Positions 1 to 64,000 are shown, counted from the stretch's first letter. The stretch: 64,000 nucleotides of DNA from a virus (IMGVR_UViG_3300028025_000089); one strand, 5' to 3'. Notes: generated by a model not told the origin, from the sequence alone. Numbers and translations are program-made.

Positions 1-1108
1 TAATAATTTTGTCGGGTAAATCTAAAACTTCTTCTTTTAATCTTCTTAGAATTTGTTTTGATGTTCTATCTCTTAATTCTTCTAAATTGGATGCTCCTGA
101 AACATTCCAAACTTTTCTTTTACCAGCATTAAATTGATAACCCTGACAATAACGAATCGCATAAGCCATCCAATTTTGAGCGACAGGACTTTCGATGATA
201 CTTAAAAGATTATAATAATTCATAGGTCGAGATGTCATCGGTGTTCCTGTTAATAACCAAACCTTATCAATGTTTTTAACATAACTATTAATTATCTTTG
301 TCCTTTGAGCTTGAGCGTTTGATATCATATGTGCTTCATCCAAAATCACAAGATCAAAATTAGATTTTTCTAATAATGAATTTTCTTTATCTTTTGGATC
401 GTGGAAGTTTTTTAATATATCATAATTTACAATAACAAAATCGTGATCCGTTGAAAACTTTTTTCCTTCGGCAATAAAAGTTGGTCGATCAGAATAGTTT
501 TCAATTTCTCTTTGCCAATTTATTTTTAAAGATGCTGGACAAATTATTAAAATCTTTTTTGCACCTGTCTCAAGTGCAGCAATAATTGTTGATGTAGTTT
601 TACCAAGTCCCATGTCATCAGCCAAAATAAATCTTTTTGATCCTGCCAATTTTTCAATTGCAACTTTCTGATGATTTAAAGGTGGTCTATGTGAATATTT
701 AGAATAATCAATATCAACACTTTTTACATTATGTGTTTTAATTAAAGCTGATTTTGGAACCCAAAATTCAGATAGTTTATCTTTTTCAAAAAACTTACCC
801 CAAACATGATAAGATTTTTCCTTTTCAACTAATAGTTTTTCAACATAGATTTCTTTTGGTGTTTCTATCAAATATCTTTCTTCTGCAAACTTTTTAGCAA
901 AATAAGTGTCTAACTCAACCCATTTTCTTGCAACTTTTGGTTTTGTTTCAAAATAAGATAAAATATAATCGGCTTGAGTTCGTGTTGGGAAAAACTTTTT
1001 TGATGATTCTTTTTTTTCTTTTAGATATAATATATAGTTGTTGGCACCACTATAGGTGTCAAGAACATCAAGTGCTTTATGTTCGATAAGAGTTTTTAAA
1101 TCTCCCAA
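1..1108 (-). CDS. SNF2/SWI2-family (HARP-like) helicase, N-terminal part; runs off the window edge
   Basis: Manual translation of the minus strand (not in the ORF track), TTG start at 1108: ILADDMGLGKT (Walker A), ICPASLKINW, LDEAH (Walker B), LLTGTP. Confidence 0.9.
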   Translation of the reverse strand, partial: MGDLKTLIEHKALDVLDTYSGANNYILYLKEKKESSKKFFPTRTQADYILSYFETKPKVARKWVELDTYFAKKFAEERYLIETPKEIYVEKLLVEKEKSYHVWGKFFEKDKLSEFWVPKSALIKTHNVKSVDIDYSKYSHRPPLNHQKVAIEKLAGSKRFILADDMGLGKTTSTIIAALETGAKKILIICPASLKINWQREIENYSDRPTFIAEGKKFSTDHDFVIVNYDILKNFHDPKDKENSLLEKSNFDLVILDEAHMISNAQAQRTKIINSYVKNIDKVWLLTGTPMTSRPMNYYNLLSIIESPVAQNWMAYAIRYCQGYQFNAGKRKVWNVSGASNLEELRDRTSKQILRRLKEEVLDLPDKII

Positions 1109-1141
1109 AATCTTTTTTATTAAAAATAATCATAAAATAAA

Positions 1142-1148
1142 TATTTAT
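1142..1148 (+). promoter_or_regulatory. TATTTAT motif (candidate late promoter), half of the palindrome ATAAATATTTAT at 1137-1148
   Basis: Lies 15 nt upstream of the ATG at 1164; the palindrome also places a copy on the minus strand upstream of the SNF2 gene. Confidence 0.55.
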
Positions 1149-1163
1149 CAATAAAACAGCCTA

Positions 1164-1676
1164 ATGAAAAGTAATGTTCCTATAACAAGACTCGGTAAAT
1201 TTTTTGGGGATCGTGATTTTGAACTTGAAATCGGTATGGGTCAAGAATGGTTAATTGGTGATATGAACTATACTTGTGTTCTTTATAGAATTGATAGAAA
1301 CAAAATTAAAACTGATGATGTTTACGGTGAAGTGGTTGAAGACGGTATTAAGTTTTTACCTCCTGTCGAATTCAATGCGTATGTTGCAATTGCCGCCCCC
1401 ACCAACAAAATGGTTGGATCAACAAGAATGGATCAAGTTGAGCCAGGTAATATTACAATGTCCGTTTATTTAAAAACACTTAATGATTTAAATATTGACA
1501 TAGATTTTGGAGACTATGTTGGTTATTACGATTCGGAAAATTTTGTTAGATATTATAGTGTTGTAAATGACGGTCGTGTTGTTTCAGACATAAAACATAC
1601 ATATAAGGGGTATAAACCTTTTTATCGCACCATAATCGCGGCTCCTGTCGGACCAAATGAATTTAGAGGATTATAA
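1164..1676 (+). CDS. Putative neck/head-completion protein (gp14-like)
   Basis: 170 aa, beta-rich, lies upstream of the tail terminator and sheath; assignment is mainly by synteny. Confidence 0.5.
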   Translation: MKSNVPITRLGKFFGDRDFELEIGMGQEWLIGDMNYTCVLYRIDRNKIKTDDVYGEVVEDGIKFLPPVEFNAYVAIAAPTNKMVGSTRMDQVEPGNITMSVYLKTLNDLNIDIDFGDYVGYYDSENFVRYYSVVNDGRVVSDIKHTYKGYKPFYRTIIAAPVGPNEFRGL

Positions 1677-2713
1677 TGGCATTACCAAAAAGAGGACCAG
1701 TAAAACCAACAATACCACTTAACTATCCTAAAACTCTTTTACCAAGAAGGGAAGAGATTAAGGATATGATTACAAAAGATGGAACTTATTTACCTAAGTC
1801 ACTTTTACATGCTGATTTAGATAGGGGGTTTTTAGATTTTGTAAAAGAAAAAATTCAATTTACAAGTGAAGGAAAAAAAATACCTGTTGTTGATGTTTTG
1901 ATAACAACACAAAATTGGTCACAATTTGTTCAAACTTGGGATTTTCAAAATATAGATAAAAATTTGGAACCTCCATTTTTAACGATCATTAGAAATCCTG
2001 ATGTTAAATTGAACGATAAAAGAAGATATAATATCCCAAATAACAGGATGTATTATTATATGGAAGTTCCAACATGGGATGGAAATAGAAAAGGTGTTAA
2101 CATATATAAAATTCCACAACCAATTCCTGTTGATATAAAATATACGGTTGCTTTAGTTTGTAATAGAATGCGTGAAGTTAATAAAATGAATGAAACAATT
2201 ATGAATTTATTTGCTTCATATAATGCATATCAAATTATAAATGGACATTATATTCCGATTATTAATGAATCATTCACCGACGAATCTGTTATGGATTTAG
2301 AAAGTAGAAAGTATTATATAAATAAATACGAATTTACACTCAATGGATTTTTAATAGATGAAGAACAATTTGAAGTATACCCCGCTTTAAATAGAACAAT
2401 TCAAATGTTTGAAGTTGATAGTCGACCTGTTAAAAGACCGCAAAAAAAACAACAACCACCAGAATTAGAATCAATAACTTTTACGTATGAAAATAGTTTA
2501 ACAACATTAGAAAGATCTTTCTTCTACACTTGTAATTTACTTTTTCAAAATACGGTTAATGTATCATCATTTTCGGTATACATAAATAATCAATATGTTG
2601 GTGATGATGTAGATCTAATTCAAATCAATAATGGTGACGAATTAAAGATTGATATTATTATGGGATCAACAGGTCAAGTTCCTCAAGTAATATTTACACA
2701 AAAGTTAATTTAG
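1676..2713 (+). CDS. Putative tail terminator/completion protein (gp15-like) with C-terminal extension
   Basis: TAATG coupling to the previous gene; P(V/I)PVDIKYTV...Y...F.L.GFL pattern; immediately precedes the sheath. Confidence 0.55.
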   Translation: MALPKRGPVKPTIPLNYPKTLLPRREEIKDMITKDGTYLPKSLLHADLDRGFLDFVKEKIQFTSEGKKIPVVDVLITTQNWSQFVQTWDFQNIDKNLEPPFLTIIRNPDVKLNDKRRYNIPNNRMYYYMEVPTWDGNRKGVNIYKIPQPIPVDIKYTVALVCNRMREVNKMNETIMNLFASYNAYQIINGHYIPIINESFTDESVMDLESRKYYINKYEFTLNGFLIDEEQFEVYPALNRTIQMFEVDSRPVKRPQKKQQPPELESITFTYENSLTTLERSFFYTCNLLFQNTVNVSSFSVYINNQYVGDDVDLIQINNGDELKIDIIMGSTGQVPQVIFTQKLI

Positions 2714-2874
2714 TTTTCACCATAGATGTCTTTTTTTTCTTGACACTTTTCCATAATTAAGTTTTCTAAAAACTTATACATTTTGATTCCACGTTTATCA
2801 CAATACTTTTTCAAAACATTGTGAACATCAACGTCTATTTTTAAATTTTTTATTTTTTTTTCTTGTTTATCCAT
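2710..2874 (-). CDS. Small ribbon-helix-helix-type DNA-binding protein (54 aa), missed by the ORF track
   Basis: MDKQEKKIKNLKIDVDVHNVLKKYCDKRGIKMYKFLENLIMEKCQEKKDIYGEN: beta-strand (KNLKID) followed by two helices; fills the gap and has its own minus-strand TATTTAT at 2911-2917. Confidence 0.7.
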   Translation of the reverse strand: MDKQEKKIKNLKIDVDVHNVLKKYCDKRGIKMYKFLENLIMEKCQEKKDIYGEN

Positions 2875-2910
2875 AGGTAGAAAAAAGGCAGAAAAAAATC
2901 ATACCAACTT

Positions 2911-2917
2911 ATAAATA
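2911..2917 (-). promoter_or_regulatory. TATTTAT motif upstream of the RHH gene
   Basis: ATAAATA on the plus strand, 36 nt upstream of the minus-strand ATG at 2874. Confidence 0.45.
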
Positions 2918-2953
2918 CTTTTATAAATGTAAAGTTTTTGGTGTTTTTCATAG

Positions 2954-2960
2954 TATTTAT
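2954..2960 (+). promoter_or_regulatory. TATTTAT motif upstream of the sheath gene
   Basis: gTATTTATag followed by an A/T-rich leader to the ATG at 2996. Confidence 0.55.
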
Positions 2961-2995
2961 AGTAAAAATAAATTTTATAAAAAGTATTTTACAAT

Positions 2996-5900
2996 ATGGC
3001 AACTAACAGTAAAGTTTTCGTTTCACCCGGTGTGTATACTTCTGAAGTCGACCTTAGCTTTGTAGCACAAAGTGTGGGTGTAACTACATTAGGTATTGTC
3101 GGTGAAACTTTAATAGGTCCAGCATTCGAACCTATCTTCATCACAAATTTCGATGAATTCCAAACCGTATTCGGCGGAACATCACCTGAAAAATTTGTAA
3201 ACACACAAATTCCAAAATACGAGGCATCATATATTGCTAAGGCATATCTTCAACAATCAAACCAATTATTTGTAACGAGAATTTTAGGTTTATCAGGTTA
3301 TGACGCAGGTCCATCTTGGTCAATAGCCACCGTTGCAAACGTCGATCCTTCAACGATTGGTGTTTGGTGTTTAAGTTCAGTTACTGATGTATACACTTGT
3401 GAAACTATTTGTGCAATTCCTAACGAAGTAACATACTTAGTAAGTTTTACTGGATGTAACAATAGCACTTCATCAATAACATATACTTCATTATTTCCTG
3501 ACGATATTCAAAACATTATAAATGATCAATTTGAACAATTCAATGGAAATGTTTCAACATTAGATGCACAAATTAAAAACTTAATTTTTGACGTTATTAC
3601 AGATTCAGATCCGTTTACAGCAGAAGATGAATTCATTTCTTACTTTGGTTCAGTAAGTAGTAATGATTACAACGCTTTAACAAATGCTGGATGGACGGCA
3701 GCAACAAATGTGTTTAATGTTCCTTCGGTTTCTTTAGATGATACGAATTTGTTGTCTCCATTGAATGATCCATGGTATTATGCATTATTTACTAACACAG
3801 GAAATACAAACTATAGTGGTTTTTCATTCTATACTTTCGTTTCAGGTTTAACTTTAAACCCTGTAACAACTACAACAACAATTCACACATCAACAACGAC
3901 CACCACAACTAACCCTTGTGCAACTCCAGTACCAAATCCATCTACAACAACGACAACAACATTACCTCTTAATTGTTATACAGGTCAATTAGTTGTTAAA
4001 TTATTCTACTATACGGGAACATCATTTAGTGATTATGATAATGTAGTAGTGGGATCTTTAAGATCGAGAGGTGTCTCAACATATACAACATCCACTAATC
4101 CTACTTATTCAGTTACTGGAACATCAGATGTAACATTAAACATGTCGGGTCAATATTCATCAGTTCTTAAAAATCCATACGCAACGTTTGGTGTAAATGT
4201 TACTGATAAATTTGGAACTAACTATACCTTTGAAACTTCATTTACACAAAATGATCCTGAATATTGGACAAAGGTGTTTGGTGTAACTAATTTCCAAAAA
4301 CCAAGAATTGAAGTTCCTGTATTTGCAGAAGAAAACTTCCAATCATGGTTGAACTTCGCTTGGAGAAAAGGATATATTAGAGGTCTTAACCCTAATTTAA
4401 TTGCACTTGAATCGGCTCAAAGTGGTGATCCAAACTCAATTGGTTGGTATTTAGATAGATGGCAAACACCATCATCACCATTTGTTGTTTCAGAATTAAG
4501 AGGTAATAAAGTTTATGACTTATTTAGATTCTACACAATTTCTGACGGTGACGGAGCTAACACGTTAATAAAAATTTCAATTGTAAATCAAACTTATAAT
4601 AATTTAACTTTTGACGTATTAATTCGTGATTATTTTGATACAGATGCAAATCCTGTTGTTCTTGAGAAATTTACAAACTGTACAATGGACCCAGGACAAA
4701 ACAACTATATTGGAAATAAAATCGGAACATTAGATGGTGAATACTTATTGAATTCTAAATATGTTATGGTTGAGATGTCTGAAGACGCTCCGATTGACGC
4801 ACTTCCTTGTGGATTTAACGGATTCAACTTTAGAAATTATGCAGGTGCACAATCTCCGTTCCCAATTATTAAAGGTAAATACGATTTCCCTGGTGAAGTT
4901 ATTTATAACCCACCATTTGGTTTATCAACAGGTAATGACGACGCATTAGTTAGTCCGGGAGATAATGTTAGAAGAACTTATTTGGGTATTTCTAACTCTT
5001 ACGGATGGGACCCTGCATATTTTGAATACATCGGGAAAAGAAATCCTGTAAATTCTTGTGATATAGATGGATTACCATTCAATTACAGATCTGCTGGTTT
5101 CCACATGGATGTAAACGCAAGTGGTTTAACAATCGGACCTGAGTTCTCAACGGCCGGTGACCAAAGATTTATCTGTGGTAATTCACCATTTATTACAGAA
5201 CCTGAATTACCAACAAACGCTTACTATAGATTGTTCGCTCGTAAATTTACTTTATTAGTTCAAGGTGGATTTGACGGATGGGACATTTATAGAGAATACA
5301 GAACCATCGGTGATGAATTCCAAATCGGTAGACGTGGATACTTAAACGGAGCTTGTCCTTCAACAAGATACCCACAAGCAACGGGTTGGGGAGCATTTAA
5401 AGAAATTTCTTTAGGTGACGGAACTCAAAACTTTGCAAATACTGACTACTACGCATATCTATTAGGTCAACAAACATTTGCAAACCCTGAAGCGACAAAT
5501 ATTAACGTATTTGTTACACCGGGTATTGATTATGTTAATAATAGTAACTTAGTGGAGGCTGCGGTTGAAATGATCGAATTCAATAGAGCTGACTCATTAT
5601 ATGTTTGTACAACACCTGATATTGATTTGTTTACACCATCTTCAAGTGGAATTGATTTGTTTATCTACCCAACTGAAGCAGTAAATAACTTAGAAGATAC
5701 AGGAATTGACTCTAACTATACCGCAACTTACTATCCGTGGGTATTAACAAGAGATAGTGTGAACAACACACAAATCTATATTCCACCGACAGCTGAGGTT
5801 ACAAGAAACTTAGCGTTGACAGATAACATCGCGTTCCCTTGGTTCGCAGCGGCGGGTTACACTCGTGGTATTGTTAACTGTATCAAAGCTCGTAAGAAGT

Positions 5901-6331
5901 TGACTCAAGAAGACAGAGACATCCTTTACGTAGGTAGAATTAACCCAATTGCAACTTTCTCAGATGTGGGAACTGTAATTTGGGGTAACAAAACTCTACA
6001 AGTAAGAGAATCTGCTCTTGACAGAATCAACGTAAGAAGATTGTTACTACAAGCTCGTAAATTGATTTCAGCAGTATCTGTTAGATTGTTGTTCGAACAA
6101 AATGACGCACAGGTTAGACAAGACTTCCTAAATGCCGTTAACCCGATTCTTGACTCAATTAGAAGAGACCGTGGTTTATATGACTTTAGAGTTACAGTTT
6201 CTTCTGACCCTGAAGATTTAGATAGAAATCAAATGACAGGTAAAATTTACATCAAACCTACAAGAGCCCTTGAATTTATAGATATCACTTTCTATATCAC
6301 ACCAACGGGAGCTTCGTTTGAAAATATTTAA
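2996..6331 (+). CDS. Tail sheath protein (gp18-like), 1111 aa with large insertions
   Basis: N-terminal SPGVYTSEVDLS; C-terminal YYPWV...YIPP, PWFAAAG..RG, RINPI, WGNKTL, RINVRRLL, IKPTRALEFI sheath motifs. Confidence 0.95.
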   Translation: MATNSKVFVSPGVYTSEVDLSFVAQSVGVTTLGIVGETLIGPAFEPIFITNFDEFQTVFGGTSPEKFVNTQIPKYEASYIAKAYLQQSNQLFVTRILGLSGYDAGPSWSIATVANVDPSTIGVWCLSSVTDVYTCETICAIPNEVTYLVSFTGCNNSTSSITYTSLFPDDIQNIINDQFEQFNGNVSTLDAQIKNLIFDVITDSDPFTAEDEFISYFGSVSSNDYNALTNAGWTAATNVFNVPSVSLDDTNLLSPLNDPWYYALFTNTGNTNYSGFSFYTFVSGLTLNPVTTTTTIHTSTTTTTTNPCATPVPNPSTTTTTTLPLNCYTGQLVVKLFYYTGTSFSDYDNVVVGSLRSRGVSTYTTSTNPTYSVTGTSDVTLNMSGQYSSVLKNPYATFGVNVTDKFGTNYTFETSFTQNDPEYWTKVFGVTNFQKPRIEVPVFAEENFQSWLNFAWRKGYIRGLNPNLIALESAQSGDPNSIGWYLDRWQTPSSPFVVSELRGNKVYDLFRFYTISDGDGANTLIKISIVNQTYNNLTFDVLIRDYFDTDANPVVLEKFTNCTMDPGQNNYIGNKIGTLDGEYLLNSKYVMVEMSEDAPIDALPCGFNGFNFRNYAGAQSPFPIIKGKYDFPGEVIYNPPFGLSTGNDDALVSPGDNVRRTYLGISNSYGWDPAYFEYIGKRNPVNSCDIDGLPFNYRSAGFHMDVNASGLTIGPEFSTAGDQRFICGNSPFITEPELPTNAYYRLFARKFTLLVQGGFDGWDIYREYRTIGDEFQIGRRGYLNGACPSTRYPQATGWGAFKEISLGDGTQNFANTDYYAYLLGQQTFANPEATNINVFVTPGIDYVNNSNLVEAAVEMIEFNRADSLYVCTTPDIDLFTPSSSGIDLFIYPTEAVNNLEDTGIDSNYTATYYPWVLTRDSVNNTQIYIPPTAEVTRNLALTDNIAFPWFAAAGYTRGIVNCIKARKKLTQEDRDILYVGRINPIATFSDVGTVIWGNKTLQVRESALDRINVRRLLLQARKLISAVSVRLLFEQNDAQVRQDFLNAVNPILDSIRRDRGLYDFRVTVSSDPEDLDRNQMTGKIYIKPTRALEFIDITFYITPTGASFENI
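3860..3967 (+). repeat. Poly-Thr/Pro mucin-like tract inside the sheath gene
   Basis: Encodes PVTTTTTIHTSTTTTTTNPCATPVPNPSTTTTTTLP (ACN codon runs). Confidence 0.9.
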
Positions 6332-6348
6332 ACTTGGTTTATAAAAAG

Positions 6349-6379
6349 AAAAGGGAGGTTTAATTATCTCCCTTTTTTT
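6349..6379 (+). terminator. Rho-independent terminator after the sheath gene
   Basis: AAAAGGGAG...CTCCCTTTT stem followed by a T-run. Confidence 0.8.
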
Positions 6380-6389
6380 ATTTATCTAA

Positions 6390-6396
6390 TATTTAT
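6390..6396 (+). promoter_or_regulatory. TATTTAT motif (a second copy at 6379-6385) upstream of the HAD gene
   Basis: Two copies within 22 nt of the ATG at 6401. Confidence 0.5.
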
Positions 6397-6400
6397 TAGT

Positions 6401-7231
6401 ATGGATCACAAAAAATTAGTAAGACAAATAATTTCTGAAATATTTTCTGAACAACTTAAACCAACAATGAAATATTATGCGTTTGATTGGGATGACAACT
6501 TAATGTATATGCCAACTCAAATTTATCTTAAAGATGATAGAGGTAATAGTGTTGGTATGTCTACGGAAGATTTTGCAGAATACCGAACAGAAATTGGGCA
6601 GGAACCTTTCGAATATGAAGGGCACACCATAGTAGGTTTTGACGAAGATGCGTTTAGAGACTTCAGAGTTACCGGTGATAAAAAGTTTTTAAAAGATGCA
6701 ATGACCGCTGAAACGGGACCTGCATGGGACGACTTTGTTGAGGCCGTTAATAATGGATCAATATTTGCAATCATAACCGCACGAGGACACACCCCTACAA
6801 TATTAAAACAAGCAGTTTATAATTTAATTAAAAATAATAAACACGGTTTAAATAAAGAAACAATTGTTAAAAATTTAAGAAAATATAGAGATTTGGCAGA
6901 CGAGGACGATTTATCTGACGACGAACTTATAAGGTCTTATTTAGAAATGTGTCGTTTTCACCCCGTTAGTTTTGGTGAAGGTTCAGCTGCGAACCCCGAA
7001 GAATTAAAAGTTTTGGCGATGAGAGAATTTATGACTTATGTTCAAAACTTATCAAAACAACTTCAAGAAAAGGCATTTATGAAAAACAAGATAAGTAATT
7101 ATTTTATTCCTTATGTAGGCTTTTCAGATGATGATTTAAGAAATGTTCAAACAATGAGAAAATATTTTGATGACGAAGATGAATTAAAAATATATCATAC
7201 TAGTAAACAAGGTAAAACTTCATATGAATAA
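6401..7231 (+). CDS. HAD-superfamily phosphatase-like protein
   Basis: Motif I FDWDDNL, motif II IITARGH, motif IV GFSDDD. Confidence 0.7.
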   Translation: MDHKKLVRQIISEIFSEQLKPTMKYYAFDWDDNLMYMPTQIYLKDDRGNSVGMSTEDFAEYRTEIGQEPFEYEGHTIVGFDEDAFRDFRVTGDKKFLKDAMTAETGPAWDDFVEAVNNGSIFAIITARGHTPTILKQAVYNLIKNNKHGLNKETIVKNLRKYRDLADEDDLSDDELIRSYLEMCRFHPVSFGEGSAANPEELKVLAMREFMTYVQNLSKQLQEKAFMKNKISNYFIPYVGFSDDDLRNVQTMRKYFDDEDELKIYHTSKQGKTSYE

Positions 7232-7301
7232 CTGGTCTGGTCTAGTTAGTAATTTATTTTATAAAAGATCAAAGTAAATAGAAAAATTTTTAAATAGGAT
7301 A

Positions 7302-7308
7302 TATTTAT
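7302..7308 (+). promoter_or_regulatory. TATTTAT motif upstream of the tail tube gene
   Basis: aTATTTATaa followed by an almost pure poly-A leader to the ATG at 7345. Confidence 0.55.
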
Positions 7309-7344
7309 AATAAACAAAATAAAAAAAAACAAAAAAAATAAGAC

Positions 7345-7833
7345 ATGGCTGATTTATTAATGAAAATGCCCATACCCTATGAGCCAAAACAAAATCATAG
7401 GTGGATATTAAGATTTCCTTCTTCGTTAGGGATTAACGAATGGTTTGTTCAAACAACTTCTAGACCAAAGATGACTGTTAATAACACACCTATTAAGTTT
7501 TTGAATACAAACACAAACGTTGCAACTGACTTTAAGTGGGAACCTATTAGTTGCACATTTTTAGATCCAATTGGTCCATCAGCAACTCAAGCGATTATGG
7601 AATGGATTCGTCTATGTGCTGAGTCTGTAACAGGACGTATGGGATATGCTGCGGGTTACAAAAAAAATGTTGACCTTGAGATGTTAGACCCAACAGGAGT
7701 GGTAATCGAAAAATGGATTCTTCAAGGGGCTTTTTTAAGTGGTTATGATGGTGGGGCTTTAAATTACGGATCACCAGGTTTATCAACAATCTCAACATCA
7801 TTAGTTGTTGATAGATGTATTTTGGTTTACTAA
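7345..7833 (+). CDS. Tail tube protein (gp19-like)
   Basis: 162 aa; EPK..RW.L.F, W.PI..TF.DP, EW, L.MLDP.G.VIE.W.L.GAF pattern; downstream of the sheath. Confidence 0.88.
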   Translation: MADLLMKMPIPYEPKQNHRWILRFPSSLGINEWFVQTTSRPKMTVNNTPIKFLNTNTNVATDFKWEPISCTFLDPIGPSATQAIMEWIRLCAESVTGRMGYAAGYKKNVDLEMLDPTGVVIEKWILQGAFLSGYDGGALNYGSPGLSTISTSLVVDRCILVY

Positions 7834-7856
7834 AAATTAAATAATAAAATCATAAT

Positions 7857-7890
7857 AACCTTCACTATTTACTAGTGAAGGTTTTTTTTT
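7857..7890 (+). terminator. Rho-independent terminator after the tube gene
   Basis: AACCTTCACTA-TTTAC-TAGTGAAGGTT plus a T-run. Confidence 0.85.
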
Positions 7891-7910
7891 ATTTTTTAAT
7901 TAAAAATATT

Positions 7911-8675
7911 ATGGAAAACTACGAATTAGAACAATCAAATTTTAATTTACCACACGATGTGATACAATTACCTAGTAAAGGTATTTTTTACAAAAGTAAA
8001 AAGAAATCAATTAAAGTTGGTTATTTAACTGCTCAAGATGAAAATTTGTTGGCTAATTTTGACCCAAAAGTTTCATTAAACGAATCAATAGTTTTACCAC
8101 TCTTACAAAGAAAAATCTATGAAAAGGACATTAAAGCTGAAGAATTAACAGATGGTGACGTTGAGGCGATTCTTCTATTTTTAAGAAATACTTCTTTTGG
8201 TCCTGAATATACTATAGGTGTTAAAGATCCTGTGACAGAAAAAACTTTTTCCGCATCCATAATGTTAGATGAATTAAATTATAGTAAACCAAACACACAA
8301 CCAAATGAAAATGGTGTTTACAATTTAACCTTGCCAATGTCAAAATCACAAGTTGAAATTAAAATGATGACATTAGGAGATAGAGTAAATTTAGAAAGAG
8401 ACATTAGAAATTATCCTGTAAATTTAACGGCACCTGTTATCACTATGAGATTAAGTAAACAAATCGTATCTGTTAATGGAAAAACAGATAGGGGTGAAAT
8501 AGAAACTTTTATTGAAAGTATGCCAATCGCTGACTCAAAATTCATTCGTCGTTTTTCTATGGAAAACGAACCTAAATTAGATTTAAGAAAAGAAGTTATA
8601 GCCCCGTCAGGAGAAAGAGTAATGGTTGACATTGCTTTTGGGGTGGAATTTTTTCGGCCTTTCTTATCACTATAA
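7911..8675 (+). CDS. Tail/baseplate assembly chaperone (gp26-like)
   Basis: LPS.G..Y...I.V..LTA.DE, LLFLR..S.G pattern and an FF near the C-terminus. Start moved to ATG 7911 because the track's GTG (7875) lies inside the terminator stem. Confidence 0.75.
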   Translation: MENYELEQSNFNLPHDVIQLPSKGIFYKSKKKSIKVGYLTAQDENLLANFDPKVSLNESIVLPLLQRKIYEKDIKAEELTDGDVEAILLFLRNTSFGPEYTIGVKDPVTEKTFSASIMLDELNYSKPNTQPNENGVYNLTLPMSKSQVEIKMMTLGDRVNLERDIRNYPVNLTAPVITMRLSKQIVSVNGKTDRGEIETFIESMPIADSKFIRRFSMENEPKLDLRKEVIAPSGERVMVDIAFGVEFFRPFLSL

Positions 8676-8808
8676 AAAAACAATCTTAGACGAATTTTAT
8701 TACTTTTCTAGAATATTCAGAACACAATATTCTGAGTTTATGAATATGCCAACTTATATTAGAAAATATATTATAAACAAATATATTGAAGAAAAACAAG
8801 AAAAATAG
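8626..8808 (+). CDS. gp51-like chaperone C-terminal module, probably expressed by +1 frameshift from the upstream gene
   Basis: ILDEFYY...SEFMNMPTYIRKYIINKYIEE resembles gp51/gpT-type extensions; only a weak overlapping TTG start; directly precedes the tape measure. Confidence 0.65.
   Translation: MTLLLGWNFFGLSYHYKKTILDEFYYFSRIFRTQYSEFMNMPTYIRKYIINKYIEEKQEK
8646..8658 (+). other. Candidate +1 programmed ribosomal frameshift site GAA TTT TTT CGG C
   Basis: T6 run followed by a CGG codon; a +1 slip gives TTT TTC GGC, in frame with 8626..8808. Confidence 0.55.
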
Positions 8809-8817
8809 TTATAAAAC

Positions 8818-8824
8818 TATTTAT
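8818..8824 (+). promoter_or_regulatory. TATTTAT motif upstream of the tape measure gene
   Basis: 17 nt upstream of the ATG at 8842. Confidence 0.55.
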
Positions 8825-8841
8825 CGTTAATAAGAAAATAT

Positions 8842-10602
8842 ATGGCAGCAACTGGAACCACAAAAGATGATATAGGAACTTATTTACCGCAGGATGTGGT
8901 TACTGAATGGACTATAAATCCGCTTAAAGCTATGGATGTCGTTAAAGAAGTAGGTAAAGCGGCCGCACAAGCATTCAATTTCACCGATTCTGAACCCTTT
9001 AAATTTTTAGACGAACAGGCAACATCAATTCAAAATGCTTTTGGATTGAGTAAAGAAAGAATGTCCGAATTTAAACAAATTGTTGCCGATGTTGGTCCTG
9101 AATTGGTAAAAATGGGTTTACCATTAGAGGACGCCGCTAAGAATACCGAAGCACTTATGAATGGGCTTAAAAGTACTGGAACAATAGGTAAATCTACTAT
9201 GGTAGAGTTAGCCGCGGTTAGTAAACTAACAACTGTTGGTGTAGGTGACTTGGCAACAAATTTTAGAAATGTTGGTGTTTCTATCTATGACGTAGGTAAA
9301 GAAATGAAAGAAGTTGTTAATGAAGCCAAAAAAGCGGGTGTTGCCGTTTCTGCGGTTGCTGCTGCAGTTTCATCAAATTTAAAACAATTAAATTTATTTA
9401 ATTTTAGTAACGGAGTTGAAGGTATTACAAAAATGGCAATACAATCCGAAAGATTGGGAGCAAATATGAATACAACAATGACTATAGCGGAAAATCTTTT
9501 ATCACCTGAAAAAGCCATTGAAATGTCATCAGCACTCCAAAGACTTGGTGTGACATCAAGTCAATTATTAGATCCTTTGAGGGCTATGGATTTAGCACAA
9601 AATGATCCCGAAGAACTCCAAAACCAAATGGTTGAGTTATCAAAACAATTTACCCAATTTAATGAAGAGACTGGTAAAATGGAAATTATGCCGGGAGCAA
9701 AAAGAAGGTTAAGAGAAATTGCCACCGAACTTGGATATGATAAAGATGAGTTTGCTTCAATGGCACTCAAGGCTTCAGACTTTGATAGAAAATTATCCCA
9801 ACTTAAATTACCTGATTTTGCTTCAGATAGTAAAGAAACAAAAGAGTTAATTGCATCAATGGCACAAATGAAAGATGGTGTTGCAACAATTAATATAAAA
9901 GATCAAAAAACGGGTGAAGTTGTTTTAAAACAAGTAGACCAATTAACACCTGAAGATATAGAAAAACTTAAAACTTCACAAGAAGAACAAGGAAAAAGTG
10001 TTGAACAGTTGGCGGTAGAACAATTAGATCAGTTGAAAGGTATTAATGCTGGAATTAATGGTGTTAGAACCGCATCAGCACTCGGAAGAGCCACATCAGG
10101 ACCTATGGAAAGATTATATGAATCCATGATGGGAGTTCAAACAACTATATCGAGGGATTATGCGTCTAGAACAAAAACTGAAGGGGTTAGAACAGACGTA
10201 AGTTCCTTGACACAAAAAATGGAAGATTATGTAGTTTCAGGTTTAAAAGGTGATGAGAAGGCACAAGTCAGGGCTAAAGACGAATTTGGTGCAAACTTGG
10301 TTGCTTTAGAAGAAAAAGTAATGGCCAATCAACAAAAATATTTTGAAGAAACTATAAAAAATATTGGTGAAAATTTCAAAAAGGCATATGAAACACCGAA
10401 AGAAACTAAATCAAAAGTGGATATGAGTATTAATAGCACATTTAAAGTTGAAGGAAATGAAAATACCCAAAACTTGACAGAAGCTAATTGGGACACTATA
10501 TGGAATCAAAAATTAAATGACCCCACTTGGTTAAATACATTCAAAGAGATTTTTGGTGGTGCCAATTTACCTTCAGCCGAGGTAGGACCAAAGAAACCTT
10601 AG
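8842..10602 (+). CDS. Tape measure protein
   Basis: 586 aa, Ala/Lys/Glu-rich and helical; follows the tube and chaperone pair. Confidence 0.8.
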   Translation: MAATGTTKDDIGTYLPQDVVTEWTINPLKAMDVVKEVGKAAAQAFNFTDSEPFKFLDEQATSIQNAFGLSKERMSEFKQIVADVGPELVKMGLPLEDAAKNTEALMNGLKSTGTIGKSTMVELAAVSKLTTVGVGDLATNFRNVGVSIYDVGKEMKEVVNEAKKAGVAVSAVAAAVSSNLKQLNLFNFSNGVEGITKMAIQSERLGANMNTTMTIAENLLSPEKAIEMSSALQRLGVTSSQLLDPLRAMDLAQNDPEELQNQMVELSKQFTQFNEETGKMEIMPGAKRRLREIATELGYDKDEFASMALKASDFDRKLSQLKLPDFASDSKETKELIASMAQMKDGVATINIKDQKTGEVVLKQVDQLTPEDIEKLKTSQEEQGKSVEQLAVEQLDQLKGINAGINGVRTASALGRATSGPMERLYESMMGVQTTISRDYASRTKTEGVRTDVSSLTQKMEDYVVSGLKGDEKAQVRAKDEFGANLVALEEKVMANQQKYFEETIKNIGENFKKAYETPKETKSKVDMSINSTFKVEGNENTQNLTEANWDTIWNQKLNDPTWLNTFKEIFGGANLPSAEVGPKKP

Positions 10603-10636
10603 TAAATTACAATTTCTAAAAAAATAGACTATTATC

Positions 10637-10643
10637 TATTTAT
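10637..10643 (+). promoter_or_regulatory. TATTTAT motif
   Basis: 12 nt upstream of the ATG at 10656. Confidence 0.55.
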
Positions 10644-10655
10644 AATAAAAAAACT

Positions 10656-13600
10656 ATGTCTGAAAGTTTTTTATCGTTTGGTAATTCGGAATTATTTAGA
10701 AAACAGTTGTTGGTAAGAAATTTACCACCATACAACGTTCCCGGTGCATATACTTCACCTGAGAACCCAGTAAATTATGAAACTAATTTAAGTGTTTATA
10801 ATGTTGTTGATTCACCAAATAATTTTGTATCAACAAATTTATTTGCAAACGATTTATATCCTTTAAACGAGTATGGACCTGAAGGTGGATTTACAGGTCC
10901 AATAGGTGTGAATGTGACACCTGTATTAAACCCAAATCAAGGACCGTATTATCCTAATAGTGGAACAATTTTAGATGTTGTTAATGAATTTTATATAGAG
11001 TCTGCTTATATAACAAATAAATGGGGACCTGCAGGTGGGTTTAAAGATTTAGTAATTATAACTGACTTATCATCAGTTCAAGGAATATATCAACCGTATT
11101 GGGATCCAGGGTATTTTAATTTTTCATCATACCCAACATTTAATATTGTATTCCAAGACGACCCGAATGGTTCAAATGGTTTATTATCACAAGATAGTTA
11201 TTTGGCTCAAATTGGAGCAACACAATTAAAGTTTGCATTTAACGAAAGAGTTGCTCAAGAAATTAATCAAGCAACTATTGGATCAATTAATTTAGACACT
11301 ATAACGGATCCATTCTCTGCTAGTTTATTGGCAACAGGTCAACAACCGTTCTTTATTAGAGATTGGAGAATTACTGTTCCTGAAAATCCTGCATTGGCTG
11401 CCGTTAGTTTGGCTAATAGATTAACAGGAACTTATTTTCCTGTATCATTTATTCCTGGCGATTATTTTGATGAAAATACACCATACACAAATCCACAACA
11501 AACTAGTAATGCGGTTAATACAATTAATAATTTAACAGGTGGTTTATTATCACCAATTTTAAATAAAACTAGAAACCCATCCGAAATATTTGTTGCAAAC
11601 ACGGGTAATGGAACGAGATCTGTATTATTTGCAACTTTAAATTACAACCAATATAGACCATCATATAATATAGGTTTAGTTCAAGGATTGTCTGCAATTG
11701 CAAACGCAATCGTTGATCAAGATTCGCCAGCATCAGGAACTTACTATGTTGGTAGTCCTAATGCCGAACCAAGTTTAATTGATTCTCCGCCAAATCAAGT
11801 TCCTGTTAATGATTTTGGAGAACAACAAGCAACCATAGTTTATGGTCCACAAGAGTTGGGTGTATTGTATGAAGGTAATATTGAACAAATAAAATTTGGT
11901 TTAGCGGGAAAATCTTATTCAGATGGTGGAGGAACATCAGGACAACTTGTATGGACATCACCAAAATACAAACCTAATGCCGGATTTAAAGCAACACCTG
12001 GTGGTGGATCAGGTTCTTTAGATGACGACTTTAATCAAATATCTGCTGACTACCTACAATATCAATCAACCGATATTGATTTTAAACCGGGATCAATTTT
12101 AGATCAAACACAACAATTAGTTAATTCTGGAGATTTAGTCCAAGGTCAGGCACGTTTAAAACATGTTGGAAATGCCATTAATCAAGTTTCCAAAGTGTTT
12201 AATGATGGTTATAAAGAATTAACAAAAGGATCAAGGGTATTATCATATGTAAACCAAACAGACGGGACAGAAGCCGGAATCGAATATTGTAGAGTATTCC
12301 AAAAAGATACACCGTATTATACATATAACGACCTTCAAAAAACAGACGGGATTACAACTTCAGGTAGAAGAATGGAATATTCAGTATTTGATAATACATA
12401 TAATTTGAATATTGCTCCAATTAGAAATCCTGGATCCACAAATATTGTTGATGGTCGAGTGAAAAAATACATGTTGTCGATTGAAAACTTGGCATGGAGA
12501 ACATCTGACAGACCAGGATTTACTTATGATGAATTACCTGTTTGTGAAAAAGGACCAAACGGTGGTAGAATTATGTGGTTTCCACCTTATAATTTAACTT
12601 ACACTGATAAACCAGCGGTTACTTTTAATTCTACTGATTTTTTAGGAAGACCTGAACCAATATATACTTATAAAAATTCATCAAGATCAGGATCGATAGG
12701 TTTTACAATTATTGTTGACCACCCTTCCGCGATGAATACAATAATAGAAAAACAACTACAAGGGGTTCAAAAAGAAAGAATCCAAAGTATTGTCGATTCA
12801 TTTTATGCTGGTTGTGTAAAATATGATTTATATGAATTGGCCGCGAAGTTTAACACTATACCAACAAAAGATTTATATACTTATCAAGAGATTTTAAATA
12901 ACCCAAGATTAACACAAGAAGAACAACTTCAGGTATTTGAAAGTATACCGGCCGATCAAACAGTGACCAATCAGGGTCAAACTCCGGCTGCCGATCCATT
13001 ACCAAATTCAACTGCCGCAGGAACTCAAACTGCGGAAAATCCACCACCAGACTTTAATTGGTCTCAATATGAAGGGTTAGGATTCTATTTTGAAAATGAC
13101 GTTCCTGGAGGACCTAACGGAACAAAACCTGGTGAAAACAAACAAGGTGGGACTTCAGCATCTAGTTTTGATGTTTATTATAATCAATATATTGGTTTAA
13201 AACCGGTTTATAATGAAAAGGCTCCGAAATACGTAAACTCGGATGGTAAGATATTTGAATCCGCGGGGATCCCTAATTTCTTTTCACAAGTTGTCGAAGG
13301 AAATTTCAATACAATCCAAACAGAACTAATCAAACAAATTGATGATGTTTTAGTAAAATATGAAAAAAGTGATATAACTATTGAAATGATAGGATCCGCA
13401 TCGGCTCCACAAGAAGAATCTTATAATAAAAAGTTATCTGAAAGAAGAAACGATTCGGTTAAAAAATGGTTTTCAAATGTGACTCTATCAAACGGAAAAA
13501 AAATATCGGAGTATGGTGAAAGATTTAAACTAATTTTAGTTCCACAAGGTGAAGTTACAGTAATTCCACAAACAAAAGCAATTGCATCAGGAACACCTGA

Positions 13601-15737
13601 AACAAATGATATAAGTGTATCAAACGCTCAAGGTGGTGATGTTTTATCTGCAAGTATCAATTGTAATGTTGATTCATTTGCTGTAACGCAAAATGGAACT
13701 AAAATACCTGATCAAACTTTTCCTAATGAGGCTCAATGGTATAGTATACCAGCTATGGCTTGTAGAAGGGTTGCGATTCAAAAAATTACGGCCGTTATTC
13801 AACCACAAGTACCGAAAATAGAAAACACAACAACAACTACGACTAATAACCCTCAGAACATTTTAACTGGTATAACTCAAAGTATTAAACCAGAACCTAA
13901 AATAACTATTGAACAAAAGTTAAAAGAAGGTATTTCTAAAAAGATTTTAAGGAATTTATTTTCAGAATGTGACTATTTTGAAGTGATAAAACAGACAGAT
14001 CCTATGATGTATGACAGCATCAAAGAACAGATCAAATATTTTAGTCCGGCATTTCACTCCATGACACCTGAAGGATTGAATAGTAGACTTACATTCTTAA
14101 ATCAATGTTCAAGACCTGGACAAACTATTCCTGTTATAGGTCCTGATGGAAGACCAAAATACAATGACGCACTAAACACTTCATTTGGTGCACCACCGAT
14201 ACTTGTAATTAGAGTTGGTGACTTTTATCATTGTAAAGCAGTTCCAACGACAATTTCATTAACTAATAAAACACCAATATTTGATATTAATCCAGAAGGT
14301 ATTGGATTACAACCAATGATGGTAGATGTTCAAATTGACTTTAATATAATTGGTGGTATGGGATTAAAAGGTCCTGTTGATGAAATACAAACGGCACTTT
14401 CTTTTAATTATTACGCAAACACTGAGATATATGACGAAAGAGCAACTGCAACAGATATTGAAAGCACAGAAAAAAATGACAAATATGTTATAGAACAAAT
14501 AAATGGTGGAGTTCCACCTGTTAGTCAACAACAACAAGCTCAAATTAATAGTGTTCAACCAAAAAAGGGAGGATCTACAGTGGGTCAAATACTAAGTGAT
14601 ACTGAAATAGATTATACCGGAATTTACGATTCCCTTCAATCTAAAACACAAGAGTATTTTAAAACTTACTTTGAAGCACTTCAAAAATTAAATGACAATT
14701 ATTCTTATGGTGCCGTTCAGTTGGGTATTAAGGATAGAAGTTATGTAAAAGGTAAAATAAGTGAATATACGAATGAAAAGAAAGATTTAGACTTATTTGG
14801 TAAAAGTAATACATATCAAGAATTAGTTGAAACACTTAAAGGTAGGATAAACAAAGATATAACCGAAGAAAAAGATCCAATCTATGACGGTTTACCAGGA
14901 GATGTTAAAAGTTCAATTACGGGAAAACAAAAAAGAGAATTTCAGGAAAGATTACAAACTTTAGTCAATAATCAACAGACAAAAATGTTAGACATTATTA
15001 ATAACAACATGTCAAACATTGTAAAAATTGAAGATGAGTTAAATTATATTTTTAGACAATTAGATGTGGTAGCATCTAAACTTGATGGAGAATTATTACA
15101 AAGTAATGAACCTAAACTATATGATTTAAGTGGAGATTCTTTTTTTAATATCACAACTAATTCTGGTTCGATATATAGTGTATATACAGAAAGTTTAAAA
15201 AACATTATTGATAGTTATAATTCATTACTATTAGAATTTAACATAACTAAAGATTTTTACAACAAATCTGAGTCAGTAATTAGTGACCAAAATAATTGTT
15301 CTTTTCAAATCATTGATGCAGGTAATAATTATTGGGTCAAATGTCCAAATAATAGATTTGGTATTTATATGACTCCAGAGTTTTTAAATCCAGATAGTTT
15401 TACAAAACTACAAAACTTTTTAACTGAAGGACCTGAAATTAAAACAAACCCAATAGTCGTAGAAGGTATAAAAAAATCTTGTGAAAAGTTTAAAGTGGAA
15501 TGTGTTAATTTTCAAGATTTAACTAAACAAAATTATTTTGATAAAGTTGTTGGTGATCAAAGATATGTTAGTGCAACTACTTGGAAGTTACCCGATAATA
15601 CAATTAAAAAATGTAATTACACAACAAACGTTACACAAGACGTTCAAACAAAAACTAAAAGAATTAAAGACTTATATTCAAATATAAACCTTAATAGTGA
15701 CAATAACACTTTTAATGGAAAAGTAACACTCAATTAA
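10656..15737 (+). CDS. Giant baseplate/tube-initiator-like protein (1693 aa) with an inserted OmpA-like domain
   Basis: FLGRPEPIYTY...R and PP.L.IRVGD...P.MVDV.IDF tube-initiator-like halves flank FYFEND...GSAS...YNKKLSERRN.SV...RRV; follows the tape measure. Confidence 0.65.
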   Translation: MSESFLSFGNSELFRKQLLVRNLPPYNVPGAYTSPENPVNYETNLSVYNVVDSPNNFVSTNLFANDLYPLNEYGPEGGFTGPIGVNVTPVLNPNQGPYYPNSGTILDVVNEFYIESAYITNKWGPAGGFKDLVIITDLSSVQGIYQPYWDPGYFNFSSYPTFNIVFQDDPNGSNGLLSQDSYLAQIGATQLKFAFNERVAQEINQATIGSINLDTITDPFSASLLATGQQPFFIRDWRITVPENPALAAVSLANRLTGTYFPVSFIPGDYFDENTPYTNPQQTSNAVNTINNLTGGLLSPILNKTRNPSEIFVANTGNGTRSVLFATLNYNQYRPSYNIGLVQGLSAIANAIVDQDSPASGTYYVGSPNAEPSLIDSPPNQVPVNDFGEQQATIVYGPQELGVLYEGNIEQIKFGLAGKSYSDGGGTSGQLVWTSPKYKPNAGFKATPGGGSGSLDDDFNQISADYLQYQSTDIDFKPGSILDQTQQLVNSGDLVQGQARLKHVGNAINQVSKVFNDGYKELTKGSRVLSYVNQTDGTEAGIEYCRVFQKDTPYYTYNDLQKTDGITTSGRRMEYSVFDNTYNLNIAPIRNPGSTNIVDGRVKKYMLSIENLAWRTSDRPGFTYDELPVCEKGPNGGRIMWFPPYNLTYTDKPAVTFNSTDFLGRPEPIYTYKNSSRSGSIGFTIIVDHPSAMNTIIEKQLQGVQKERIQSIVDSFYAGCVKYDLYELAAKFNTIPTKDLYTYQEILNNPRLTQEEQLQVFESIPADQTVTNQGQTPAADPLPNSTAAGTQTAENPPPDFNWSQYEGLGFYFENDVPGGPNGTKPGENKQGGTSASSFDVYYNQYIGLKPVYNEKAPKYVNSDGKIFESAGIPNFFSQVVEGNFNTIQTELIKQIDDVLVKYEKSDITIEMIGSASAPQEESYNKKLSERRNDSVKKWFSNVTLSNGKKISEYGERFKLILVPQGEVTVIPQTKAIASGTPETNDISVSNAQGGDVLSASINCNVDSFAVTQNGTKIPDQTFPNEAQWYSIPAMACRRVAIQKITAVIQPQVPKIENTTTTTTNNPQNILTGITQSIKPEPKITIEQKLKEGISKKILRNLFSECDYFEVIKQTDPMMYDSIKEQIKYFSPAFHSMTPEGLNSRLTFLNQCSRPGQTIPVIGPDGRPKYNDALNTSFGAPPILVIRVGDFYHCKAVPTTISLTNKTPIFDINPEGIGLQPMMVDVQIDFNIIGGMGLKGPVDEIQTALSFNYYANTEIYDERATATDIESTEKNDKYVIEQINGGVPPVSQQQQAQINSVQPKKGGSTVGQILSDTEIDYTGIYDSLQSKTQEYFKTYFEALQKLNDNYSYGAVQLGIKDRSYVKGKISEYTNEKKDLDLFGKSNTYQELVETLKGRINKDITEEKDPIYDGLPGDVKSSITGKQKREFQERLQTLVNNQQTKMLDIINNNMSNIVKIEDELNYIFRQLDVVASKLDGELLQSNEPKLYDLSGDSFFNITTNSGSIYSVYTESLKNIIDSYNSLLLEFNITKDFYNKSESVISDQNNCSFQIIDAGNNYWVKCPNNRFGIYMTPEFLNPDSFTKLQNFLTEGPEIKTNPIVVEGIKKSCEKFKVECVNFQDLTKQNYFDKVVGDQRYVSATTWKLPDNTIKKCNYTTNVTQDVQTKTKRIKDLYSNINLNSDNNTFNGKVTLN

Positions 15738-15738
15738 A

Positions 15739-16062
15739 ATGGCACAACAATATTGGAATAGATATACCGATTTTTTATTAAATGGACAACAGACAGTTGT
15801 TCCGTATATTCAGTTACCATCTAAGACAACAGATAAAAATTATATTTATAAAGTTGCCCAATCAAGACTTGATAAAATATCACAACAATTTTATGGAACA
15901 CCATACTTTGGTTGGTTAATACAGGTGGCAAACCCACAGTATTCAGGTAGTGAATTTTCAATACCTGACGGTGCAGTATTGACTATTCCATTTCCTTTAA
16001 TAGCTTCATTACAAGACTATAAAAACTCTTACGAAAATTACTTCTTTTATTATGGTAGGTAA
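15739..16062 (+). CDS. LysM/gp53-like baseplate wedge protein
   Basis: RLDKISQQFYGTPYFGWLIQVANP...IPDGAVLTIP. Confidence 0.85.
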   Translation: MAQQYWNRYTDFLLNGQQTVVPYIQLPSKTTDKNYIYKVAQSRLDKISQQFYGTPYFGWLIQVANPQYSGSEFSIPDGAVLTIPFPLIASLQDYKNSYENYFFYYGR

Positions 16063-19000
16063 CCAAGAAAATATACTTGTAGAATTTGATTATGATAACA
16101 TTACTTTAATAGATCCAAACAGTGTTGTAGACGAACAAGGAAACGTTAAAGAAAGAACAGTCAAACAAGAAGACTTGGTAATGTATGCCAATTTGGAATG
16201 TAACGTTTTACCTAGAACCAAATTAGCCGTTGGTTCGGCAATGAATGACTCTCAAAGAACAATATCAGTTGGAAAAATTAATTTTTTAAATCCTGGAAAC
16301 AAACAATTTTTAGACACAAAATGGACTGATGAATTAACAGGAAAAGATACACTAACAGGTAAAGGTGTAAATCAACCTAAATTAACTGCGGTTAAAAACC
16401 CTAACTTACCTGATGATTATTATTTAACACAAAACATATTATCAAATGGAAATCCTGGGGCGGTTGATAATGGTTTATTGGGTATTAAACATATTAGTGT
16501 AAGTTATAATACAACATTTGTCCCCGAAATAAACATAACACTTGAAGATGTTAAAGGGAGGGCTTTGTTTGAATCGGGAAATAATTCACCATATGCTGCA
16601 TTTTTTCAACTACCATACCCACAATTTACATTAACTCTCAAAGGTTATTATGGAAAGGCAATTAAATTACCAATTATGCTTCAAAATTTCAATTCGAGAT
16701 TTGAACCAACAACAGGTAATTTTACAATAACTTTAAAATTTTTAGGATATAAATACACCCTTCTTTCATATGTTAATTTTGCTAACTTAATGGCAGTTCC
16801 ACATATGTATAACAATGTTGTATCTCAAACAACGGTTTCAACAGAACAAGGAACCAATACAAACGAAAACGTTTTACAAAGCCCAACTATTGTTAGTAAG
16901 GGTTATCAAAAAATGAAAGAAATATATTCAATATATAAATCAAAAGGATTAATTGCTGATGATTTTCCCGAAATAACATTGAATCAATTAAAGTATAGAT
17001 TACAAGTTTTTATTAAAGATGTCTTAGACAGTTATGCTAAAGAAAATTTAGGGGCGTTGACAACTATGACAGAATATACAAACAACTTGTTGGATTATCA
17101 AAAAAATGTGTTTACAGGAAATAACTCATGGTTTAATAAGTATTTGGATATAAAAAATCCTATAGTTTTAAAAAGTGGTCAAAATGTTTATGGGTTTAAA
17201 AAAACATTAAACGAACCACAAAAAAAACAAGATTTAGCAACAGAGTTAGATGGTATTATAAAAAATTATAACACCAAGTTAAATCAAAATGGTATATACG
17301 GAATAAATGGAAGTTATACCGTAGGTAACAAAACTATTAAAACACAAATACCGGTTAATATTAATTTGGCGACTTGTCAGGTATCTGGTATAACATTAAA
17401 TGACATTGATATTAGAAAAACATTTGCGGCATCAGAAACGGCACCAAAAGGTGAATTATCACCATTTAATACTCCACCATCCGCATTTACAAAAACTGAC
17501 TTAGCCTTTCTTACCTTTACAAATAATTTTATAAAAGAATCTAACCCAACTGGTGAATCGTATTATTTCTTTGAAGGGAAAACTTCATTTATGAGTATTA
17601 CGGATCAAATTGGAAAAGATGCATCCAAACTTCGAACACAAGTAGAACAACAAATAACAGAAAACTTGGCCGTCAAATTTAGTCAGAAAGGTGACAAAGG
17701 ATTAGGATTTACACCATCTATTAGAAATATTTTAGCAATATTTTATTGTCAGGGTGAAGCATTTTTAAGATTGATGGATGAGGTTCATAAGAAAGCTTGG
17801 GATCAAAGAGAAAATCCATTTAGACGTGCTGCTATTTTCGGAAACGCATCAACAGCACCAAGTGTTGATTTAACAACATCAACACAAAATAATGAACCAA
17901 TATATCCATGGCCACAGATTATAAAAGAATCTACGGGTGAAGACGGTAAAGAAAAATTTGAAACAATATATCCGGGAGCTCAAAATGTTGCCGGAATCTA
18001 CAGATCATACAATACTGAAATATGGCCTGAGGTAGAATTTGTTGAACAATTCATAAAAGGGTTTACACAAAGACAAAATGATGCCAACAAACGAGGTGCC
18101 GAATTTGATGAATCAGATCAACAACCACAAAGAATTTCATTAAACGCAATTGATTTCCCTGTTTCAAATGACGTGCTTCAAAACAAAGAAGAATCAAAAT
18201 ACTTTTTTGAAATATATGAAAGATTAATATTAAATTCATACTATAGCCTTTTCAACAGACAATCTGGTTATAACTCGGCTATATATGAAGTTGAGGCGGA
18301 CAATGAAGGAACAAACATATTAAAAAGTTTAGGAACAGATAATCCGTATTTATCAAAAACGATAAAAGAATATCTTTTAGATGGAACAAATTACTTACCA
18401 TTTTTAAGACATATATCTAACGAAGGTCAAGGTGAAAGTTGGCAATCTTTTATTAGAGGTGAATTTGTTACATCATATATTAAAAACGATGTCAATAATT
18501 CTGCGGTATTATATAACGGAGATATTTTTAGTTCTACTAAATCACAACCTAGTGTCTCTTTGGTTAACGCTAAAGATCTTACAAACTTAGAAAACTATAT
18601 AACACAAACATCGACTAATAATGAATATGTTTTTGGCGACACATATCCAATTATCAATCTAAATTGGGATCAAAATAATTTGGCAAACGGAAAAAGTTTA
18701 AATAATGCTAATGAAGCGTTTGACACCAAATTAGTTTTAGAATATAATGATATTCACAAAACAATTACAAATTTTGATATAGATGATACAACAACAACCA
18801 AAAGGCCTGTAACATATTTTAATTATGAAAATTTAAACGTCACATTGGATACGAATGATCTGAAAAACTTTTATGAAAATAGAAAACTAACAGATCAACT
18901 AATAACAGAAGGTAATTTAGAATACGATAATTATTCGAACTATCTAACTGACATGCAATCAACATCAATGTTAAATACACCATATTTTATAAATGCAATA

Positions 19001-22000
19001 CAAAAAGGGGTATTTAACTTTAGATACGAACAAAGAGACCAATACCCATATAAGTTAGCTGCATATTTGTTTTTGAATAGTTTACCATTAGCAACATTAA
19101 GAGAAAAATATGTTTCCAAAAATGGAAACTCAACTACGGATTTAAATTATATTTTATCAACTTTTAAAAAGTTTGGTGCTGTTCATAAATTACCATATGC
19201 TTGGATTTTAAAATATGGATCAATTTGGCATCGTTATAAAATATACAAAGAAACAGGACAAGACATTTTAGATGAGGTTTGGACTGACTTTAATTATAAA
19301 GAAAATTGGGATCCCGTTAATTCAGCAACTACATTAAATTATAATTTAGTTATTGATGGAACACAAAGAGATTTAGTTCTAGACACAACAAGTGGAACTC
19401 CATCTTTCACAGATATTAATACAGGATTTTACCCACAATTAGTTGATGACTTTAGTGTCTTCATCCAGGGGTTAAAAATATTTAGTGGTCAGACACAAGT
19501 TAGTGGAACGTGTGTTAGTCAACAAATTACTGGAACATGTAATACCTATGAAGTTACGGGAACTTGTTCTACAACAGGAACAGGTATTACAATTAATTCT
19601 ATTTCAAAGAATTACATAACAACACCACACACTATTTTTGTTCCACAACTTAATGCAACAATACAATTAGTTTCACAAGTAAGCGGAATATCGGGAGGAA
19701 CAGGTTATTATACAACACCACTAAACTTTAACGCTGCGTTTAGTAATCTTAATTTTGTCTTGGGATCATTTGCCGACATTACTAACACCACACAATACCC
19801 AAATCAAGTGGGTCAAATTTTAAGTGGTAGTTCTTCTGTTTCGGCAATTACAATTCAAAGTGTTTATAGTGCGTCAACGGGAACTACATCAATCTATGAA
19901 GTAAGTAAAATATCTGCAGAAACATTTAATTATACGGTATTAAATCCACCACTACAAATCGTGGCAATAAGTTCAAACGTAATATCAGGAGGAACAATAC
20001 TTAATGGACCAAATTTGAACGGTAATATAAAAATAGCATCTCAAATATCAGGAACAACAGGAGGTATTGGTTTATATAATATTACAAATATACAACCACC
20101 AACATCATCACCATTTGTTGTTCAAGGGGCATTCGTTCAAGGAATCGGATCACAACAAATTCAAAATTTGATTAATAATGGTAAATTGGTTTTGATGAAT
20201 ACCACCAATTCAACAATATTTGAAACATCTGGTTTTGATCCTAACAACTCTCAAAGATCGATGAGGGTTAGTCCGTGGTCTGTTGTATTAAGACAAATTA
20301 CTGATGCTAATACTTATTTTGTTGTCCCATCTTTTGGTGCGAATTTAAATCAGGCTAAGTTTGAAGCATTTAAAAATGGTAATATGAAAGTTGAACTTTC
20401 AAATAATCCCGCAATGTTTAATGGAAGTGTTAGATTGTTTTGGAATTTACCACAATATGGTTGGTTTGACAATACAAAAGTTGTTAAAAACAATCCTGAA
20501 ACTTATTTGAAAAAAATAATTAATGATCAAAAAGACCAACAAAACTTTTTAATTACAGGAAAAAATACTGACTATACTGATTTTGAAGAATTGTTTACAA
20601 CATTCGATACTAAAATTTTAGATTATTTTGAATCAGAGTTTTTAAATTACAGTAGATCCGTTTACGACTATGTTGATACATTACCTGAAAATAAGACATA
20701 CGAATTAGAAACAACAACAAATGAAAGTAATCCTGACGGAACAATAAGTTTAGAATCTGACAAAGGGTTTAAAAACTTCCATTACTTTATGAGAGAACTT
20801 TTAAAAGTAACAGTTCCTGTGGGGAGTTCACCAGAAACAAAATTATCAAGTATTATAGAAAGTCAAAATCAAACATTCCAAAAGTTATTAAGTTCATTTA
20901 TGAACTATGATGTAGCTTTTAAATATGGAAATCCGTCTAACTTTGATAGAAGATTATTTTTGACATTTTCTACAAGATTTATACAAGACCCAATAATATA
21001 TTCACCATATAACTTTGGAAATTTACCACCACAAGTTACGCTACAACAATCAAAACAACAAAACCCTAAAACATGGGAAGCTTTGGAATATTATGTTGGT
21101 AAATCTTCTATTCCACAATTAGAATACAAAAATAGTGGATCATATATAACGGACTTTTTTATTGACATGAATGTTCAGTTTAATGAAAAAAATGTTAAAG
21201 ACTTTGCACCGATTATAAAAATATATGCATCTGAAAAATTAAAAGATAATAACTTAAATCTAACTAAGTTTTATTCTTTGATGGACGATTATTTTATACA
21301 ATCTGACAATTATATAAACAATGTAATAAATACAATGTTACCTTATGTTAGAAAACAATTACCAAATGTTATTATTAATGCCGATGAAAGTGATACGAGA
21401 GCTCCTTTGGAGGCTGGTTATACCGAACAAACAAGAACAGAACTTTGGGACACATTTAAAAGTTTAAATGACACATGGATTGCAGGATTTGATTTTCAAA
21501 ACAAAACATTATTTGAAGATGTGATGTTGGTAGATAGGGCGAGTAGAGATCTTGGAGATAAAATTTTAGTTGATATATTTGAAGTTCAAGACCTTGTTGA
21601 AAATGGAAACTACAAGGCGACTTTGTTAGATATGATTACTACAATATTGGTTCAAAATAATTTCCAACACTTTATGTTACCCGCATTTGTTAATTTTTAT
21701 AACGTTCAAGATGTTCAAAAAAATCCAACACCAAGAACTGAAGGAACTTTAGACTTTGCAAATACTTTATTTGGAACTTATTTGAATGTTGATTACAGAG
21801 AAAGTTCACCAAAATTTTTATGTTATTATACAAGTGTTCCAAGTCAACACTTACAAATGAAAGAAAATGTGGATTACAAATATAGAGATGATGCTTTTGA
21901 TTTAAGACGGGCGAGTGATAACCCGTTAACTGAAAACCAAGCAAACAAAACAGATTGGGACAAATCTAATAAAGTGGTTGGATTTAATGTGGACTTTGGT

Positions 22001-23125
22001 AGACAAAATCAACAAACATTTAAAAATTTTAATCTTGGACAAGATATAGGTAAACCAACTTCAGAATCATTAGAAGTTTTAAATCAAATGGCAAACGTCC
22101 AAAGAAACAGAAGAACCACAACACAATCGGTTTCATTGTATAATTTATATAAAAATAGAAGTTATAAATGTACTGTTGAAATGATGGGATGTGCCTTGAT
22201 ACAACCTATGATGTATTTTAATTTAAGAAATGTTCCGATGTTTTCAGGACCTTATATGATTACAGGAGTTCAACACAACATATCACCAGGAGAATTTTCA
22301 ACAACTTTTGAAGGAACAAGACAACCTTTTTATAGTTTACCAAAAATTGATAATTTTTTACAATCATTAAATATTAAAATATTATCAACAATAGAAGAAA
22401 AATATCGACAAGTTGAAAAACAAAACAGAGAAAAATCAGAAAATGTAAAATCACAACAGGATAATGTTTTGGCGAACATAAAATCCCAAGAAACTTTAAC
22501 CAAAAATCAAGATTGCCAAGAAAATATTAATGCTAGATATTTCAGATACACACCTGTTGATACCCCAAGACAAACATCTTTAACAACTAAACAATTGTTT
22601 GAGGAAATTAAACAAGAGTTAATATCTCAAGGTTATAGTGAAACAGGTCAAACCACACCAATTATGACATCAATAATCTTCTCGTTTATTTATGTTGACT
22701 CTGGAAATGGAACTGGAATTTCAGGTTATGAAAATAACTATAGCACAATAAACTTACAAGAGATATATGGGGACGCTTTTACAAACTATATAAACAAAAG
22801 TTATTTTTGTGTTTCTCGAGGGACCAAATTCAACTTACCTGTTGCAAGTTTTATATCAACTAAAGACTTTATTAAGTTTGTTATAAGTAAAACTTCACAA
22901 ATGCCTAATTTAATAGTGGCTGATGCAACAACAAATAATTTAGATTTGGCCAACCCACAAGATCAAGCAACCGCTTATGCTAAACAATATGTTCTTAATT
23001 TCCCAATAAACCAACCTGAGAATGTTTATACTACAATGTCCGAACAAGATAAACTTACTTTAAGACAAGAATTTGAACTTGCGTGGAATAAATACCAAGA
23101 AGTCCAAACTTTCACAATTAGTTGA
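16052..23125 (+). CDS. Giant baseplate hub protein (gp27/gpD-like ends), 2357 aa
   Basis: C-terminal C.VEMMG...IQP..YF.L..VP.FSGPYMITGVQHNISPGEFSTTFEG.R is typical of hub proteins; follows LysM. Confidence 0.7.
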   Translation: MVGNQENILVEFDYDNITLIDPNSVVDEQGNVKERTVKQEDLVMYANLECNVLPRTKLAVGSAMNDSQRTISVGKINFLNPGNKQFLDTKWTDELTGKDTLTGKGVNQPKLTAVKNPNLPDDYYLTQNILSNGNPGAVDNGLLGIKHISVSYNTTFVPEINITLEDVKGRALFESGNNSPYAAFFQLPYPQFTLTLKGYYGKAIKLPIMLQNFNSRFEPTTGNFTITLKFLGYKYTLLSYVNFANLMAVPHMYNNVVSQTTVSTEQGTNTNENVLQSPTIVSKGYQKMKEIYSIYKSKGLIADDFPEITLNQLKYRLQVFIKDVLDSYAKENLGALTTMTEYTNNLLDYQKNVFTGNNSWFNKYLDIKNPIVLKSGQNVYGFKKTLNEPQKKQDLATELDGIIKNYNTKLNQNGIYGINGSYTVGNKTIKTQIPVNINLATCQVSGITLNDIDIRKTFAASETAPKGELSPFNTPPSAFTKTDLAFLTFTNNFIKESNPTGESYYFFEGKTSFMSITDQIGKDASKLRTQVEQQITENLAVKFSQKGDKGLGFTPSIRNILAIFYCQGEAFLRLMDEVHKKAWDQRENPFRRAAIFGNASTAPSVDLTTSTQNNEPIYPWPQIIKESTGEDGKEKFETIYPGAQNVAGIYRSYNTEIWPEVEFVEQFIKGFTQRQNDANKRGAEFDESDQQPQRISLNAIDFPVSNDVLQNKEESKYFFEIYERLILNSYYSLFNRQSGYNSAIYEVEADNEGTNILKSLGTDNPYLSKTIKEYLLDGTNYLPFLRHISNEGQGESWQSFIRGEFVTSYIKNDVNNSAVLYNGDIFSSTKSQPSVSLVNAKDLTNLENYITQTSTNNEYVFGDTYPIINLNWDQNNLANGKSLNNANEAFDTKLVLEYNDIHKTITNFDIDDTTTTKRPVTYFNYENLNVTLDTNDLKNFYENRKLTDQLITEGNLEYDNYSNYLTDMQSTSMLNTPYFINAIQKGVFNFRYEQRDQYPYKLAAYLFLNSLPLATLREKYVSKNGNSTTDLNYILSTFKKFGAVHKLPYAWILKYGSIWHRYKIYKETGQDILDEVWTDFNYKENWDPVNSATTLNYNLVIDGTQRDLVLDTTSGTPSFTDINTGFYPQLVDDFSVFIQGLKIFSGQTQVSGTCVSQQITGTCNTYEVTGTCSTTGTGITINSISKNYITTPHTIFVPQLNATIQLVSQVSGISGGTGYYTTPLNFNAAFSNLNFVLGSFADITNTTQYPNQVGQILSGSSSVSAITIQSVYSASTGTTSIYEVSKISAETFNYTVLNPPLQIVAISSNVISGGTILNGPNLNGNIKIASQISGTTGGIGLYNITNIQPPTSSPFVVQGAFVQGIGSQQIQNLINNGKLVLMNTTNSTIFETSGFDPNNSQRSMRVSPWSVVLRQITDANTYFVVPSFGANLNQAKFEAFKNGNMKVELSNNPAMFNGSVRLFWNLPQYGWFDNTKVVKNNPETYLKKIINDQKDQQNFLITGKNTDYTDFEELFTTFDTKILDYFESEFLNYSRSVYDYVDTLPENKTYELETTTNESNPDGTISLESDKGFKNFHYFMRELLKVTVPVGSSPETKLSSIIESQNQTFQKLLSSFMNYDVAFKYGNPSNFDRRLFLTFSTRFIQDPIIYSPYNFGNLPPQVTLQQSKQQNPKTWEALEYYVGKSSIPQLEYKNSGSYITDFFIDMNVQFNEKNVKDFAPIIKIYASEKLKDNNLNLTKFYSLMDDYFIQSDNYINNVINTMLPYVRKQLPNVIINADESDTRAPLEAGYTEQTRTELWDTFKSLNDTWIAGFDFQNKTLFEDVMLVDRASRDLGDKILVDIFEVQDLVENGNYKATLLDMITTILVQNNFQHFMLPAFVNFYNVQDVQKNPTPRTEGTLDFANTLFGTYLNVDYRESSPKFLCYYTSVPSQHLQMKENVDYKYRDDAFDLRRASDNPLTENQANKTDWDKSNKVVGFNVDFGRQNQQTFKNFNLGQDIGKPTSESLEVLNQMANVQRNRRTTTQSVSLYNLYKNRSYKCTVEMMGCALIQPMMYFNLRNVPMFSGPYMITGVQHNISPGEFSTTFEGTRQPFYSLPKIDNFLQSLNIKILSTIEEKYRQVEKQNREKSENVKSQQDNVLANIKSQETLTKNQDCQENINARYFRYTPVDTPRQTSLTTKQLFEEIKQELISQGYSETGQTTPIMTSIIFSFIYVDSGNGTGISGYENNYSTINLQEIYGDAFTNYINKSYFCVSRGTKFNLPVASFISTKDFIKFVISKTSQMPNLIVADATTNNLDLANPQDQATAYAKQYVLNFPINQPENVYTTMSEQDKLTLRQEFELAWNKYQEVQTFTIS

Positions 23126-23132
23126 TATTTAT
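23126..23132 (+). promoter_or_regulatory. TATTTAT motif (within the palindrome TATTTATAAATA)
   Basis: 14 nt upstream of the ATG at 23147; the palindrome also contains T4-type TATAAATA at 23130-23137. Confidence 0.55.
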
Positions 23133-23146
23133 AAATAAAATAAAAT

Positions 23147-23371
23147 ATGAACACAAAAATATTATTAGATAACTACTTGGGTAAAAACACAAGAGTTTCA
23201 GAGAAAGATAATGGTGACGGAACTAAACAAGTTTGTGATTTAGACACCGGTGACTGCTACACGTTAAGAATGAAAGATGGTCTTATTGAAAGAGTAGACA
23301 ATACCATGAAACAATTTAGAAAAATACAAGTTGAAACCAAAAGTGGTATAAAAACATTATTAAACGGATAA
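23147..23371 (+). CDS. Hypothetical protein (74 aa)
   Basis: ORF with an upstream late-type motif and A-rich leader; tightly packed with the next gene. Confidence 0.7.
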   Translation: MNTKILLDNYLGKNTRVSEKDNGDGTKQVCDLDTGDCYTLRMKDGLIERVDNTMKQFRKIQVETKSGIKTLLNG

Positions 23372-23372
23372 G

Positions 23373-24053
23373 ATGAAAATAGACGAAAAAATATTAAATG
23401 AAATTGAAAGATATAGAAGTATCAACAACTATATAATGGAACAAGACGCACCACCACCGCCAGCTGATCCTGCGGCAGGAGGAGAAGTTCCACCACCACC
23501 TGCAGATCCTGCGGCAGAAGGAGGCGCACCGGCACCTGAAGCAGGTGCAGCACCAGCTCCACCAGCAGCACCTGAAGGAGAACCGATTGATGTTGCGGCA
23601 GATCCTGATGTTGAAGAAGTTGGAAAAGAAGGTGAAGGAGAAACTGAAGAGTTGGACATTACAGATTTAGTTGACTCTCAAAAAACTATGGCGGACAAAC
23701 AAGAAGAATACTTTAACAACTTGTTTGGTCAAATCCAAAAAATGGAAGAAAAATTGGCCGAAATGGATAATTTAGTTTCTAAAATCGATTCTTTAGATGC
23801 TAAAGTAGAAAAATATAGACCAAGAACGGCACAAGAAAAATTACAATTACGATCTTTAGATTCAGGACCATTCAAACAAAACTTGGCAGACTTCTTTAAA
23901 GACAAAGAAGAAGAAATGGAAAAAACAGGTAAAAACGAATATGTCCTAACACAAGACGAAGTTGAAAACTTTAGTCCTTCTGACATTGAACAATCATTTA
24001 ATGAACCAATGGAAGATGAAGACGATATTTTATTAAACAGATTTAATTCATAA
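23373..24053 (+). CDS. Acidic Pro/Ala-rich coiled-coil protein (possible head-internal/scaffold-type)
   Basis: PPPPADPAAGGEV / PPPPADPAAEGGA repeats, an acidic stretch, then a heptad-rich segment; function not established. Confidence 0.6.
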   Translation: MKIDEKILNEIERYRSINNYIMEQDAPPPPADPAAGGEVPPPPADPAAEGGAPAPEAGAAPAPPAAPEGEPIDVAADPDVEEVGKEGEGETEELDITDLVDSQKTMADKQEEYFNNLFGQIQKMEEKLAEMDNLVSKIDSLDAKVEKYRPRTAQEKLQLRSLDSGPFKQNLADFFKDKEEEMEKTGKNEYVLTQDEVENFSPSDIEQSFNEPMEDEDDILLNRFNS

Positions 24054-24057
24054 TTAT

Positions 24058-24089
24058 AAGGTCACAGAAATGTGACCTTTATTTTTTTT
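24058..24089 (+). terminator. Rho-independent terminator closing the tail module
   Basis: AAGGTCACA-GAAA-TGTGACCTT plus a T-rich tail. Confidence 0.85.
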
Positions 24090-24100
24090 GGCGACACTAT

Positions 24101-24129
24101 TTGACTATAACTTTTTATACACTTATAAT
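24101..24129 (+). promoter_or_regulatory. sigma70-type promoter TTGACT-N17-TATAAT upstream of the SSB gene
   Basis: -35 at 24101-24106, 17-nt spacer, -10 at 24124-24129. Confidence 0.8.
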
Positions 24130-24159
24130 TTACACATAAACCTTTAATTTTTTTTACAC

Positions 24160-25026
24160 ATGGCGGCAAACGTTTTAGATGCAGTATTAGCACAGTATGA
24201 ACAATCAACACAGAACAGCACATCGGGCGGTTCTAAAATGTCATCAGAAGATCGAATGAAAAAATATTTCGCAGCTCTTTTGAAGGACAATGAAAAACAA
24301 GGACAGAGACGAGTTCGTATTCTTCCTACAACAGACGGATCTTCACCGTTCAAAGAAGTATGGTTCCACGAAATTCCCGTGGACGGTAAATACCAAAAAT
24401 TTTACGATCCAGGAAAAAATGACAATGAACGTTCACCTTTGAATGAGGTATATGAAGAGTTAATGTCAACAGGACGTGATGCAGATAAAGAATTGGCAAA
24501 ACAATATAAAGCTCGTAAGTTTTATATCGTAAAAGTAATCGATCGTGATAACGAACAAGACGGAGTTAAATTTTGGCGATTTAAACACAACTACAAACAA
24601 GAAGGAATCCTTGATAAAATCATTCCAATTTGGAAAGCAAAAGGTGATGTAACAGATCCTGATAAAGGACGAGATTTAATCCTTGAACTTACAAAGGCAA
24701 AAACACCTAAAGGAGCTTTCTACACAGTAATTCAAACTGTTATGTATGACGATCCATCACCTATCTCAGATGACACAGATCAAATGGCAGATTGGGTTGG
24801 AGATGCATTGACATGGGAAGATGTTTATTCTAAAAAACCTTTAGAATATTTAGAAGCAATCGCTCGAGGTGAAACACCACGTTGGGATTCTGAAAAAGGT
24901 GGATATGTTTATTCTAACAATGAAACATCTGAAGTTTCTATGGGTGGAAAACCAACACCAAAATCTATCAATGAAGTTGCTGACCCACAGGTTAACGAGG
25001 AAGTTGATGAAGAATTACCATTCTAA
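24160..25026 (+). CDS. Single-stranded DNA-binding protein (gp32-like)
   Basis: RVRILP...PF.E.WFH, YIVKVIDR, G.D..L, acidic C-terminal tail ending EELPF. Confidence 0.8.
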   Translation: MAANVLDAVLAQYEQSTQNSTSGGSKMSSEDRMKKYFAALLKDNEKQGQRRVRILPTTDGSSPFKEVWFHEIPVDGKYQKFYDPGKNDNERSPLNEVYEELMSTGRDADKELAKQYKARKFYIVKVIDRDNEQDGVKFWRFKHNYKQEGILDKIIPIWKAKGDVTDPDKGRDLILELTKAKTPKGAFYTVIQTVMYDDPSPISDDTDQMADWVGDALTWEDVYSKKPLEYLEAIARGETPRWDSEKGGYVYSNNETSEVSMGGKPTPKSINEVADPQVNEEVDEELPF

Positions 25027-25045
25027 TTTATTGATTAAAAAATGT

Positions 25046-25076
25046 AACGGGAGCAGTTTATTGTTCCCGTTTTTTT
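25046..25076 (+). terminator. Rho-independent terminator after SSB
   Basis: AACGGGAGCA...TGTTCCCGTT plus a T-run. Confidence 0.8.
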
Positions 25077-25100
25077 GTCTATATTTTTAAAAAAGAAATT

Positions 25101-25322
25101 ATGAAACCTTTTATCGCAGAAAAATTAAAAGAAGCCCTTATAAAAAAATATGAGGCAGAAATCGCAGATGCTGAAGCAAGACTTTATGTTTATTTCACAA
25201 GTTCAGTTGGTATTGGAGAACACCCACAACACACCGAAGAAATGGATAATTTAGTTGAGCAACTAACAAATGCAAACGACAAATTAGAAACAATTAAAAA
25301 CTTTAAAATTTACGAATTATAA
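25101..25322 (+). CDS. Hypothetical protein with a VGIGEHP motif
   Basis: 73-aa helical ORF, TAATG-coupled to the recombinase gene. Confidence 0.7.
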   Translation: MKPFIAEKLKEALIKKYEAEIADAEARLYVYFTSSVGIGEHPQHTEEMDNLVEQLTNANDKLETIKNFKIYEL

Positions 25323-26329
25323 TGGCACTAAAAAAGAATGATTTTAGTTCGTTGAAGAAAAAGTTTTCTTCAGACGCAAAATATAAACCACAAAGATTTT
25401 TTGATCTTGGTCCTGATTTCTTGGATGCGGTTGGTTTACCTGGCCCTGCAATGGGACACCTTAATATGTATTTGGGTCACTCAGATACAGGAAAAACAAC
25501 AGCATTAGTTAAAACAGCGGTTGACGCACAAAAGAAAGGTATTTTACCTGTGTTTATTATTACAGAACAAAAATGGTCTTTTGAACATGCTAAACTTATG
25601 GGATTTGAATGTGAAGAAGTTGTTGATGAAGAAACGGGTGAATTAACTTGGGACGGATTCTTTTTGTTTAACAATAACTTTAGTTATATTGAACAAATTA
25701 CAGATTACATCAATGATCTATTGGATGCACAAGAAAAAGGTGAATTAGATTATTCCCTTTGTATTATGTGGGATTCAGTTGGGTCAGTTCCTTGTAAAAT
25801 GACCTATGAAGGTAAAGGTGGAAAACAACACAACGCTTCCACTTTGGCGGACAAAATTGGTATGGGTATTAACCAACGTATTTCAGGATCACGTAAATCA
25901 GATTCGAAACATGAAAATACCTTAATCATTGTTAATCAACCTTGGGTAGAATTACCTGACAATCCATTTGGACAACCGAAGATTAAAGCAAAAGGTGGTG
26001 AAGCAATTTGGTTAAACTCTTCTTTGGTATTCTTATTTGGTAATCAAAAAGGTGCAGGAACAACAAAGATCACGGCAACAAAAGATAAGAGAACTGTGAA
26101 GTTCGCGTCAAGAACAAAAGTGTCGGTTATGAAAAACCACATCAATGGACTTGGGTTTGAAGACGGAAGAATTATTGTAACTCCGCACGGATTTTTACCG
26201 GGTAAAGATACAACAGAGGAAAAGGCATCAATAGAAAAGTATAAGAAAGAATATGCTGACTATTGGAAAGATATAATCGGAGTTGATGGTGACTTTGATT
26301 TGAAAACAGAAAAAGAAGAAGTAGAGTAA
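25322..26329 (+). CDS. uvsX: RecA/UvsX-like recombinase
   Basis: Walker A GHSDTGKT, Walker B WDSVG, IVNQ, GGEAI; follows SSB. Confidence 0.88.
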   Translation: MALKKNDFSSLKKKFSSDAKYKPQRFFDLGPDFLDAVGLPGPAMGHLNMYLGHSDTGKTTALVKTAVDAQKKGILPVFIITEQKWSFEHAKLMGFECEEVVDEETGELTWDGFFLFNNNFSYIEQITDYINDLLDAQEKGELDYSLCIMWDSVGSVPCKMTYEGKGGKQHNASTLADKIGMGINQRISGSRKSDSKHENTLIIVNQPWVELPDNPFGQPKIKAKGGEAIWLNSSLVFLFGNQKGAGTTKITATKDKRTVKFASRTKVSVMKNHINGLGFEDGRIIVTPHGFLPGKDTTEEKASIEKYKKEYADYWKDIIGVDGDFDLKTEKEEVE

Positions 26330-26351
26330 GAATCATTTAAGATATTAGAGA

Positions 26352-27359
26352 GTGTCTAAAACATTATTAGTAGACGGAAATAATTTATTGAAAATTGGAT
26401 TTCATGGTGTTAGAGATTTCTACCATAATGGAAAACACGTTGGCGGTGTTTGGCACTTTCTAAATACTCTTCGAAAATTTTTAGAAGAACATAATTACAA
26501 TAAAGTTGTTGTGTTTTGGGATTCTAAAACCTCATCTTCACAAAGAAGATTGATATATCCAAAGTATAAGTTAAATCGTAAATCATCAGAAACCGAATCA
26601 AAAGAGGAGTCTTTCGCAGAACAAAAACAAAGGGTCAAACAATACCTTGAGGAGATGTTTGTAAGACAACTGGAAACAGAACATGCAGAAGCTGATGACT
26701 TAATCGCTCATTATTGTAAAGTGTCGTTAGATGAAGAGAAAACGATCTTTTCAAGTGATAGAGATTTAACTCAACTTATATCTGAAAAAGTATCAATTTA
26801 TTCACCATCCACAAAACAATATTATGGTATTAATAACAAAATAAAACTTCACGATATTGAAGTTCCATACTATAATGTTAAAACAATCAAAATTCTCACA
26901 GGGGATAGTTCCGACAATATTGATGGAATATTTTATTTGGGAGAAAAAACATTAATCAAATTGTTTCCTGAACTACTTGAAGATAGAGTTGAATTATCCT
27001 ATATTTTACAAAAAGGAGAACAACTCTTAAAAGAAGAAAAGGGAAATGTTGCTCTTCAGAACCTATTAAGTGGTAAAACAAAAGAGGGTATATTCGGAGA
27101 TGAATTTTTTGAAATAAACAAAAAATTAGTTGACTTAGAAAACCCCCTTTTAAATGAGGAGGAAAAAGAATTGGTTGGACTATATTACTCTGAGTCGTTG
27201 GATCCCGATGGAAGAGGGTATAGAAATCTAATTCGAATGATGATGGAGGACGGGTTTTTTAAATACTTACCAAAGGGTGACGACGCTTGGGTGAGTTTTT
27301 TAAAACCATTTTTAAAACTAACAAGAAAAGAAAAAAACAAGTTTAGAAACAAAAAGTAA
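26352..27359 (+). CDS. 5'-3' exonuclease / flap endonuclease (Pol I N-terminal or T4 RNase H-like)
   Basis: LLVDGNNL, VFWD, YPKYK.NR, EADD, SSDRDL.QL, GD.SDNI.GI...GEKT. Confidence 0.93.
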   Translation: MSKTLLVDGNNLLKIGFHGVRDFYHNGKHVGGVWHFLNTLRKFLEEHNYNKVVVFWDSKTSSSQRRLIYPKYKLNRKSSETESKEESFAEQKQRVKQYLEEMFVRQLETEHAEADDLIAHYCKVSLDEEKTIFSSDRDLTQLISEKVSIYSPSTKQYYGINNKIKLHDIEVPYYNVKTIKILTGDSSDNIDGIFYLGEKTLIKLFPELLEDRVELSYILQKGEQLLKEEKGNVALQNLLSGKTKEGIFGDEFFEINKKLVDLENPLLNEEEKELVGLYYSESLDPDGRGYRNLIRMMMEDGFFKYLPKGDDAWVSFLKPFLKLTRKEKNKFRNKK

Positions 27360-27377
27360 AAACCAAAAAAACAAAAC

Positions 27378-27827
27378 ATGAAAGAGCAAGATATAACAAA
27401 AGTAGAATTTTTGTTAATGTGTAATGAAAACATCGTAGTTCAAAGATTTTTCAACGTAAGAGGGTTTAATAAAAACGCTCACAAGTCAATCGAATTTTAT
27501 AACCACATGAGAGGATTAACAAATGAGTTAATGTATGGTTTGAAAATGAGATCGGTGTCTTATATGTTGGAAAATCAATATGAAATTTCTGAAAATCCTG
27601 AGATCCTAAATACCTCAATTACGGAAGGTCCAGAGTTTTTCAATCTAATTATTAAGGTTGGAGATATGACAATTTGTCATAGACAATTCGACGCGAAACC
27701 ATACCCACCAAAGGTCAGATACACCGTAGACCTACGCCCAAAGTTAAAATCAATCATGACTGGGTTGACTGACATTTTTTCAGGTAAAAATTTTAATTTT
27801 GAATATCCGAGTTTTATTAAAAACTAA
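27378..27827 (+). CDS. Hypothetical protein (149 aa)
   Basis: Clean ORF between the exonuclease and helicase; no recognisable motif. Confidence 0.7.
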   Translation: MKEQDITKVEFLLMCNENIVVQRFFNVRGFNKNAHKSIEFYNHMRGLTNELMYGLKMRSVSYMLENQYEISENPEILNTSITEGPEFFNLIIKVGDMTICHRQFDAKPYPPKVRYTVDLRPKLKSIMTGLTDIFSGKNFNFEYPSFIKN

Positions 27828-27830
27828 CAG

Positions 27831-27837
27831 TATTTAT
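27831..27837 (+). promoter_or_regulatory. TATTTAT motif upstream of the helicase gene
   Basis: 22 nt upstream of the ATG at 27860. Confidence 0.45.
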
Positions 27838-27859
27838 CATTACTAACAAAAGAAACAAT

Positions 27860-29245
27860 ATGGCGACAGGTAAAAATTTTGAATATTTGGGGAACACTTT
27901 TCAACTACAATTATTAAATCAAATTGTAGTTGATAAAGACTTTTCACACTCGATTATCGATGTGATTGAAAACAATTATTTTGAAAACAAATATTTTAAA
28001 ATTATTATTCAAATGATTCGTGAGTATTATGTAAAATACGATCACACACCTTCCTTTGAGACATTAGAACAAATCACAAAATCTGAATTACAACAAGCAT
28101 TGGCGTCTAAAATTGTATTAGATACAATTAAGAAAATTAAAGAAGCACCTATTGATGGCGTAGCTTTCGTGCAAGAAAAGGCCTTGAAATTCTGTAAACA
28201 ACAAGAACTTCAAAAGGTAATGGGTAAAGCACAAAAGATCATTGACGGTGGGGAGTTTGAGAACTACGATACCCTTGAAGAGATGGTGAAGACAGCCCTT
28301 CAGGTTGGAGCGAAGGACACATCTATGTTAGACGTATTTTCAAACCTTGATCAAGTTCTCGAAGAGGATTATAGACACCCAATTCCAATGGGAATCCCTG
28401 GTATTGACAGATTGTTGAAAGGTGGTTTGGCAAAAGGGGAAATTGGTGTTATCTTAGCACCCACAGGTGTTGGTAAGTCAACGGTTCTAACCAAGATTTC
28501 GAATCACGCATTTAACTTAGGATTTAATGTATTACAGATCTTTTTTGAAGACAACCCAAAGGTTATTCAGCGTAAACACTTCACCTTATGGACTAAGGTT
28601 CATCCTGACGATTTGTCAGAGAAAAAAGATGAGGTTATGAAAAAAGTTATTGAAATTGAGGAGTCAATGCCTAACAAGTTAATTTTGAAAAAACTTCCGT
28701 CAGATACTATGACGATGTTACAAATCAAAAACCAAATTAGAAAAATGGTTTCTGATGGAATTAAAGTCGATATGATTGTTTTAGATTATATTGATTGTAT
28801 TGTTCCAGAAAAAAACTTGGGTGATGAGTGGAAGAGTGAAGGGTCTGTAATGAGAGCATTTGAGGCGATGTGTCACGAAATGAATATTGTAGGTTGGACG
28901 GCAACTCAAGGTAATAGATCTTCAATATCTTCCGAAGTGGTTACTACGGATCAAATGGGGGGATCAATTAAAAAGGCTCAAGTGGGTCACGTAATTATAT
29001 CGGTTGCCAAAACTCTACAACAAAAAGAGTTAAAGTTGGCAACTATAGCCATAACAAAATCAAGAATTGGTGATGATGGTGTTGTGTTTGAGAACTGTAA
29101 GTTTGATAATGCAATGATCGACATTGACACTGAAAGTTCTATGACCTTCTTAGGACTTGAAGAACAAAAAGAAGAAAGACAAAGACAACGTGTCAAAGAA
29201 CTTTTAGAAAAAAGAAAACAAAGAGAAACACAAACAAATAATTAA
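27860..29245 (+). CDS. dnaB: Replicative helicase (DnaB/gp41-like)
   Basis: GGLAKGE...APTGVGKS Walker A, LDYIDC Walker B, ATQGNR, K.R.G. Confidence 0.93.
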
Positions 29246-29249
29246 AAAC

Positions 29250-30197
29250 ATGGAAAAAATATTAGTTGAAAACCCAAACAGGTTTGTTATTTTCCCTATC
29301 GAACACAATGATATATGGGAATACTACAAACAACATCAAGCGGCCTTTTGGACGGCCGAAGAAGTTGATCTAACTAACGATATTAGAGATTGGGAAAAAC
29401 TTACAGAAAAAGAACAATATTTTATCAAAAATATTCTATCATTTTTCGCAGCATCTGATGGTATCGTAAATGAAAACTTGGCAGAAAACTTCTATCGTGA
29501 AGTACAATATCCTGAAGCGAAATTCTTCTACGGATTTCAGTTGGCAATGGAAAACATTCACTCACTTATGTATTCATTATTAATCGACACATATATCAAT
29601 AATCCGAGTGAGAAAGATGAATGTTTTAATGCGATTGATAGATTACCTGCGGTTCAGAAGAAAGCTAAGTGGGCTTTAGAGTGGATTGAAAAAGCGTCAT
29701 TTGCAGAAAGATTAGTTGCGTTTGCTGCCGTTGAAGGTATTTTCTTTTCAGGTTCATTCTGTTCTATTTTTTGGTTGAAATCACGAGGAATTATGCAAGG
29801 GTTATGTAATGCAAACTCACTTATATTCAAAGATGAAAACTTACACTGTGATTTTGCAATCCATTTGTTAAACAATCATTTAGAAGAAAAACCTTCTGAA
29901 AAAAGAATTAAAGAAATTTTACTTTCGGCATTAGAAATTGAAAAAGAATTTATTACTGAATCACTTCCAGTGTCACTAATCGGTATGAACTCCAACCTGA
30001 TGAAACAATACTTAGAGTTTGTTGTTGATGGTTTATTAGTGAAAATGGGTTGTAGTAAAGAATTCAACGTGGAGCAACCATTCAAATTCATGGAACAAAT
30101 TGCAATCGAAACAAAAGGTAATTTCTTTGAATCAAGAACTATGGAATACCAAAAAGCCAAGTTAAATGAATCAATAAGTTTTACAGACGATTTTTAA
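29250..30197 (+). CDS. nrdB: Ribonucleotide reductase class Ia beta subunit
   Basis: [45 protein letters not shown]. Confidence 0.96.
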
Positions 30198-30207
30198 ATT
30201 TTATATT

Positions 30208-32637
30208 ATGTCATTAAAAATAAATAAAAGAGACGGCGAATCGGCATCTTTTAACCCTCAGAAAATTTATCAAAGAGTTAAAAGAGCCGCGAAAGGTCTA
30301 AACGTAAATTCAGATGAAATTTTCATCAAAGTTATTACTTCGGTTCCGACTGAAGGGGAAGTAACAACAAAAGAGTTAGATAAGTTAATCTATGAAATTG
30401 CTGCAGCATATACGGGAAGTCATTATGACTATTCTAAATTGGCGGCTCATGTTGCAATTTCATCATACCATAAAGAAACAAATGATAGTTTTTCAGAAAC
30501 TATGATGGTTCTTTACGAAGATGGTATTATTAACGAAAAACTAATGGAAACCATTAAAGAATATGGTGAAGATACTATCGACGCGGCTATCAACCACGAA
30601 AATGATTACAACTTTGATTATTTTGCTTGGAGATCTTTACAAGAAATGTATTTGTTGAAAAGACCTAATGGTAGAGTTATTGAAAGACCACAACACATGT
30701 ATATGAGAGTTGCTCTTTGGGTTACAAATAATTTAACTGAGGCTTTGGAATACTATAACTCACTTTCAAATCAGTTAATTTCTAAAGCAACACCAATTAT
30801 GATCAATTCAGGAACAAAAGTTCCTCAGTTGGCATCTTGTGTTCTTCACTATAACAATTCAGATTCAAGACAAGGATTGTTGGATACTTTAAATGATATA
30901 TCAACTTTTTCTTCTGACGCTGCGGGTATTGGTTTATCAATGTCTAACATTAGAAGTAAAGAAAGTCGAATTACAACTTCAGGTGGTTATGCTGGAGGTC
31001 TTTTAAAGTATTTGAAAATTGTTAATGAGTCTCTTAGATTCTTTAATCAACAAGGAAGAAGACCGGGAAGTGCCGCGATTTATTTAGAGCCATGGCATAA
31101 AGATATTATTGATCTTCTTGAAATAAAAAAGAACACAGGTGCTGAAGAACTTAGAGCTCGTGATTTATTTACAGCAGTTTGGATACCTGATAACTTCATG
31201 AGAGCCGTTAAAAACAATTCAGATTGGTATTTGTTTTGTCCAAATGATATAGTAAAAGCAGGACTAAAACCACTACAAGAATGTTATGGTGATGAATATG
31301 AAACAAACTATAATAAAGCTGTTAGTTTAGGTCTTGGAAAGAAAATTAAAGCACAAGATATATGGACAAAAATCATTGAGTCTCAAGTTGAAACTGGTGT
31401 TCCGTATTTATGTTCTAAAGATAGTGCCAATAGAAAGTCAAACCATCAAAATATTGGTGTAATTAAACAATCTAATTTGTGTAATGAGATTTACCAATAT
31501 ACAGATGAAAAGACCACAGCGATTTGCACTTTGTCATCTATGGTTTTGAAAAACTTTGTTGTTAATAATAAATTTGATTTTGAATTATTATTTTCTGAAG
31601 TTAGAAAAGTTGTTCGTTCATTAAATAAAGTTATTGAAATAAACAACTATTCTACTGAGAAAGGAAGAAAAGGTGGATTAGAACAAAGAGCGATTGCAAT
31701 TGGAACACAAGGATTGGCAGACGTGTTTTATCTTATGGATTATATCTTTACGTCTGAAGAAGCTCGAAAGTTAAATAAAGACATTTTTGAAACCATTTAT
31801 TACGCAGCTATCTATGAAAGTAATCAGTTATGTATGAATGGTAATTATGAACCATATACTTTCTTTGAAGGATCACCGATGTCAAAAGGAGAATTCCAAT
31901 TTGATATGTGGGGATTGAATGAGTCACAACTTTCAGGAATGTGGGATTGGAACAAGTTAAAAAATAGCGTGTCTCAGTATGGTGTTTGTAATTCATTATT
32001 CACAGCACAAATGCCCGTGGCATCTTCAGCCAAAATCACAGGTTCATTTGAAATGACAGAACCAGCTCACTCAGCGTTATTTAACCGACGAGTAGTTGGG
32101 GGTGAAATTTTAATTGTGAATAAATACTTAATTAACGACTTTGAAAAAATTGGAATATGGTCAGAAGACTTGAAGAATGAAATCATCTTCAACGAAGGGT
32201 CAATTCAAAATATCAATTTTAATAATTATTTAGATCCTGAAGATAAAAACTATAATAAGAAAGTTAAACGAATTGAGCATTTAATTCCTAAGTATAAAAC
32301 GATTTGGGAAATCTCACAAAGAGAATTAATTGATATGGCATCCGAAAGAGCACCATTTATTGATCAATCACAGTCGATGAATATCTATATGGCAAATCCA
32401 ACTTTATCAAAAATTACCTCATCACATTTTCACTCTTGGGAAAAAGGTTTGAAGACACTTTGTTATTATGTTAGAACTAAGGCAATATCGACAGGAGCAA
32501 AACACTTGGCAATGGATATATCAAAAAAAGAAAAACCAAGAGTAACTCCTGAACCACCGAAAGTTGACTATTCTCACTTAAACTTACCACCAAAACCAAA
32601 CAATTCTGATTTTGAATGTTTTGGGTGTTCTTCATAG
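30208..32637 (+). CDS. nrdA: Ribonucleotide reductase class Ia alpha subunit with ATP cone
   Basis: N-terminal ATP cone, SNLCNEI, CTLSS, MP.ASS, LCYYVR, C-terminal CFGCSS; no intein-sized insertion. Confidence 0.97.
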   Translation: MSLKINKRDGESASFNPQKIYQRVKRAAKGLNVNSDEIFIKVITSVPTEGEVTTKELDKLIYEIAAAYTGSHYDYSKLAAHVAISSYHKETNDSFSETMMVLYEDGIINEKLMETIKEYGEDTIDAAINHENDYNFDYFAWRSLQEMYLLKRPNGRVIERPQHMYMRVALWVTNNLTEALEYYNSLSNQLISKATPIMINSGTKVPQLASCVLHYNNSDSRQGLLDTLNDISTFSSDAAGIGLSMSNIRSKESRITTSGGYAGGLLKYLKIVNESLRFFNQQGRRPGSAAIYLEPWHKDIIDLLEIKKNTGAEELRARDLFTAVWIPDNFMRAVKNNSDWYLFCPNDIVKAGLKPLQECYGDEYETNYNKAVSLGLGKKIKAQDIWTKIIESQVETGVPYLCSKDSANRKSNHQNIGVIKQSNLCNEIYQYTDEKTTAICTLSSMVLKNFVVNNKFDFELLFSEVRKVVRSLNKVIEINNYSTEKGRKGGLEQRAIAIGTQGLADVFYLMDYIFTSEEARKLNKDIFETIYYAAIYESNQLCMNGNYEPYTFFEGSPMSKGEFQFDMWGLNESQLSGMWDWNKLKNSVSQYGVCNSLFTAQMPVASSAKITGSFEMTEPAHSALFNRRVVGGEILIVNKYLINDFEKIGIWSEDLKNEIIFNEGSIQNINFNNYLDPEDKNYNKKVKRIEHLIPKYKTIWEISQRELIDMASERAPFIDQSQSMNIYMANPTLSKITSSHFHSWEKGLKTLCYYVRTKAISTGAKHLAMDISKKEKPRVTPEPPKVDYSHLNLPPKPNNSDFECFGCSS

Positions 32638-32662
32638 GACAAAAACAAATACCCAATGTGTT

Positions 32663-32687
32663 ATCCCGAGCTAGGTCGGGATTTTTT
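32663..32687 (+). terminator. Rho-independent terminator after nrdA
   Basis: ATCCCGA-GCTAGG-TCGGGAT plus a T-run. Confidence 0.8.
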
Positions 32688-32724
32688 ATTTATAGTATTT
32701 TTTACTTAAAAAAAACCTAACTTA

Positions 32725-32731
32725 TATTTAT
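32725..32731 (+). promoter_or_regulatory. TATTTAT motif upstream of the gp25-like gene (another copy at 32687-32693)
   Basis: 7 nt upstream of the ATG at 32739. Confidence 0.5.
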
Positions 32732-32738
32732 ATGTGAT

Positions 32739-33197
32739 ATGGCAAATGGTATAACTTATGGTATTTCTTTTCCTTTTGTAGATTCTTTTACGGGAAGATA
32801 TTTAGATGTGACCAATTCAACTGAAGGTGAAATAAGGTCAAGCTTAGTTCATTTAATTTTAACAAGAAAAGGATCAAGATATTTTCTACCTGATTTTGGA
32901 ACAAGACTTTATGAATTTATTTTTGAACCATTAGACGGACCAACTTTTTCTGATATAGAGGCAGAGATCAAAAGTAGTGTTGGAACATACATGCCAAATT
33001 TACAAATCACTAACATATCTGTTGAACCAGGTTCTGCTGGTTTAGAAGACAAAGGTTATACGGTAAATAAAAATGGAGAAAGAGAGTTTCGTGTTACAAA
33101 CATCGGAACATTAGAACATACGGCAAAAATCAAAATAGATTATAGAATAACAGATTCGGCTTTTGAATCGAGTGATTTTATTATTATCAATATTTAA
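32739..33197 (+). CDS. Baseplate wedge/sheath initiator (gp25-like)
   Basis: I.S.L..LILT.KGSR.F.PDFGT.L....FEP. Confidence 0.92.
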   Translation: MANGITYGISFPFVDSFTGRYLDVTNSTEGEIRSSLVHLILTRKGSRYFLPDFGTRLYEFIFEPLDGPTFSDIEAEIKSSVGTYMPNLQITNISVEPGSAGLEDKGYTVNKNGEREFRVTNIGTLEHTAKIKIDYRITDSAFESSDFIIINI

Positions 33198-33203
33198 TAT
33201 TAT

Positions 33204-35045
33204 ATGGCAGAAAAAAAGATTTCATATACAGTAAGGGACTTTCAAGGAGTTAGAACCGAGTTAATTAATTTTACAAGAACTTATTATCCTGATTTAGTTC
33301 AAAACTTTAACGATGCCGGTATTTTCTCGGTAATGTTAGATATGAATGCTGCGGTAACAGATAATTTAAATTATCAAATTGATAGGAGTATTCAAGAAAC
33401 CGTATTACAATTTGCACAACAAAAAAATTCAGTATATAATATTGCTAGAACTTATGGTCTTAAAGTTCCGGGACAAAGACCATCGGTTGCGTTGATTGAC
33501 TTTTCAATCACGGTTCCTGCTTTTGGTGATAGAGAAGATTTAAGATATTGTGGTATTCTACGAAGAGGATCACAAGTTAATGGTGGTGGACAACCATTTG
33601 AAACCGTTTATGATATTGATTTCGCATCACCAATAAATGCCGAAGGATCTCCAAACAGAGTTAAAATACCTAACTTCGATTCAAGTGGTAAATTATTGAA
33701 TTATACAATCATTAAAAGAGAAGTTGTTGTTAATGGTATAACAAAAGTATATAAAAGAGTTATTACACCAAATGATTCTAAACCATATTTAGAATTATTT
33801 TTACCTGAAAAAAATGTTTTAGGAATTACAAGTGTATTATTAAAACCGGGAACACAATACTCCACAATACCTAATCCACAAGACTTTTTAATATTAGGTC
33901 AAGAAAGATGGTTTGAGGTTGACGCATTGGTTCAAGATAGAGTATTTGTTGAAGACCCAACTAAAACATCTGATCAACCTGGAATTAAGGTTGGAGCATA
34001 CATCACAACAACAAACAAGTTTATTTCTGAATATACACCTGAAGGTTTCTGTAAAATGACTTTTGGTGGTGGAAATATATCCGCTGATGAACAATTAAGA
34101 CAATTTGCGATTGATGGAAAAGGTTTTGATTTAAGTAGATATACTAACAATTACGCGATGGGAGCGGCTCTTCCACCAAATACAACATTATTCGTTCAGT
34201 ATAGAATTGGTGGTGGATTATCAAGTAATTTGGGTATTAACACAATTAACCAAGTTGGAACTGTGTCATTTGCCGTTAATGGACCATCTGATAGTGTAAA
34301 CCGAAGTGTAATCAATAGTTTACAATGTAATAACGTAACTGCGGCAATTGGAGGGGCAAACCCACCAACAACCGAAGATGTTAGAAACATGGTTTCATTT
34401 AACTTTGCCGCACAAAAAAGAGCGGTAACCGTAAATGACTATGATTCTATTATTAGAACAATGCCATCTCAGTTCGGAGCACCTGCTAAAGTTGCAATTA
34501 CAGAAGAAAATAATAAAATTAGAATTAAAATGTTGTCTTATGATACGACAGGAACATTAACAAATGTTGTGTCTAATACTTTAAAACAAAATGTTGCAAA
34601 TTATCTATCTAACTATAGAATGATAAATGATTACATATCAATTGAATCTGCAGATATCATTGACTTGGCGGTTACGGTAGATGTTGTATTAGATAATAGT
34701 CAAAATCAAGGAGCAATAATTTCTAAAACAATTCAAATAGTTGGAGACTTCTTTAATCCTTTAGTTAGACAATTAGGGCAAAATGTTAATATCTCTGAGC
34801 TTAGAAGATTAATACAAGCTGAAAATGGTATTGTTAGTATATCTGACATTTCATTCTTCAATCAAGTCGGAGGTCAATATTCATCAGCACAAACATCAAT
34901 GCCATATTCAGATCCTGCAACAAGACAAATCCAACCAACGGCAGATACTTTGTTCGCAACACCAACACAAATATACCAAGTAAGGTATCCAAACAAAGAT
35001 ATTAATATTAGAGTTTTGAACTTAAAATCAGTCAATTTCTCTTAG
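33204..35045 (+). CDS. Baseplate wedge protein (gp6/gpJ-like)
   Basis: Y..RDF...R.EL, QYR.GGG, GGA..PT.E..R, QKRAVT..DY. Confidence 0.9.
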   Translation: MAEKKISYTVRDFQGVRTELINFTRTYYPDLVQNFNDAGIFSVMLDMNAAVTDNLNYQIDRSIQETVLQFAQQKNSVYNIARTYGLKVPGQRPSVALIDFSITVPAFGDREDLRYCGILRRGSQVNGGGQPFETVYDIDFASPINAEGSPNRVKIPNFDSSGKLLNYTIIKREVVVNGITKVYKRVITPNDSKPYLELFLPEKNVLGITSVLLKPGTQYSTIPNPQDFLILGQERWFEVDALVQDRVFVEDPTKTSDQPGIKVGAYITTTNKFISEYTPEGFCKMTFGGGNISADEQLRQFAIDGKGFDLSRYTNNYAMGAALPPNTTLFVQYRIGGGLSSNLGINTINQVGTVSFAVNGPSDSVNRSVINSLQCNNVTAAIGGANPPTTEDVRNMVSFNFAAQKRAVTVNDYDSIIRTMPSQFGAPAKVAITEENNKIRIKMLSYDTTGTLTNVVSNTLKQNVANYLSNYRMINDYISIESADIIDLAVTVDVVLDNSQNQGAIISKTIQIVGDFFNPLVRQLGQNVNISELRRLIQAENGIVSISDISFFNQVGGQYSSAQTSMPYSDPATRQIQPTADTLFATPTQIYQVRYPNKDINIRVLNLKSVNFS

Positions 35046-35096
35046 AGATTTATTTTTTTCAAAATAGAATTATTTTTATCAAAATAGGAAATAAAC

Positions 35097-35103
35097 TATT
35101 TAT
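35097..35103 (+). promoter_or_regulatory. TATTTAT motif
   Basis: 18 nt upstream of the ATG at 35122. Confidence 0.55.
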
Positions 35104-35121
35104 GAAAAAACTGATTTTTTA

Positions 35122-38100
35122 ATGCCAAAATCGTATAGAATAAGAACCGAAGTCGGTCAAGACAAATATATAAATGTAAATTTAGAACAAGATTGGGAAT
35201 CTTTAGAGATACTATCTTTAAAGATATTAGCCAACGATCTTTATACTAGATTTTGTGCTGACTACGGTGTTGTAGTCGGTCGAGTTTTTGTAAACAATGG
35301 ATTTGGTCTTCCAAATGCCAAAGTTTCCGTCTTCATACCATTGGAAGAGGCGGATGAATTAAACCCTGTAATTTCTGAACTATATCCGTATAAGAGTATA
35401 ACGGACACTAATGAGGAAGGGTATAGATATAACTTATTACCTAAATTACCATCTTATAACGGACATACATCGACAGGTTCATTTCCGAACAAGGCAGATG
35501 TTCTAATGGATAATTCTTATATTGAGGTATATGATAAGTATTATCGTTTCACTGTAACAACAAATGAAAGTGGTGACTTTATGATCTTTGGTGTTCCTGT
35601 TGGAACTCAAACAATCGTAATGGATGTTGACTTATCTGATATTGGTTGTTTTTCTTTGGCACCACAAGATTTAATACAACAAGGTTTAGCAACTGAAACT
35701 CAAGTTAATGGGGCAAGATTTAAATCATCTACAAACCTTAGAGAATTACCACAAATTAAAAATTTGGTATTTGATGTTGATGTTCGTCCTTTTTGGGGTG
35801 ACGCTGAGTTATGTCAAGTTGGTATTACAAGAGTTGATTTTGATTTAACTAAACAAGCAAATATCAATATACAACCAACCGCCATATTCATGGGATCAAT
35901 CATATCAACAACAGATGATGATGCGTTGAAAGTAAAATGTAAACCAAAAAATAACACAGGAAATCTTTGTGAATTAGTTGCAGGACCTGGTGAAATACAA
36001 GCAATTAGACAAACAATATATTCTGACGATAACGGACTTCCTATTTTAGAGAGATACCAAATAGAACAAGAAGGAAAGGTTATTGATGGAGATGGGACAT
36101 ACTTATTAAATGTCCCAATGAATTTGGATTATGTATTCACTAATGAATTTGGTCAACAAGTCATATCAAATGATCCGACAAAGGGTATACCCACAAAAGG
36201 AAAATACAGATTCAAGTTTAAATGGCAAAACGAACAAGGGCTTCAAGGGAGTTTTCTTAGAGCGGACTTTTTAGTTCCAAATGTTAAAGAATATGGGTGG
36301 GTTAATTCAAATACAGATCCTTTTGATCCTAATAACGCAGGAACATATAACTACACATTGGCTGCGGGACAGATTTCAGGATTTACGGCCGTTATTCCAC
36401 AGAATGTTGGTTTCGCGAGCCCACAAACAACAAACGTAGAATCATATCAAATATTAATTAACGGTCAAGTTTATTTAGGAAGTATTGAATCAATACAACT
36501 TAATGCGGGAGATCAGTTTCAGATTATCGCAACACCAGTTAATCCATCATCACCTCAATCAATTTCATTCACATCATACCCTCAAGATTTATTTGATGTG
36601 TATAAATCATATGCGTTTAGCACCGATTGGGATGATTATGCTAATACTCAAGATGCCATAGATTGTGAAGATACTTTTTATGAATTCAAATACAATAAAG
36701 TTTATACAACCGCAATGTTTTTGGATCGATATAAAAATGGAATCGGTAGGGCAAAACATTTGGGTATTAAAGAAATTGATAATAGAAGTTGTAAATCAAC
36801 AGTTAATACTTTTCCTGTAAACGATATTATTAGAAATTTCGATTTTATATTTTTTGTTTTTAATATTTTAATAAACATTTTAACTTTTCCGATATTAACT
36901 CTTTTATTTGTTGCACATTTAATCGCACTTCTATGGCCTGTTCTTAAATATCTTTTATTATTTTTAGGACCACTTATTGTATATTTTGGTGTTTCTGCTG
37001 GTATTGATTTAGGATATTATATATTAAGTTTAACTAACGTAACGGCAGTTGGTCCTGTAATATCACCAGCAACTGTTTTACAGATTATTGCTCAAGGAGC
37101 TAAAGTCTTATTTTTAACCGCGGCAGGATTGGCCTTCACATACTTTTATACAAAGTTTTTTATTAATAATACCGCAAATGGTAGAATAGATAACTTCCCA
37201 AGAATAGGTTTACCTATGATTGCATACCCTGACTGTACTAGTTGTGATTGTGAGTGTGGAAATGCAAGTTTAGATGATGATTTTGATGCTAATACGATAC
37301 AACAAGATATACAAGAGGCTCAGAATGGTTTGAGTGGTGGTGGCACAGGTAGTTATGATTTAGAAACAACGCAACCAAGTTCATTAATCGCACCATTAAA
37401 CACACCACAATCGTATAGTGTGTCACACCCCAACTTAGAATTAAATTCAAATGGAGATGAACCGTTTGATTGTGGATTTGGGTTTGGCGGTAAGTTTGAG
37501 TCATTTACAACATTAATTGGAAACGACGATGTTTCTAGTGACGTTGTTGTAAGGGCTGTTTTAGATTTCCAAAGAATGTTTTCAGGTTATGATGTATTAA
37601 GTTCAACAGACCCAAACAAATATATACAAAACGAAGCGTATTTGTTAAAAGCACCACAACCGTTTTTATTTTCCGCTAAGAAAAATGGGAACAATCCTGC
37701 CGATAGTAGATTTTTTGCATTCCCAACTTCAGTAACCTTGGCTCAAAAATTAAATGAGTTCAATACGAGAGATAAATATTTTTATAAAAATACATCTAAT
37801 ACTCCGAACACGGGTATTAATAAAATTAAAACTTGGGTTAACCCCACTATCAATAATTTATCAACGGCGTATTTAGATCAAGTTGTTGTTGTTTTAATGA
37901 ATCCAGGAACTACGGCAACATTGGGGGTTGGTAATTTAATTACTTTTCAAGATCCCACTTTTACAGGAACCTCATCAACTAATAGATTGGTAAACTTAAC
38001 AGGGGCAACAACAAACCAATTTAGTAATAATGCGATTACAGGAACAACAATAACAGGAACTACATCTGTTACTGTGACATATGCCAATCCATCCAACCCA

Positions 38101-40764
38101 AGTGGGGGAATACCAACAACCTTTGATATAATTTCACCGCAAGTAAGTCAAATTGCTGACCCAACAAACCCATCAGTCGAACAATCATATTTGCAATATG
38201 CAACCGACATAGAATATTTCCAACTTATAACTGGTATGACATATTCTGATTTTAACTCAATGGATGTTAATACGAGTGGTTATTTCCCTGAAACATTTTT
38301 ACGACACAACATAGATTATATTAGACCTAATTGTAATTTAAATGGGTTTATACAAGAAACTTATAGTGATGTGATAACATTCATGAGTGATTACCAAAAT
38401 TATGAAGTTTGTATTTTTGTTAGAGGTGTTGATCCGTTTACCGCTAAACAAACTATAAAATATGACTTATCACATATTTTTGGATATACAACACTAAACC
38501 AACAAGTAACAGTAGAAGGTGAATATTATTTGAATATCCCAATCCAACCTAATCAAATTAAACCACAGTCACATAACACCGTAAACAATAGTAATGCGAT
38601 TTTATATCACCCGTCTTATACATTTACGATTGACCCATCAAATTACACTGGATTTACATCTGAATTACCATATTATTACTTAAGCACCGATGATACATTG
38701 TCGTCACTATATACTCCCGTTCCATCTTTGTGGAGTAGTAATGCGAATAGCACTATAAGTTTAAACCAAACACTTATTAATGGGTCTAATATGCCGTTAT
38801 TACCACCATTTTCTTTCTATACTGTTGGTGGAACATATTTTAGATGGAATAGTGGAACAAACTATACCTTACCAACTAATATTCCACCAACACAGTTGTT
38901 TACTCAAGGAAATAGTTCAGGTTGTAATCAAGATTGTCAAAAACAACAATACTATAATCACCCATCTGCTGGAGGTAGTGGTAATGGACCTTATTTTACA
39001 TCTCAAGCGGCTTTAACGGCAACATACTCACCAGCGTACTATAGATATTCTTTATCTGGGGTTAACTTCTCGAACTCAAATAATATTGTAATGAGAAGTG
39101 ATAGACTACCAACATCAACAGGGACTCAAAATGGTGCCGGACCACAAACAGGTTTTGGTCTTCATCAAAACGATAACTTTACAATTTATGCTCCTGGCGG
39201 TAATAATGCCCCACCACAGATTTTTGCTGGAGGTGATTTGGCAAATGGTGAGTCTTTTGATTTAGATCCAAATACAGACGCATTAACAAGCACTTTAACT
39301 TGTGAGGGTATGGTTCCGTTGGCATGTTATTCTGGTTCAGGACAAAACGTTGGTGTATTACCATCAAGTTTATGTTCAGTTCCAGCAAACAGAATGATTA
39401 ATGGTTGTTATTGTTTACTTAACAAAAAATATGTTAAAGAGTATGGCGATGACGTTAGATTATTTTTAGAATGGAAAGTTCGTTTTACAATGAACTTTGC
39501 TGCGTGTAGAGGGGTATTTGCTCAAGTGTTTCAAAACAATTGGGTTAATGGTGTTTTATATATGTTTAATTTTAATAAACAAACCACTTTCAATATTCAG
39601 GCACAACCAAATTATGATTATTGTCAAGATGTAATTTTATATAATGACATATCAAATACTTTCTATTATAGATCTTCGCCATGGAATGAAAACACACAAC
39701 AATTCGTTGGTAAAAATTCACCTGCCGCTAATCCAAATTTACCTCAAAGTTTTTTAGATTTTCCTGGACTTGGATATAATCAAAAACAAATTCAGTTCCC
39801 AACAACCGTTGTGGATTTAGGACCAAGAGATTATTTTATTAATGAAATCTGTTGTTCGGGTATTGATGGTTTTGGTTCATATTATGCCGATCAATTAAAA
39901 TCTACATCATACCAAGATAATTCAGACATAATCCAATTAGGATTTTTATCTCGAATACTAAATGAAGGTGTAAGACAAAGAATTTTACCAATATCAAATG
40001 GTGGTAATAATAGTGAAGGAAAAGGGATCATTCAATTTTTTAATAGCACACGAGGTGGTTATAGAATTGATGGAGACTGGTCACAAATGTTATCAATCAA
40101 TTCAGAGTGGAAAGTTTCACCTTTCATAACTGAAAACATACCAGCACCTAACTACATCTATTTTGGTGATAACAATAATGGAACAAACCAATACTCAGGT
40201 AATGATATAAAACCAATAATGGGATTATTTTTCTCTTCAAATACTAATGAAGAAAGATATAGAAAAATAATGTCACCGGGAATTGAAACATATAGTTTTA
40301 ATCCTCTTATTGAAGAAAAATTTGGATATTCTAAATCTCAAGAAGTTCCAAATTATAGATGGACAATATCTTTACCACAAAATTCTGCTGGAACACCTAA
40401 CATATTTGGATCTGAGGATAATAATTGGTATACAGATACTTTAATTTTAACAGGACAAACAGGGTTTGGATTTACAAAAAAAAGATATCAAGACTTAGAT
40501 TTTACATCACCACAAGAAAAATACATAACACCAACAACTAAATTTGGTTTTATATCAAACTTTTTAAATAACAACCCTAACCCAAGTTCTGCGGGGGTTA
40601 TTCAAGGACAACCTGTTCCTGTTTCATCACAAGGAATCCCAACTAATCAAGATGCGCTTCAATCGGTTGTTGTTGGGGCTCCATACCACTTCTACTTTGG
40701 TTTAAATAATGGAAAAACGGCAATCAATCGTTTTTATAAACTTTACGTAGCAACAGGAGAATAA
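35122..40764 (+). CDS. Large putative virion protein (1880 aa) with an N-terminal carboxypeptidase-regulatory-like beta-sandwich and an internal multi-TM segment
   Basis: GVVVGRV....GLPNAKVSVF...TNESGDFMIFGVP; strongly hydrophobic block at about 36838-37167; lies in the baseplate operon. Confidence 0.6.
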   Translation: MPKSYRIRTEVGQDKYINVNLEQDWESLEILSLKILANDLYTRFCADYGVVVGRVFVNNGFGLPNAKVSVFIPLEEADELNPVISELYPYKSITDTNEEGYRYNLLPKLPSYNGHTSTGSFPNKADVLMDNSYIEVYDKYYRFTVTTNESGDFMIFGVPVGTQTIVMDVDLSDIGCFSLAPQDLIQQGLATETQVNGARFKSSTNLRELPQIKNLVFDVDVRPFWGDAELCQVGITRVDFDLTKQANINIQPTAIFMGSIISTTDDDALKVKCKPKNNTGNLCELVAGPGEIQAIRQTIYSDDNGLPILERYQIEQEGKVIDGDGTYLLNVPMNLDYVFTNEFGQQVISNDPTKGIPTKGKYRFKFKWQNEQGLQGSFLRADFLVPNVKEYGWVNSNTDPFDPNNAGTYNYTLAAGQISGFTAVIPQNVGFASPQTTNVESYQILINGQVYLGSIESIQLNAGDQFQIIATPVNPSSPQSISFTSYPQDLFDVYKSYAFSTDWDDYANTQDAIDCEDTFYEFKYNKVYTTAMFLDRYKNGIGRAKHLGIKEIDNRSCKSTVNTFPVNDIIRNFDFIFFVFNILINILTFPILTLLFVAHLIALLWPVLKYLLLFLGPLIVYFGVSAGIDLGYYILSLTNVTAVGPVISPATVLQIIAQGAKVLFLTAAGLAFTYFYTKFFINNTANGRIDNFPRIGLPMIAYPDCTSCDCECGNASLDDDFDANTIQQDIQEAQNGLSGGGTGSYDLETTQPSSLIAPLNTPQSYSVSHPNLELNSNGDEPFDCGFGFGGKFESFTTLIGNDDVSSDVVVRAVLDFQRMFSGYDVLSSTDPNKYIQNEAYLLKAPQPFLFSAKKNGNNPADSRFFAFPTSVTLAQKLNEFNTRDKYFYKNTSNTPNTGINKIKTWVNPTINNLSTAYLDQVVVVLMNPGTTATLGVGNLITFQDPTFTGTSSTNRLVNLTGATTNQFSNNAITGTTITGTTSVTVTYANPSNPSGGIPTTFDIISPQVSQIADPTNPSVEQSYLQYATDIEYFQLITGMTYSDFNSMDVNTSGYFPETFLRHNIDYIRPNCNLNGFIQETYSDVITFMSDYQNYEVCIFVRGVDPFTAKQTIKYDLSHIFGYTTLNQQVTVEGEYYLNIPIQPNQIKPQSHNTVNNSNAILYHPSYTFTIDPSNYTGFTSELPYYYLSTDDTLSSLYTPVPSLWSSNANSTISLNQTLINGSNMPLLPPFSFYTVGGTYFRWNSGTNYTLPTNIPPTQLFTQGNSSGCNQDCQKQQYYNHPSAGGSGNGPYFTSQAALTATYSPAYYRYSLSGVNFSNSNNIVMRSDRLPTSTGTQNGAGPQTGFGLHQNDNFTIYAPGGNNAPPQIFAGGDLANGESFDLDPNTDALTSTLTCEGMVPLACYSGSGQNVGVLPSSLCSVPANRMINGCYCLLNKKYVKEYGDDVRLFLEWKVRFTMNFAACRGVFAQVFQNNWVNGVLYMFNFNKQTTFNIQAQPNYDYCQDVILYNDISNTFYYRSSPWNENTQQFVGKNSPAANPNLPQSFLDFPGLGYNQKQIQFPTTVVDLGPRDYFINEICCSGIDGFGSYYADQLKSTSYQDNSDIIQLGFLSRILNEGVRQRILPISNGGNNSEGKGIIQFFNSTRGGYRIDGDWSQMLSINSEWKVSPFITENIPAPNYIYFGDNNNGTNQYSGNDIKPIMGLFFSSNTNEERYRKIMSPGIETYSFNPLIEEKFGYSKSQEVPNYRWTISLPQNSAGTPNIFGSEDNNWYTDTLILTGQTGFGFTKKRYQDLDFTSPQEKYITPTTKFGFISNFLNNNPNPSSAGVIQGQPVPVSSQGIPTNQDALQSVVVGAPYHFYFGLNNGKTAINRFYKLYVATGE

Positions 40765-42563
40765 TGACAGTAGATCCAACAACAAATATTATATTATCGA
40801 CTGAAAGATTTAAAGGAGCACCAAGAACCGATCAGTTTATTAATGTTCCTTTTGCGCAGAGTAATAAAGAAATCATTGAGTTTGATAGAAGTGTTGATTT
40901 AAACTTGGCCACGGTATTTGATGAGGAAAGACAATTATCAACCACTTTTAGACCCGTAACAAAGTTTACCATTTTATTTGAAAATGCTTATACCGGATCA
41001 ACTAACTACACACCATTCAGAGACAATTTATATTATACAAACGCAGTAAACAACGCAGTTGCATATTACTATCAAGGAATTCCTTCCGTTCCACCTAACG
41101 CTACGGATCAAACAGTTTTATGGGATGGTTTTCCACAATATCCTGAATTTGACTTTATTAGAACCGACTATGATGTTTCAGGATATACTTTTGGAAATGG
41201 AAGACATTTGGATTTTTATAAAGTTAGTGCGTCCACATATAACTGGTCACATTATATAAGTTATGCTTACACCAACGATTACAATAAACAACTTTATGCT
41301 ATTGAACCACAAACAACTCTTTCTTGGAGTTGGATTGCTTCAGATGGTATACCTTTTTATATAAAGACAGGAACTGATAACTTGGTTAGAGATATTCAGT
41401 TTAAATGTCCTGTCCCACACGGATTATCAGTGGGAGAATTTGTGCAATTATCTATAAACTATAACGGTAATTCATTTTTCCAAGTCACAAGTTTGGGGGA
41501 TCCTGCATCAGGATCTGACATTTATATCTTCAACCTTAGAAACGTTGGATATACAGGAACAACTTTTTTCACGAACACTCAAGGAACTTTTAAACGAATA
41601 ATAAATTTAGCCAATTCGGCTGACACCATATCAAAATATTATATTAGAAAACATAAAATAATCACAAATTATGATTGTGCTGTTTTAACAAATGCGGGGT
41701 TTGAGCAAAATGTTTATTTTGACAAAAAGAAATGTGAAGTAAAAGTATTAACTCCAAATCAAACACAAAGAACATCGGTTAAAGAAGGATCTAGATCTTA
41801 TAATTTATCATTCAACTGTGACGTTGATATAAACGGATTAAAAGATAATCAGAATAGACCTGTGTCTAATTTATATTTTACGACAATTTGGAGAGGTTAT
41901 TTTGGGTGGACTCAAAGACTAAAACAAGGGTGGTATTTTAACACATATTTAGATAACTTCCAACCACAAACTTGGTGGGATCAAAATAACCCCGATTCAA
42001 ATACCCCGATCAATCAAAATCAATATACATCGTTAGTGGGTCAAGGTCCATTCTTTTATAATGACTTTTTAACCACAGGAGATACTATTGATGGAGATTT
42101 TTGTGAATGGAATGATTTTGAACAATTTGAAAGAGTTATTTCAGAATACCAACATAAAATAACTTATAATGCAAATTGGTTTTCATTATCAGAACCACCA
42201 CAAAGTGTTACTAATCAATTTGGATATTTTTATTCACCACATTCACAAATACAAATTAGGGCTTTTTCTGATTATATTGAAGAAGGAAGTTCTCAAAATG
42301 TGGTTGGTATTCCAGATTACGCTTATTACTCAACAACAAATGCGTTGTTTAGATGGAGGGATCTTTATCCGTATGGATTTATTGATACCGATGGGGTTGG
42401 AGTTGATTATCCGTTTTTAAACAACTCACATTATCCATATAAAAATACAATATTTAGAATAACTCCCGAAAATTATAATATACCTAGTGACTATGCAACA
42501 ATAGGTCAAGTTCCTGCGAACATAACAACAATTGCAGATCCGATTGCCGATGAATGCGAATAG
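40764..42563 (+). CDS. Putative structural protein (599 aa)
   Basis: TAATG-coupled, Asn/Thr/Tyr-rich and beta-rich, within the baseplate operon. Confidence 0.6.
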   Translation: MTVDPTTNIILSTERFKGAPRTDQFINVPFAQSNKEIIEFDRSVDLNLATVFDEERQLSTTFRPVTKFTILFENAYTGSTNYTPFRDNLYYTNAVNNAVAYYYQGIPSVPPNATDQTVLWDGFPQYPEFDFIRTDYDVSGYTFGNGRHLDFYKVSASTYNWSHYISYAYTNDYNKQLYAIEPQTTLSWSWIASDGIPFYIKTGTDNLVRDIQFKCPVPHGLSVGEFVQLSINYNGNSFFQVTSLGDPASGSDIYIFNLRNVGYTGTTFFTNTQGTFKRIINLANSADTISKYYIRKHKIITNYDCAVLTNAGFEQNVYFDKKKCEVKVLTPNQTQRTSVKEGSRSYNLSFNCDVDINGLKDNQNRPVSNLYFTTIWRGYFGWTQRLKQGWYFNTYLDNFQPQTWWDQNNPDSNTPINQNQYTSLVGQGPFFYNDFLTTGDTIDGDFCEWNDFEQFERVISEYQHKITYNANWFSLSEPPQSVTNQFGYFYSPHSQIQIRAFSDYIEEGSSQNVVGIPDYAYYSTTNALFRWRDLYPYGFIDTDGVGVDYPFLNNSHYPYKNTIFRITPENYNIPSDYATIGQVPANITTIADPIADECE

Positions 42564-43362
42564 AATTAGAATAGTAAAAGACGACATCGATAAGTTTGTT
42601 AATATACCAATTAACATGCAATGGGACTTTATGGGTCGTGATGATAGTATTTCAGAGTATGAAGTCGACGCTTTAAAACAAGTTACGGGAGCACCCGCAG
42701 ATTTTGAAATTTCAAGATTTGCACATAATATTTTTCCTAATACAGAAAGTGCAATAAATTATGAATTTAATTTTTATGATTATTTGCAACCTATAACCGC
42801 AAATACAATTCCTTTAACCGCTTGGACTAATTCATATTTGAATAATGGATTTTCAGTTCAAGACGTTTATTACTTTTCAAAACCTTTCACAAAGTCTTTT
42901 TTTAAATTGGACTTTTATGATACGACAGAAGAAAGGACACAACAAATTTATCTTTCTGTTATTTTACCAACTCAACAAGGATTAACTCAAACGGCAATAT
43001 TAAGTAATTTAGTTCCGTTAGTTGAAATCAAAAGACCATTTATGTCATTAGATTATATTGGATCAGATAAAGAAGGATTTTTTATTTATTGGTTAAGAAA
43101 TAGAGACTTTATTGATATATCGTCATTTTATATGACGGCCAAATTCTTTGATGCAAGACAAGGAGTTTTCAAACAAATGACAAATACAAGACAAGATTTA
43201 ATAACACCAAGTAAGTTCCAATTTAATAATGCGGACTATTTTTATTATAAGGTGGATATGAATTACACAAATAAAACATATGAAGTGTTTTCAACATCAA
43301 CAACTTTACGAGTTGGAGATTTGAACTCACCGATAAAATGGTATGAATACGTTAATCCATAA
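42550..43362 (+). CDS. Putative structural protein
   Basis: Likely start at ATG 42550 (MNANRIRIV), overlapping the previous stop; operon context. Confidence 0.6.
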   Translation: MNANRIRIVKDDIDKFVNIPINMQWDFMGRDDSISEYEVDALKQVTGAPADFEISRFAHNIFPNTESAINYEFNFYDYLQPITANTIPLTAWTNSYLNNGFSVQDVYYFSKPFTKSFFKLDFYDTTEERTQQIYLSVILPTQQGLTQTAILSNLVPLVEIKRPFMSLDYIGSDKEGFFIYWLRNRDFIDISSFYMTAKFFDARQGVFKQMTNTRQDLITPSKFQFNNADYFYYKVDMNYTNKTYEVFSTSTTLRVGDLNSPIKWYEYVNP

Positions 43363-44537
43363 TGGAGTTACAAGAATATAAGTTTACGGTATCACCGGGG
43401 AATATCAAAGGTGATTTAGTTTTTGTTCCGTATACAGGTGAAACTGACGTAACAACAATTATTGATCCATGTTGTTTAACGGCATCTACGGTAAGTGCCA
43501 CAACAACAGGAACAACAGGGGTATATCTACCAATGGATTATGTTTTAAGTGGAAACACAGGTGGAACTTCATTTTTGACTGGTCTATCAGTAAACATAAT
43601 GATTACTGAGTCTACCGTTGATTTAGGTTATTATTCACCTTTTGATGGTTTAATATTACAAGCTGACGTATTAAATAACTTTATTGTTACAGCAGACACA
43701 ATAACTCCTTATTCATATACATTTTACAACACATCAGATTTAGAACTAATAAAGTTTCTACAACTTGTGACATATACGTTGGATTGGGGTGATGGAACAC
43801 CACCACAAGCCGTTTTAGGTATATCACCTATAACACACACCTATCCAAATTCAATTAATAACTATACTATAACTTTAACTGCCAACTCGCCGTGGGGTAT
43901 ATCAAAAGTTCAAAAACCTGTTATAACACCATATAGCGCAGCAACAATACCAAACCCACAAGGATCAATAACCTTTTTTCCTGCTGGGGGATCTTGGTCG
44001 GCAACCCCAATAAGTTATGATTATCTTTTTACAGGAGATTCAAACACAAATGTAAGTGATTATTATTCATATAACTACACATCTGTTCCATTTCCAATTA
44101 CAGGTATAACAGAATCAACGTTGAATGATCTAGCACAATTTGGACCCAAAGTCAATTTATCAGGAGGAAAGTTCAAGTTAGGAATACAAGTAACAGGAAC
44201 CACAGGTGCGATTGGAACTTATTATGGGCCTGACATAACTAATACATATACAGCATACACAATGAATGGTGTTATCTATCATGATTATGAAGATTTCACA
44301 ATATATTTTGCTGATTCATATGGTATTGTTTCGGGTGATACGGTATTATCAGCCCTAACAAAAAACGAAGCATTATTAAATGTTATTGACCAACCTGAAA
44401 TTATAACTAATGTTTATATAGAAAGGGGGAAATACACTCCTTTAGAAAATGTTATGAGATTGGGTGAGGTGGATAACGTTGGTGATTTAGAAAAATACGG
44501 ATACAAATATTTTACAGTAGAAAAAGTATCAACATAA
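43362..44537 (+). CDS. Putative structural protein with a PKD/Ig-like domain
   Basis: YTLDWGDGT...ITHTY...YTITLTA PKD signature. Confidence 0.7.
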   Translation: MELQEYKFTVSPGNIKGDLVFVPYTGETDVTTIIDPCCLTASTVSATTTGTTGVYLPMDYVLSGNTGGTSFLTGLSVNIMITESTVDLGYYSPFDGLILQADVLNNFIVTADTITPYSYTFYNTSDLELIKFLQLVTYTLDWGDGTPPQAVLGISPITHTYPNSINNYTITLTANSPWGISKVQKPVITPYSAATIPNPQGSITFFPAGGSWSATPISYDYLFTGDSNTNVSDYYSYNYTSVPFPITGITESTLNDLAQFGPKVNLSGGKFKLGIQVTGTTGAIGTYYGPDITNTYTAYTMNGVIYHDYEDFTIYFADSYGIVSGDTVLSALTKNEALLNVIDQPEIITNVYIERGKYTPLENVMRLGEVDNVGDLEKYGYKYFTVEKVST

Positions 44538-44538
44538 C

Positions 44539-44545
44539 TATTTAT
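44539..44545 (+). promoter_or_regulatory. TATTTAT motif
   Basis: 20 nt upstream of the ATG at 44566. Confidence 0.55.
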
Positions 44546-44565
44546 AAAAAAGTAATAAAAAAAGA

Positions 44566-45471
44566 ATGGCAACTGGTAACTATGGAACTATAAGACCGGC
44601 AGATGTAAGTCCCGAAGACGTGCAGATTGTTTTGGTTTATACCGAATCAAGAGACGACACACAAAACTTTTCATTAACGACTTTGAACGCACAAGACGTT
44701 CTTAGACCTTATTTCAATAATAATGCAACGGGAGGAAACACCGTTGAGATTTTGGGTGGTTTGTATAATTTAAAACTACCTGCAGATCAATTCAACAGAT
44801 TGGGGATTTATTCTTTGATGATAAGACCGGCTGAAATTAGAACAACAATTACAGATTGTGGAGTTTTATCTTCATTACCAAATGTTAAAGGAATTGTGAT
44901 TGATTTGAATAATGTTCCTGCTCAGTCAAGAAATAAATTTGTGAATCAAGGTTTAGTTGGTTTCAGAGTTGAATATTTAAATCCAGATGGGACTAAAATA
45001 CCAAACTTCTTTAGAATTATAACATCATCTTTCTATTGTGAACCTGTTGTTCAAAACTTAACAAACACGATTCAAAAATCGATAAGATATAGATATGTTG
45101 AAGGATCAACAAACTTATTGTTTTGCACATTATCACCTTCATCGTCGCCGACTAATAAACCAAGTGCAACACCTTATATTGGTCAGCCAAATCAAAATAT
45201 TATAATAACAAATACATTTTTTAATCCAATAAGCGTGGAAATTGAAATCGTCGACCAAGACATTTCAACACTTGCAATTGCTCTTTATGGAAATCAAACT
45301 AAATCTATTGAGGATGGTATTTACACCATTTACGATTCTAATAACAATATATACAAACAATACAACTTGTATGAAATTAAAGATCAGTTTAATGCTCTTC
45401 TTTATGAAGTTAGACAAGATCGTGGTGAAAATATTGACTTCTCAAAGGCATTTAACAACATCATCGCTTAA
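44566..45471 (+). CDS. Putative baseplate/structural protein (301 aa)
   Basis: Late-type motif upstream, coupled to the gp7/gpI-like gene; no family recognised. Confidence 0.6.
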   Translation: MATGNYGTIRPADVSPEDVQIVLVYTESRDDTQNFSLTTLNAQDVLRPYFNNNATGGNTVEILGGLYNLKLPADQFNRLGIYSLMIRPAEIRTTITDCGVLSSLPNVKGIVIDLNNVPAQSRNKFVNQGLVGFRVEYLNPDGTKIPNFFRIITSSFYCEPVVQNLTNTIQKSIRYRYVEGSTNLLFCTLSPSSSPTNKPSATPYIGQPNQNIIITNTFFNPISVEIEIVDQDISTLAIALYGNQTKSIEDGIYTIYDSNNNIYKQYNLYEIKDQFNALLYEVRQDRGENIDFSKAFNNIIA

Positions 45472-48458
45472 TGGCAACAAATAAATTTACTTGTCCACCT
45501 CAAAGTAGTGCCGCTAACGAGTTCTCAAACAATTTAGTCGGAGTTCAACTTGTTACTGGTGGTGGTTTAACGCAAGCAAATTTTAATTTTACCACAGGTA
45601 TATCTGAAAAACAAAACAGGACTTTTAACATAGGGACTTTTTCAGACCCAATTAATTTAGAGTCTATTAATATAGAAAGTCAGGCTGAGGCTAATATTAT
45701 ATTAGCAAACAACTACAGGGTTTATCCGAATTATGATTTATCACAAGTTACAAATTTTACCCAATACGGGTCTTTAGTTAAAAGACTTTCAACTTCAATT
45801 ACAAAAATTATTAACTACTTTCCTGCGGGATTGGAGGTTAATTCAACAAACCCATCATTTATAACACAAGAAACCGCATTCAACATTACATTTGATTCGG
45901 TTGAAAATGACACAACATTTGAGGTTTATTTATCATCAATTCAAAACCCATTTGAAATTGATTATTCGGTTAATAGCGATATTAATATGCGTTTTAACGA
46001 AATGGATGTGTCACCATTAAGAAACATGACAAGGGAGTTCAAAAAATATGTCTTGTATGTAAATGGTAATCAATATCCTGTAAATTATTTATATCCTACT
46101 GATAGTTCATCGACAACACTAAAACTTATTGTTGATGGTGATCCGTTTAGTGGGGCGACAATATCTTTTGATTACTTAGTGATTAGACCAAGTGATTATG
46201 AAACAAATAAAGTTTTTAATTTAGATTTTGATCCTGTTGAAAACTTTTTATTAAACAGACAAATAACACCGGCTTACACCGCGCAATTTATTGTTCCAAG
46301 AGAACAAGAAGATGGGACGGTTTCGGTTACAAAAGAAACCGCGACTTGGCCAAGAGCTGGGTTATGGAATATTGATATAACATCAGTTTCGTTTGATAAT
46401 TATTTAACAAAAATTAATGACTTTGCAATTAATTTGGATCAGTATCAAACAAACATATTATCAAGGTTTTTAACGACAGGAGCATTAAAAGAATTCGATA
46501 CACCAGATCAAAGGTTTGAAAAATTACTTCAAATTTATGGAAGAAGTTTTGATGAAACAAAAACATTTATAAGTGCTTTAGGTAATATTAATAGTGTTCA
46601 CTACACGGTCAAAAATGATATACCTTCACAATTACTTAAAAATTTAGCACAGACATTAGGTTGGGTTACAAACTTTTCACCAATATCACAAGAAGAGTTA
46701 TTACAAGCGGTATTCACAACTCAACCAAATACTTTCCCTGGTCTTCAAATTGGACCAACACCTGAAGAAGTTAATTATCAATTTTATAGAAATATAATTG
46801 TAAATTCAGCATACCTTTTCAAATCAAAAGGGACAAGAAAATCTATTGAGGCTCTTTTAAGAATGATTGGAGCACCTGACGCTTTAATTGATTTTCAAGA
46901 ATATGTTTATGTTGCTGATCAACGAATTAATATGAGCGAGTTTAATCAACAATATGCTCAAATTAGTTTAGGAACTTTAACAACTCAAATACCGGTTTTA
47001 GACACCGCAGATGTATTTTCAATTCAAGGAATTCAATATACAGGATTTACAACAACATCAACAAACACAAACGTGTTGACTACAAGAAATGATTATCCTG
47101 TTGATGAATTTGGTTGTCCAAAAATGCCAACAGCGACCGAAACATATTTCTTTCAAATTGGTGGAGGTTGGTTTGAATCAACACCACAACACAGAATGCC
47201 CGAGTTTGCAATTCCAACAAATCAGGTATTCACAGGAAATAACCCAAATTATCAAACACAAATACTTCCATTTAATTATGGAGAAGAGTATCTACAAAGA
47301 TATAGACAATTTCCATATATGGATATGGGTTATGTGTTACGAAGAGTTTCAGATAATAAGAAAAGTTGGGTTGATACAAACCCAACATTAAGAACAAGTT
47401 TCGAAGGAAACTTTAACGCATACTATGAAGTTGGTGAAGAATGTTTAGTGTTGAATGTTAAAAACGTTGATATAATGTTAAACCCTGGTCAAGGATTATC
47501 ATATGACGTGTGGTATATGTCTAATCAGTATAATTTCCCAATACCAGAACAAGGTTTGTTTTATACACCACCATCACCTTGTAGTATTCCTAACCCATAT
47601 CCTAAATTAGGTGGGGTGGATTGGACAACAATAGTTCCAAAACCAAAACAAAAAACTTTCTTTGAGTTTGCGCAGACCTTTTGGAGAAATATGATTAACA
47701 CCCGAAATCGTCAATTTATTACTGATGGAAAAACTGGGGGTTACCCAACATTACAATCAATTTATTGGAGATATTTAGAATCACAAAAATTGGCAGGAGT
47801 TCCAAACAATAACTATACATACCAAACGATGATTGATTTTGTTAATGGTATGGGTGATTATTGGATTCAGTTTATAGAACAAATGGTTCCGGCAACCACA
47901 ATTTGGAACACAGGGGTTAGATTAGAAAATTCAATATTTCATAGACAAAAGTTTGTATGGAGAAGACAAGAAGGTTGTAAAATACTTCCTGTTCCTTGTA
48001 AACCATGTAGTCTTACAACACAACTTTATGTTTACGATTGTCCTGTTCAAAGTGTAACATGCGGGTTATATCCTTGGACGACAGATCCAAACACAACATC
48101 ATTTGGTGTGGTATTAAACCAAACACTCCAAGACTATTTTACATCACAAGGTATTAACCCTGGTCAGTGTCAATTGAATTCAACAGTTTCAAATTGGTTT
48201 GTTGATATAAGAGTTAATGGATTACTTATTACTCAATATGGTTTCTTTACAGGAATCGGAACTTCAGGTTATCCATCAAGTTCACAATGGTTACAAGGAT
48301 TGCAAGAAGCTTTGGATGGTTTACTAACAAGTGGTTATAGTTATAATATTGATGAAGATACAAATGAATTAGTGGTCTTTAATAATAATTGTTTACCAAA
48401 CTTTGATGACTTTGAATTGAATGTTGGAATAAACTTTGAAACTTACTGTAACGCATAA
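45471..48458 (+). CDS. Baseplate wedge protein with a gpI/gp7-like core (995 aa)
   Basis: LLKNLAQTLGW...YRNIIVNSAYLFKSKGTRKSIEALLRMIG matches the tail-protein-I KGT motif. Confidence 0.7.
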   Translation: MATNKFTCPPQSSAANEFSNNLVGVQLVTGGGLTQANFNFTTGISEKQNRTFNIGTFSDPINLESINIESQAEANIILANNYRVYPNYDLSQVTNFTQYGSLVKRLSTSITKIINYFPAGLEVNSTNPSFITQETAFNITFDSVENDTTFEVYLSSIQNPFEIDYSVNSDINMRFNEMDVSPLRNMTREFKKYVLYVNGNQYPVNYLYPTDSSSTTLKLIVDGDPFSGATISFDYLVIRPSDYETNKVFNLDFDPVENFLLNRQITPAYTAQFIVPREQEDGTVSVTKETATWPRAGLWNIDITSVSFDNYLTKINDFAINLDQYQTNILSRFLTTGALKEFDTPDQRFEKLLQIYGRSFDETKTFISALGNINSVHYTVKNDIPSQLLKNLAQTLGWVTNFSPISQEELLQAVFTTQPNTFPGLQIGPTPEEVNYQFYRNIIVNSAYLFKSKGTRKSIEALLRMIGAPDALIDFQEYVYVADQRINMSEFNQQYAQISLGTLTTQIPVLDTADVFSIQGIQYTGFTTTSTNTNVLTTRNDYPVDEFGCPKMPTATETYFFQIGGGWFESTPQHRMPEFAIPTNQVFTGNNPNYQTQILPFNYGEEYLQRYRQFPYMDMGYVLRRVSDNKKSWVDTNPTLRTSFEGNFNAYYEVGEECLVLNVKNVDIMLNPGQGLSYDVWYMSNQYNFPIPEQGLFYTPPSPCSIPNPYPKLGGVDWTTIVPKPKQKTFFEFAQTFWRNMINTRNRQFITDGKTGGYPTLQSIYWRYLESQKLAGVPNNNYTYQTMIDFVNGMGDYWIQFIEQMVPATTIWNTGVRLENSIFHRQKFVWRRQEGCKILPVPCKPCSLTTQLYVYDCPVQSVTCGLYPWTTDPNTTSFGVVLNQTLQDYFTSQGINPGQCQLNSTVSNWFVDIRVNGLLITQYGFFTGIGTSGYPSSSQWLQGLQEALDGLLTSGYSYNIDEDTNELVVFNNNCLPNFDDFELNVGINFETYCNA

Positions 48459-50644
48459 TGAGTATAACAATTTATAATTATAGTGTAACTGGTGATTGTA
48501 GTAATACGGGGTCAGGAGCATTTTCATTTGACATTACAGGAACAACACCTCCTTTTGCCGTAACGTGTATTAGTTCAGGTTGTAGTTTACCAACCTCAGC
48601 AACCACAACTTCTTATGGTGTTTCAGGAATTACCGCTGACACATATTTTTTACAAGTCGTTGATGGATCGTCAAATAATTACGTTCAGGCTGTTTATATA
48701 TCATCAGGAACAACCGCAACGATTGATTCTGAAAATACAACGTGTGGGTTGAGTAATGGATCTATTACAGGATATACTTCAGGTGTTTATAATATTGCAA
48801 CATTTAGTTTGTATGATGGACTTAACAATTTAGTCACCTCATCACAAGTTTCGAATAATTATTATAATTTCACATCTCTTTCTGCTGGAACATATTATAT
48901 AGTTGCTGATGATGGTGGTGGTTGCACAGGAATCACAGCCTCAGTAATTGTTACACCATCAACAGGTTTTACTTTTGGTGGTTATGTTGTTGATGACGCA
49001 AGTTGTAACGGAGTTGGAAGTGGAAAAATATTTCTTACAGGTTTAACATTACCTTCATCCGCATATACAATAAATTGGTCACCAAATGTTAATGGACAAA
49101 CAGGAACAACTGTTACAGGTTTAACGGGGGGAACTTATATAGTCACAGTAACAGATCCTATTAATTGTTCTAATACACAATCATTTAATGTTCAAGCCGT
49201 TGATCCTTTGGGTTCAGGTGGTTTTATTACTATATCACAACCAACTTGTTTTGCTAATGACGGTGAAGTTGAATTTATTGTGACAGGAGGAACTCCTCCA
49301 TATTTCTTTAGCGGTTCGTCAGGTCAAGTTGATGTTACGTTTGCATCATCAGTAACATTTACTGGTTTATCATCGGGTATTTATTCGTTTTTAGTTACAG
49401 ATGCAGGACTATGCACCATATACGATTCGGTTTCAATGTTGACACCAAACTCATTCACTACGGTTGCGGTTAACACAACACCATCTTTTTGTTCTCAAAA
49501 CTCGGGATCTATTCAGGTTATAGTTGATAATGGATTGAGCACAGAACCAAGTTTATTAATTTCAATATCAGGAACAAGCGGAACACAACAAGTTGGAAGT
49601 TTAGGAAACCCAACTCAAACATTCAACGGACTTCCAAATGGGACTTATTTAATCACCGTTCAATCAACAAGTTGCACTTATACCGCAACAACTAATATAA
49701 CTTCTGTTGATTTATTTACGGTTACAGCATCAACAACAGGAACAACTTGTGGTGGTAATAATGGTATTTTAGATGTTGTAGTTTCAACAGGAGGAACATT
49801 ACCATACATATTTACTCTTACGGGACCAACTTATAGTCCTGTAACCACAACAACTTTTTTATCTACATTTACAAATCTTAAATATGGTAATTATACCTTG
49901 ACAGTTCAAGATTCAGGATCACCGAGTTGTAGTCAAACCTATAATGTTTATATTGATGATAGTCAAAATGTATTTTTTAATTTAATACCATCACAACCAA
50001 TTACAGGAAATGATGGGGCAATTACCACATATATTCTATCGGGAGTTCCGACCTTCAATCTAACATGGAGTAGTAATGTTAATGGTCAAACAGGATCAAC
50101 TGTGACAGGACTAACGGCAGGGACTTATACTTTGACGGTTGTTGATAGTGAAGATTGTTCCTTGACAAAATCAATTACATTAACGGGAACTAAAAAATAT
50201 AGTGATTACAGATACTATAATATTTGTGATAATACATTTGCAGACACGGGAACGGTAACCAAAAGAAGTATGAGAGCAATGTATTTGGAAGGTTTTTCTG
50301 ATCTTACAAGTGGGGATACAAATTGTATTATAAACGAAGCAACGTTTTCGATATATGCACAAGTTGGATCACAATCCGCTCAAACACAATTCTACACTTC
50401 AAGTGGATCAACCGATTACCCAACAGATGTTTTGTGGGCTCAAACGATTGTTGAAACCTTAGATTCATTTGTAGGTATTTCAGGAACTACCGTCGACATA
50501 GTATCAAATAGAATAACAATAACCACAACATGTGAAGACATACCAAAAGGGTGTGAAATAGTCCCTTTGAATCCATTACAAGATAATGAGATTATTGTTA
50601 AGTTAGTTATTGATTATGATATATCTTGTGTAAGCTGTAGTTAA
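48458..50644 (+). CDS. SprB-repeat adhesin-like tail fibre/appendage protein
   Basis: Repeated C...NG.I.v..tGGT.PY and W..NGQTG.TVTGLT.GTY.vTV.D..C units. Confidence 0.75.
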   Translation: MSITIYNYSVTGDCSNTGSGAFSFDITGTTPPFAVTCISSGCSLPTSATTTSYGVSGITADTYFLQVVDGSSNNYVQAVYISSGTTATIDSENTTCGLSNGSITGYTSGVYNIATFSLYDGLNNLVTSSQVSNNYYNFTSLSAGTYYIVADDGGGCTGITASVIVTPSTGFTFGGYVVDDASCNGVGSGKIFLTGLTLPSSAYTINWSPNVNGQTGTTVTGLTGGTYIVTVTDPINCSNTQSFNVQAVDPLGSGGFITISQPTCFANDGEVEFIVTGGTPPYFFSGSSGQVDVTFASSVTFTGLSSGIYSFLVTDAGLCTIYDSVSMLTPNSFTTVAVNTTPSFCSQNSGSIQVIVDNGLSTEPSLLISISGTSGTQQVGSLGNPTQTFNGLPNGTYLITVQSTSCTYTATTNITSVDLFTVTASTTGTTCGGNNGILDVVVSTGGTLPYIFTLTGPTYSPVTTTTFLSTFTNLKYGNYTLTVQDSGSPSCSQTYNVYIDDSQNVFFNLIPSQPITGNDGAITTYILSGVPTFNLTWSSNVNGQTGSTVTGLTAGTYTLTVVDSEDCSLTKSITLTGTKKYSDYRYYNICDNTFADTGTVTKRSMRAMYLEGFSDLTSGDTNCIINEATFSIYAQVGSQSAQTQFYTSSGSTDYPTDVLWAQTIVETLDSFVGISGTTVDIVSNRITITTTCEDIPKGCEIVPLNPLQDNEIIVKLVIDYDISCVSCS

Positions 50645-50647
50645 TTT

Positions 50648-50872
50648 ATGTCAAACCAAATAACAATAACTTCTGTTACAGGATTAACAACCCCATTTAG
50701 TGGATACTGTTGTGACGTATATGGAAATCAATGTTCATTTGTTGGAGTGATTAGTAGTTTACCAACAACAATAACTTTACCAAATCAGTTTAACACCGCT
50801 CCTGCGATAGGTTTAAAACTTAATGATGGTGCTGGATGTGAAACTTTAGAAACAATTTACTGTTCTTCATAA
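50648..50872 (+). CDS. Small Cys-containing beta-sandwich protein, paralogue of 58737..58955
   Basis: QITITSVTGLTTPF..Y.CD.....C...I aligns by eye with QITISSLSGLSPF.VY.CD.....C...I. Confidence 0.7.
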   Translation: MSNQITITSVTGLTTPFSGYCCDVYGNQCSFVGVISSLPTTITLPNQFNTAPAIGLKLNDGAGCETLETIYCSS

Positions 50873-50906
50873 TTCACTTTACATATTTTTCCTTTAATTT
50901 TTCTTT

Positions 50907-51887
50907 ATGGAAAAAATTTTATTTGTCACCGCACAACCTGACGTGCCATATTTTATTTGGCAAATCAAACTATACGTTCATAATTTCATAGAGAAAGGAA
51001 TTAACCCAAATCAAATCCACGTTATTTTTAGTTTACAAAATGAAAATAATGAACCGTCAAGAGAATCTTTACAGTTGAAAGATCTTGGGATTAATGTTCA
51101 TCACTTTGTTGATGAAAGGGTTAAAAAACATTATATACCATCAATAAAACCATTTTTAATTTCAAAGTGGATTCAAAAAAATCCTAAATACGGTGAGTTA
51201 TTTTTTCTTCACGATTCAGATATTATTTTTAACGAACTACCGAGTTTTGATCGGTTATTGAATGATGAGGTTTGTTACATGTCAGATACGATTGGATATA
51301 TTGGATATAACTACATTATGGATTGTTGTAAAAGATATGAAAGTCAAAACCCAACTTCTGAGAAAGGACAACTCATTTCTGAAATGGCAAATGTTGTTGG
51401 AGTTGATGTTGACACAATTAAACAAAATCAAAAAAATTCAGGAGGAGGTCAATACCTTTTTAAAAACACAAATTGTGAATTATGGGATAAAATGTATAAA
51501 GACTCAATAAAATTATACGATCAAATGTTAGATTATCAAAAACGTTTTCCGATCAATCCAGGTCAAATACAATTTTGGACCGCAGAAATGTGGGCAGTGT
51601 TGTGGAATCTTTGGTTATATGAATACGAAACAAAAATAATTTCAGATCTTGATTTTTCATGGGCTACTGACACCATTGAGATTTATAATTCAAAAAACAT
51701 ATTACACATGGCAGGTGTCACAGATGATCTAAAAACTACAAAATTCTATAAAGGTGATTATATTAATATTGACCCCATTTTGAAATTAAAGGAGGATGAA
51801 AACTTTTTTAATTACATAGATAAAAACAGTTCGACAATTAAATACATCGAAAACATGAAATCATATATAAAAAAATACGAAAATTGA
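50907..51887 (+). CDS. GT-A glycosyltransferase resembling peptide O-glycosyltransferases (GT96 SGT1 / GT95 HPAT-like)
   Basis: YFIWQ, YIPSIKPFLISKWI, LHDSDII (DxD), GYIG, SGGG and WTAEMW occur in the same order as recalled plant SGT1 motifs YFDWQ, YPAINKP...W, LDADMII, GYL.G, VGG, WISEMY. Confidence 0.65.
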   Translation: MEKILFVTAQPDVPYFIWQIKLYVHNFIEKGINPNQIHVIFSLQNENNEPSRESLQLKDLGINVHHFVDERVKKHYIPSIKPFLISKWIQKNPKYGELFFLHDSDIIFNELPSFDRLLNDEVCYMSDTIGYIGYNYIMDCCKRYESQNPTSEKGQLISEMANVVGVDVDTIKQNQKNSGGGQYLFKNTNCELWDKMYKDSIKLYDQMLDYQKRFPINPGQIQFWTAEMWAVLWNLWLYEYETKIISDLDFSWATDTIEIYNSKNILHMAGVTDDLKTTKFYKGDYINIDPILKLKEDENFFNYIDKNSSTIKYIENMKSYIKKYEN

Positions 51888-51888
51888 T

Positions 51889-51895
51889 TATTTAT
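51889..51895 (+). promoter_or_regulatory. TATTTAT motif
   Basis: 8 nt upstream of the ATG at 51904. Confidence 0.55.
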
Positions 51896-51903
51896 AATAT
51901 TAT

Positions 51904-53976
51904 ATGATTGAAAACTGTTATATACTATATTCTTGTGATGGAGGTTACCAACCGATCATTTCTAATTACAGTGGATTAAGCGCTTATTCTGAAAGTTACG
52001 TATCCATTAACATTATTGATTTGGGTGAAACTCCTGACACTTGTTTTTATGTTTTAAGTTTAGGTGAAATAGAATGTGATATAACCTATGATATTGACAT
52101 AAACACAGGAACAACATGTTCTTGTCAGTGTTATTGTTATTTTATAAGAAGTTTAGAAACAAATGTTGATGTGACTTATGTAGATTGTAATGATCTTATT
52201 GTTGTTGAAACATTACAAGAAGGACAAACATATAATATTTGTAGTAAAGTATTTCCTCAATTTGATGGAGAATCTCAAATACCAATTAAAATAACGGATA
52301 TTTGTCAAAACAACCAATGTCCTCCAACAATACCAACAGTAAAACCACCTAACGAATGTGATGTTATTACAATATTTCCAATGGACGTTGAGTGTATTGT
52401 TCAAAACCCATCCAACGACAGATCTTTTGATGGGGCTGCGACATTAGCAATTACAGGAGGAACACCACCTTATACCATATTTTGGGAAATCGGAAGTTTT
52501 GCTCCAGCCCTTAATAATTTAGGTGTTGGTGAGTATTCAGCAACTGTGACTGATTACTATGGTGATTTTACTGCGAACACCACTTGTGTTTTAACGGCAG
52601 AAACATTAACCATATCTGGTATGTGTTTTGTTATGACGGGAATTACAGGTGAAGTTTTAACTTATATTTCAGCCGAAAGTCTTGGACTTAAAAACGGAAA
52701 ACCATATTATGAAATACAATATTTGGGTGAAACGTATGGTTATGTATTTTGGAATACAGAATATGAAACTTGGTATTTTTGTCAAACATTAGATTGTCAA
52801 AATATAAGCCCATATAACACTTATACAGGAACAACTTATTATCCTTCAGGTGCTACAGGTGATTGGGTTATTGAATCTGATACACAATATCAAATAATTG
52901 AATCTTATGTTGGTCCATGTCAAATACCTGCAATTGTTAAAGGAGACACCAATCTTTGTGTTACGTTAATTATAAATACAGGAAATTCAGACTCACCAAC
53001 AGATACTTTAAATATTGGATTAGACCCAAGTAATGAAATTAATGGACAACCAAGTTGGTCATCATCAACGGGACAATATGTGATTTATTGGAATACAGGA
53101 TCAACACCTAATCAATGGGTTATGACGGGATATACTAATCCATATGTTACATTAACAAACAATGATCCATCAGATCCACCTATTAGTAATTGGGTTGTTA
53201 ATGGTGAACCTGAAGTTTTAGAAATGTTTGTTTTGACTGGTGATTGTTCCACTGGTTATACAATAAATGTCAATGCTGCAATAAATGATGCCTTATGTGA
53301 AGAAACGGGAAGTATAACACTAACCGCAAGTGGAGGTATTGCACCATACGAATATTCTGTTGATGGGATTAATTTTCAACCATCCCCAATATTCAACGGA
53401 CTAACACCGGGGTCTTATATAGTTTATGCGAAAGATTCATTAAATAATATTGGGTTATATTCACCTGTTGTGATAAATAATACACCACCTGTATCATATT
53501 CAGTCGTGTTGAATGTAAACTATAGCACGGGATTATTTACTATAACGGCACCTACTTTACCTGCAGGTGTTACAATAGATCTTAATTTGGTGATGACTTC
53601 AACGTTTAGTTATTACCCAACAACACTTTCACCACAACCAACTTATAATAATTTTACAACAATTATTGGAACAGGACTTATGACTTTGACAAATACTATG
53701 TTAAATATAACTCCGTTGACAGGTCCTTGTGTTAGAACAGGTTCTATTGGAGTTGCACAAACAACAAATACTTATACAAATACAATTACTTTGGTGAGTA
53801 ATCAAGTTGTTAGTGGAACAACCACAAATAACATTATCAATGACCCAACTGGAAATTGTAAAAATGCTATTGGTTCATATAACTTAACAATGACAAACCC
53901 TACGATAAATAATTGTCAGTGTTGTTCGGTATTTCTTCTTAACCCAAGATTAAACCCAGCACCTCCAATTACATAA
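51904..53976 (+). CDS. Cys-rich SprB-repeat adhesin-like virion protein (690 aa)
   Basis: DGAATLAITGGTPPYTIFW...GEYSATVTD and C..TGSITL.ASGG.APYEYS.DG..FQ.SP.F.GL.PGSY.VY.KD repeats. Confidence 0.72.
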   Translation: MIENCYILYSCDGGYQPIISNYSGLSAYSESYVSINIIDLGETPDTCFYVLSLGEIECDITYDIDINTGTTCSCQCYCYFIRSLETNVDVTYVDCNDLIVVETLQEGQTYNICSKVFPQFDGESQIPIKITDICQNNQCPPTIPTVKPPNECDVITIFPMDVECIVQNPSNDRSFDGAATLAITGGTPPYTIFWEIGSFAPALNNLGVGEYSATVTDYYGDFTANTTCVLTAETLTISGMCFVMTGITGEVLTYISAESLGLKNGKPYYEIQYLGETYGYVFWNTEYETWYFCQTLDCQNISPYNTYTGTTYYPSGATGDWVIESDTQYQIIESYVGPCQIPAIVKGDTNLCVTLIINTGNSDSPTDTLNIGLDPSNEINGQPSWSSSTGQYVIYWNTGSTPNQWVMTGYTNPYVTLTNNDPSDPPISNWVVNGEPEVLEMFVLTGDCSTGYTINVNAAINDALCEETGSITLTASGGIAPYEYSVDGINFQPSPIFNGLTPGSYIVYAKDSLNNIGLYSPVVINNTPPVSYSVVLNVNYSTGLFTITAPTLPAGVTIDLNLVMTSTFSYYPTTLSPQPTYNNFTTIIGTGLMTLTNTMLNITPLTGPCVRTGSIGVAQTTNTYTNTITLVSNQVVSGTTTNNIINDPTGNCKNAIGSYNLTMTNPTINNCQCCSVFLLNPRLNPAPPIT

Positions 53977-53990
53977 AATTAAAAGAATAA

Positions 53991-53997
53991 TATTTAT
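53991..53997 (+). promoter_or_regulatory. TATTTAT motif
   Basis: 6 nt upstream of the ATG at 54004. Confidence 0.55.
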
Positions 53998-54003
53998 TCA
54001 ATA

Positions 54004-56523
54004 ATGGCCTACATAATTAAAAATACATCAGGTTTGGTTAACACCCGAGTTACTGACACGGGAAGACAAAGATTGTCTGAAGGTAGATTCAATATCACAT
54101 ATTTTGCTATTGGTGATAGTGAAATATCTTATAATCAATTACCCAACACTTATAACCAATCAAACACCGTTGTATTGGAACCTCAATTTAATGCTCAAAA
54201 TAGTTCAGGCGTTCCTGAATCAAATAGACAATATATTAAATATCCTTATTTGGTTGATGAAGGTCAAACAAACCTTTATGGTATTCCATTTATGGATTCG
54301 CAAATTGAATCTGTTTATAATAGAGCTGCAATGAGAGGATTTTTTACAGGAAACACAACAGCGTCAACTGTAAATTGGAAGGCTCTTGTTAATAATTCAT
54401 ATGTTGTGACACCAAATTATGTTGTTAATATGTCAACGTTAAATGGGTCAAATGAAATCAACGTATATCGATTAGATTGTAATAGTCAAAATAATAATAC
54501 ACCACAAGTTGGTGATTTTATTACAATATATTATGATGGGTTTGCAAAAAATGATTGTTCTTGTTCTAATTTCCCGACACCAACACCATCGGCATCGGTA
54601 GGACAAACACCAACACCTACACCAACTCCATCGGCAACATTATCAAACCCTTGTGCGTCACCAACACCGACACCAAGCCCAACTCAAACACCTTGTATAT
54701 CACCTACACCAAGTGCTCAATGTCCTTTACCACCACCACCTGATTGTTTGAAAAATGTTAATTCTTGTTTTTCAATATTAACATATAGAATCGTTGCGGT
54801 ATGTAATGATAAATTAACATTAGATAGACCAACACCCGACTTTACCAATCTTTCAAGTGATTGTATTGCAAGAACATTAATATATCCACCACAAATGGTT
54901 CCTTTGTATGATAGTTTTACACCTGAACCGCATTGGGCTCAAAGTGTTATTGATTTTGAATCAGTTTGTGATACGGATCAATTTGATGTTAAAATTTGGA
55001 ACATGAATATTCCGTGGACTGAAAGTCCGGCAGGTTTATTGCCATCACAATACCAAGACTATACCAAATTTGGATCAATTAATTATATCGGTCAAAAAGA
55101 ATACTTTGGTTATACAACAAGTGCTCAAACATCTACAGACGATGTTTATTATTATAACTCTTTTGGTGAAAAACAAGTTGTGACACCGCAAGATCAAAAG
55201 GCTATTGCAATTATTCATTATACTAATCAAACAATAGATTTCTTTTATGGTGAAAAATTTGCTTTAGAACCATATGACACACAAAACCCTGAAAACACAC
55301 AAGGTCAAGCAAGAAACTTTAAGTTACACATGCCAACAATAATGTGGCATAAAAACCCTGAATGTTGTTTTGGTCAAACATTCTATGTTGATCCTCCAGG
55401 GTTCGAAGGTAAAAACTTGTTTACAGTTCAATATACAAAATCAAATATTTCGTCCAACATGAATAAACCTGGATTGAGATATTATAATTTATGGGACACA
55501 TTTGCACAACCAAATGGACTTCCAAGTAGAATTGGAAAAGTATATCCTGATTCTAAAATGATAATAATAGATGACGAAGAATTGGTTGCTGCACTTTCAT
55601 ATAAGTCAAATCGAAATTGGACTTTACCGGCACCTCAAGTTTCGTTATTAACACCAAACACTTGTGGTGTTTCTAATACTACAGGAGTTTTAACTGGTGG
55701 CAGTGAAACAATGTGGGTGACTTATAGATTAACAAACACTAATTACTTTACTAATTCATTACATTGTAATTACTATGTGAACGTAGTTGGAACTGAAAAT
55801 GTTTGTTCACCTGAAACACCAAAAAATGTTGCGGTTAGATTCGGAGGAGATTTCCCTTGTTTAGTTCAACCAGGTTTTACACCAACAACCACAACCACAA
55901 CAATTCCTTTTACAACAACCACAACTACAAGTCCATTAACAACAACTACAACTACAAGTCCATTAATTACAACCACAACAACTATTTGTCCAACTTGTGT
56001 TGTTCCTGCAGGTTTTTACGCGACTGAATTCCAAGTATTAGCTCAAAGAGTTCCTACGGGACAAAGACCAACCCCTGAAAGTTGGAAGATGATTGATTTT
56101 ACACAACAAATAAGTAGTTTATTTATTAATGGATATGTAACACAAGAATCATTAACGGCAACAACATTTACAATTACTGCTGAAAATTATGACAGCGCTC
56201 CATTCTACAATCTAAATGATTATGTTACACTTGTTCCTAATGGTGCGACAGGTCAACAATTAAACTTTGGTGATGAATATTATTTCTATGGAAATTTAGA
56301 GACAGATATTCAAGCAACGATCTACGAAATGAAATATAAGATAAACTTGAATTCTTCTGAATTTTTGGTGTCTCAAAACCCAACATGGACAAAAGGGACT
56401 CAATCTTATGTTACGGAAATTGCGTTATTAGATGAAAATGAAGATATTCTTGTTATGTCAAAATTACAATCACCTGTTTTACGACAAGGAATACAACAAT
56501 ACGTGGTAAAATTAGATTTCTAA
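54004..56523 (+). CDS. Tail-collar/fibre-attachment-like protein with mucin-like insertions (839 aa)
   Basis: N-terminal TDTGRQRL...ITYFAIGD and C-terminal VTEIALLD...LV.SKL..P....VKLDF resemble the tail-collar fold; (TP)n and poly-T tracts lie between them. Confidence 0.62.
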   Translation: MAYIIKNTSGLVNTRVTDTGRQRLSEGRFNITYFAIGDSEISYNQLPNTYNQSNTVVLEPQFNAQNSSGVPESNRQYIKYPYLVDEGQTNLYGIPFMDSQIESVYNRAAMRGFFTGNTTASTVNWKALVNNSYVVTPNYVVNMSTLNGSNEINVYRLDCNSQNNNTPQVGDFITIYYDGFAKNDCSCSNFPTPTPSASVGQTPTPTPTPSATLSNPCASPTPTPSPTQTPCISPTPSAQCPLPPPPDCLKNVNSCFSILTYRIVAVCNDKLTLDRPTPDFTNLSSDCIARTLIYPPQMVPLYDSFTPEPHWAQSVIDFESVCDTDQFDVKIWNMNIPWTESPAGLLPSQYQDYTKFGSINYIGQKEYFGYTTSAQTSTDDVYYYNSFGEKQVVTPQDQKAIAIIHYTNQTIDFFYGEKFALEPYDTQNPENTQGQARNFKLHMPTIMWHKNPECCFGQTFYVDPPGFEGKNLFTVQYTKSNISSNMNKPGLRYYNLWDTFAQPNGLPSRIGKVYPDSKMIIIDDEELVAALSYKSNRNWTLPAPQVSLLTPNTCGVSNTTGVLTGGSETMWVTYRLTNTNYFTNSLHCNYYVNVVGTENVCSPETPKNVAVRFGGDFPCLVQPGFTPTTTTTTIPFTTTTTTSPLTTTTTTSPLITTTTTICPTCVVPAGFYATEFQVLAQRVPTGQRPTPESWKMIDFTQQISSLFINGYVTQESLTATTFTITAENYDSAPFYNLNDYVTLVPNGATGQQLNFGDEYYFYGNLETDIQATIYEMKYKINLNSSEFLVSQNPTWTKGTQSYVTEIALLDENEDILVMSKLQSPVLRQGIQQYVVKLDF
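54574..54741 (+). repeat. (Thr-Pro)n extensin-like tract
   Basis: PTPTPSASVGQTPTPTPTPSATLSNPCASPTPTPSPTQTPCISPTPSAQCPLPPPP. Confidence 0.9.
55879..55998 (+). repeat. Poly-Thr tandem repeat
   Basis: TPTTTTTTIPFTTTTTTSPLTTTTTTSPLITTTTTICPTC. Confidence 0.9.
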
Positions 56524-56580
56524 CCAAAAACTTTAATTTTAATTCTTTTCACTTATAATAATTTAATACAAACAATTTTT

Positions 56581-57189
56581 ATGGCAAAAAATCTGAAAAA
56601 CACACCAAAAGTCTTGGGACTTGATATATCAACCAAAACAATTGGTTGGGCGTTATTCGACATCCAAACTCAAGAGTTATTAGAACTTACCCATGTTTCA
56701 CCAAGACCTAAAATGGATAAAGATGACGATGATAAATTAAAAGAGTTATTACTTAAATCAGAAATTTTTTCAGAGAAGTTAAAACAATATAAAAATCTTG
56801 GAATTGTAAGAATCGTAATTGAAGAGCCTTTATTAAATTCTAACAATGTATATACAATTCAAACCCTATTAAGATTTAATAGTTTTGTTTTCAAAGAGAT
56901 ATACAACATATTTGGAATTGTTCCCGAATTTATTTCAACATACAATTCAAGAAAGTTTGCATTTCCCGAATTAGTCCAAGAAAACGATAAAAAGAAACAC
57001 GTTCTATTTGGAGGTCTTCCAAAAGATGTGGATAAGAAAATGATAATTTGGGAAAAGGTTGCAAAAAGAGAACCTCAAATCAAATGGTTATATACCAAAA
57101 ATAATACACTTAAAAAGGAAAACTTTGACCAAACTGATGCTTATACTTGTGCGTTAGGTTTTATGAGGTCTAAAGGTATTTGGGAATAA
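56581..57189 (+). CDS. ruvC: RuvC-like Holliday junction resolvase
   Basis: VLGLDIST..IGW, IVIEEP, D.TDAY acidic motifs. Confidence 0.85.
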   Translation: MAKNLKNTPKVLGLDISTKTIGWALFDIQTQELLELTHVSPRPKMDKDDDDKLKELLLKSEIFSEKLKQYKNLGIVRIVIEEPLLNSNNVYTIQTLLRFNSFVFKEIYNIFGIVPEFISTYNSRKFAFPELVQENDKKKHVLFGGLPKDVDKKMIIWEKVAKREPQIKWLYTKNNTLKKENFDQTDAYTCALGFMRSKGIWE

Positions 57190-57214
57190 TATTGTATAAT
57201 ATATTGATAATTTG

Positions 57215-57246
57215 AAATATCGTCTTTTTAGACGATATTTTTTTTT
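57215..57246 (+). terminator. Terminator between convergent genes (possibly bidirectional)
   Basis: AAATATCGTC-TTTTTA-GACGATATTT plus a T-run. Confidence 0.8.
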
Positions 57247-58735
57247 AACAAGAAAATCCTGTATTTGTTATTAGAGTGTTTTGAGGGTTGTTGGATACTG
57301 GTGTTGTTGATGAACACAAATAAATTGAAGTATTTGGATTCATAGATATTGAAGAAGGACCATTTTCACAACTAAAATAAGATATTGATATTTTAGATGG
57401 ACTGTCATTAACAATCGAATATTCAAACTGAACACATGGTGTAGGACTTGGAGTCGGTGTTGGTGTTTGAGTTGGAGTTTGTGTTGGAGTTTGTGTTAAT
57501 TCAGGAACGCAGTTTAAACAAGCGCCATCTGTAGTTGATCCTATTTCTGTTAATAACTGAATTGTATCCACACCACTTATATTTTCAAATAACCCATCAT
57601 AAATAACACAATATCCTTGTCCGTTAATTATTGCGTTATATACATAACCTTCTTTTGGTGATGTAGTTCCTGAAACCAAAACCAAATCTGATGTAAAATA
57701 TTGAATACCTGTAAAGCAATCTCTGAATTTTTTACTATTTGCACATTGTATAATTTCAGAAAATGTATTAAATATAACTTCACCCGAAAAATTGCAAGGT
57801 CTATCAACTTGTGGTGTTGGAGTTGGTGTCGGTGTAAACGAAGGCGTTGGAGTTGGTGATATACCTAATTTTGAAACTACCATTGATACACCACCACAAA
57901 TTGCCGAACTTGTCGGTGTCATTGTTGGTGTGGGGGTTGGTGTTTTTGGTGGTGTTGTAGAAGGTGTTGGTGGTATATAACAATCAAAAACCGCTTCCAA
58001 ATCTAACGTAGAACAAGGATTAATTGTTGTTGTAGTTGTTGTGCATGGACCAAAATAAAGAACACTATCATCTAAATCAGGACAAGAGGATGCGCTACCA
58101 TATGGTCCGAATTGATCACAAGGATCACCAAGATTTTGAGCTAAACACCATCTTGTTTCACCTGTAGAGTAATAAATCACAAAACTTGTAGATTCACCTG
58201 TATAATATGATTGACCATCAAAAGTTCCTGCAATTTCATATGTGTCGTCGTATGTTGTATCATTTTGAATACAAAATGTTCCTGTGCAAGTGCAGGCAGA
58301 TATACCTAATATTTCACCAGCACTATCAACATCATAAACATCAACACCGTCAGAATAGTAAGAAATTAATGCTGTAGTTGTGCAAGCAGAATCTGTGTAT
58401 ACAATAGACCCAATGTTTAAATCAGAACCATACAAGATATAATCTAATGGTGATAAACAAGAAAGTTCAGGATCTGAAGCCGATGAAAAATTTCCTAAAA
58501 AATTACAAGAACAACCTGAAACTCCGGTAATTTCTCCCGAACCATTTGTTGAATATAAATTAGACCCGTTACTCAAATATATTGATGCTAAAGGCATCGT
58601 GCAACCTGAATCAATATACATCTCTTCACCAATTACCAAACTATCTCCGTATACCGTAGTTGTAAGTGCAGATAAACACAAATCCAAACTAGCGGATGTG
58701 TCAAGAGCAAATAAACCTAAATCATTACAAGCCAT
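57245..58735 (-). CDS. Cys-rich, Thr/Pro-rich (mucin-like) multidomain virion-type protein (496 aa)
   Basis: Two tandem ~73-aa Cys repeats (LG.F...C...YG..L.IG...Y.DS.CT...YSDG...GEI.G.S.C.C) plus four T/TP tracts. Confidence 0.8.
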   Translation of the reverse strand: MACNDLGLFALDTSASLDLCLSALTTTVYGDSLVIGEEMYIDSGCTMPLASIYLSNGSNLYSTNGSGEITGVSGCSCNFLGNFSSASDPELSCLSPLDYILYGSDLNIGSIVYTDSACTTTALISYYSDGVDVYDVDSAGEILGISACTCTGTFCIQNDTTYDDTYEIAGTFDGQSYYTGESTSFVIYYSTGETRWCLAQNLGDPCDQFGPYGSASSCPDLDDSVLYFGPCTTTTTTINPCSTLDLEAVFDCYIPPTPSTTPPKTPTPTPTMTPTSSAICGGVSMVVSKLGISPTPTPSFTPTPTPTPQVDRPCNFSGEVIFNTFSEIIQCANSKKFRDCFTGIQYFTSDLVLVSGTTSPKEGYVYNAIINGQGYCVIYDGLFENISGVDTIQLLTEIGSTTDGACLNCVPELTQTPTQTPTQTPTPTPSPTPCVQFEYSIVNDSPSKISISYFSCENGPSSISMNPNTSIYLCSSTTPVSNNPQNTLITNTGFSC

Positions 58736-58736
58736 A

Positions 58737-58955
58737 TTATGTTAAAGTTTCAGTTACCACACATTCATTACTATCAACCACTTTCACACTAAAAGATCCC
58801 ATACCCTCCAATATAATTGGAAGATTGAAAACGTAAGGTATATCTCCCGAAGTGATTGTTGCAACATAAACACAAGTTGTGAAACCTGTATCACATGTAT
58901 ATACATCAAAAGGGGAAAGACCCGAAAGTGAGGAAATTGTAATTTGCGTTGGCAT
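58737..58955 (-). CDS. Small Cys-containing beta-sandwich protein, paralogue of 50648..50872
   Basis: Shared QITI.S..G..PF..Y.CD.....C...K..D...C...ET pattern. Confidence 0.75.
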   Translation of the reverse strand: MPTQITISSLSGLSPFDVYTCDTGFTTCVYVATITSGDIPYVFNLPIILEGMGSFSVKVVDSNECVVTETLT

Positions 58956-58962
58956 ATCAGTA

Positions 58963-58969
58963 ATAAATA
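58963..58969 (-). promoter_or_regulatory. TATTTAT motif on the minus strand driving the inverted cassette
   Basis: ATAAATA on the plus strand, 7 nt upstream of the minus-strand ATG at 58955. Confidence 0.55.
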
Positions 58970-58994
58970 TAAATGAAGAGAAAACTTTGTGTAG

Positions 58995-59023
58995 TTGATT
59001 AAGTAAAAGATGTTTTTTATATT
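58995..59023 (+). promoter_or_regulatory. sigma70-type promoter TTGATT-N17-TATATT, near-leaderless
   Basis: -10 ends at 59023, 6 nt (TTAGGT) before the ATG at 59030. Confidence 0.7.
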
Positions 59024-59029
59024 TTAGGT

Positions 59030-59284
59030 ATGACAGAAAAAGAAATACAATTACTGGGTTTTCAAAGAGAAGAGTCCACTGAAGGGTTTGACGAACCTTT
59101 TTACTATTACACTTACAGAATTGCTGACGGATTGGAATTTATCAGTTGTGCTAACGATGAGGTAAAAGAAGATGAAGAGTGGTATGTTGACATATTCAAT
59201 ACAGATCCCCATATTAGATTTACCGAGTTTGGTGATGTTCAGGGTTTAATCAATATTTTAGAAAAAAGAAAGGTAAAAAAATAA
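59030..59284 (+). CDS. Hypothetical protein (84 aa)
   Basis: Promoter directly upstream, TAATG-coupled to the primase gene. Confidence 0.7.
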   Translation: MTEKEIQLLGFQREESTEGFDEPFYYYTYRIADGLEFISCANDEVKEDEEWYVDIFNTDPHIRFTEFGDVQGLINILEKRKVKK

Positions 59285-60183
59285 TGGATGAAAATGAAGC
59301 GTTAGTTGAATTATTAGAGGAGGTTCTTGGAGATCACGGACTTCACTATCCTAATCGCGGTCAAATATCCTTCAATTGCCCTGTTTGTGATGATGATAGA
59401 AACAAACATAATTTAGAGGTTAATTACATAGACAACGTATATAAATGTTGGAGTTGTGGTGATAGTGAGGGAACACACGGACCTTTGGGTAGAATTTTTG
59501 ATAAATACGGAAATAAAAAACATAAGAAATTATATAATGTTTTAAAACCTGAAACTGTTGTAAAACGAGAAAGACCTAAAAAAACCCTTAAACTTCCTGA
59601 CTCTTTCACTTTATTCAAAGACTCAAGTCCGGTATATCCCGTTAGAAGACAAGCCATGAATTATTTAAAAAGTCGTGGTATTACAGATGAGATGATTGAA
59701 AGGTATGGTATTGGATTTTGTGATAAAGGTGATCACTCAGGTCGTATTGTGGTTCCGTCTTATAATAAAAATGGTGAGTTAAACTATTATATTGCAAGAA
59801 GTTGGAATCCAATGTCAAAAGCCAAATATAAGAATCCTGAGGCAGAAAAAGATAAAATCATATTTTGGGAAAACCTTATTGATTGGAATAAAGACATCTT
59901 TTTAGTTGAGGGTGCTTTTGACGGATTGTTTTTAGAAAACTCAATACCGATGCTTGGAAAACATATGTCCGAACTATTGTTTGAGACATTATATATGAAC
60001 GCGAAAGGTAACATAACAATATGTTTAGATAGTGACGCTTGGGAAAATGCTGTAAAACTTTACCACGAGTTAAATGGTGGTGAAATGTGGGGTAGAATTA
60101 AATTAATCAAATTACCTGATGATAAGGATATTGCCGATCTTCGAGGTGAAATAAAAGATGAATATTATCGTATAATAAAATAA
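59284..60183 (+). CDS. DNA primase (Zn finger plus TOPRIM; gp61/DnaG-like)
   Basis: CPVC...CWSC, YL..RGI, G..VP, KYKNP, LVEGAFD, LDSDA. Confidence 0.9.
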   Translation: MDENEALVELLEEVLGDHGLHYPNRGQISFNCPVCDDDRNKHNLEVNYIDNVYKCWSCGDSEGTHGPLGRIFDKYGNKKHKKLYNVLKPETVVKRERPKKTLKLPDSFTLFKDSSPVYPVRRQAMNYLKSRGITDEMIERYGIGFCDKGDHSGRIVVPSYNKNGELNYYIARSWNPMSKAKYKNPEAEKDKIIFWENLIDWNKDIFLVEGAFDGLFLENSIPMLGKHMSELLFETLYMNAKGNITICLDSDAWENAVKLYHELNGGEMWGRIKLIKLPDDKDIADLRGEIKDEYYRIIK

Positions 60184-61046
60184 TGGAGTTAAAAAAAATC
60201 GCGGAGGAGATTAGACAAATCATATCCGAAAAACAGAAAGAATTACAACTAACCTTCGAAGAGGAAAGTCACAAATATACAATGTTGGATAAAGACGGAA
60301 ATCTAAGAAGTGATTTTCCATCTGTTTCAAAAGTGATGAAACTTTTTTATGACGAGTTTCCAACTGAACAAGCGGCCTTTAATAAAGCCGGTGGTGATCC
60401 TGATGAAGCCGAAAGATTAATTAATGAATGGGCTGAATTAGGAAGAAAATCAACAAATCTTGGATCTCGTTGTCATTACTTGTTAGAGGAACACACATTA
60501 AAAGAATTTGGTATTGAAAAAGAAGTTCGTCAACCAATATTTGATTGTGACGCCGAACAAATAGTCAAAAGTGATTCGATGATCATGGCCGGAAAACACT
60601 ATATTGAACTTCTTAAAGAGAGGGGATGTGAATTGATTGATACTGAAATGGTTTTGGGACATCCTGAATTGGAATATACAGGACAACCCGATAAGGTTTG
60701 GTTGGTAGTTGGAACAAATGGTAATTTAGGTATTTTAATAACAGACTGGAAAAGTAATAAACCAAAAAACTTTGTGGTCACACGTTATACCAAAAAAATG
60801 AAAAAACCATTTGAAGATCTACCTGATAATGCGTTGGGACACTACAACACACAATTACCTTTTTATGGTAAATTACTTTTAAAAATGTTGGAGGGAACCA
60901 AATATGAAAACATACAATTATTAGGATGTATTGTGGTGTTGATTACTGATGAGAGGGAATATCACGAATATCGAGTATCTAAAAAAACAATCAACACAAT
61001 TTTAGAAATGGATATGAAACAATATTTGACTAAACTTAAAAAATAA
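60183..61046 (+). CDS. PD-(D/E)XK exonuclease (RecB-family motif set)
   Basis: G...H, E.V....YTGQPD, TDWKS, QLPFY (QxxxY). Confidence 0.8.
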   Translation: MELKKIAEEIRQIISEKQKELQLTFEEESHKYTMLDKDGNLRSDFPSVSKVMKLFYDEFPTEQAAFNKAGGDPDEAERLINEWAELGRKSTNLGSRCHYLLEEHTLKEFGIEKEVRQPIFDCDAEQIVKSDSMIMAGKHYIELLKERGCELIDTEMVLGHPELEYTGQPDKVWLVVGTNGNLGILITDWKSNKPKNFVVTRYTKKMKKPFEDLPDNALGHYNTQLPFYGKLLLKMLEGTKYENIQLLGCIVVLITDEREYHEYRVSKKTINTILEMDMKQYLTKLKK

Positions 61047-61054
61047 ACTATAAT
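61026..61054 (+). promoter_or_regulatory. sigma70-type promoter TTGACT-N17-TATAAT, near-leaderless
   Basis: -35 at 61026-61031, -10 at 61049-61054, then TAGGT and the ATG at 61060. Confidence 0.8.
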
Positions 61055-61059
61055 TAGGT

Positions 61060-61149
61060 ATGGAAACTACATTTACACCCATTTATTATACTAATACTAC
61101 TTGGGACAACGAAACAATTAAAATAAACATAAATTATATTATAAAATGA
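61060..61149 (+). CDS. 29-aa microprotein METTFTPIYYTNTTWDNETIKININYIIK (missed by the track)
   Basis: Starts 5 nt after a consensus -10; its stop overlaps the next ATG (ATGA). Confidence 0.55.
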   Translation: METTFTPIYYTNTTWDNETIKININYIIK

Positions 61150-61364
61150 GCGACGATATTATCAGACCAAAAATCGACTTACGACAACAAGAAACAATTA
61201 AATGTGAAAAGTGTGAGTCAAAGTTCTTCAAAGAAATCACAATGTTGAAGAAAGTTCCAAAATTATTAACAGGAAGTCATGAAGACACGATTGTTCCATT
61301 CCCAACTTACATGTGTATTGATTGTGGTCATGTGAATGCAGACTTCGAATTGTTTATTGACTAA
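61146..61364 (+). CDS. Small zinc-ribbon protein
   Basis: CEKC ... CIDC pairs. Confidence 0.75.
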   Translation: MSDDIIRPKIDLRQQETIKCEKCESKFFKEITMLKKVPKLLTGSHEDTIVPFPTYMCIDCGHVNADFELFID

Positions 61365-61510
61365 TGGAAACAAGAAAAATGACTATTACTGAGGCGTATC
61401 CACACCTTCAAAGTATTGCAACTCTTTATGGTTTAAAACTTAATAGAGCGAAAGAATTCAAATTGGCAAGGACTATTTTAATTAATCTTTATTGTAGAGA
61501 ATTAGTATGA
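61364..61510 (+). CDS. 48-aa hypothetical protein METRKMTITEAYPHLQSIATLYGLKLNRAKEFKLARTILINLYCRELV (missed by the track)
   Basis: TAATG coupling at its start and ATGA coupling at its end; exactly fills the gap. Confidence 0.7.
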   Translation: METRKMTITEAYPHLQSIATLYGLKLNRAKEFKLARTILINLYCRELV

Positions 61511-61746
61511 CACACAAAGAATTTTATATTTGGTTACAAGGTTACCTTCATGGAAAATTAGAAGATAAGAACATCGATATTGCACCAATTCTTGAAAAGA
61601 TGGATTTGGTAAAAGAAAGTAGCAAGATTGATATTTCTGAACCATTTAGAATTCCAATACCGGTGAATCCTTTTCCAATTCAAGACGACCCATATAAACC
61701 ACCATTTGAGGTATATTGTAATGATAAACAACAATTAAATGATTAA
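61507..61746 (+). CDS. Hypothetical protein (79 aa)
   Basis: Coupled ORF; MT..EF..WL.GYL-type N-terminus. Confidence 0.7.
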   Translation: MTHKEFYIWLQGYLHGKLEDKNIDIAPILEKMDLVKESSKIDISEPFRIPIPVNPFPIQDDPYKPPFEVYCNDKQQLND

Positions 61747-61921
61747 AATTATGAAAAGAATACCAGCATTATTTGTAAAATGGTTAGCAAACCTTTTTGG
61801 ATATAAAATTGTTATGTTAAAGGCAAAAAATGGAACAACAACAATTGAAGGCGATAAGGAAGTTATGAAATATACTGATATTTCAGGATACTTTTTTAAA
61901 AAAGAACCACTTCGTAGATGA
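61739..61921 (+). CDS. Hypothetical protein (60 aa)
   Basis: Overlaps neighbours at both ends. Confidence 0.6.
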   Translation: MIKIMKRIPALFVKWLANLFGYKIVMLKAKNGTTTIEGDKEVMKYTDISGYFFKKEPLRR

Positions 61922-62703
61922 TTATGATTAAAAAACTAATACATTTTTCTGACCTACACATCCGTCTTTTTAAAGACCACGATTTGTATAAATCAATTTT
62001 GGAAACTGCCATTGAACAATGGAGAGAGTTAGAACCTGATCGTATTGTATTTACGGGAGATCTTGTTCATTCTAAAAACCAAATGACACCTGAACTTATT
62101 GAGATGGTTAGATGGTTATTGACCGAATGTTCGTTTGTTGCAAAGACAATCATTATACCTGGAAACCACGACTTCTTGGTAAATAACACCGAAAGAATGG
62201 ATGCATTATCACCAATCATTAGTTCTTTGAATAGTAAAAACATTTATTATTACAAAGACAGAGGTGTATATGAAGATGAAAACATCAGTTGGTGTGTGTA
62301 TTCACAATATCAAGGAAATATTCCACCTGACATTACAGAATCAAAAGGTAAAAGAATTGGATTATTTCACGGACCAATTCAAGGAATGAAAACCGATCTT
62401 GGATTTGACTTTGGTGAAGAGGCATACGATGTTGAAAAGTTTGATGGACTTGAAACCGTATTATGTGGAGATATTCACAAAAGACAAGAATTCAAATTCA
62501 AGACTGGTAAAGGTTATATGATCGGATCGCCAATTCAACAAAACATTGGTGAGAGTATTGGAAAACATGGTTATGGTATTTATGATGTTGAAACAAAAGA
62601 ATATTCTTACGTTGATTTACCAAACCCAAAACCATTTTTGAAGTTCTCCATAAAATCATTTGAAGATATTGAAAATGGATTCGAAAAACTCCAAAATATT
62701 TAA
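61918..62703 (+). CDS. Metallophosphoesterase, Mre11/SbcD/gp47-like
   Basis: SDLH, TGDL, PGNHD, FHG, GDIH, GSP.Q motifs. Confidence 0.85.
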   Translation: MIMIKKLIHFSDLHIRLFKDHDLYKSILETAIEQWRELEPDRIVFTGDLVHSKNQMTPELIEMVRWLLTECSFVAKTIIIPGNHDFLVNNTERMDALSPIISSLNSKNIYYYKDRGVYEDENISWCVYSQYQGNIPPDITESKGKRIGLFHGPIQGMKTDLGFDFGEEAYDVEKFDGLETVLCGDIHKRQEFKFKTGKGYMIGSPIQQNIGESIGKHGYGIYDVETKEYSYVDLPNPKPFLKFSIKSFEDIENGFEKLQNI

Positions 62704-62713
62704 TAAGGAAACA

Positions 62714-63559
62714 ATGCAGGCGGTGTCTGCATTTTGTGAATCACAAGAAATTAAGGATATTGATAATTTCATATACCTATGTTTCAAACAAGGATTCGAT
62801 ATTAAAAAATATGGTTTTTTGGGAAAAACGGATAATGAAGAGGAAAAACGGGTAGAAATTGAGGTAATCCGTGAAAAACGTGTTGAGGTTCCTGTTGAAG
62901 TCATCAAAGAAGTTGAGGTAATTAAAGAAGTTGAAAAGATCGTTGAGGTTCCTGTGGAAATAATAAAGGAAGTTGAAAAGATAGTTGAGGTTCCGATTGA
63001 GATAATCAAAGAAGTTGAGAAGATTGTTGAGGTTACAAAAGAAATACCCGTTGACAGGGTAGTTGTTAAGGAAGTTATTAAAGAAGTTCCGGTTGATAGA
63101 GTGGTTGAGAAAATAATCTATACCACCGATGACAACCAAATAAACGAACTTGGCGAAAAAAACGCCAAGTTGGAAATTGAACTATTAAGAAATTCCGAAC
63201 AGTTGAACGAATTGTTGTCAAAAATACAACAGTTAAACGGAGAAATTTCGATCAAGACAGCAGAAATTGACAACATTAGACAAGAACATTCTTCTAAAAC
63301 AGAAGAAATAGAAAGTAATTTTCAAACTACATTGTCTATGAAAGAAGTTGAATTACAACAACTTAAAATAAGTTTAGAAGAAAACCTAAACAACGAAAAA
63401 TTGAAACTTCTTCAACAGACAATACAAAATCTTAGAGGGGAACTTCAACAAAAGAATGAACAAATAAAAGAGTTAGAAAAAATAAACCGAGAACTTTTGA
63501 ATGGTAACCAAAATCAGGCTTATCTTCTTAGGGGATCAAATTTAAATAGAAGATTATGA
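62714..63559 (+). CDS. EKIVEVP-repeat (alveolin/articulin-like) coiled-coil protein
   Basis: Val/Glu/Lys/Ile/Pro repeats followed by a long heptad region. Likely start is ATG 62714, just after the previous stop (track start 62660). Confidence 0.75.
   Translation: MQAVSAFCESQEIKDIDNFIYLCFKQGFDIKKYGFLGKTDNEEEKRVEIEVIREKRVEVPVEVIKEVEVIKEVEKIVEVPVEIIKEVEKIVEVPIEIIKEVEKIVEVTKEIPVDRVVVKEVIKEVPVDRVVEKIIYTTDDNQINELGEKNAKLEIELLRNSEQLNELLSKIQQLNGEISIKTAEIDNIRQEHSSKTEEIESNFQTTLSMKEVELQQLKISLEENLNNEKLKLLQQTIQNLRGELQQKNEQIKELEKINRELLNGNQNQAYLLRGSNLNRRL
62924..63049 (+). repeat. About 3 x 42-nt tandem repeat encoding KEVEKIVEVP(V/I)EII
   Basis: KEVEKIVEVPVEII KEVEKIVEVPIEII KEVEKIVEVTKEIP. Confidence 0.85.
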
Positions 63560-63909
63560 TAATTTTAATGTGGATTTTAGCGTCATACGGAATGACAACA
63601 ATATTGGTCTATGGGTCAATATTTAATGGATTAAGAAATTGGATACATAGAAATGCAGAACCGAATATCGGGTGGGTAATTTTTACTCCTGTATTTAAAT
63701 TTATTTCAGGGTTGATACAATGTATGTTATGCACATCAACATGGGTTGGGTTTTTTCTTTCTTACGCACTTTATTCACCATGGCACGAAATTATTGGACT
63801 TAATCAATATATTTCCATATTCTTTGATGGAATGTTATCGGCAGGTGCCGTTTGGGCATTGAATGGTATAATAGAGTGGTTTGAAGAAAATAGACCTAAT
63901 AACAATTAA
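63556..63909 (+). CDS. Small membrane protein with CxxC (DUF1360-like)
   Basis: Three hydrophobic segments; LIQCMLCTSTWVG. Confidence 0.65.
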   Translation: MIILMWILASYGMTTILVYGSIFNGLRNWIHRNAEPNIGWVIFTPVFKFISGLIQCMLCTSTWVGFFLSYALYSPWHEIIGLNQYISIFFDGMLSAGAVWALNGIIEWFEENRPNNN

Positions 63910-63919
63910 AAATAAATAA

Positions 63920-64000
63920 ATGGAAACAAAAAAAGTTATCGAAGTAAATCTCGGAGTTGGAATGGACCAATTATTTCCAAGACCAATTCAAATCGTAGTT
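63920..64000 (+). CDS. Hypothetical protein, partial (METKKVIEVNLGVGMDQLFPRPIQIVV...)
   Basis: ATG after an A-rich leader; open to the window end. Confidence 0.55.
   Translation, partial: METKKVIEVNLGVGMDQLFPRPIQIVV

Follow-up and report, generated by a model that had tools for sequence, protein, structure and literature searches.

Some phages and viruses, the chloroviruses among them, encode the enzymes that glycosylate their own virions. In Chlorovirus PBCV-1, the major capsid protein glycosyltransferase is A64R (PDB 2p6w), a eukaryotic-virus enzyme that works without any poly-Thr tag logic. GlyE of Streptococcus pneumoniae (PDB 5gvv), which acts on PsrP, belongs to a bacterial adhesin pathway and not to a phage: in this system serine-rich-repeat adhesins of Gram-positive bacteria are glycosylated in the cytoplasm, and GlyE extends a glycan begun by another enzyme. 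In plants and algae, the GT-A enzymes SGT1 (SERGT1, a peptidyl-serine α-galactosyltransferase of family GT96) and HPAT (hydroxyproline O-arabinosyltransferases, family GT95, PF23452) place the first sugar onto hydroxyls of repetitive Pro/Ser-rich structural proteins; both are peptide O-glycosyltransferases, and the plant enzymes are membrane-anchored in the secretory pathway. For mycobacteriophages, passages of two articles report that glycosyltransferases of the phage act on the C-termini of capsid and tail-tube subunits (PMC12619734, PMC10877033, citing Freeman et al. 2023, Cell Host Microbe, PMID 37329881) and that the virion glycans affect antibody recognition (PMC12619734, PMC10877033). 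A 2025 description of ‘moraphages’, aquatic phages that reach 307 kb and whose hosts are predicted to be Bacteroidota, lists four glycosyltransferase orthogroups in the core genome (PMC12619734).

We analyzed a 64,000-nucleotide stretch of DNA from the uncultured jumbo phage IMGVR_UViG_3300028025_000089, hereafter the window, in which a gene encoding a 326-aa protein is located between fibre-like genes. We consider it probable that this protein is a cytoplasmic, metal-dependent GT-A enzyme whose O-glycosylation targets are poly-Thr tracts in the phage’s own structural proteins. This reading is built on firm ground in the protein’s fold, its conserved active-site-type residues, the position of its gene within a structural operon and, in other phages, the way in which enzyme and tags are inherited together. 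As in the mycobacteriophage system, the glycosyltransferase gene lies inside or beside a structural module, both in the window and in eight GenBank phages, and the C-terminal sites reported in the passages mentioned above match the position of the poly-Thr tags in siphophages that carry relatives of the enzyme. The systems differ in their hosts, which here are Bacillota and Bacteroidota, and in the tracts of the window, which are internal to sheath- and fibre-like proteins. The enzyme family differs from the mycobacteriophage one as well, since no Mycobacterium phage is found among the 77 GenBank records that carry it, and the same passages on the mycobacteriophage system do not describe a cassette of poly-Thr tag and enzyme. 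Our literature search found no description of the enzyme family or of poly-Thr tags.

Fold and conserved residues of the 326-aa protein

The gene spans positions 50907-51887 on the + strand as an open reading frame with an ATG start. Its product gives a full-length match (E = 3.7e-68; residues 6-319 on profile positions 3-290 of 293) to PHROG 4417 (phrog_4417), a family annotated as ‘unknown function’. The family falls into 1323 clusters when grouped at 90% identity and into 833 when grouped at 50%, almost all of them unnamed. In an alignment of 52 representatives, 29-53% identical to the window’s protein, D105 of the DxD motif D103-S-D105 (FLHDSDIIF; nt 51213-51221, + strand, with D103 at 51213-51215 and D105 at 51219-51221) is invariant and D103 is at least 90% conserved. 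His267 (ILHMAGV; nt 51705-51707, + strand) is likewise invariant, together with nine other residues. By analogy with GT-A enzymes generally, D103 and D105 are presumed to form the metal- and nucleotide-sugar-binding site, and H267 is the presumed third metal ligand. The DxD enzyme announced for this interval by the original prediction, which was made from the DNA alone, is thus an open gene whose motif is conserved in its relatives.

No Pfam family matched the protein even at E ≤ 10, and sequence searches of the PDB, with the protein and with the family profile as queries, returned nothing significant. We found no signal peptide or membrane segment in it (maximum Kyte-Doolittle 19-residue mean of 0.86), and because it has no hydrophobic segment and its first β-strand starts at residue 5, we predict that it is soluble and cytoplasmic. 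Some relatives are fused to further domains, including a Skp1-type GlcNAc transferase (PF11397), O-FucT, GT6 and the sugar-binding F5/8 type C domain.

An AlphaFold2 model computed with the family alignment (mean pLDDT 97.5, pTM 0.94) contains the single Rossmann-like α/β/α nucleotide-sugar-binding domain of GT-A enzymes. The DxD comes after the central β-strand, at residues 98-101, and H267 lies in strand 265-267, an arrangement shared with GT-A enzymes that carry a C-terminal metal-binding His; metal binding by the window’s protein is presumed from this likeness. Among 550,129 Swiss-Prot AlphaFold models the top fold was Arabidopsis SGT1 (Q8VYF9; E = 1.6e-10, TM 0.62), aligned over the whole catalytic domain (305 columns, query residues 3-293) at 15% identity, both structures being predictions. 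The next seven entries were HPAT1-3, RDN1/2, PLENTY and NOD3 of GT95 (TM 0.59-0.62; with SGT1, E from 1.6e-10 to 3.6e-8), and GT8 galactinol synthases ranked below them (TM 0.44-0.51). When the search was made against AlphaFold clusters, three members of the protein’s own family came first, and ‘HPAT-like domain’ proteins from algae and protists were the commonest named matches after them.

These Foldseek comparisons uphold, at fold level, the resemblance to SGT1/HPAT that the original prediction had drawn from motif order. CAZy families are defined by sequence, and the modeled likeness, at 13-15% identity, does not establish membership of GT95 or GT96. The window’s protein is not recognized by the GT95 sequence profile (PF23452), and a search of five family-carrying records with that profile gave no match. 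PF23452 is nevertheless the only Pfam family matched by more than one of the relatives (2 of 52, weakly, best E 1.3e-4), and it is matched by 10% of one Atlas cluster. Unlike the plant enzymes, the window’s protein has no membrane anchor of the secretory pathway but is soluble, and its likely acceptor would be Thr, not Ser or Hyp.

The matches among solved structures are GT-A enzymes (WbbM, GfsA, UGGT, GT6, glycogenin and XXYLT1), the best of them retaining enzymes with protein or glycan acceptors. GlyE is 14% identical to the window’s protein, and PBCV-1 A64R is a weaker structural match, at 13% identity. The original prediction had named a DNA-modifying or an LPS glycosyltransferase as the folds that would speak against it: no T4 DNA glucosyltransferase was matched, whereas GT8 enzymes that build LPS and other glycans, such as LgtC, score level with the protein-modifying enzymes among solved structures.

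Poly-Thr tags and the enzyme gene in other phages

By tblastn, the family is present in 77 of 50,697 GenBank phage records, at 32-36% identity, with Enterococcus, Lactobacillus, Staphylococcus, Lactococcus, Clostridium, Chryseobacterium and Arcanobacterium as hosts. The enzyme gene lies within the structural module in every record inspected, directly after a tail-tube or major structural gene in phiFL1A, SA2, Iacchus, phiCTP1 and 1706 and directly after the capsid gene in nattely, R3.3 and 4995_1. Structural proteins near the enzyme in these eight phages bear poly-Thr tags 1-12 residues from the C-terminus. The tags are on the tail tube and capsid in phiFL1A and R3.3, and on the portal, a head protein and the tail tube in phiCTP1; in 1706, orf10 and orf13 each end in T9-10 followed by HHD. 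Across these phages of Gram-positive hosts the tags are T5-T10 units. The depositors of 1706 marked the neighboring proteins as structural and the enzyme not, which fits an enzyme rather than a part of the virion.

Comparable pairings occur elsewhere in the family. In Chryseobacterium phage MA9V-3, the gene immediately 5′ of the enzyme gene encodes a T-rich tract at an internal position, and three metagenomic contigs with very divergent representatives show the same pairing, one of the tracts being poly-Ser/Thr. Besides two enterococcal groups, a Thr- or Ser/Thr-rich neighbor was present in 12 of 12 further contexts examined.

The two enterococcal groups allowed enzyme and tag to be scored together. 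The first consists of 27 IMG/VR loci encoding relatives of the phiFL1A tail tube (65-100% identity). All 12 loci with the enzyme are tagged on both tail tube and capsid, and none of the 15 loci without it is tagged. A phylogeny of the tail-tube domain requires four changes of the joint state, at least two of them imposed by branches with good support, and enzyme and tag stay together throughout. In both states the tail-tube body has the same conserved last residues; what comes after them is a short plain tail in one state, and in the other a T6-x-x-T7 tag with the enzyme gene behind it. The second group consists of 80 loci encoding relatives of the capsid protein of E. faecium phage 4995_1, from which we set aside four tagged loci whose contigs end within 200 bp of the capsid gene. 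Every locus with the enzyme is tagged (69/69), and the seven loci without it, which form one clade (84-85% identity), are all untagged (0/7). The tag and the start of the enzyme in this second group are nearly identical to those on one tail-tube gene of the first; tag and enzyme thus move as one cassette between capsid and tail-tube genes. Relatives of the nattely tail tube, at five loci, were too few to form a further set. Concordance of enzyme and poly-Thr in every assessable locus of two phage groups runs counter to the outcome, foreseen in the original prediction as adverse, that the glycosyltransferase would be uncorrelated with T/P tracts.

For the converse test, we scanned IMG/VR for the pattern (ACN)9, took 80 loci and searched 55 records whole. 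An in-frame T8+ tract was present in 58 of the 80 loci, and six of these 58, all unrelated metagenomic loci, have the enzyme inside the locus, always abutting the poly-Thr ORF. Whole-record searches found the family in 8 of 55 records, all eight with in-frame poly-Thr, and in none of ten out-of-frame controls, a frequency about 100 times the GenBank base rate (77/50,697). Poly-Thr without the family occurs in at least four complete or near-complete viral contigs, which indicates that other enzymes or plain linkers also exist and that the link is one-directional.

These data bear on the possibility that the acceptor is not a protein at all but LPS, capsule, teichoic acid or phage DNA, with the Thr/Pro tracts serving as ordinary flexible linkers. 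We regard this as unlikely, the level scores of LPS-type GT8 enzymes among solved structures notwithstanding, for enzyme and tags are gained and lost jointly, as one cassette 3′ of capsid or tail-tube genes. The gene also lies outside moron and lysogeny regions, being part of late structural operons even in temperate phages of 36-39 kb. For DNA as the acceptor, no T4 DNA glucosyltransferase, which are GT-B enzymes, is among the fold matches, and we rejected a DNA-modifying enzyme on gene context and fold class.

Thr tracts and gene order in the jumbo-phage window

The window encodes T4-like replication genes (gp32, UvsX, a 5′-3′ exonuclease, DnaB, ribonucleotide reductase, primase and RuvC) as well as sheath, baseplate and SprB-repeat fibre genes, the SprB repeats indicating a host of Bacteroidota type. 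Its DnaB is at most 29% identical to any GenBank phage DnaB, and the contigs related to the window are metagenomic and reach 318 kb. Near-complete relatives carry five to eight GT2 glycosyltransferases per genome, and three of five encode an SDR sugar epimerase/dehydratase.

Four proteins of the window are candidate acceptors, and the Thr and Thr-Pro tracts listed in the original prediction were all found in them. The 1111-aa tail sheath (2996-6331, + strand; phrog_23, E = 1e-51 over residues 896-1109) has poly-Thr tracts at nt 3866-3961, within its non-conserved N-terminal part. A 1693-aa protein (10656-15737, + strand), for which family searches gave no informative match, has T6 at 13827-13844. 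An 839-aa protein (54004-56523, + strand) has a (TP)n tract at 54574-54714 and three T6 units at 55879-55983; its AlphaFold2 model is poor (pLDDT 48), and the tracts fall in low-confidence stretches. The fourth candidate, a 496-aa Thr/Ser/Pro/Cys-rich protein (57245-58735, − strand) without a match in family searches, has T6 and (TP)n tracts at 57437-57466, 57812-57973 and 58025-58042. Because the Thr codons are mixed, the tracts are kept at the protein level and not as plain DNA repeats. Tracts of T5 or longer numbered two in 181 kb of unrelated viral loci and none in 248 kb of enzyme-less relatives.

Across the lineage, T or TP tracts lie within 10 kb of the enzyme gene in 77 of 80 related loci, the three exceptions being truncated loci. 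In 86 related loci an orthologue of the 839-aa protein is encoded roughly 3 kb 3′ of the enzyme gene, and both of its tract regions are kept across 40 orthologues (57-93% identity). The lineage’s T tracts have a mode of 6, with 288 of 304 distinct tracts 5-7 residues long, and x-[C/N/S]-P usually comes next in the sequence. When loci were sought with a profile, all that came up belonged to this same jumbo lineage, and there were no enzyme-less relatives among them. The co-variation data come from Gram-positive siphophages with C-terminal tags, whereas the jumbo-phage tracts are internal linkers. Thr/Pro linkers are common in fibre proteins that lack any such enzyme.

The protein could instead be a protein O-glycosyltransferase whose targets in the jumbo phage are other virion sites or host proteins, the tracts being interdomain linkers. 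The internal position of the window’s tracts, as against the C-terminal tags of the siphophages, would suit such an account, as would the (TP)n tracts, which have no counterpart in the Gram-positive tags; the suggestion in the original prediction that (TP)n tracts are acceptors found no support, unlike that for poly-Thr. The narrow range of tract length in the lineage, mirrored in the T5-T10 units of the Gram-positive tags, argues against other targets, as do the six unrelated metagenomic loci in which the enzyme gene abuts a large protein with internal poly-Thr, and we judge this account, like that of a non-protein acceptor, to be improbable. A still poorer prospect is that the protein is now non-enzymatic, an assembly or decoration factor that binds poly-Thr tags: such a protein would also co-vary with the tags, but the invariance of D105, H267 and other residues, with D103 nearly invariant, is typical of active sites, the annotation of 1706 leaves the protein out of its structural set, and relatives of the protein are fused to other glycosyltransferase domains.

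The enzyme’s immediate neighbors are rich in Thr. Upstream lies a gene for a 728-aa fibre- or adhesin-like protein (48458-50644, + strand; T 16.9%, S 12.8%), which in Pfam scores 28.3 bits for Y_Y_Y, above the cut-off of 26.6, and 26.2 bits for SprB, below the cut-off of 28. It is followed by a 74-aa Cys-rich ORF without a family match (50648-50872, + strand), which ends 34 nt before the enzyme gene. Directly downstream of the enzyme is a 690-aa SprB-repeat protein (51904-53976, + strand; T 13.3%, Pfam SprB E = 1.1e-11).

Expression of the gene can be considered from the motif TATTTAT, a plausible late-promoter element because it lies 11-52 nt upstream of 13 ORF starts, although its total count in the window (27) is near that expected by chance (23.8). 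As the original prediction had noted, the motif precedes the next two genes (51889-51895 and 53991-53997) and not the enzyme gene; the three preceding genes (45471, 48458 and 50648) also lack it. A copy at 44539-44545 (+ strand), 27 nt upstream of the ORF at 44566, is the likely promoter of a unit that includes the enzyme gene. We found no intergenic terminator between 44566 and 57189, the sole convincing one of the region being at 57214-57241, and given this and the 34-nt gap to the previous ORF the enzyme gene is probably co-transcribed from the site at 44539. The proposal that the enzyme is made earlier than its substrates consequently lost its footing: with that short gap, no promoter-like site of its own and no upstream terminator, early expression was rejected.

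A parallel to the Hyp glycosylation of plant extensins had also been raised, conditional on a prolyl 4-hydroxylase elsewhere in the genome. Searches with PF13640 and PF03171, which together took in eight related contigs (152-318 kb, four at 93-100% completeness), found no prolyl hydroxylase. Because near-complete relatives thus have no dioxygenase of the prolyl-hydroxylase type, a Hyp- or extensin-like route is unsupported, and we rejected the Hyp-glycosylation pathway.

Proposed modification and its meaning

In the mechanism that we favor, O-glycosylation of the phage’s own poly-Thr tracts, the GT-A enzyme, probably a retaining one, would take a sugar from a nucleotide-sugar donor and place it during late infection on Thr hydroxyls in short poly-Thr tracts, typically internal T6 and possibly TP. 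We infer the acceptor, donor, chemistry and timing from the comparisons above. The targets would be the sheath and the 839-aa, 496-aa and 1693-aa proteins, and perhaps the neighboring Thr-rich fibre proteins. Modification before or during assembly would yield a glycan-decorated tail, and other glycosyltransferases encoded by the lineage may extend the first sugar. The glycan might serve in shielding, stability or adhesion.

The novelty lies in the enzyme family and its kinship to plant GT95/GT96, in the logic of poly-Thr tag and cassette, and in the host range. On balance, though by a modest degree, we favor a broader view in which a mobile module of poly-Thr tag and HPAT/SGT1-like glycosyltransferase provides a widespread O-glycan coating of capsids, tail tubes, sheaths and fibres in phages of Bacillota and Bacteroidota, as the counterpart in prokaryotic viruses of the plant and algal enzymes that initiate extensin glycosylation, to which it may also be related by descent. 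If so, virion O-glycosylation would be common, with 833 clusters at 50% identity spanning enterococcal, staphylococcal, lactococcal, lactobacillal and clostridial phages as well as aquatic jumbo phages of Bacteroidota-type hosts. It would bear on phage therapy (how stable enterococcal and staphylococcal phages are and how the immune system clears them), on dairy phage biology, and on the cryo-EM and proteomic reading of disordered C-terminal tails. For glycoengineering, it would supply a small and transferable two-part tool, a tag of about T6-T7 with one soluble enzyme. A large PHROG of ‘unknown function’ would acquire a function, and PHROG 4417 would be linked to plant GT95/GT96, enzymes whose origin is unclear.

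Poly-Thr tracts in the jumbo phage lineage

To describe the poly-Thr tracts of the jumbo phage lineage, we compiled tract lengths for 304 distinct tracts found in loci from relatives of the window (L006-L085 and L236-L285). Exactly six Thr residues were present in 154 of the 304, and 288 carried T5-T7, revealing a narrow length range. Tracts often have x-[C/N/S]-P (NPC, LCP or ICP) after them and SPL, YSP or FSP ahead of them. This restricted length, together with the flanking residues, may be a sign of a defined recognition unit.

Tags and enzyme in enterococcal and cultured phages

Two enterococcal phage groups share the same T6-K-P-T7-Q-A tag and have a near-identical N-terminus of the enzyme, a glycosyltransferase of PHROG 4417 (L095:10001-10630 in the phiFL1-like group and L293:8001-9161 in the 4995_1-like group). 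The tag lies at the 3′ end of the tail-tube gene in one group and of the capsid gene in the other, and tag and enzyme seem to move together as one cassette.

Thr-rich sequences were also seen in cultured phages. In Lactococcus phage 1706 (L290), the capsid/protease orf10 (6971-9028) and the major structural protein orf13 (9738-10475) both have C-termini of T9-10 then HHD, and a T7 tag terminates orf3 (964-1365), a small protein annotated as a putative holin. Staphylococcus phage SA2 has an annotated ORF of 87 aa with a Thr content of 45% (L003:5661-5924). This ORF overlaps, in a different frame, the 3′ end of the gene for the major tail protein, possibly reflecting a frameshift product that bears a long poly-Thr extension.

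Surroundings of the enzyme gene and candidate regulatory signals

Ending 34 nt 5′ of the enzyme gene (50907-51887, +) is a 74-aa ORF with six Cys (50648-50872), for which family searches returned no match. Downstream, a stem-loop with a 12-bp stem flanked by T and A runs (57214-57241) separates the convergent genes 56581-57189 (+) and 57245-58735 (−) and is probably a bidirectional terminator.

Thirteen ORF starts in the window are preceded by TATTTAT at a distance of 11-52 nt (for example, 2954-2960, 10637-10643, 35097-35103, 44539-44545, 51889-51895 and 53991-53997). The downstream genes are mainly structural but include DnaB (27860). Judged by this placement, TATTTAT looks like a promoter element of the lineage; its total in the window, 27, is close to the 23.8 expected from composition.

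Domain fusions and other glycan genes

Within the enzyme family, the shared domain is fused to PF11397 (Skp1-type GlcNAc transferase), O-FucT, GT6, F5/8 type C or methyltransferase domains (representatives P0156, P0148, P0169, P0227 and P0243). In many other representatives (~500-580 aa), the protein continues into a C-terminal extension of ~250 aa, for which the eight that were scanned gave no Pfam match.

Near-complete relatives of the window encode 5-8 clustered GT2 glycosyltransferases; glycan gene regions in relatives of 273-291 kb include G002:C1:158660-170324, G002:C1:258639-262486 and G064:C1:218992-220652. Three of the five near-complete relatives additionally encode an SDR sugar epimerase/dehydratase (e.g., G002:C1:166177-166902). 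The GT2 and SDR genes together point to heavy investment of the lineage in glycan synthesis.
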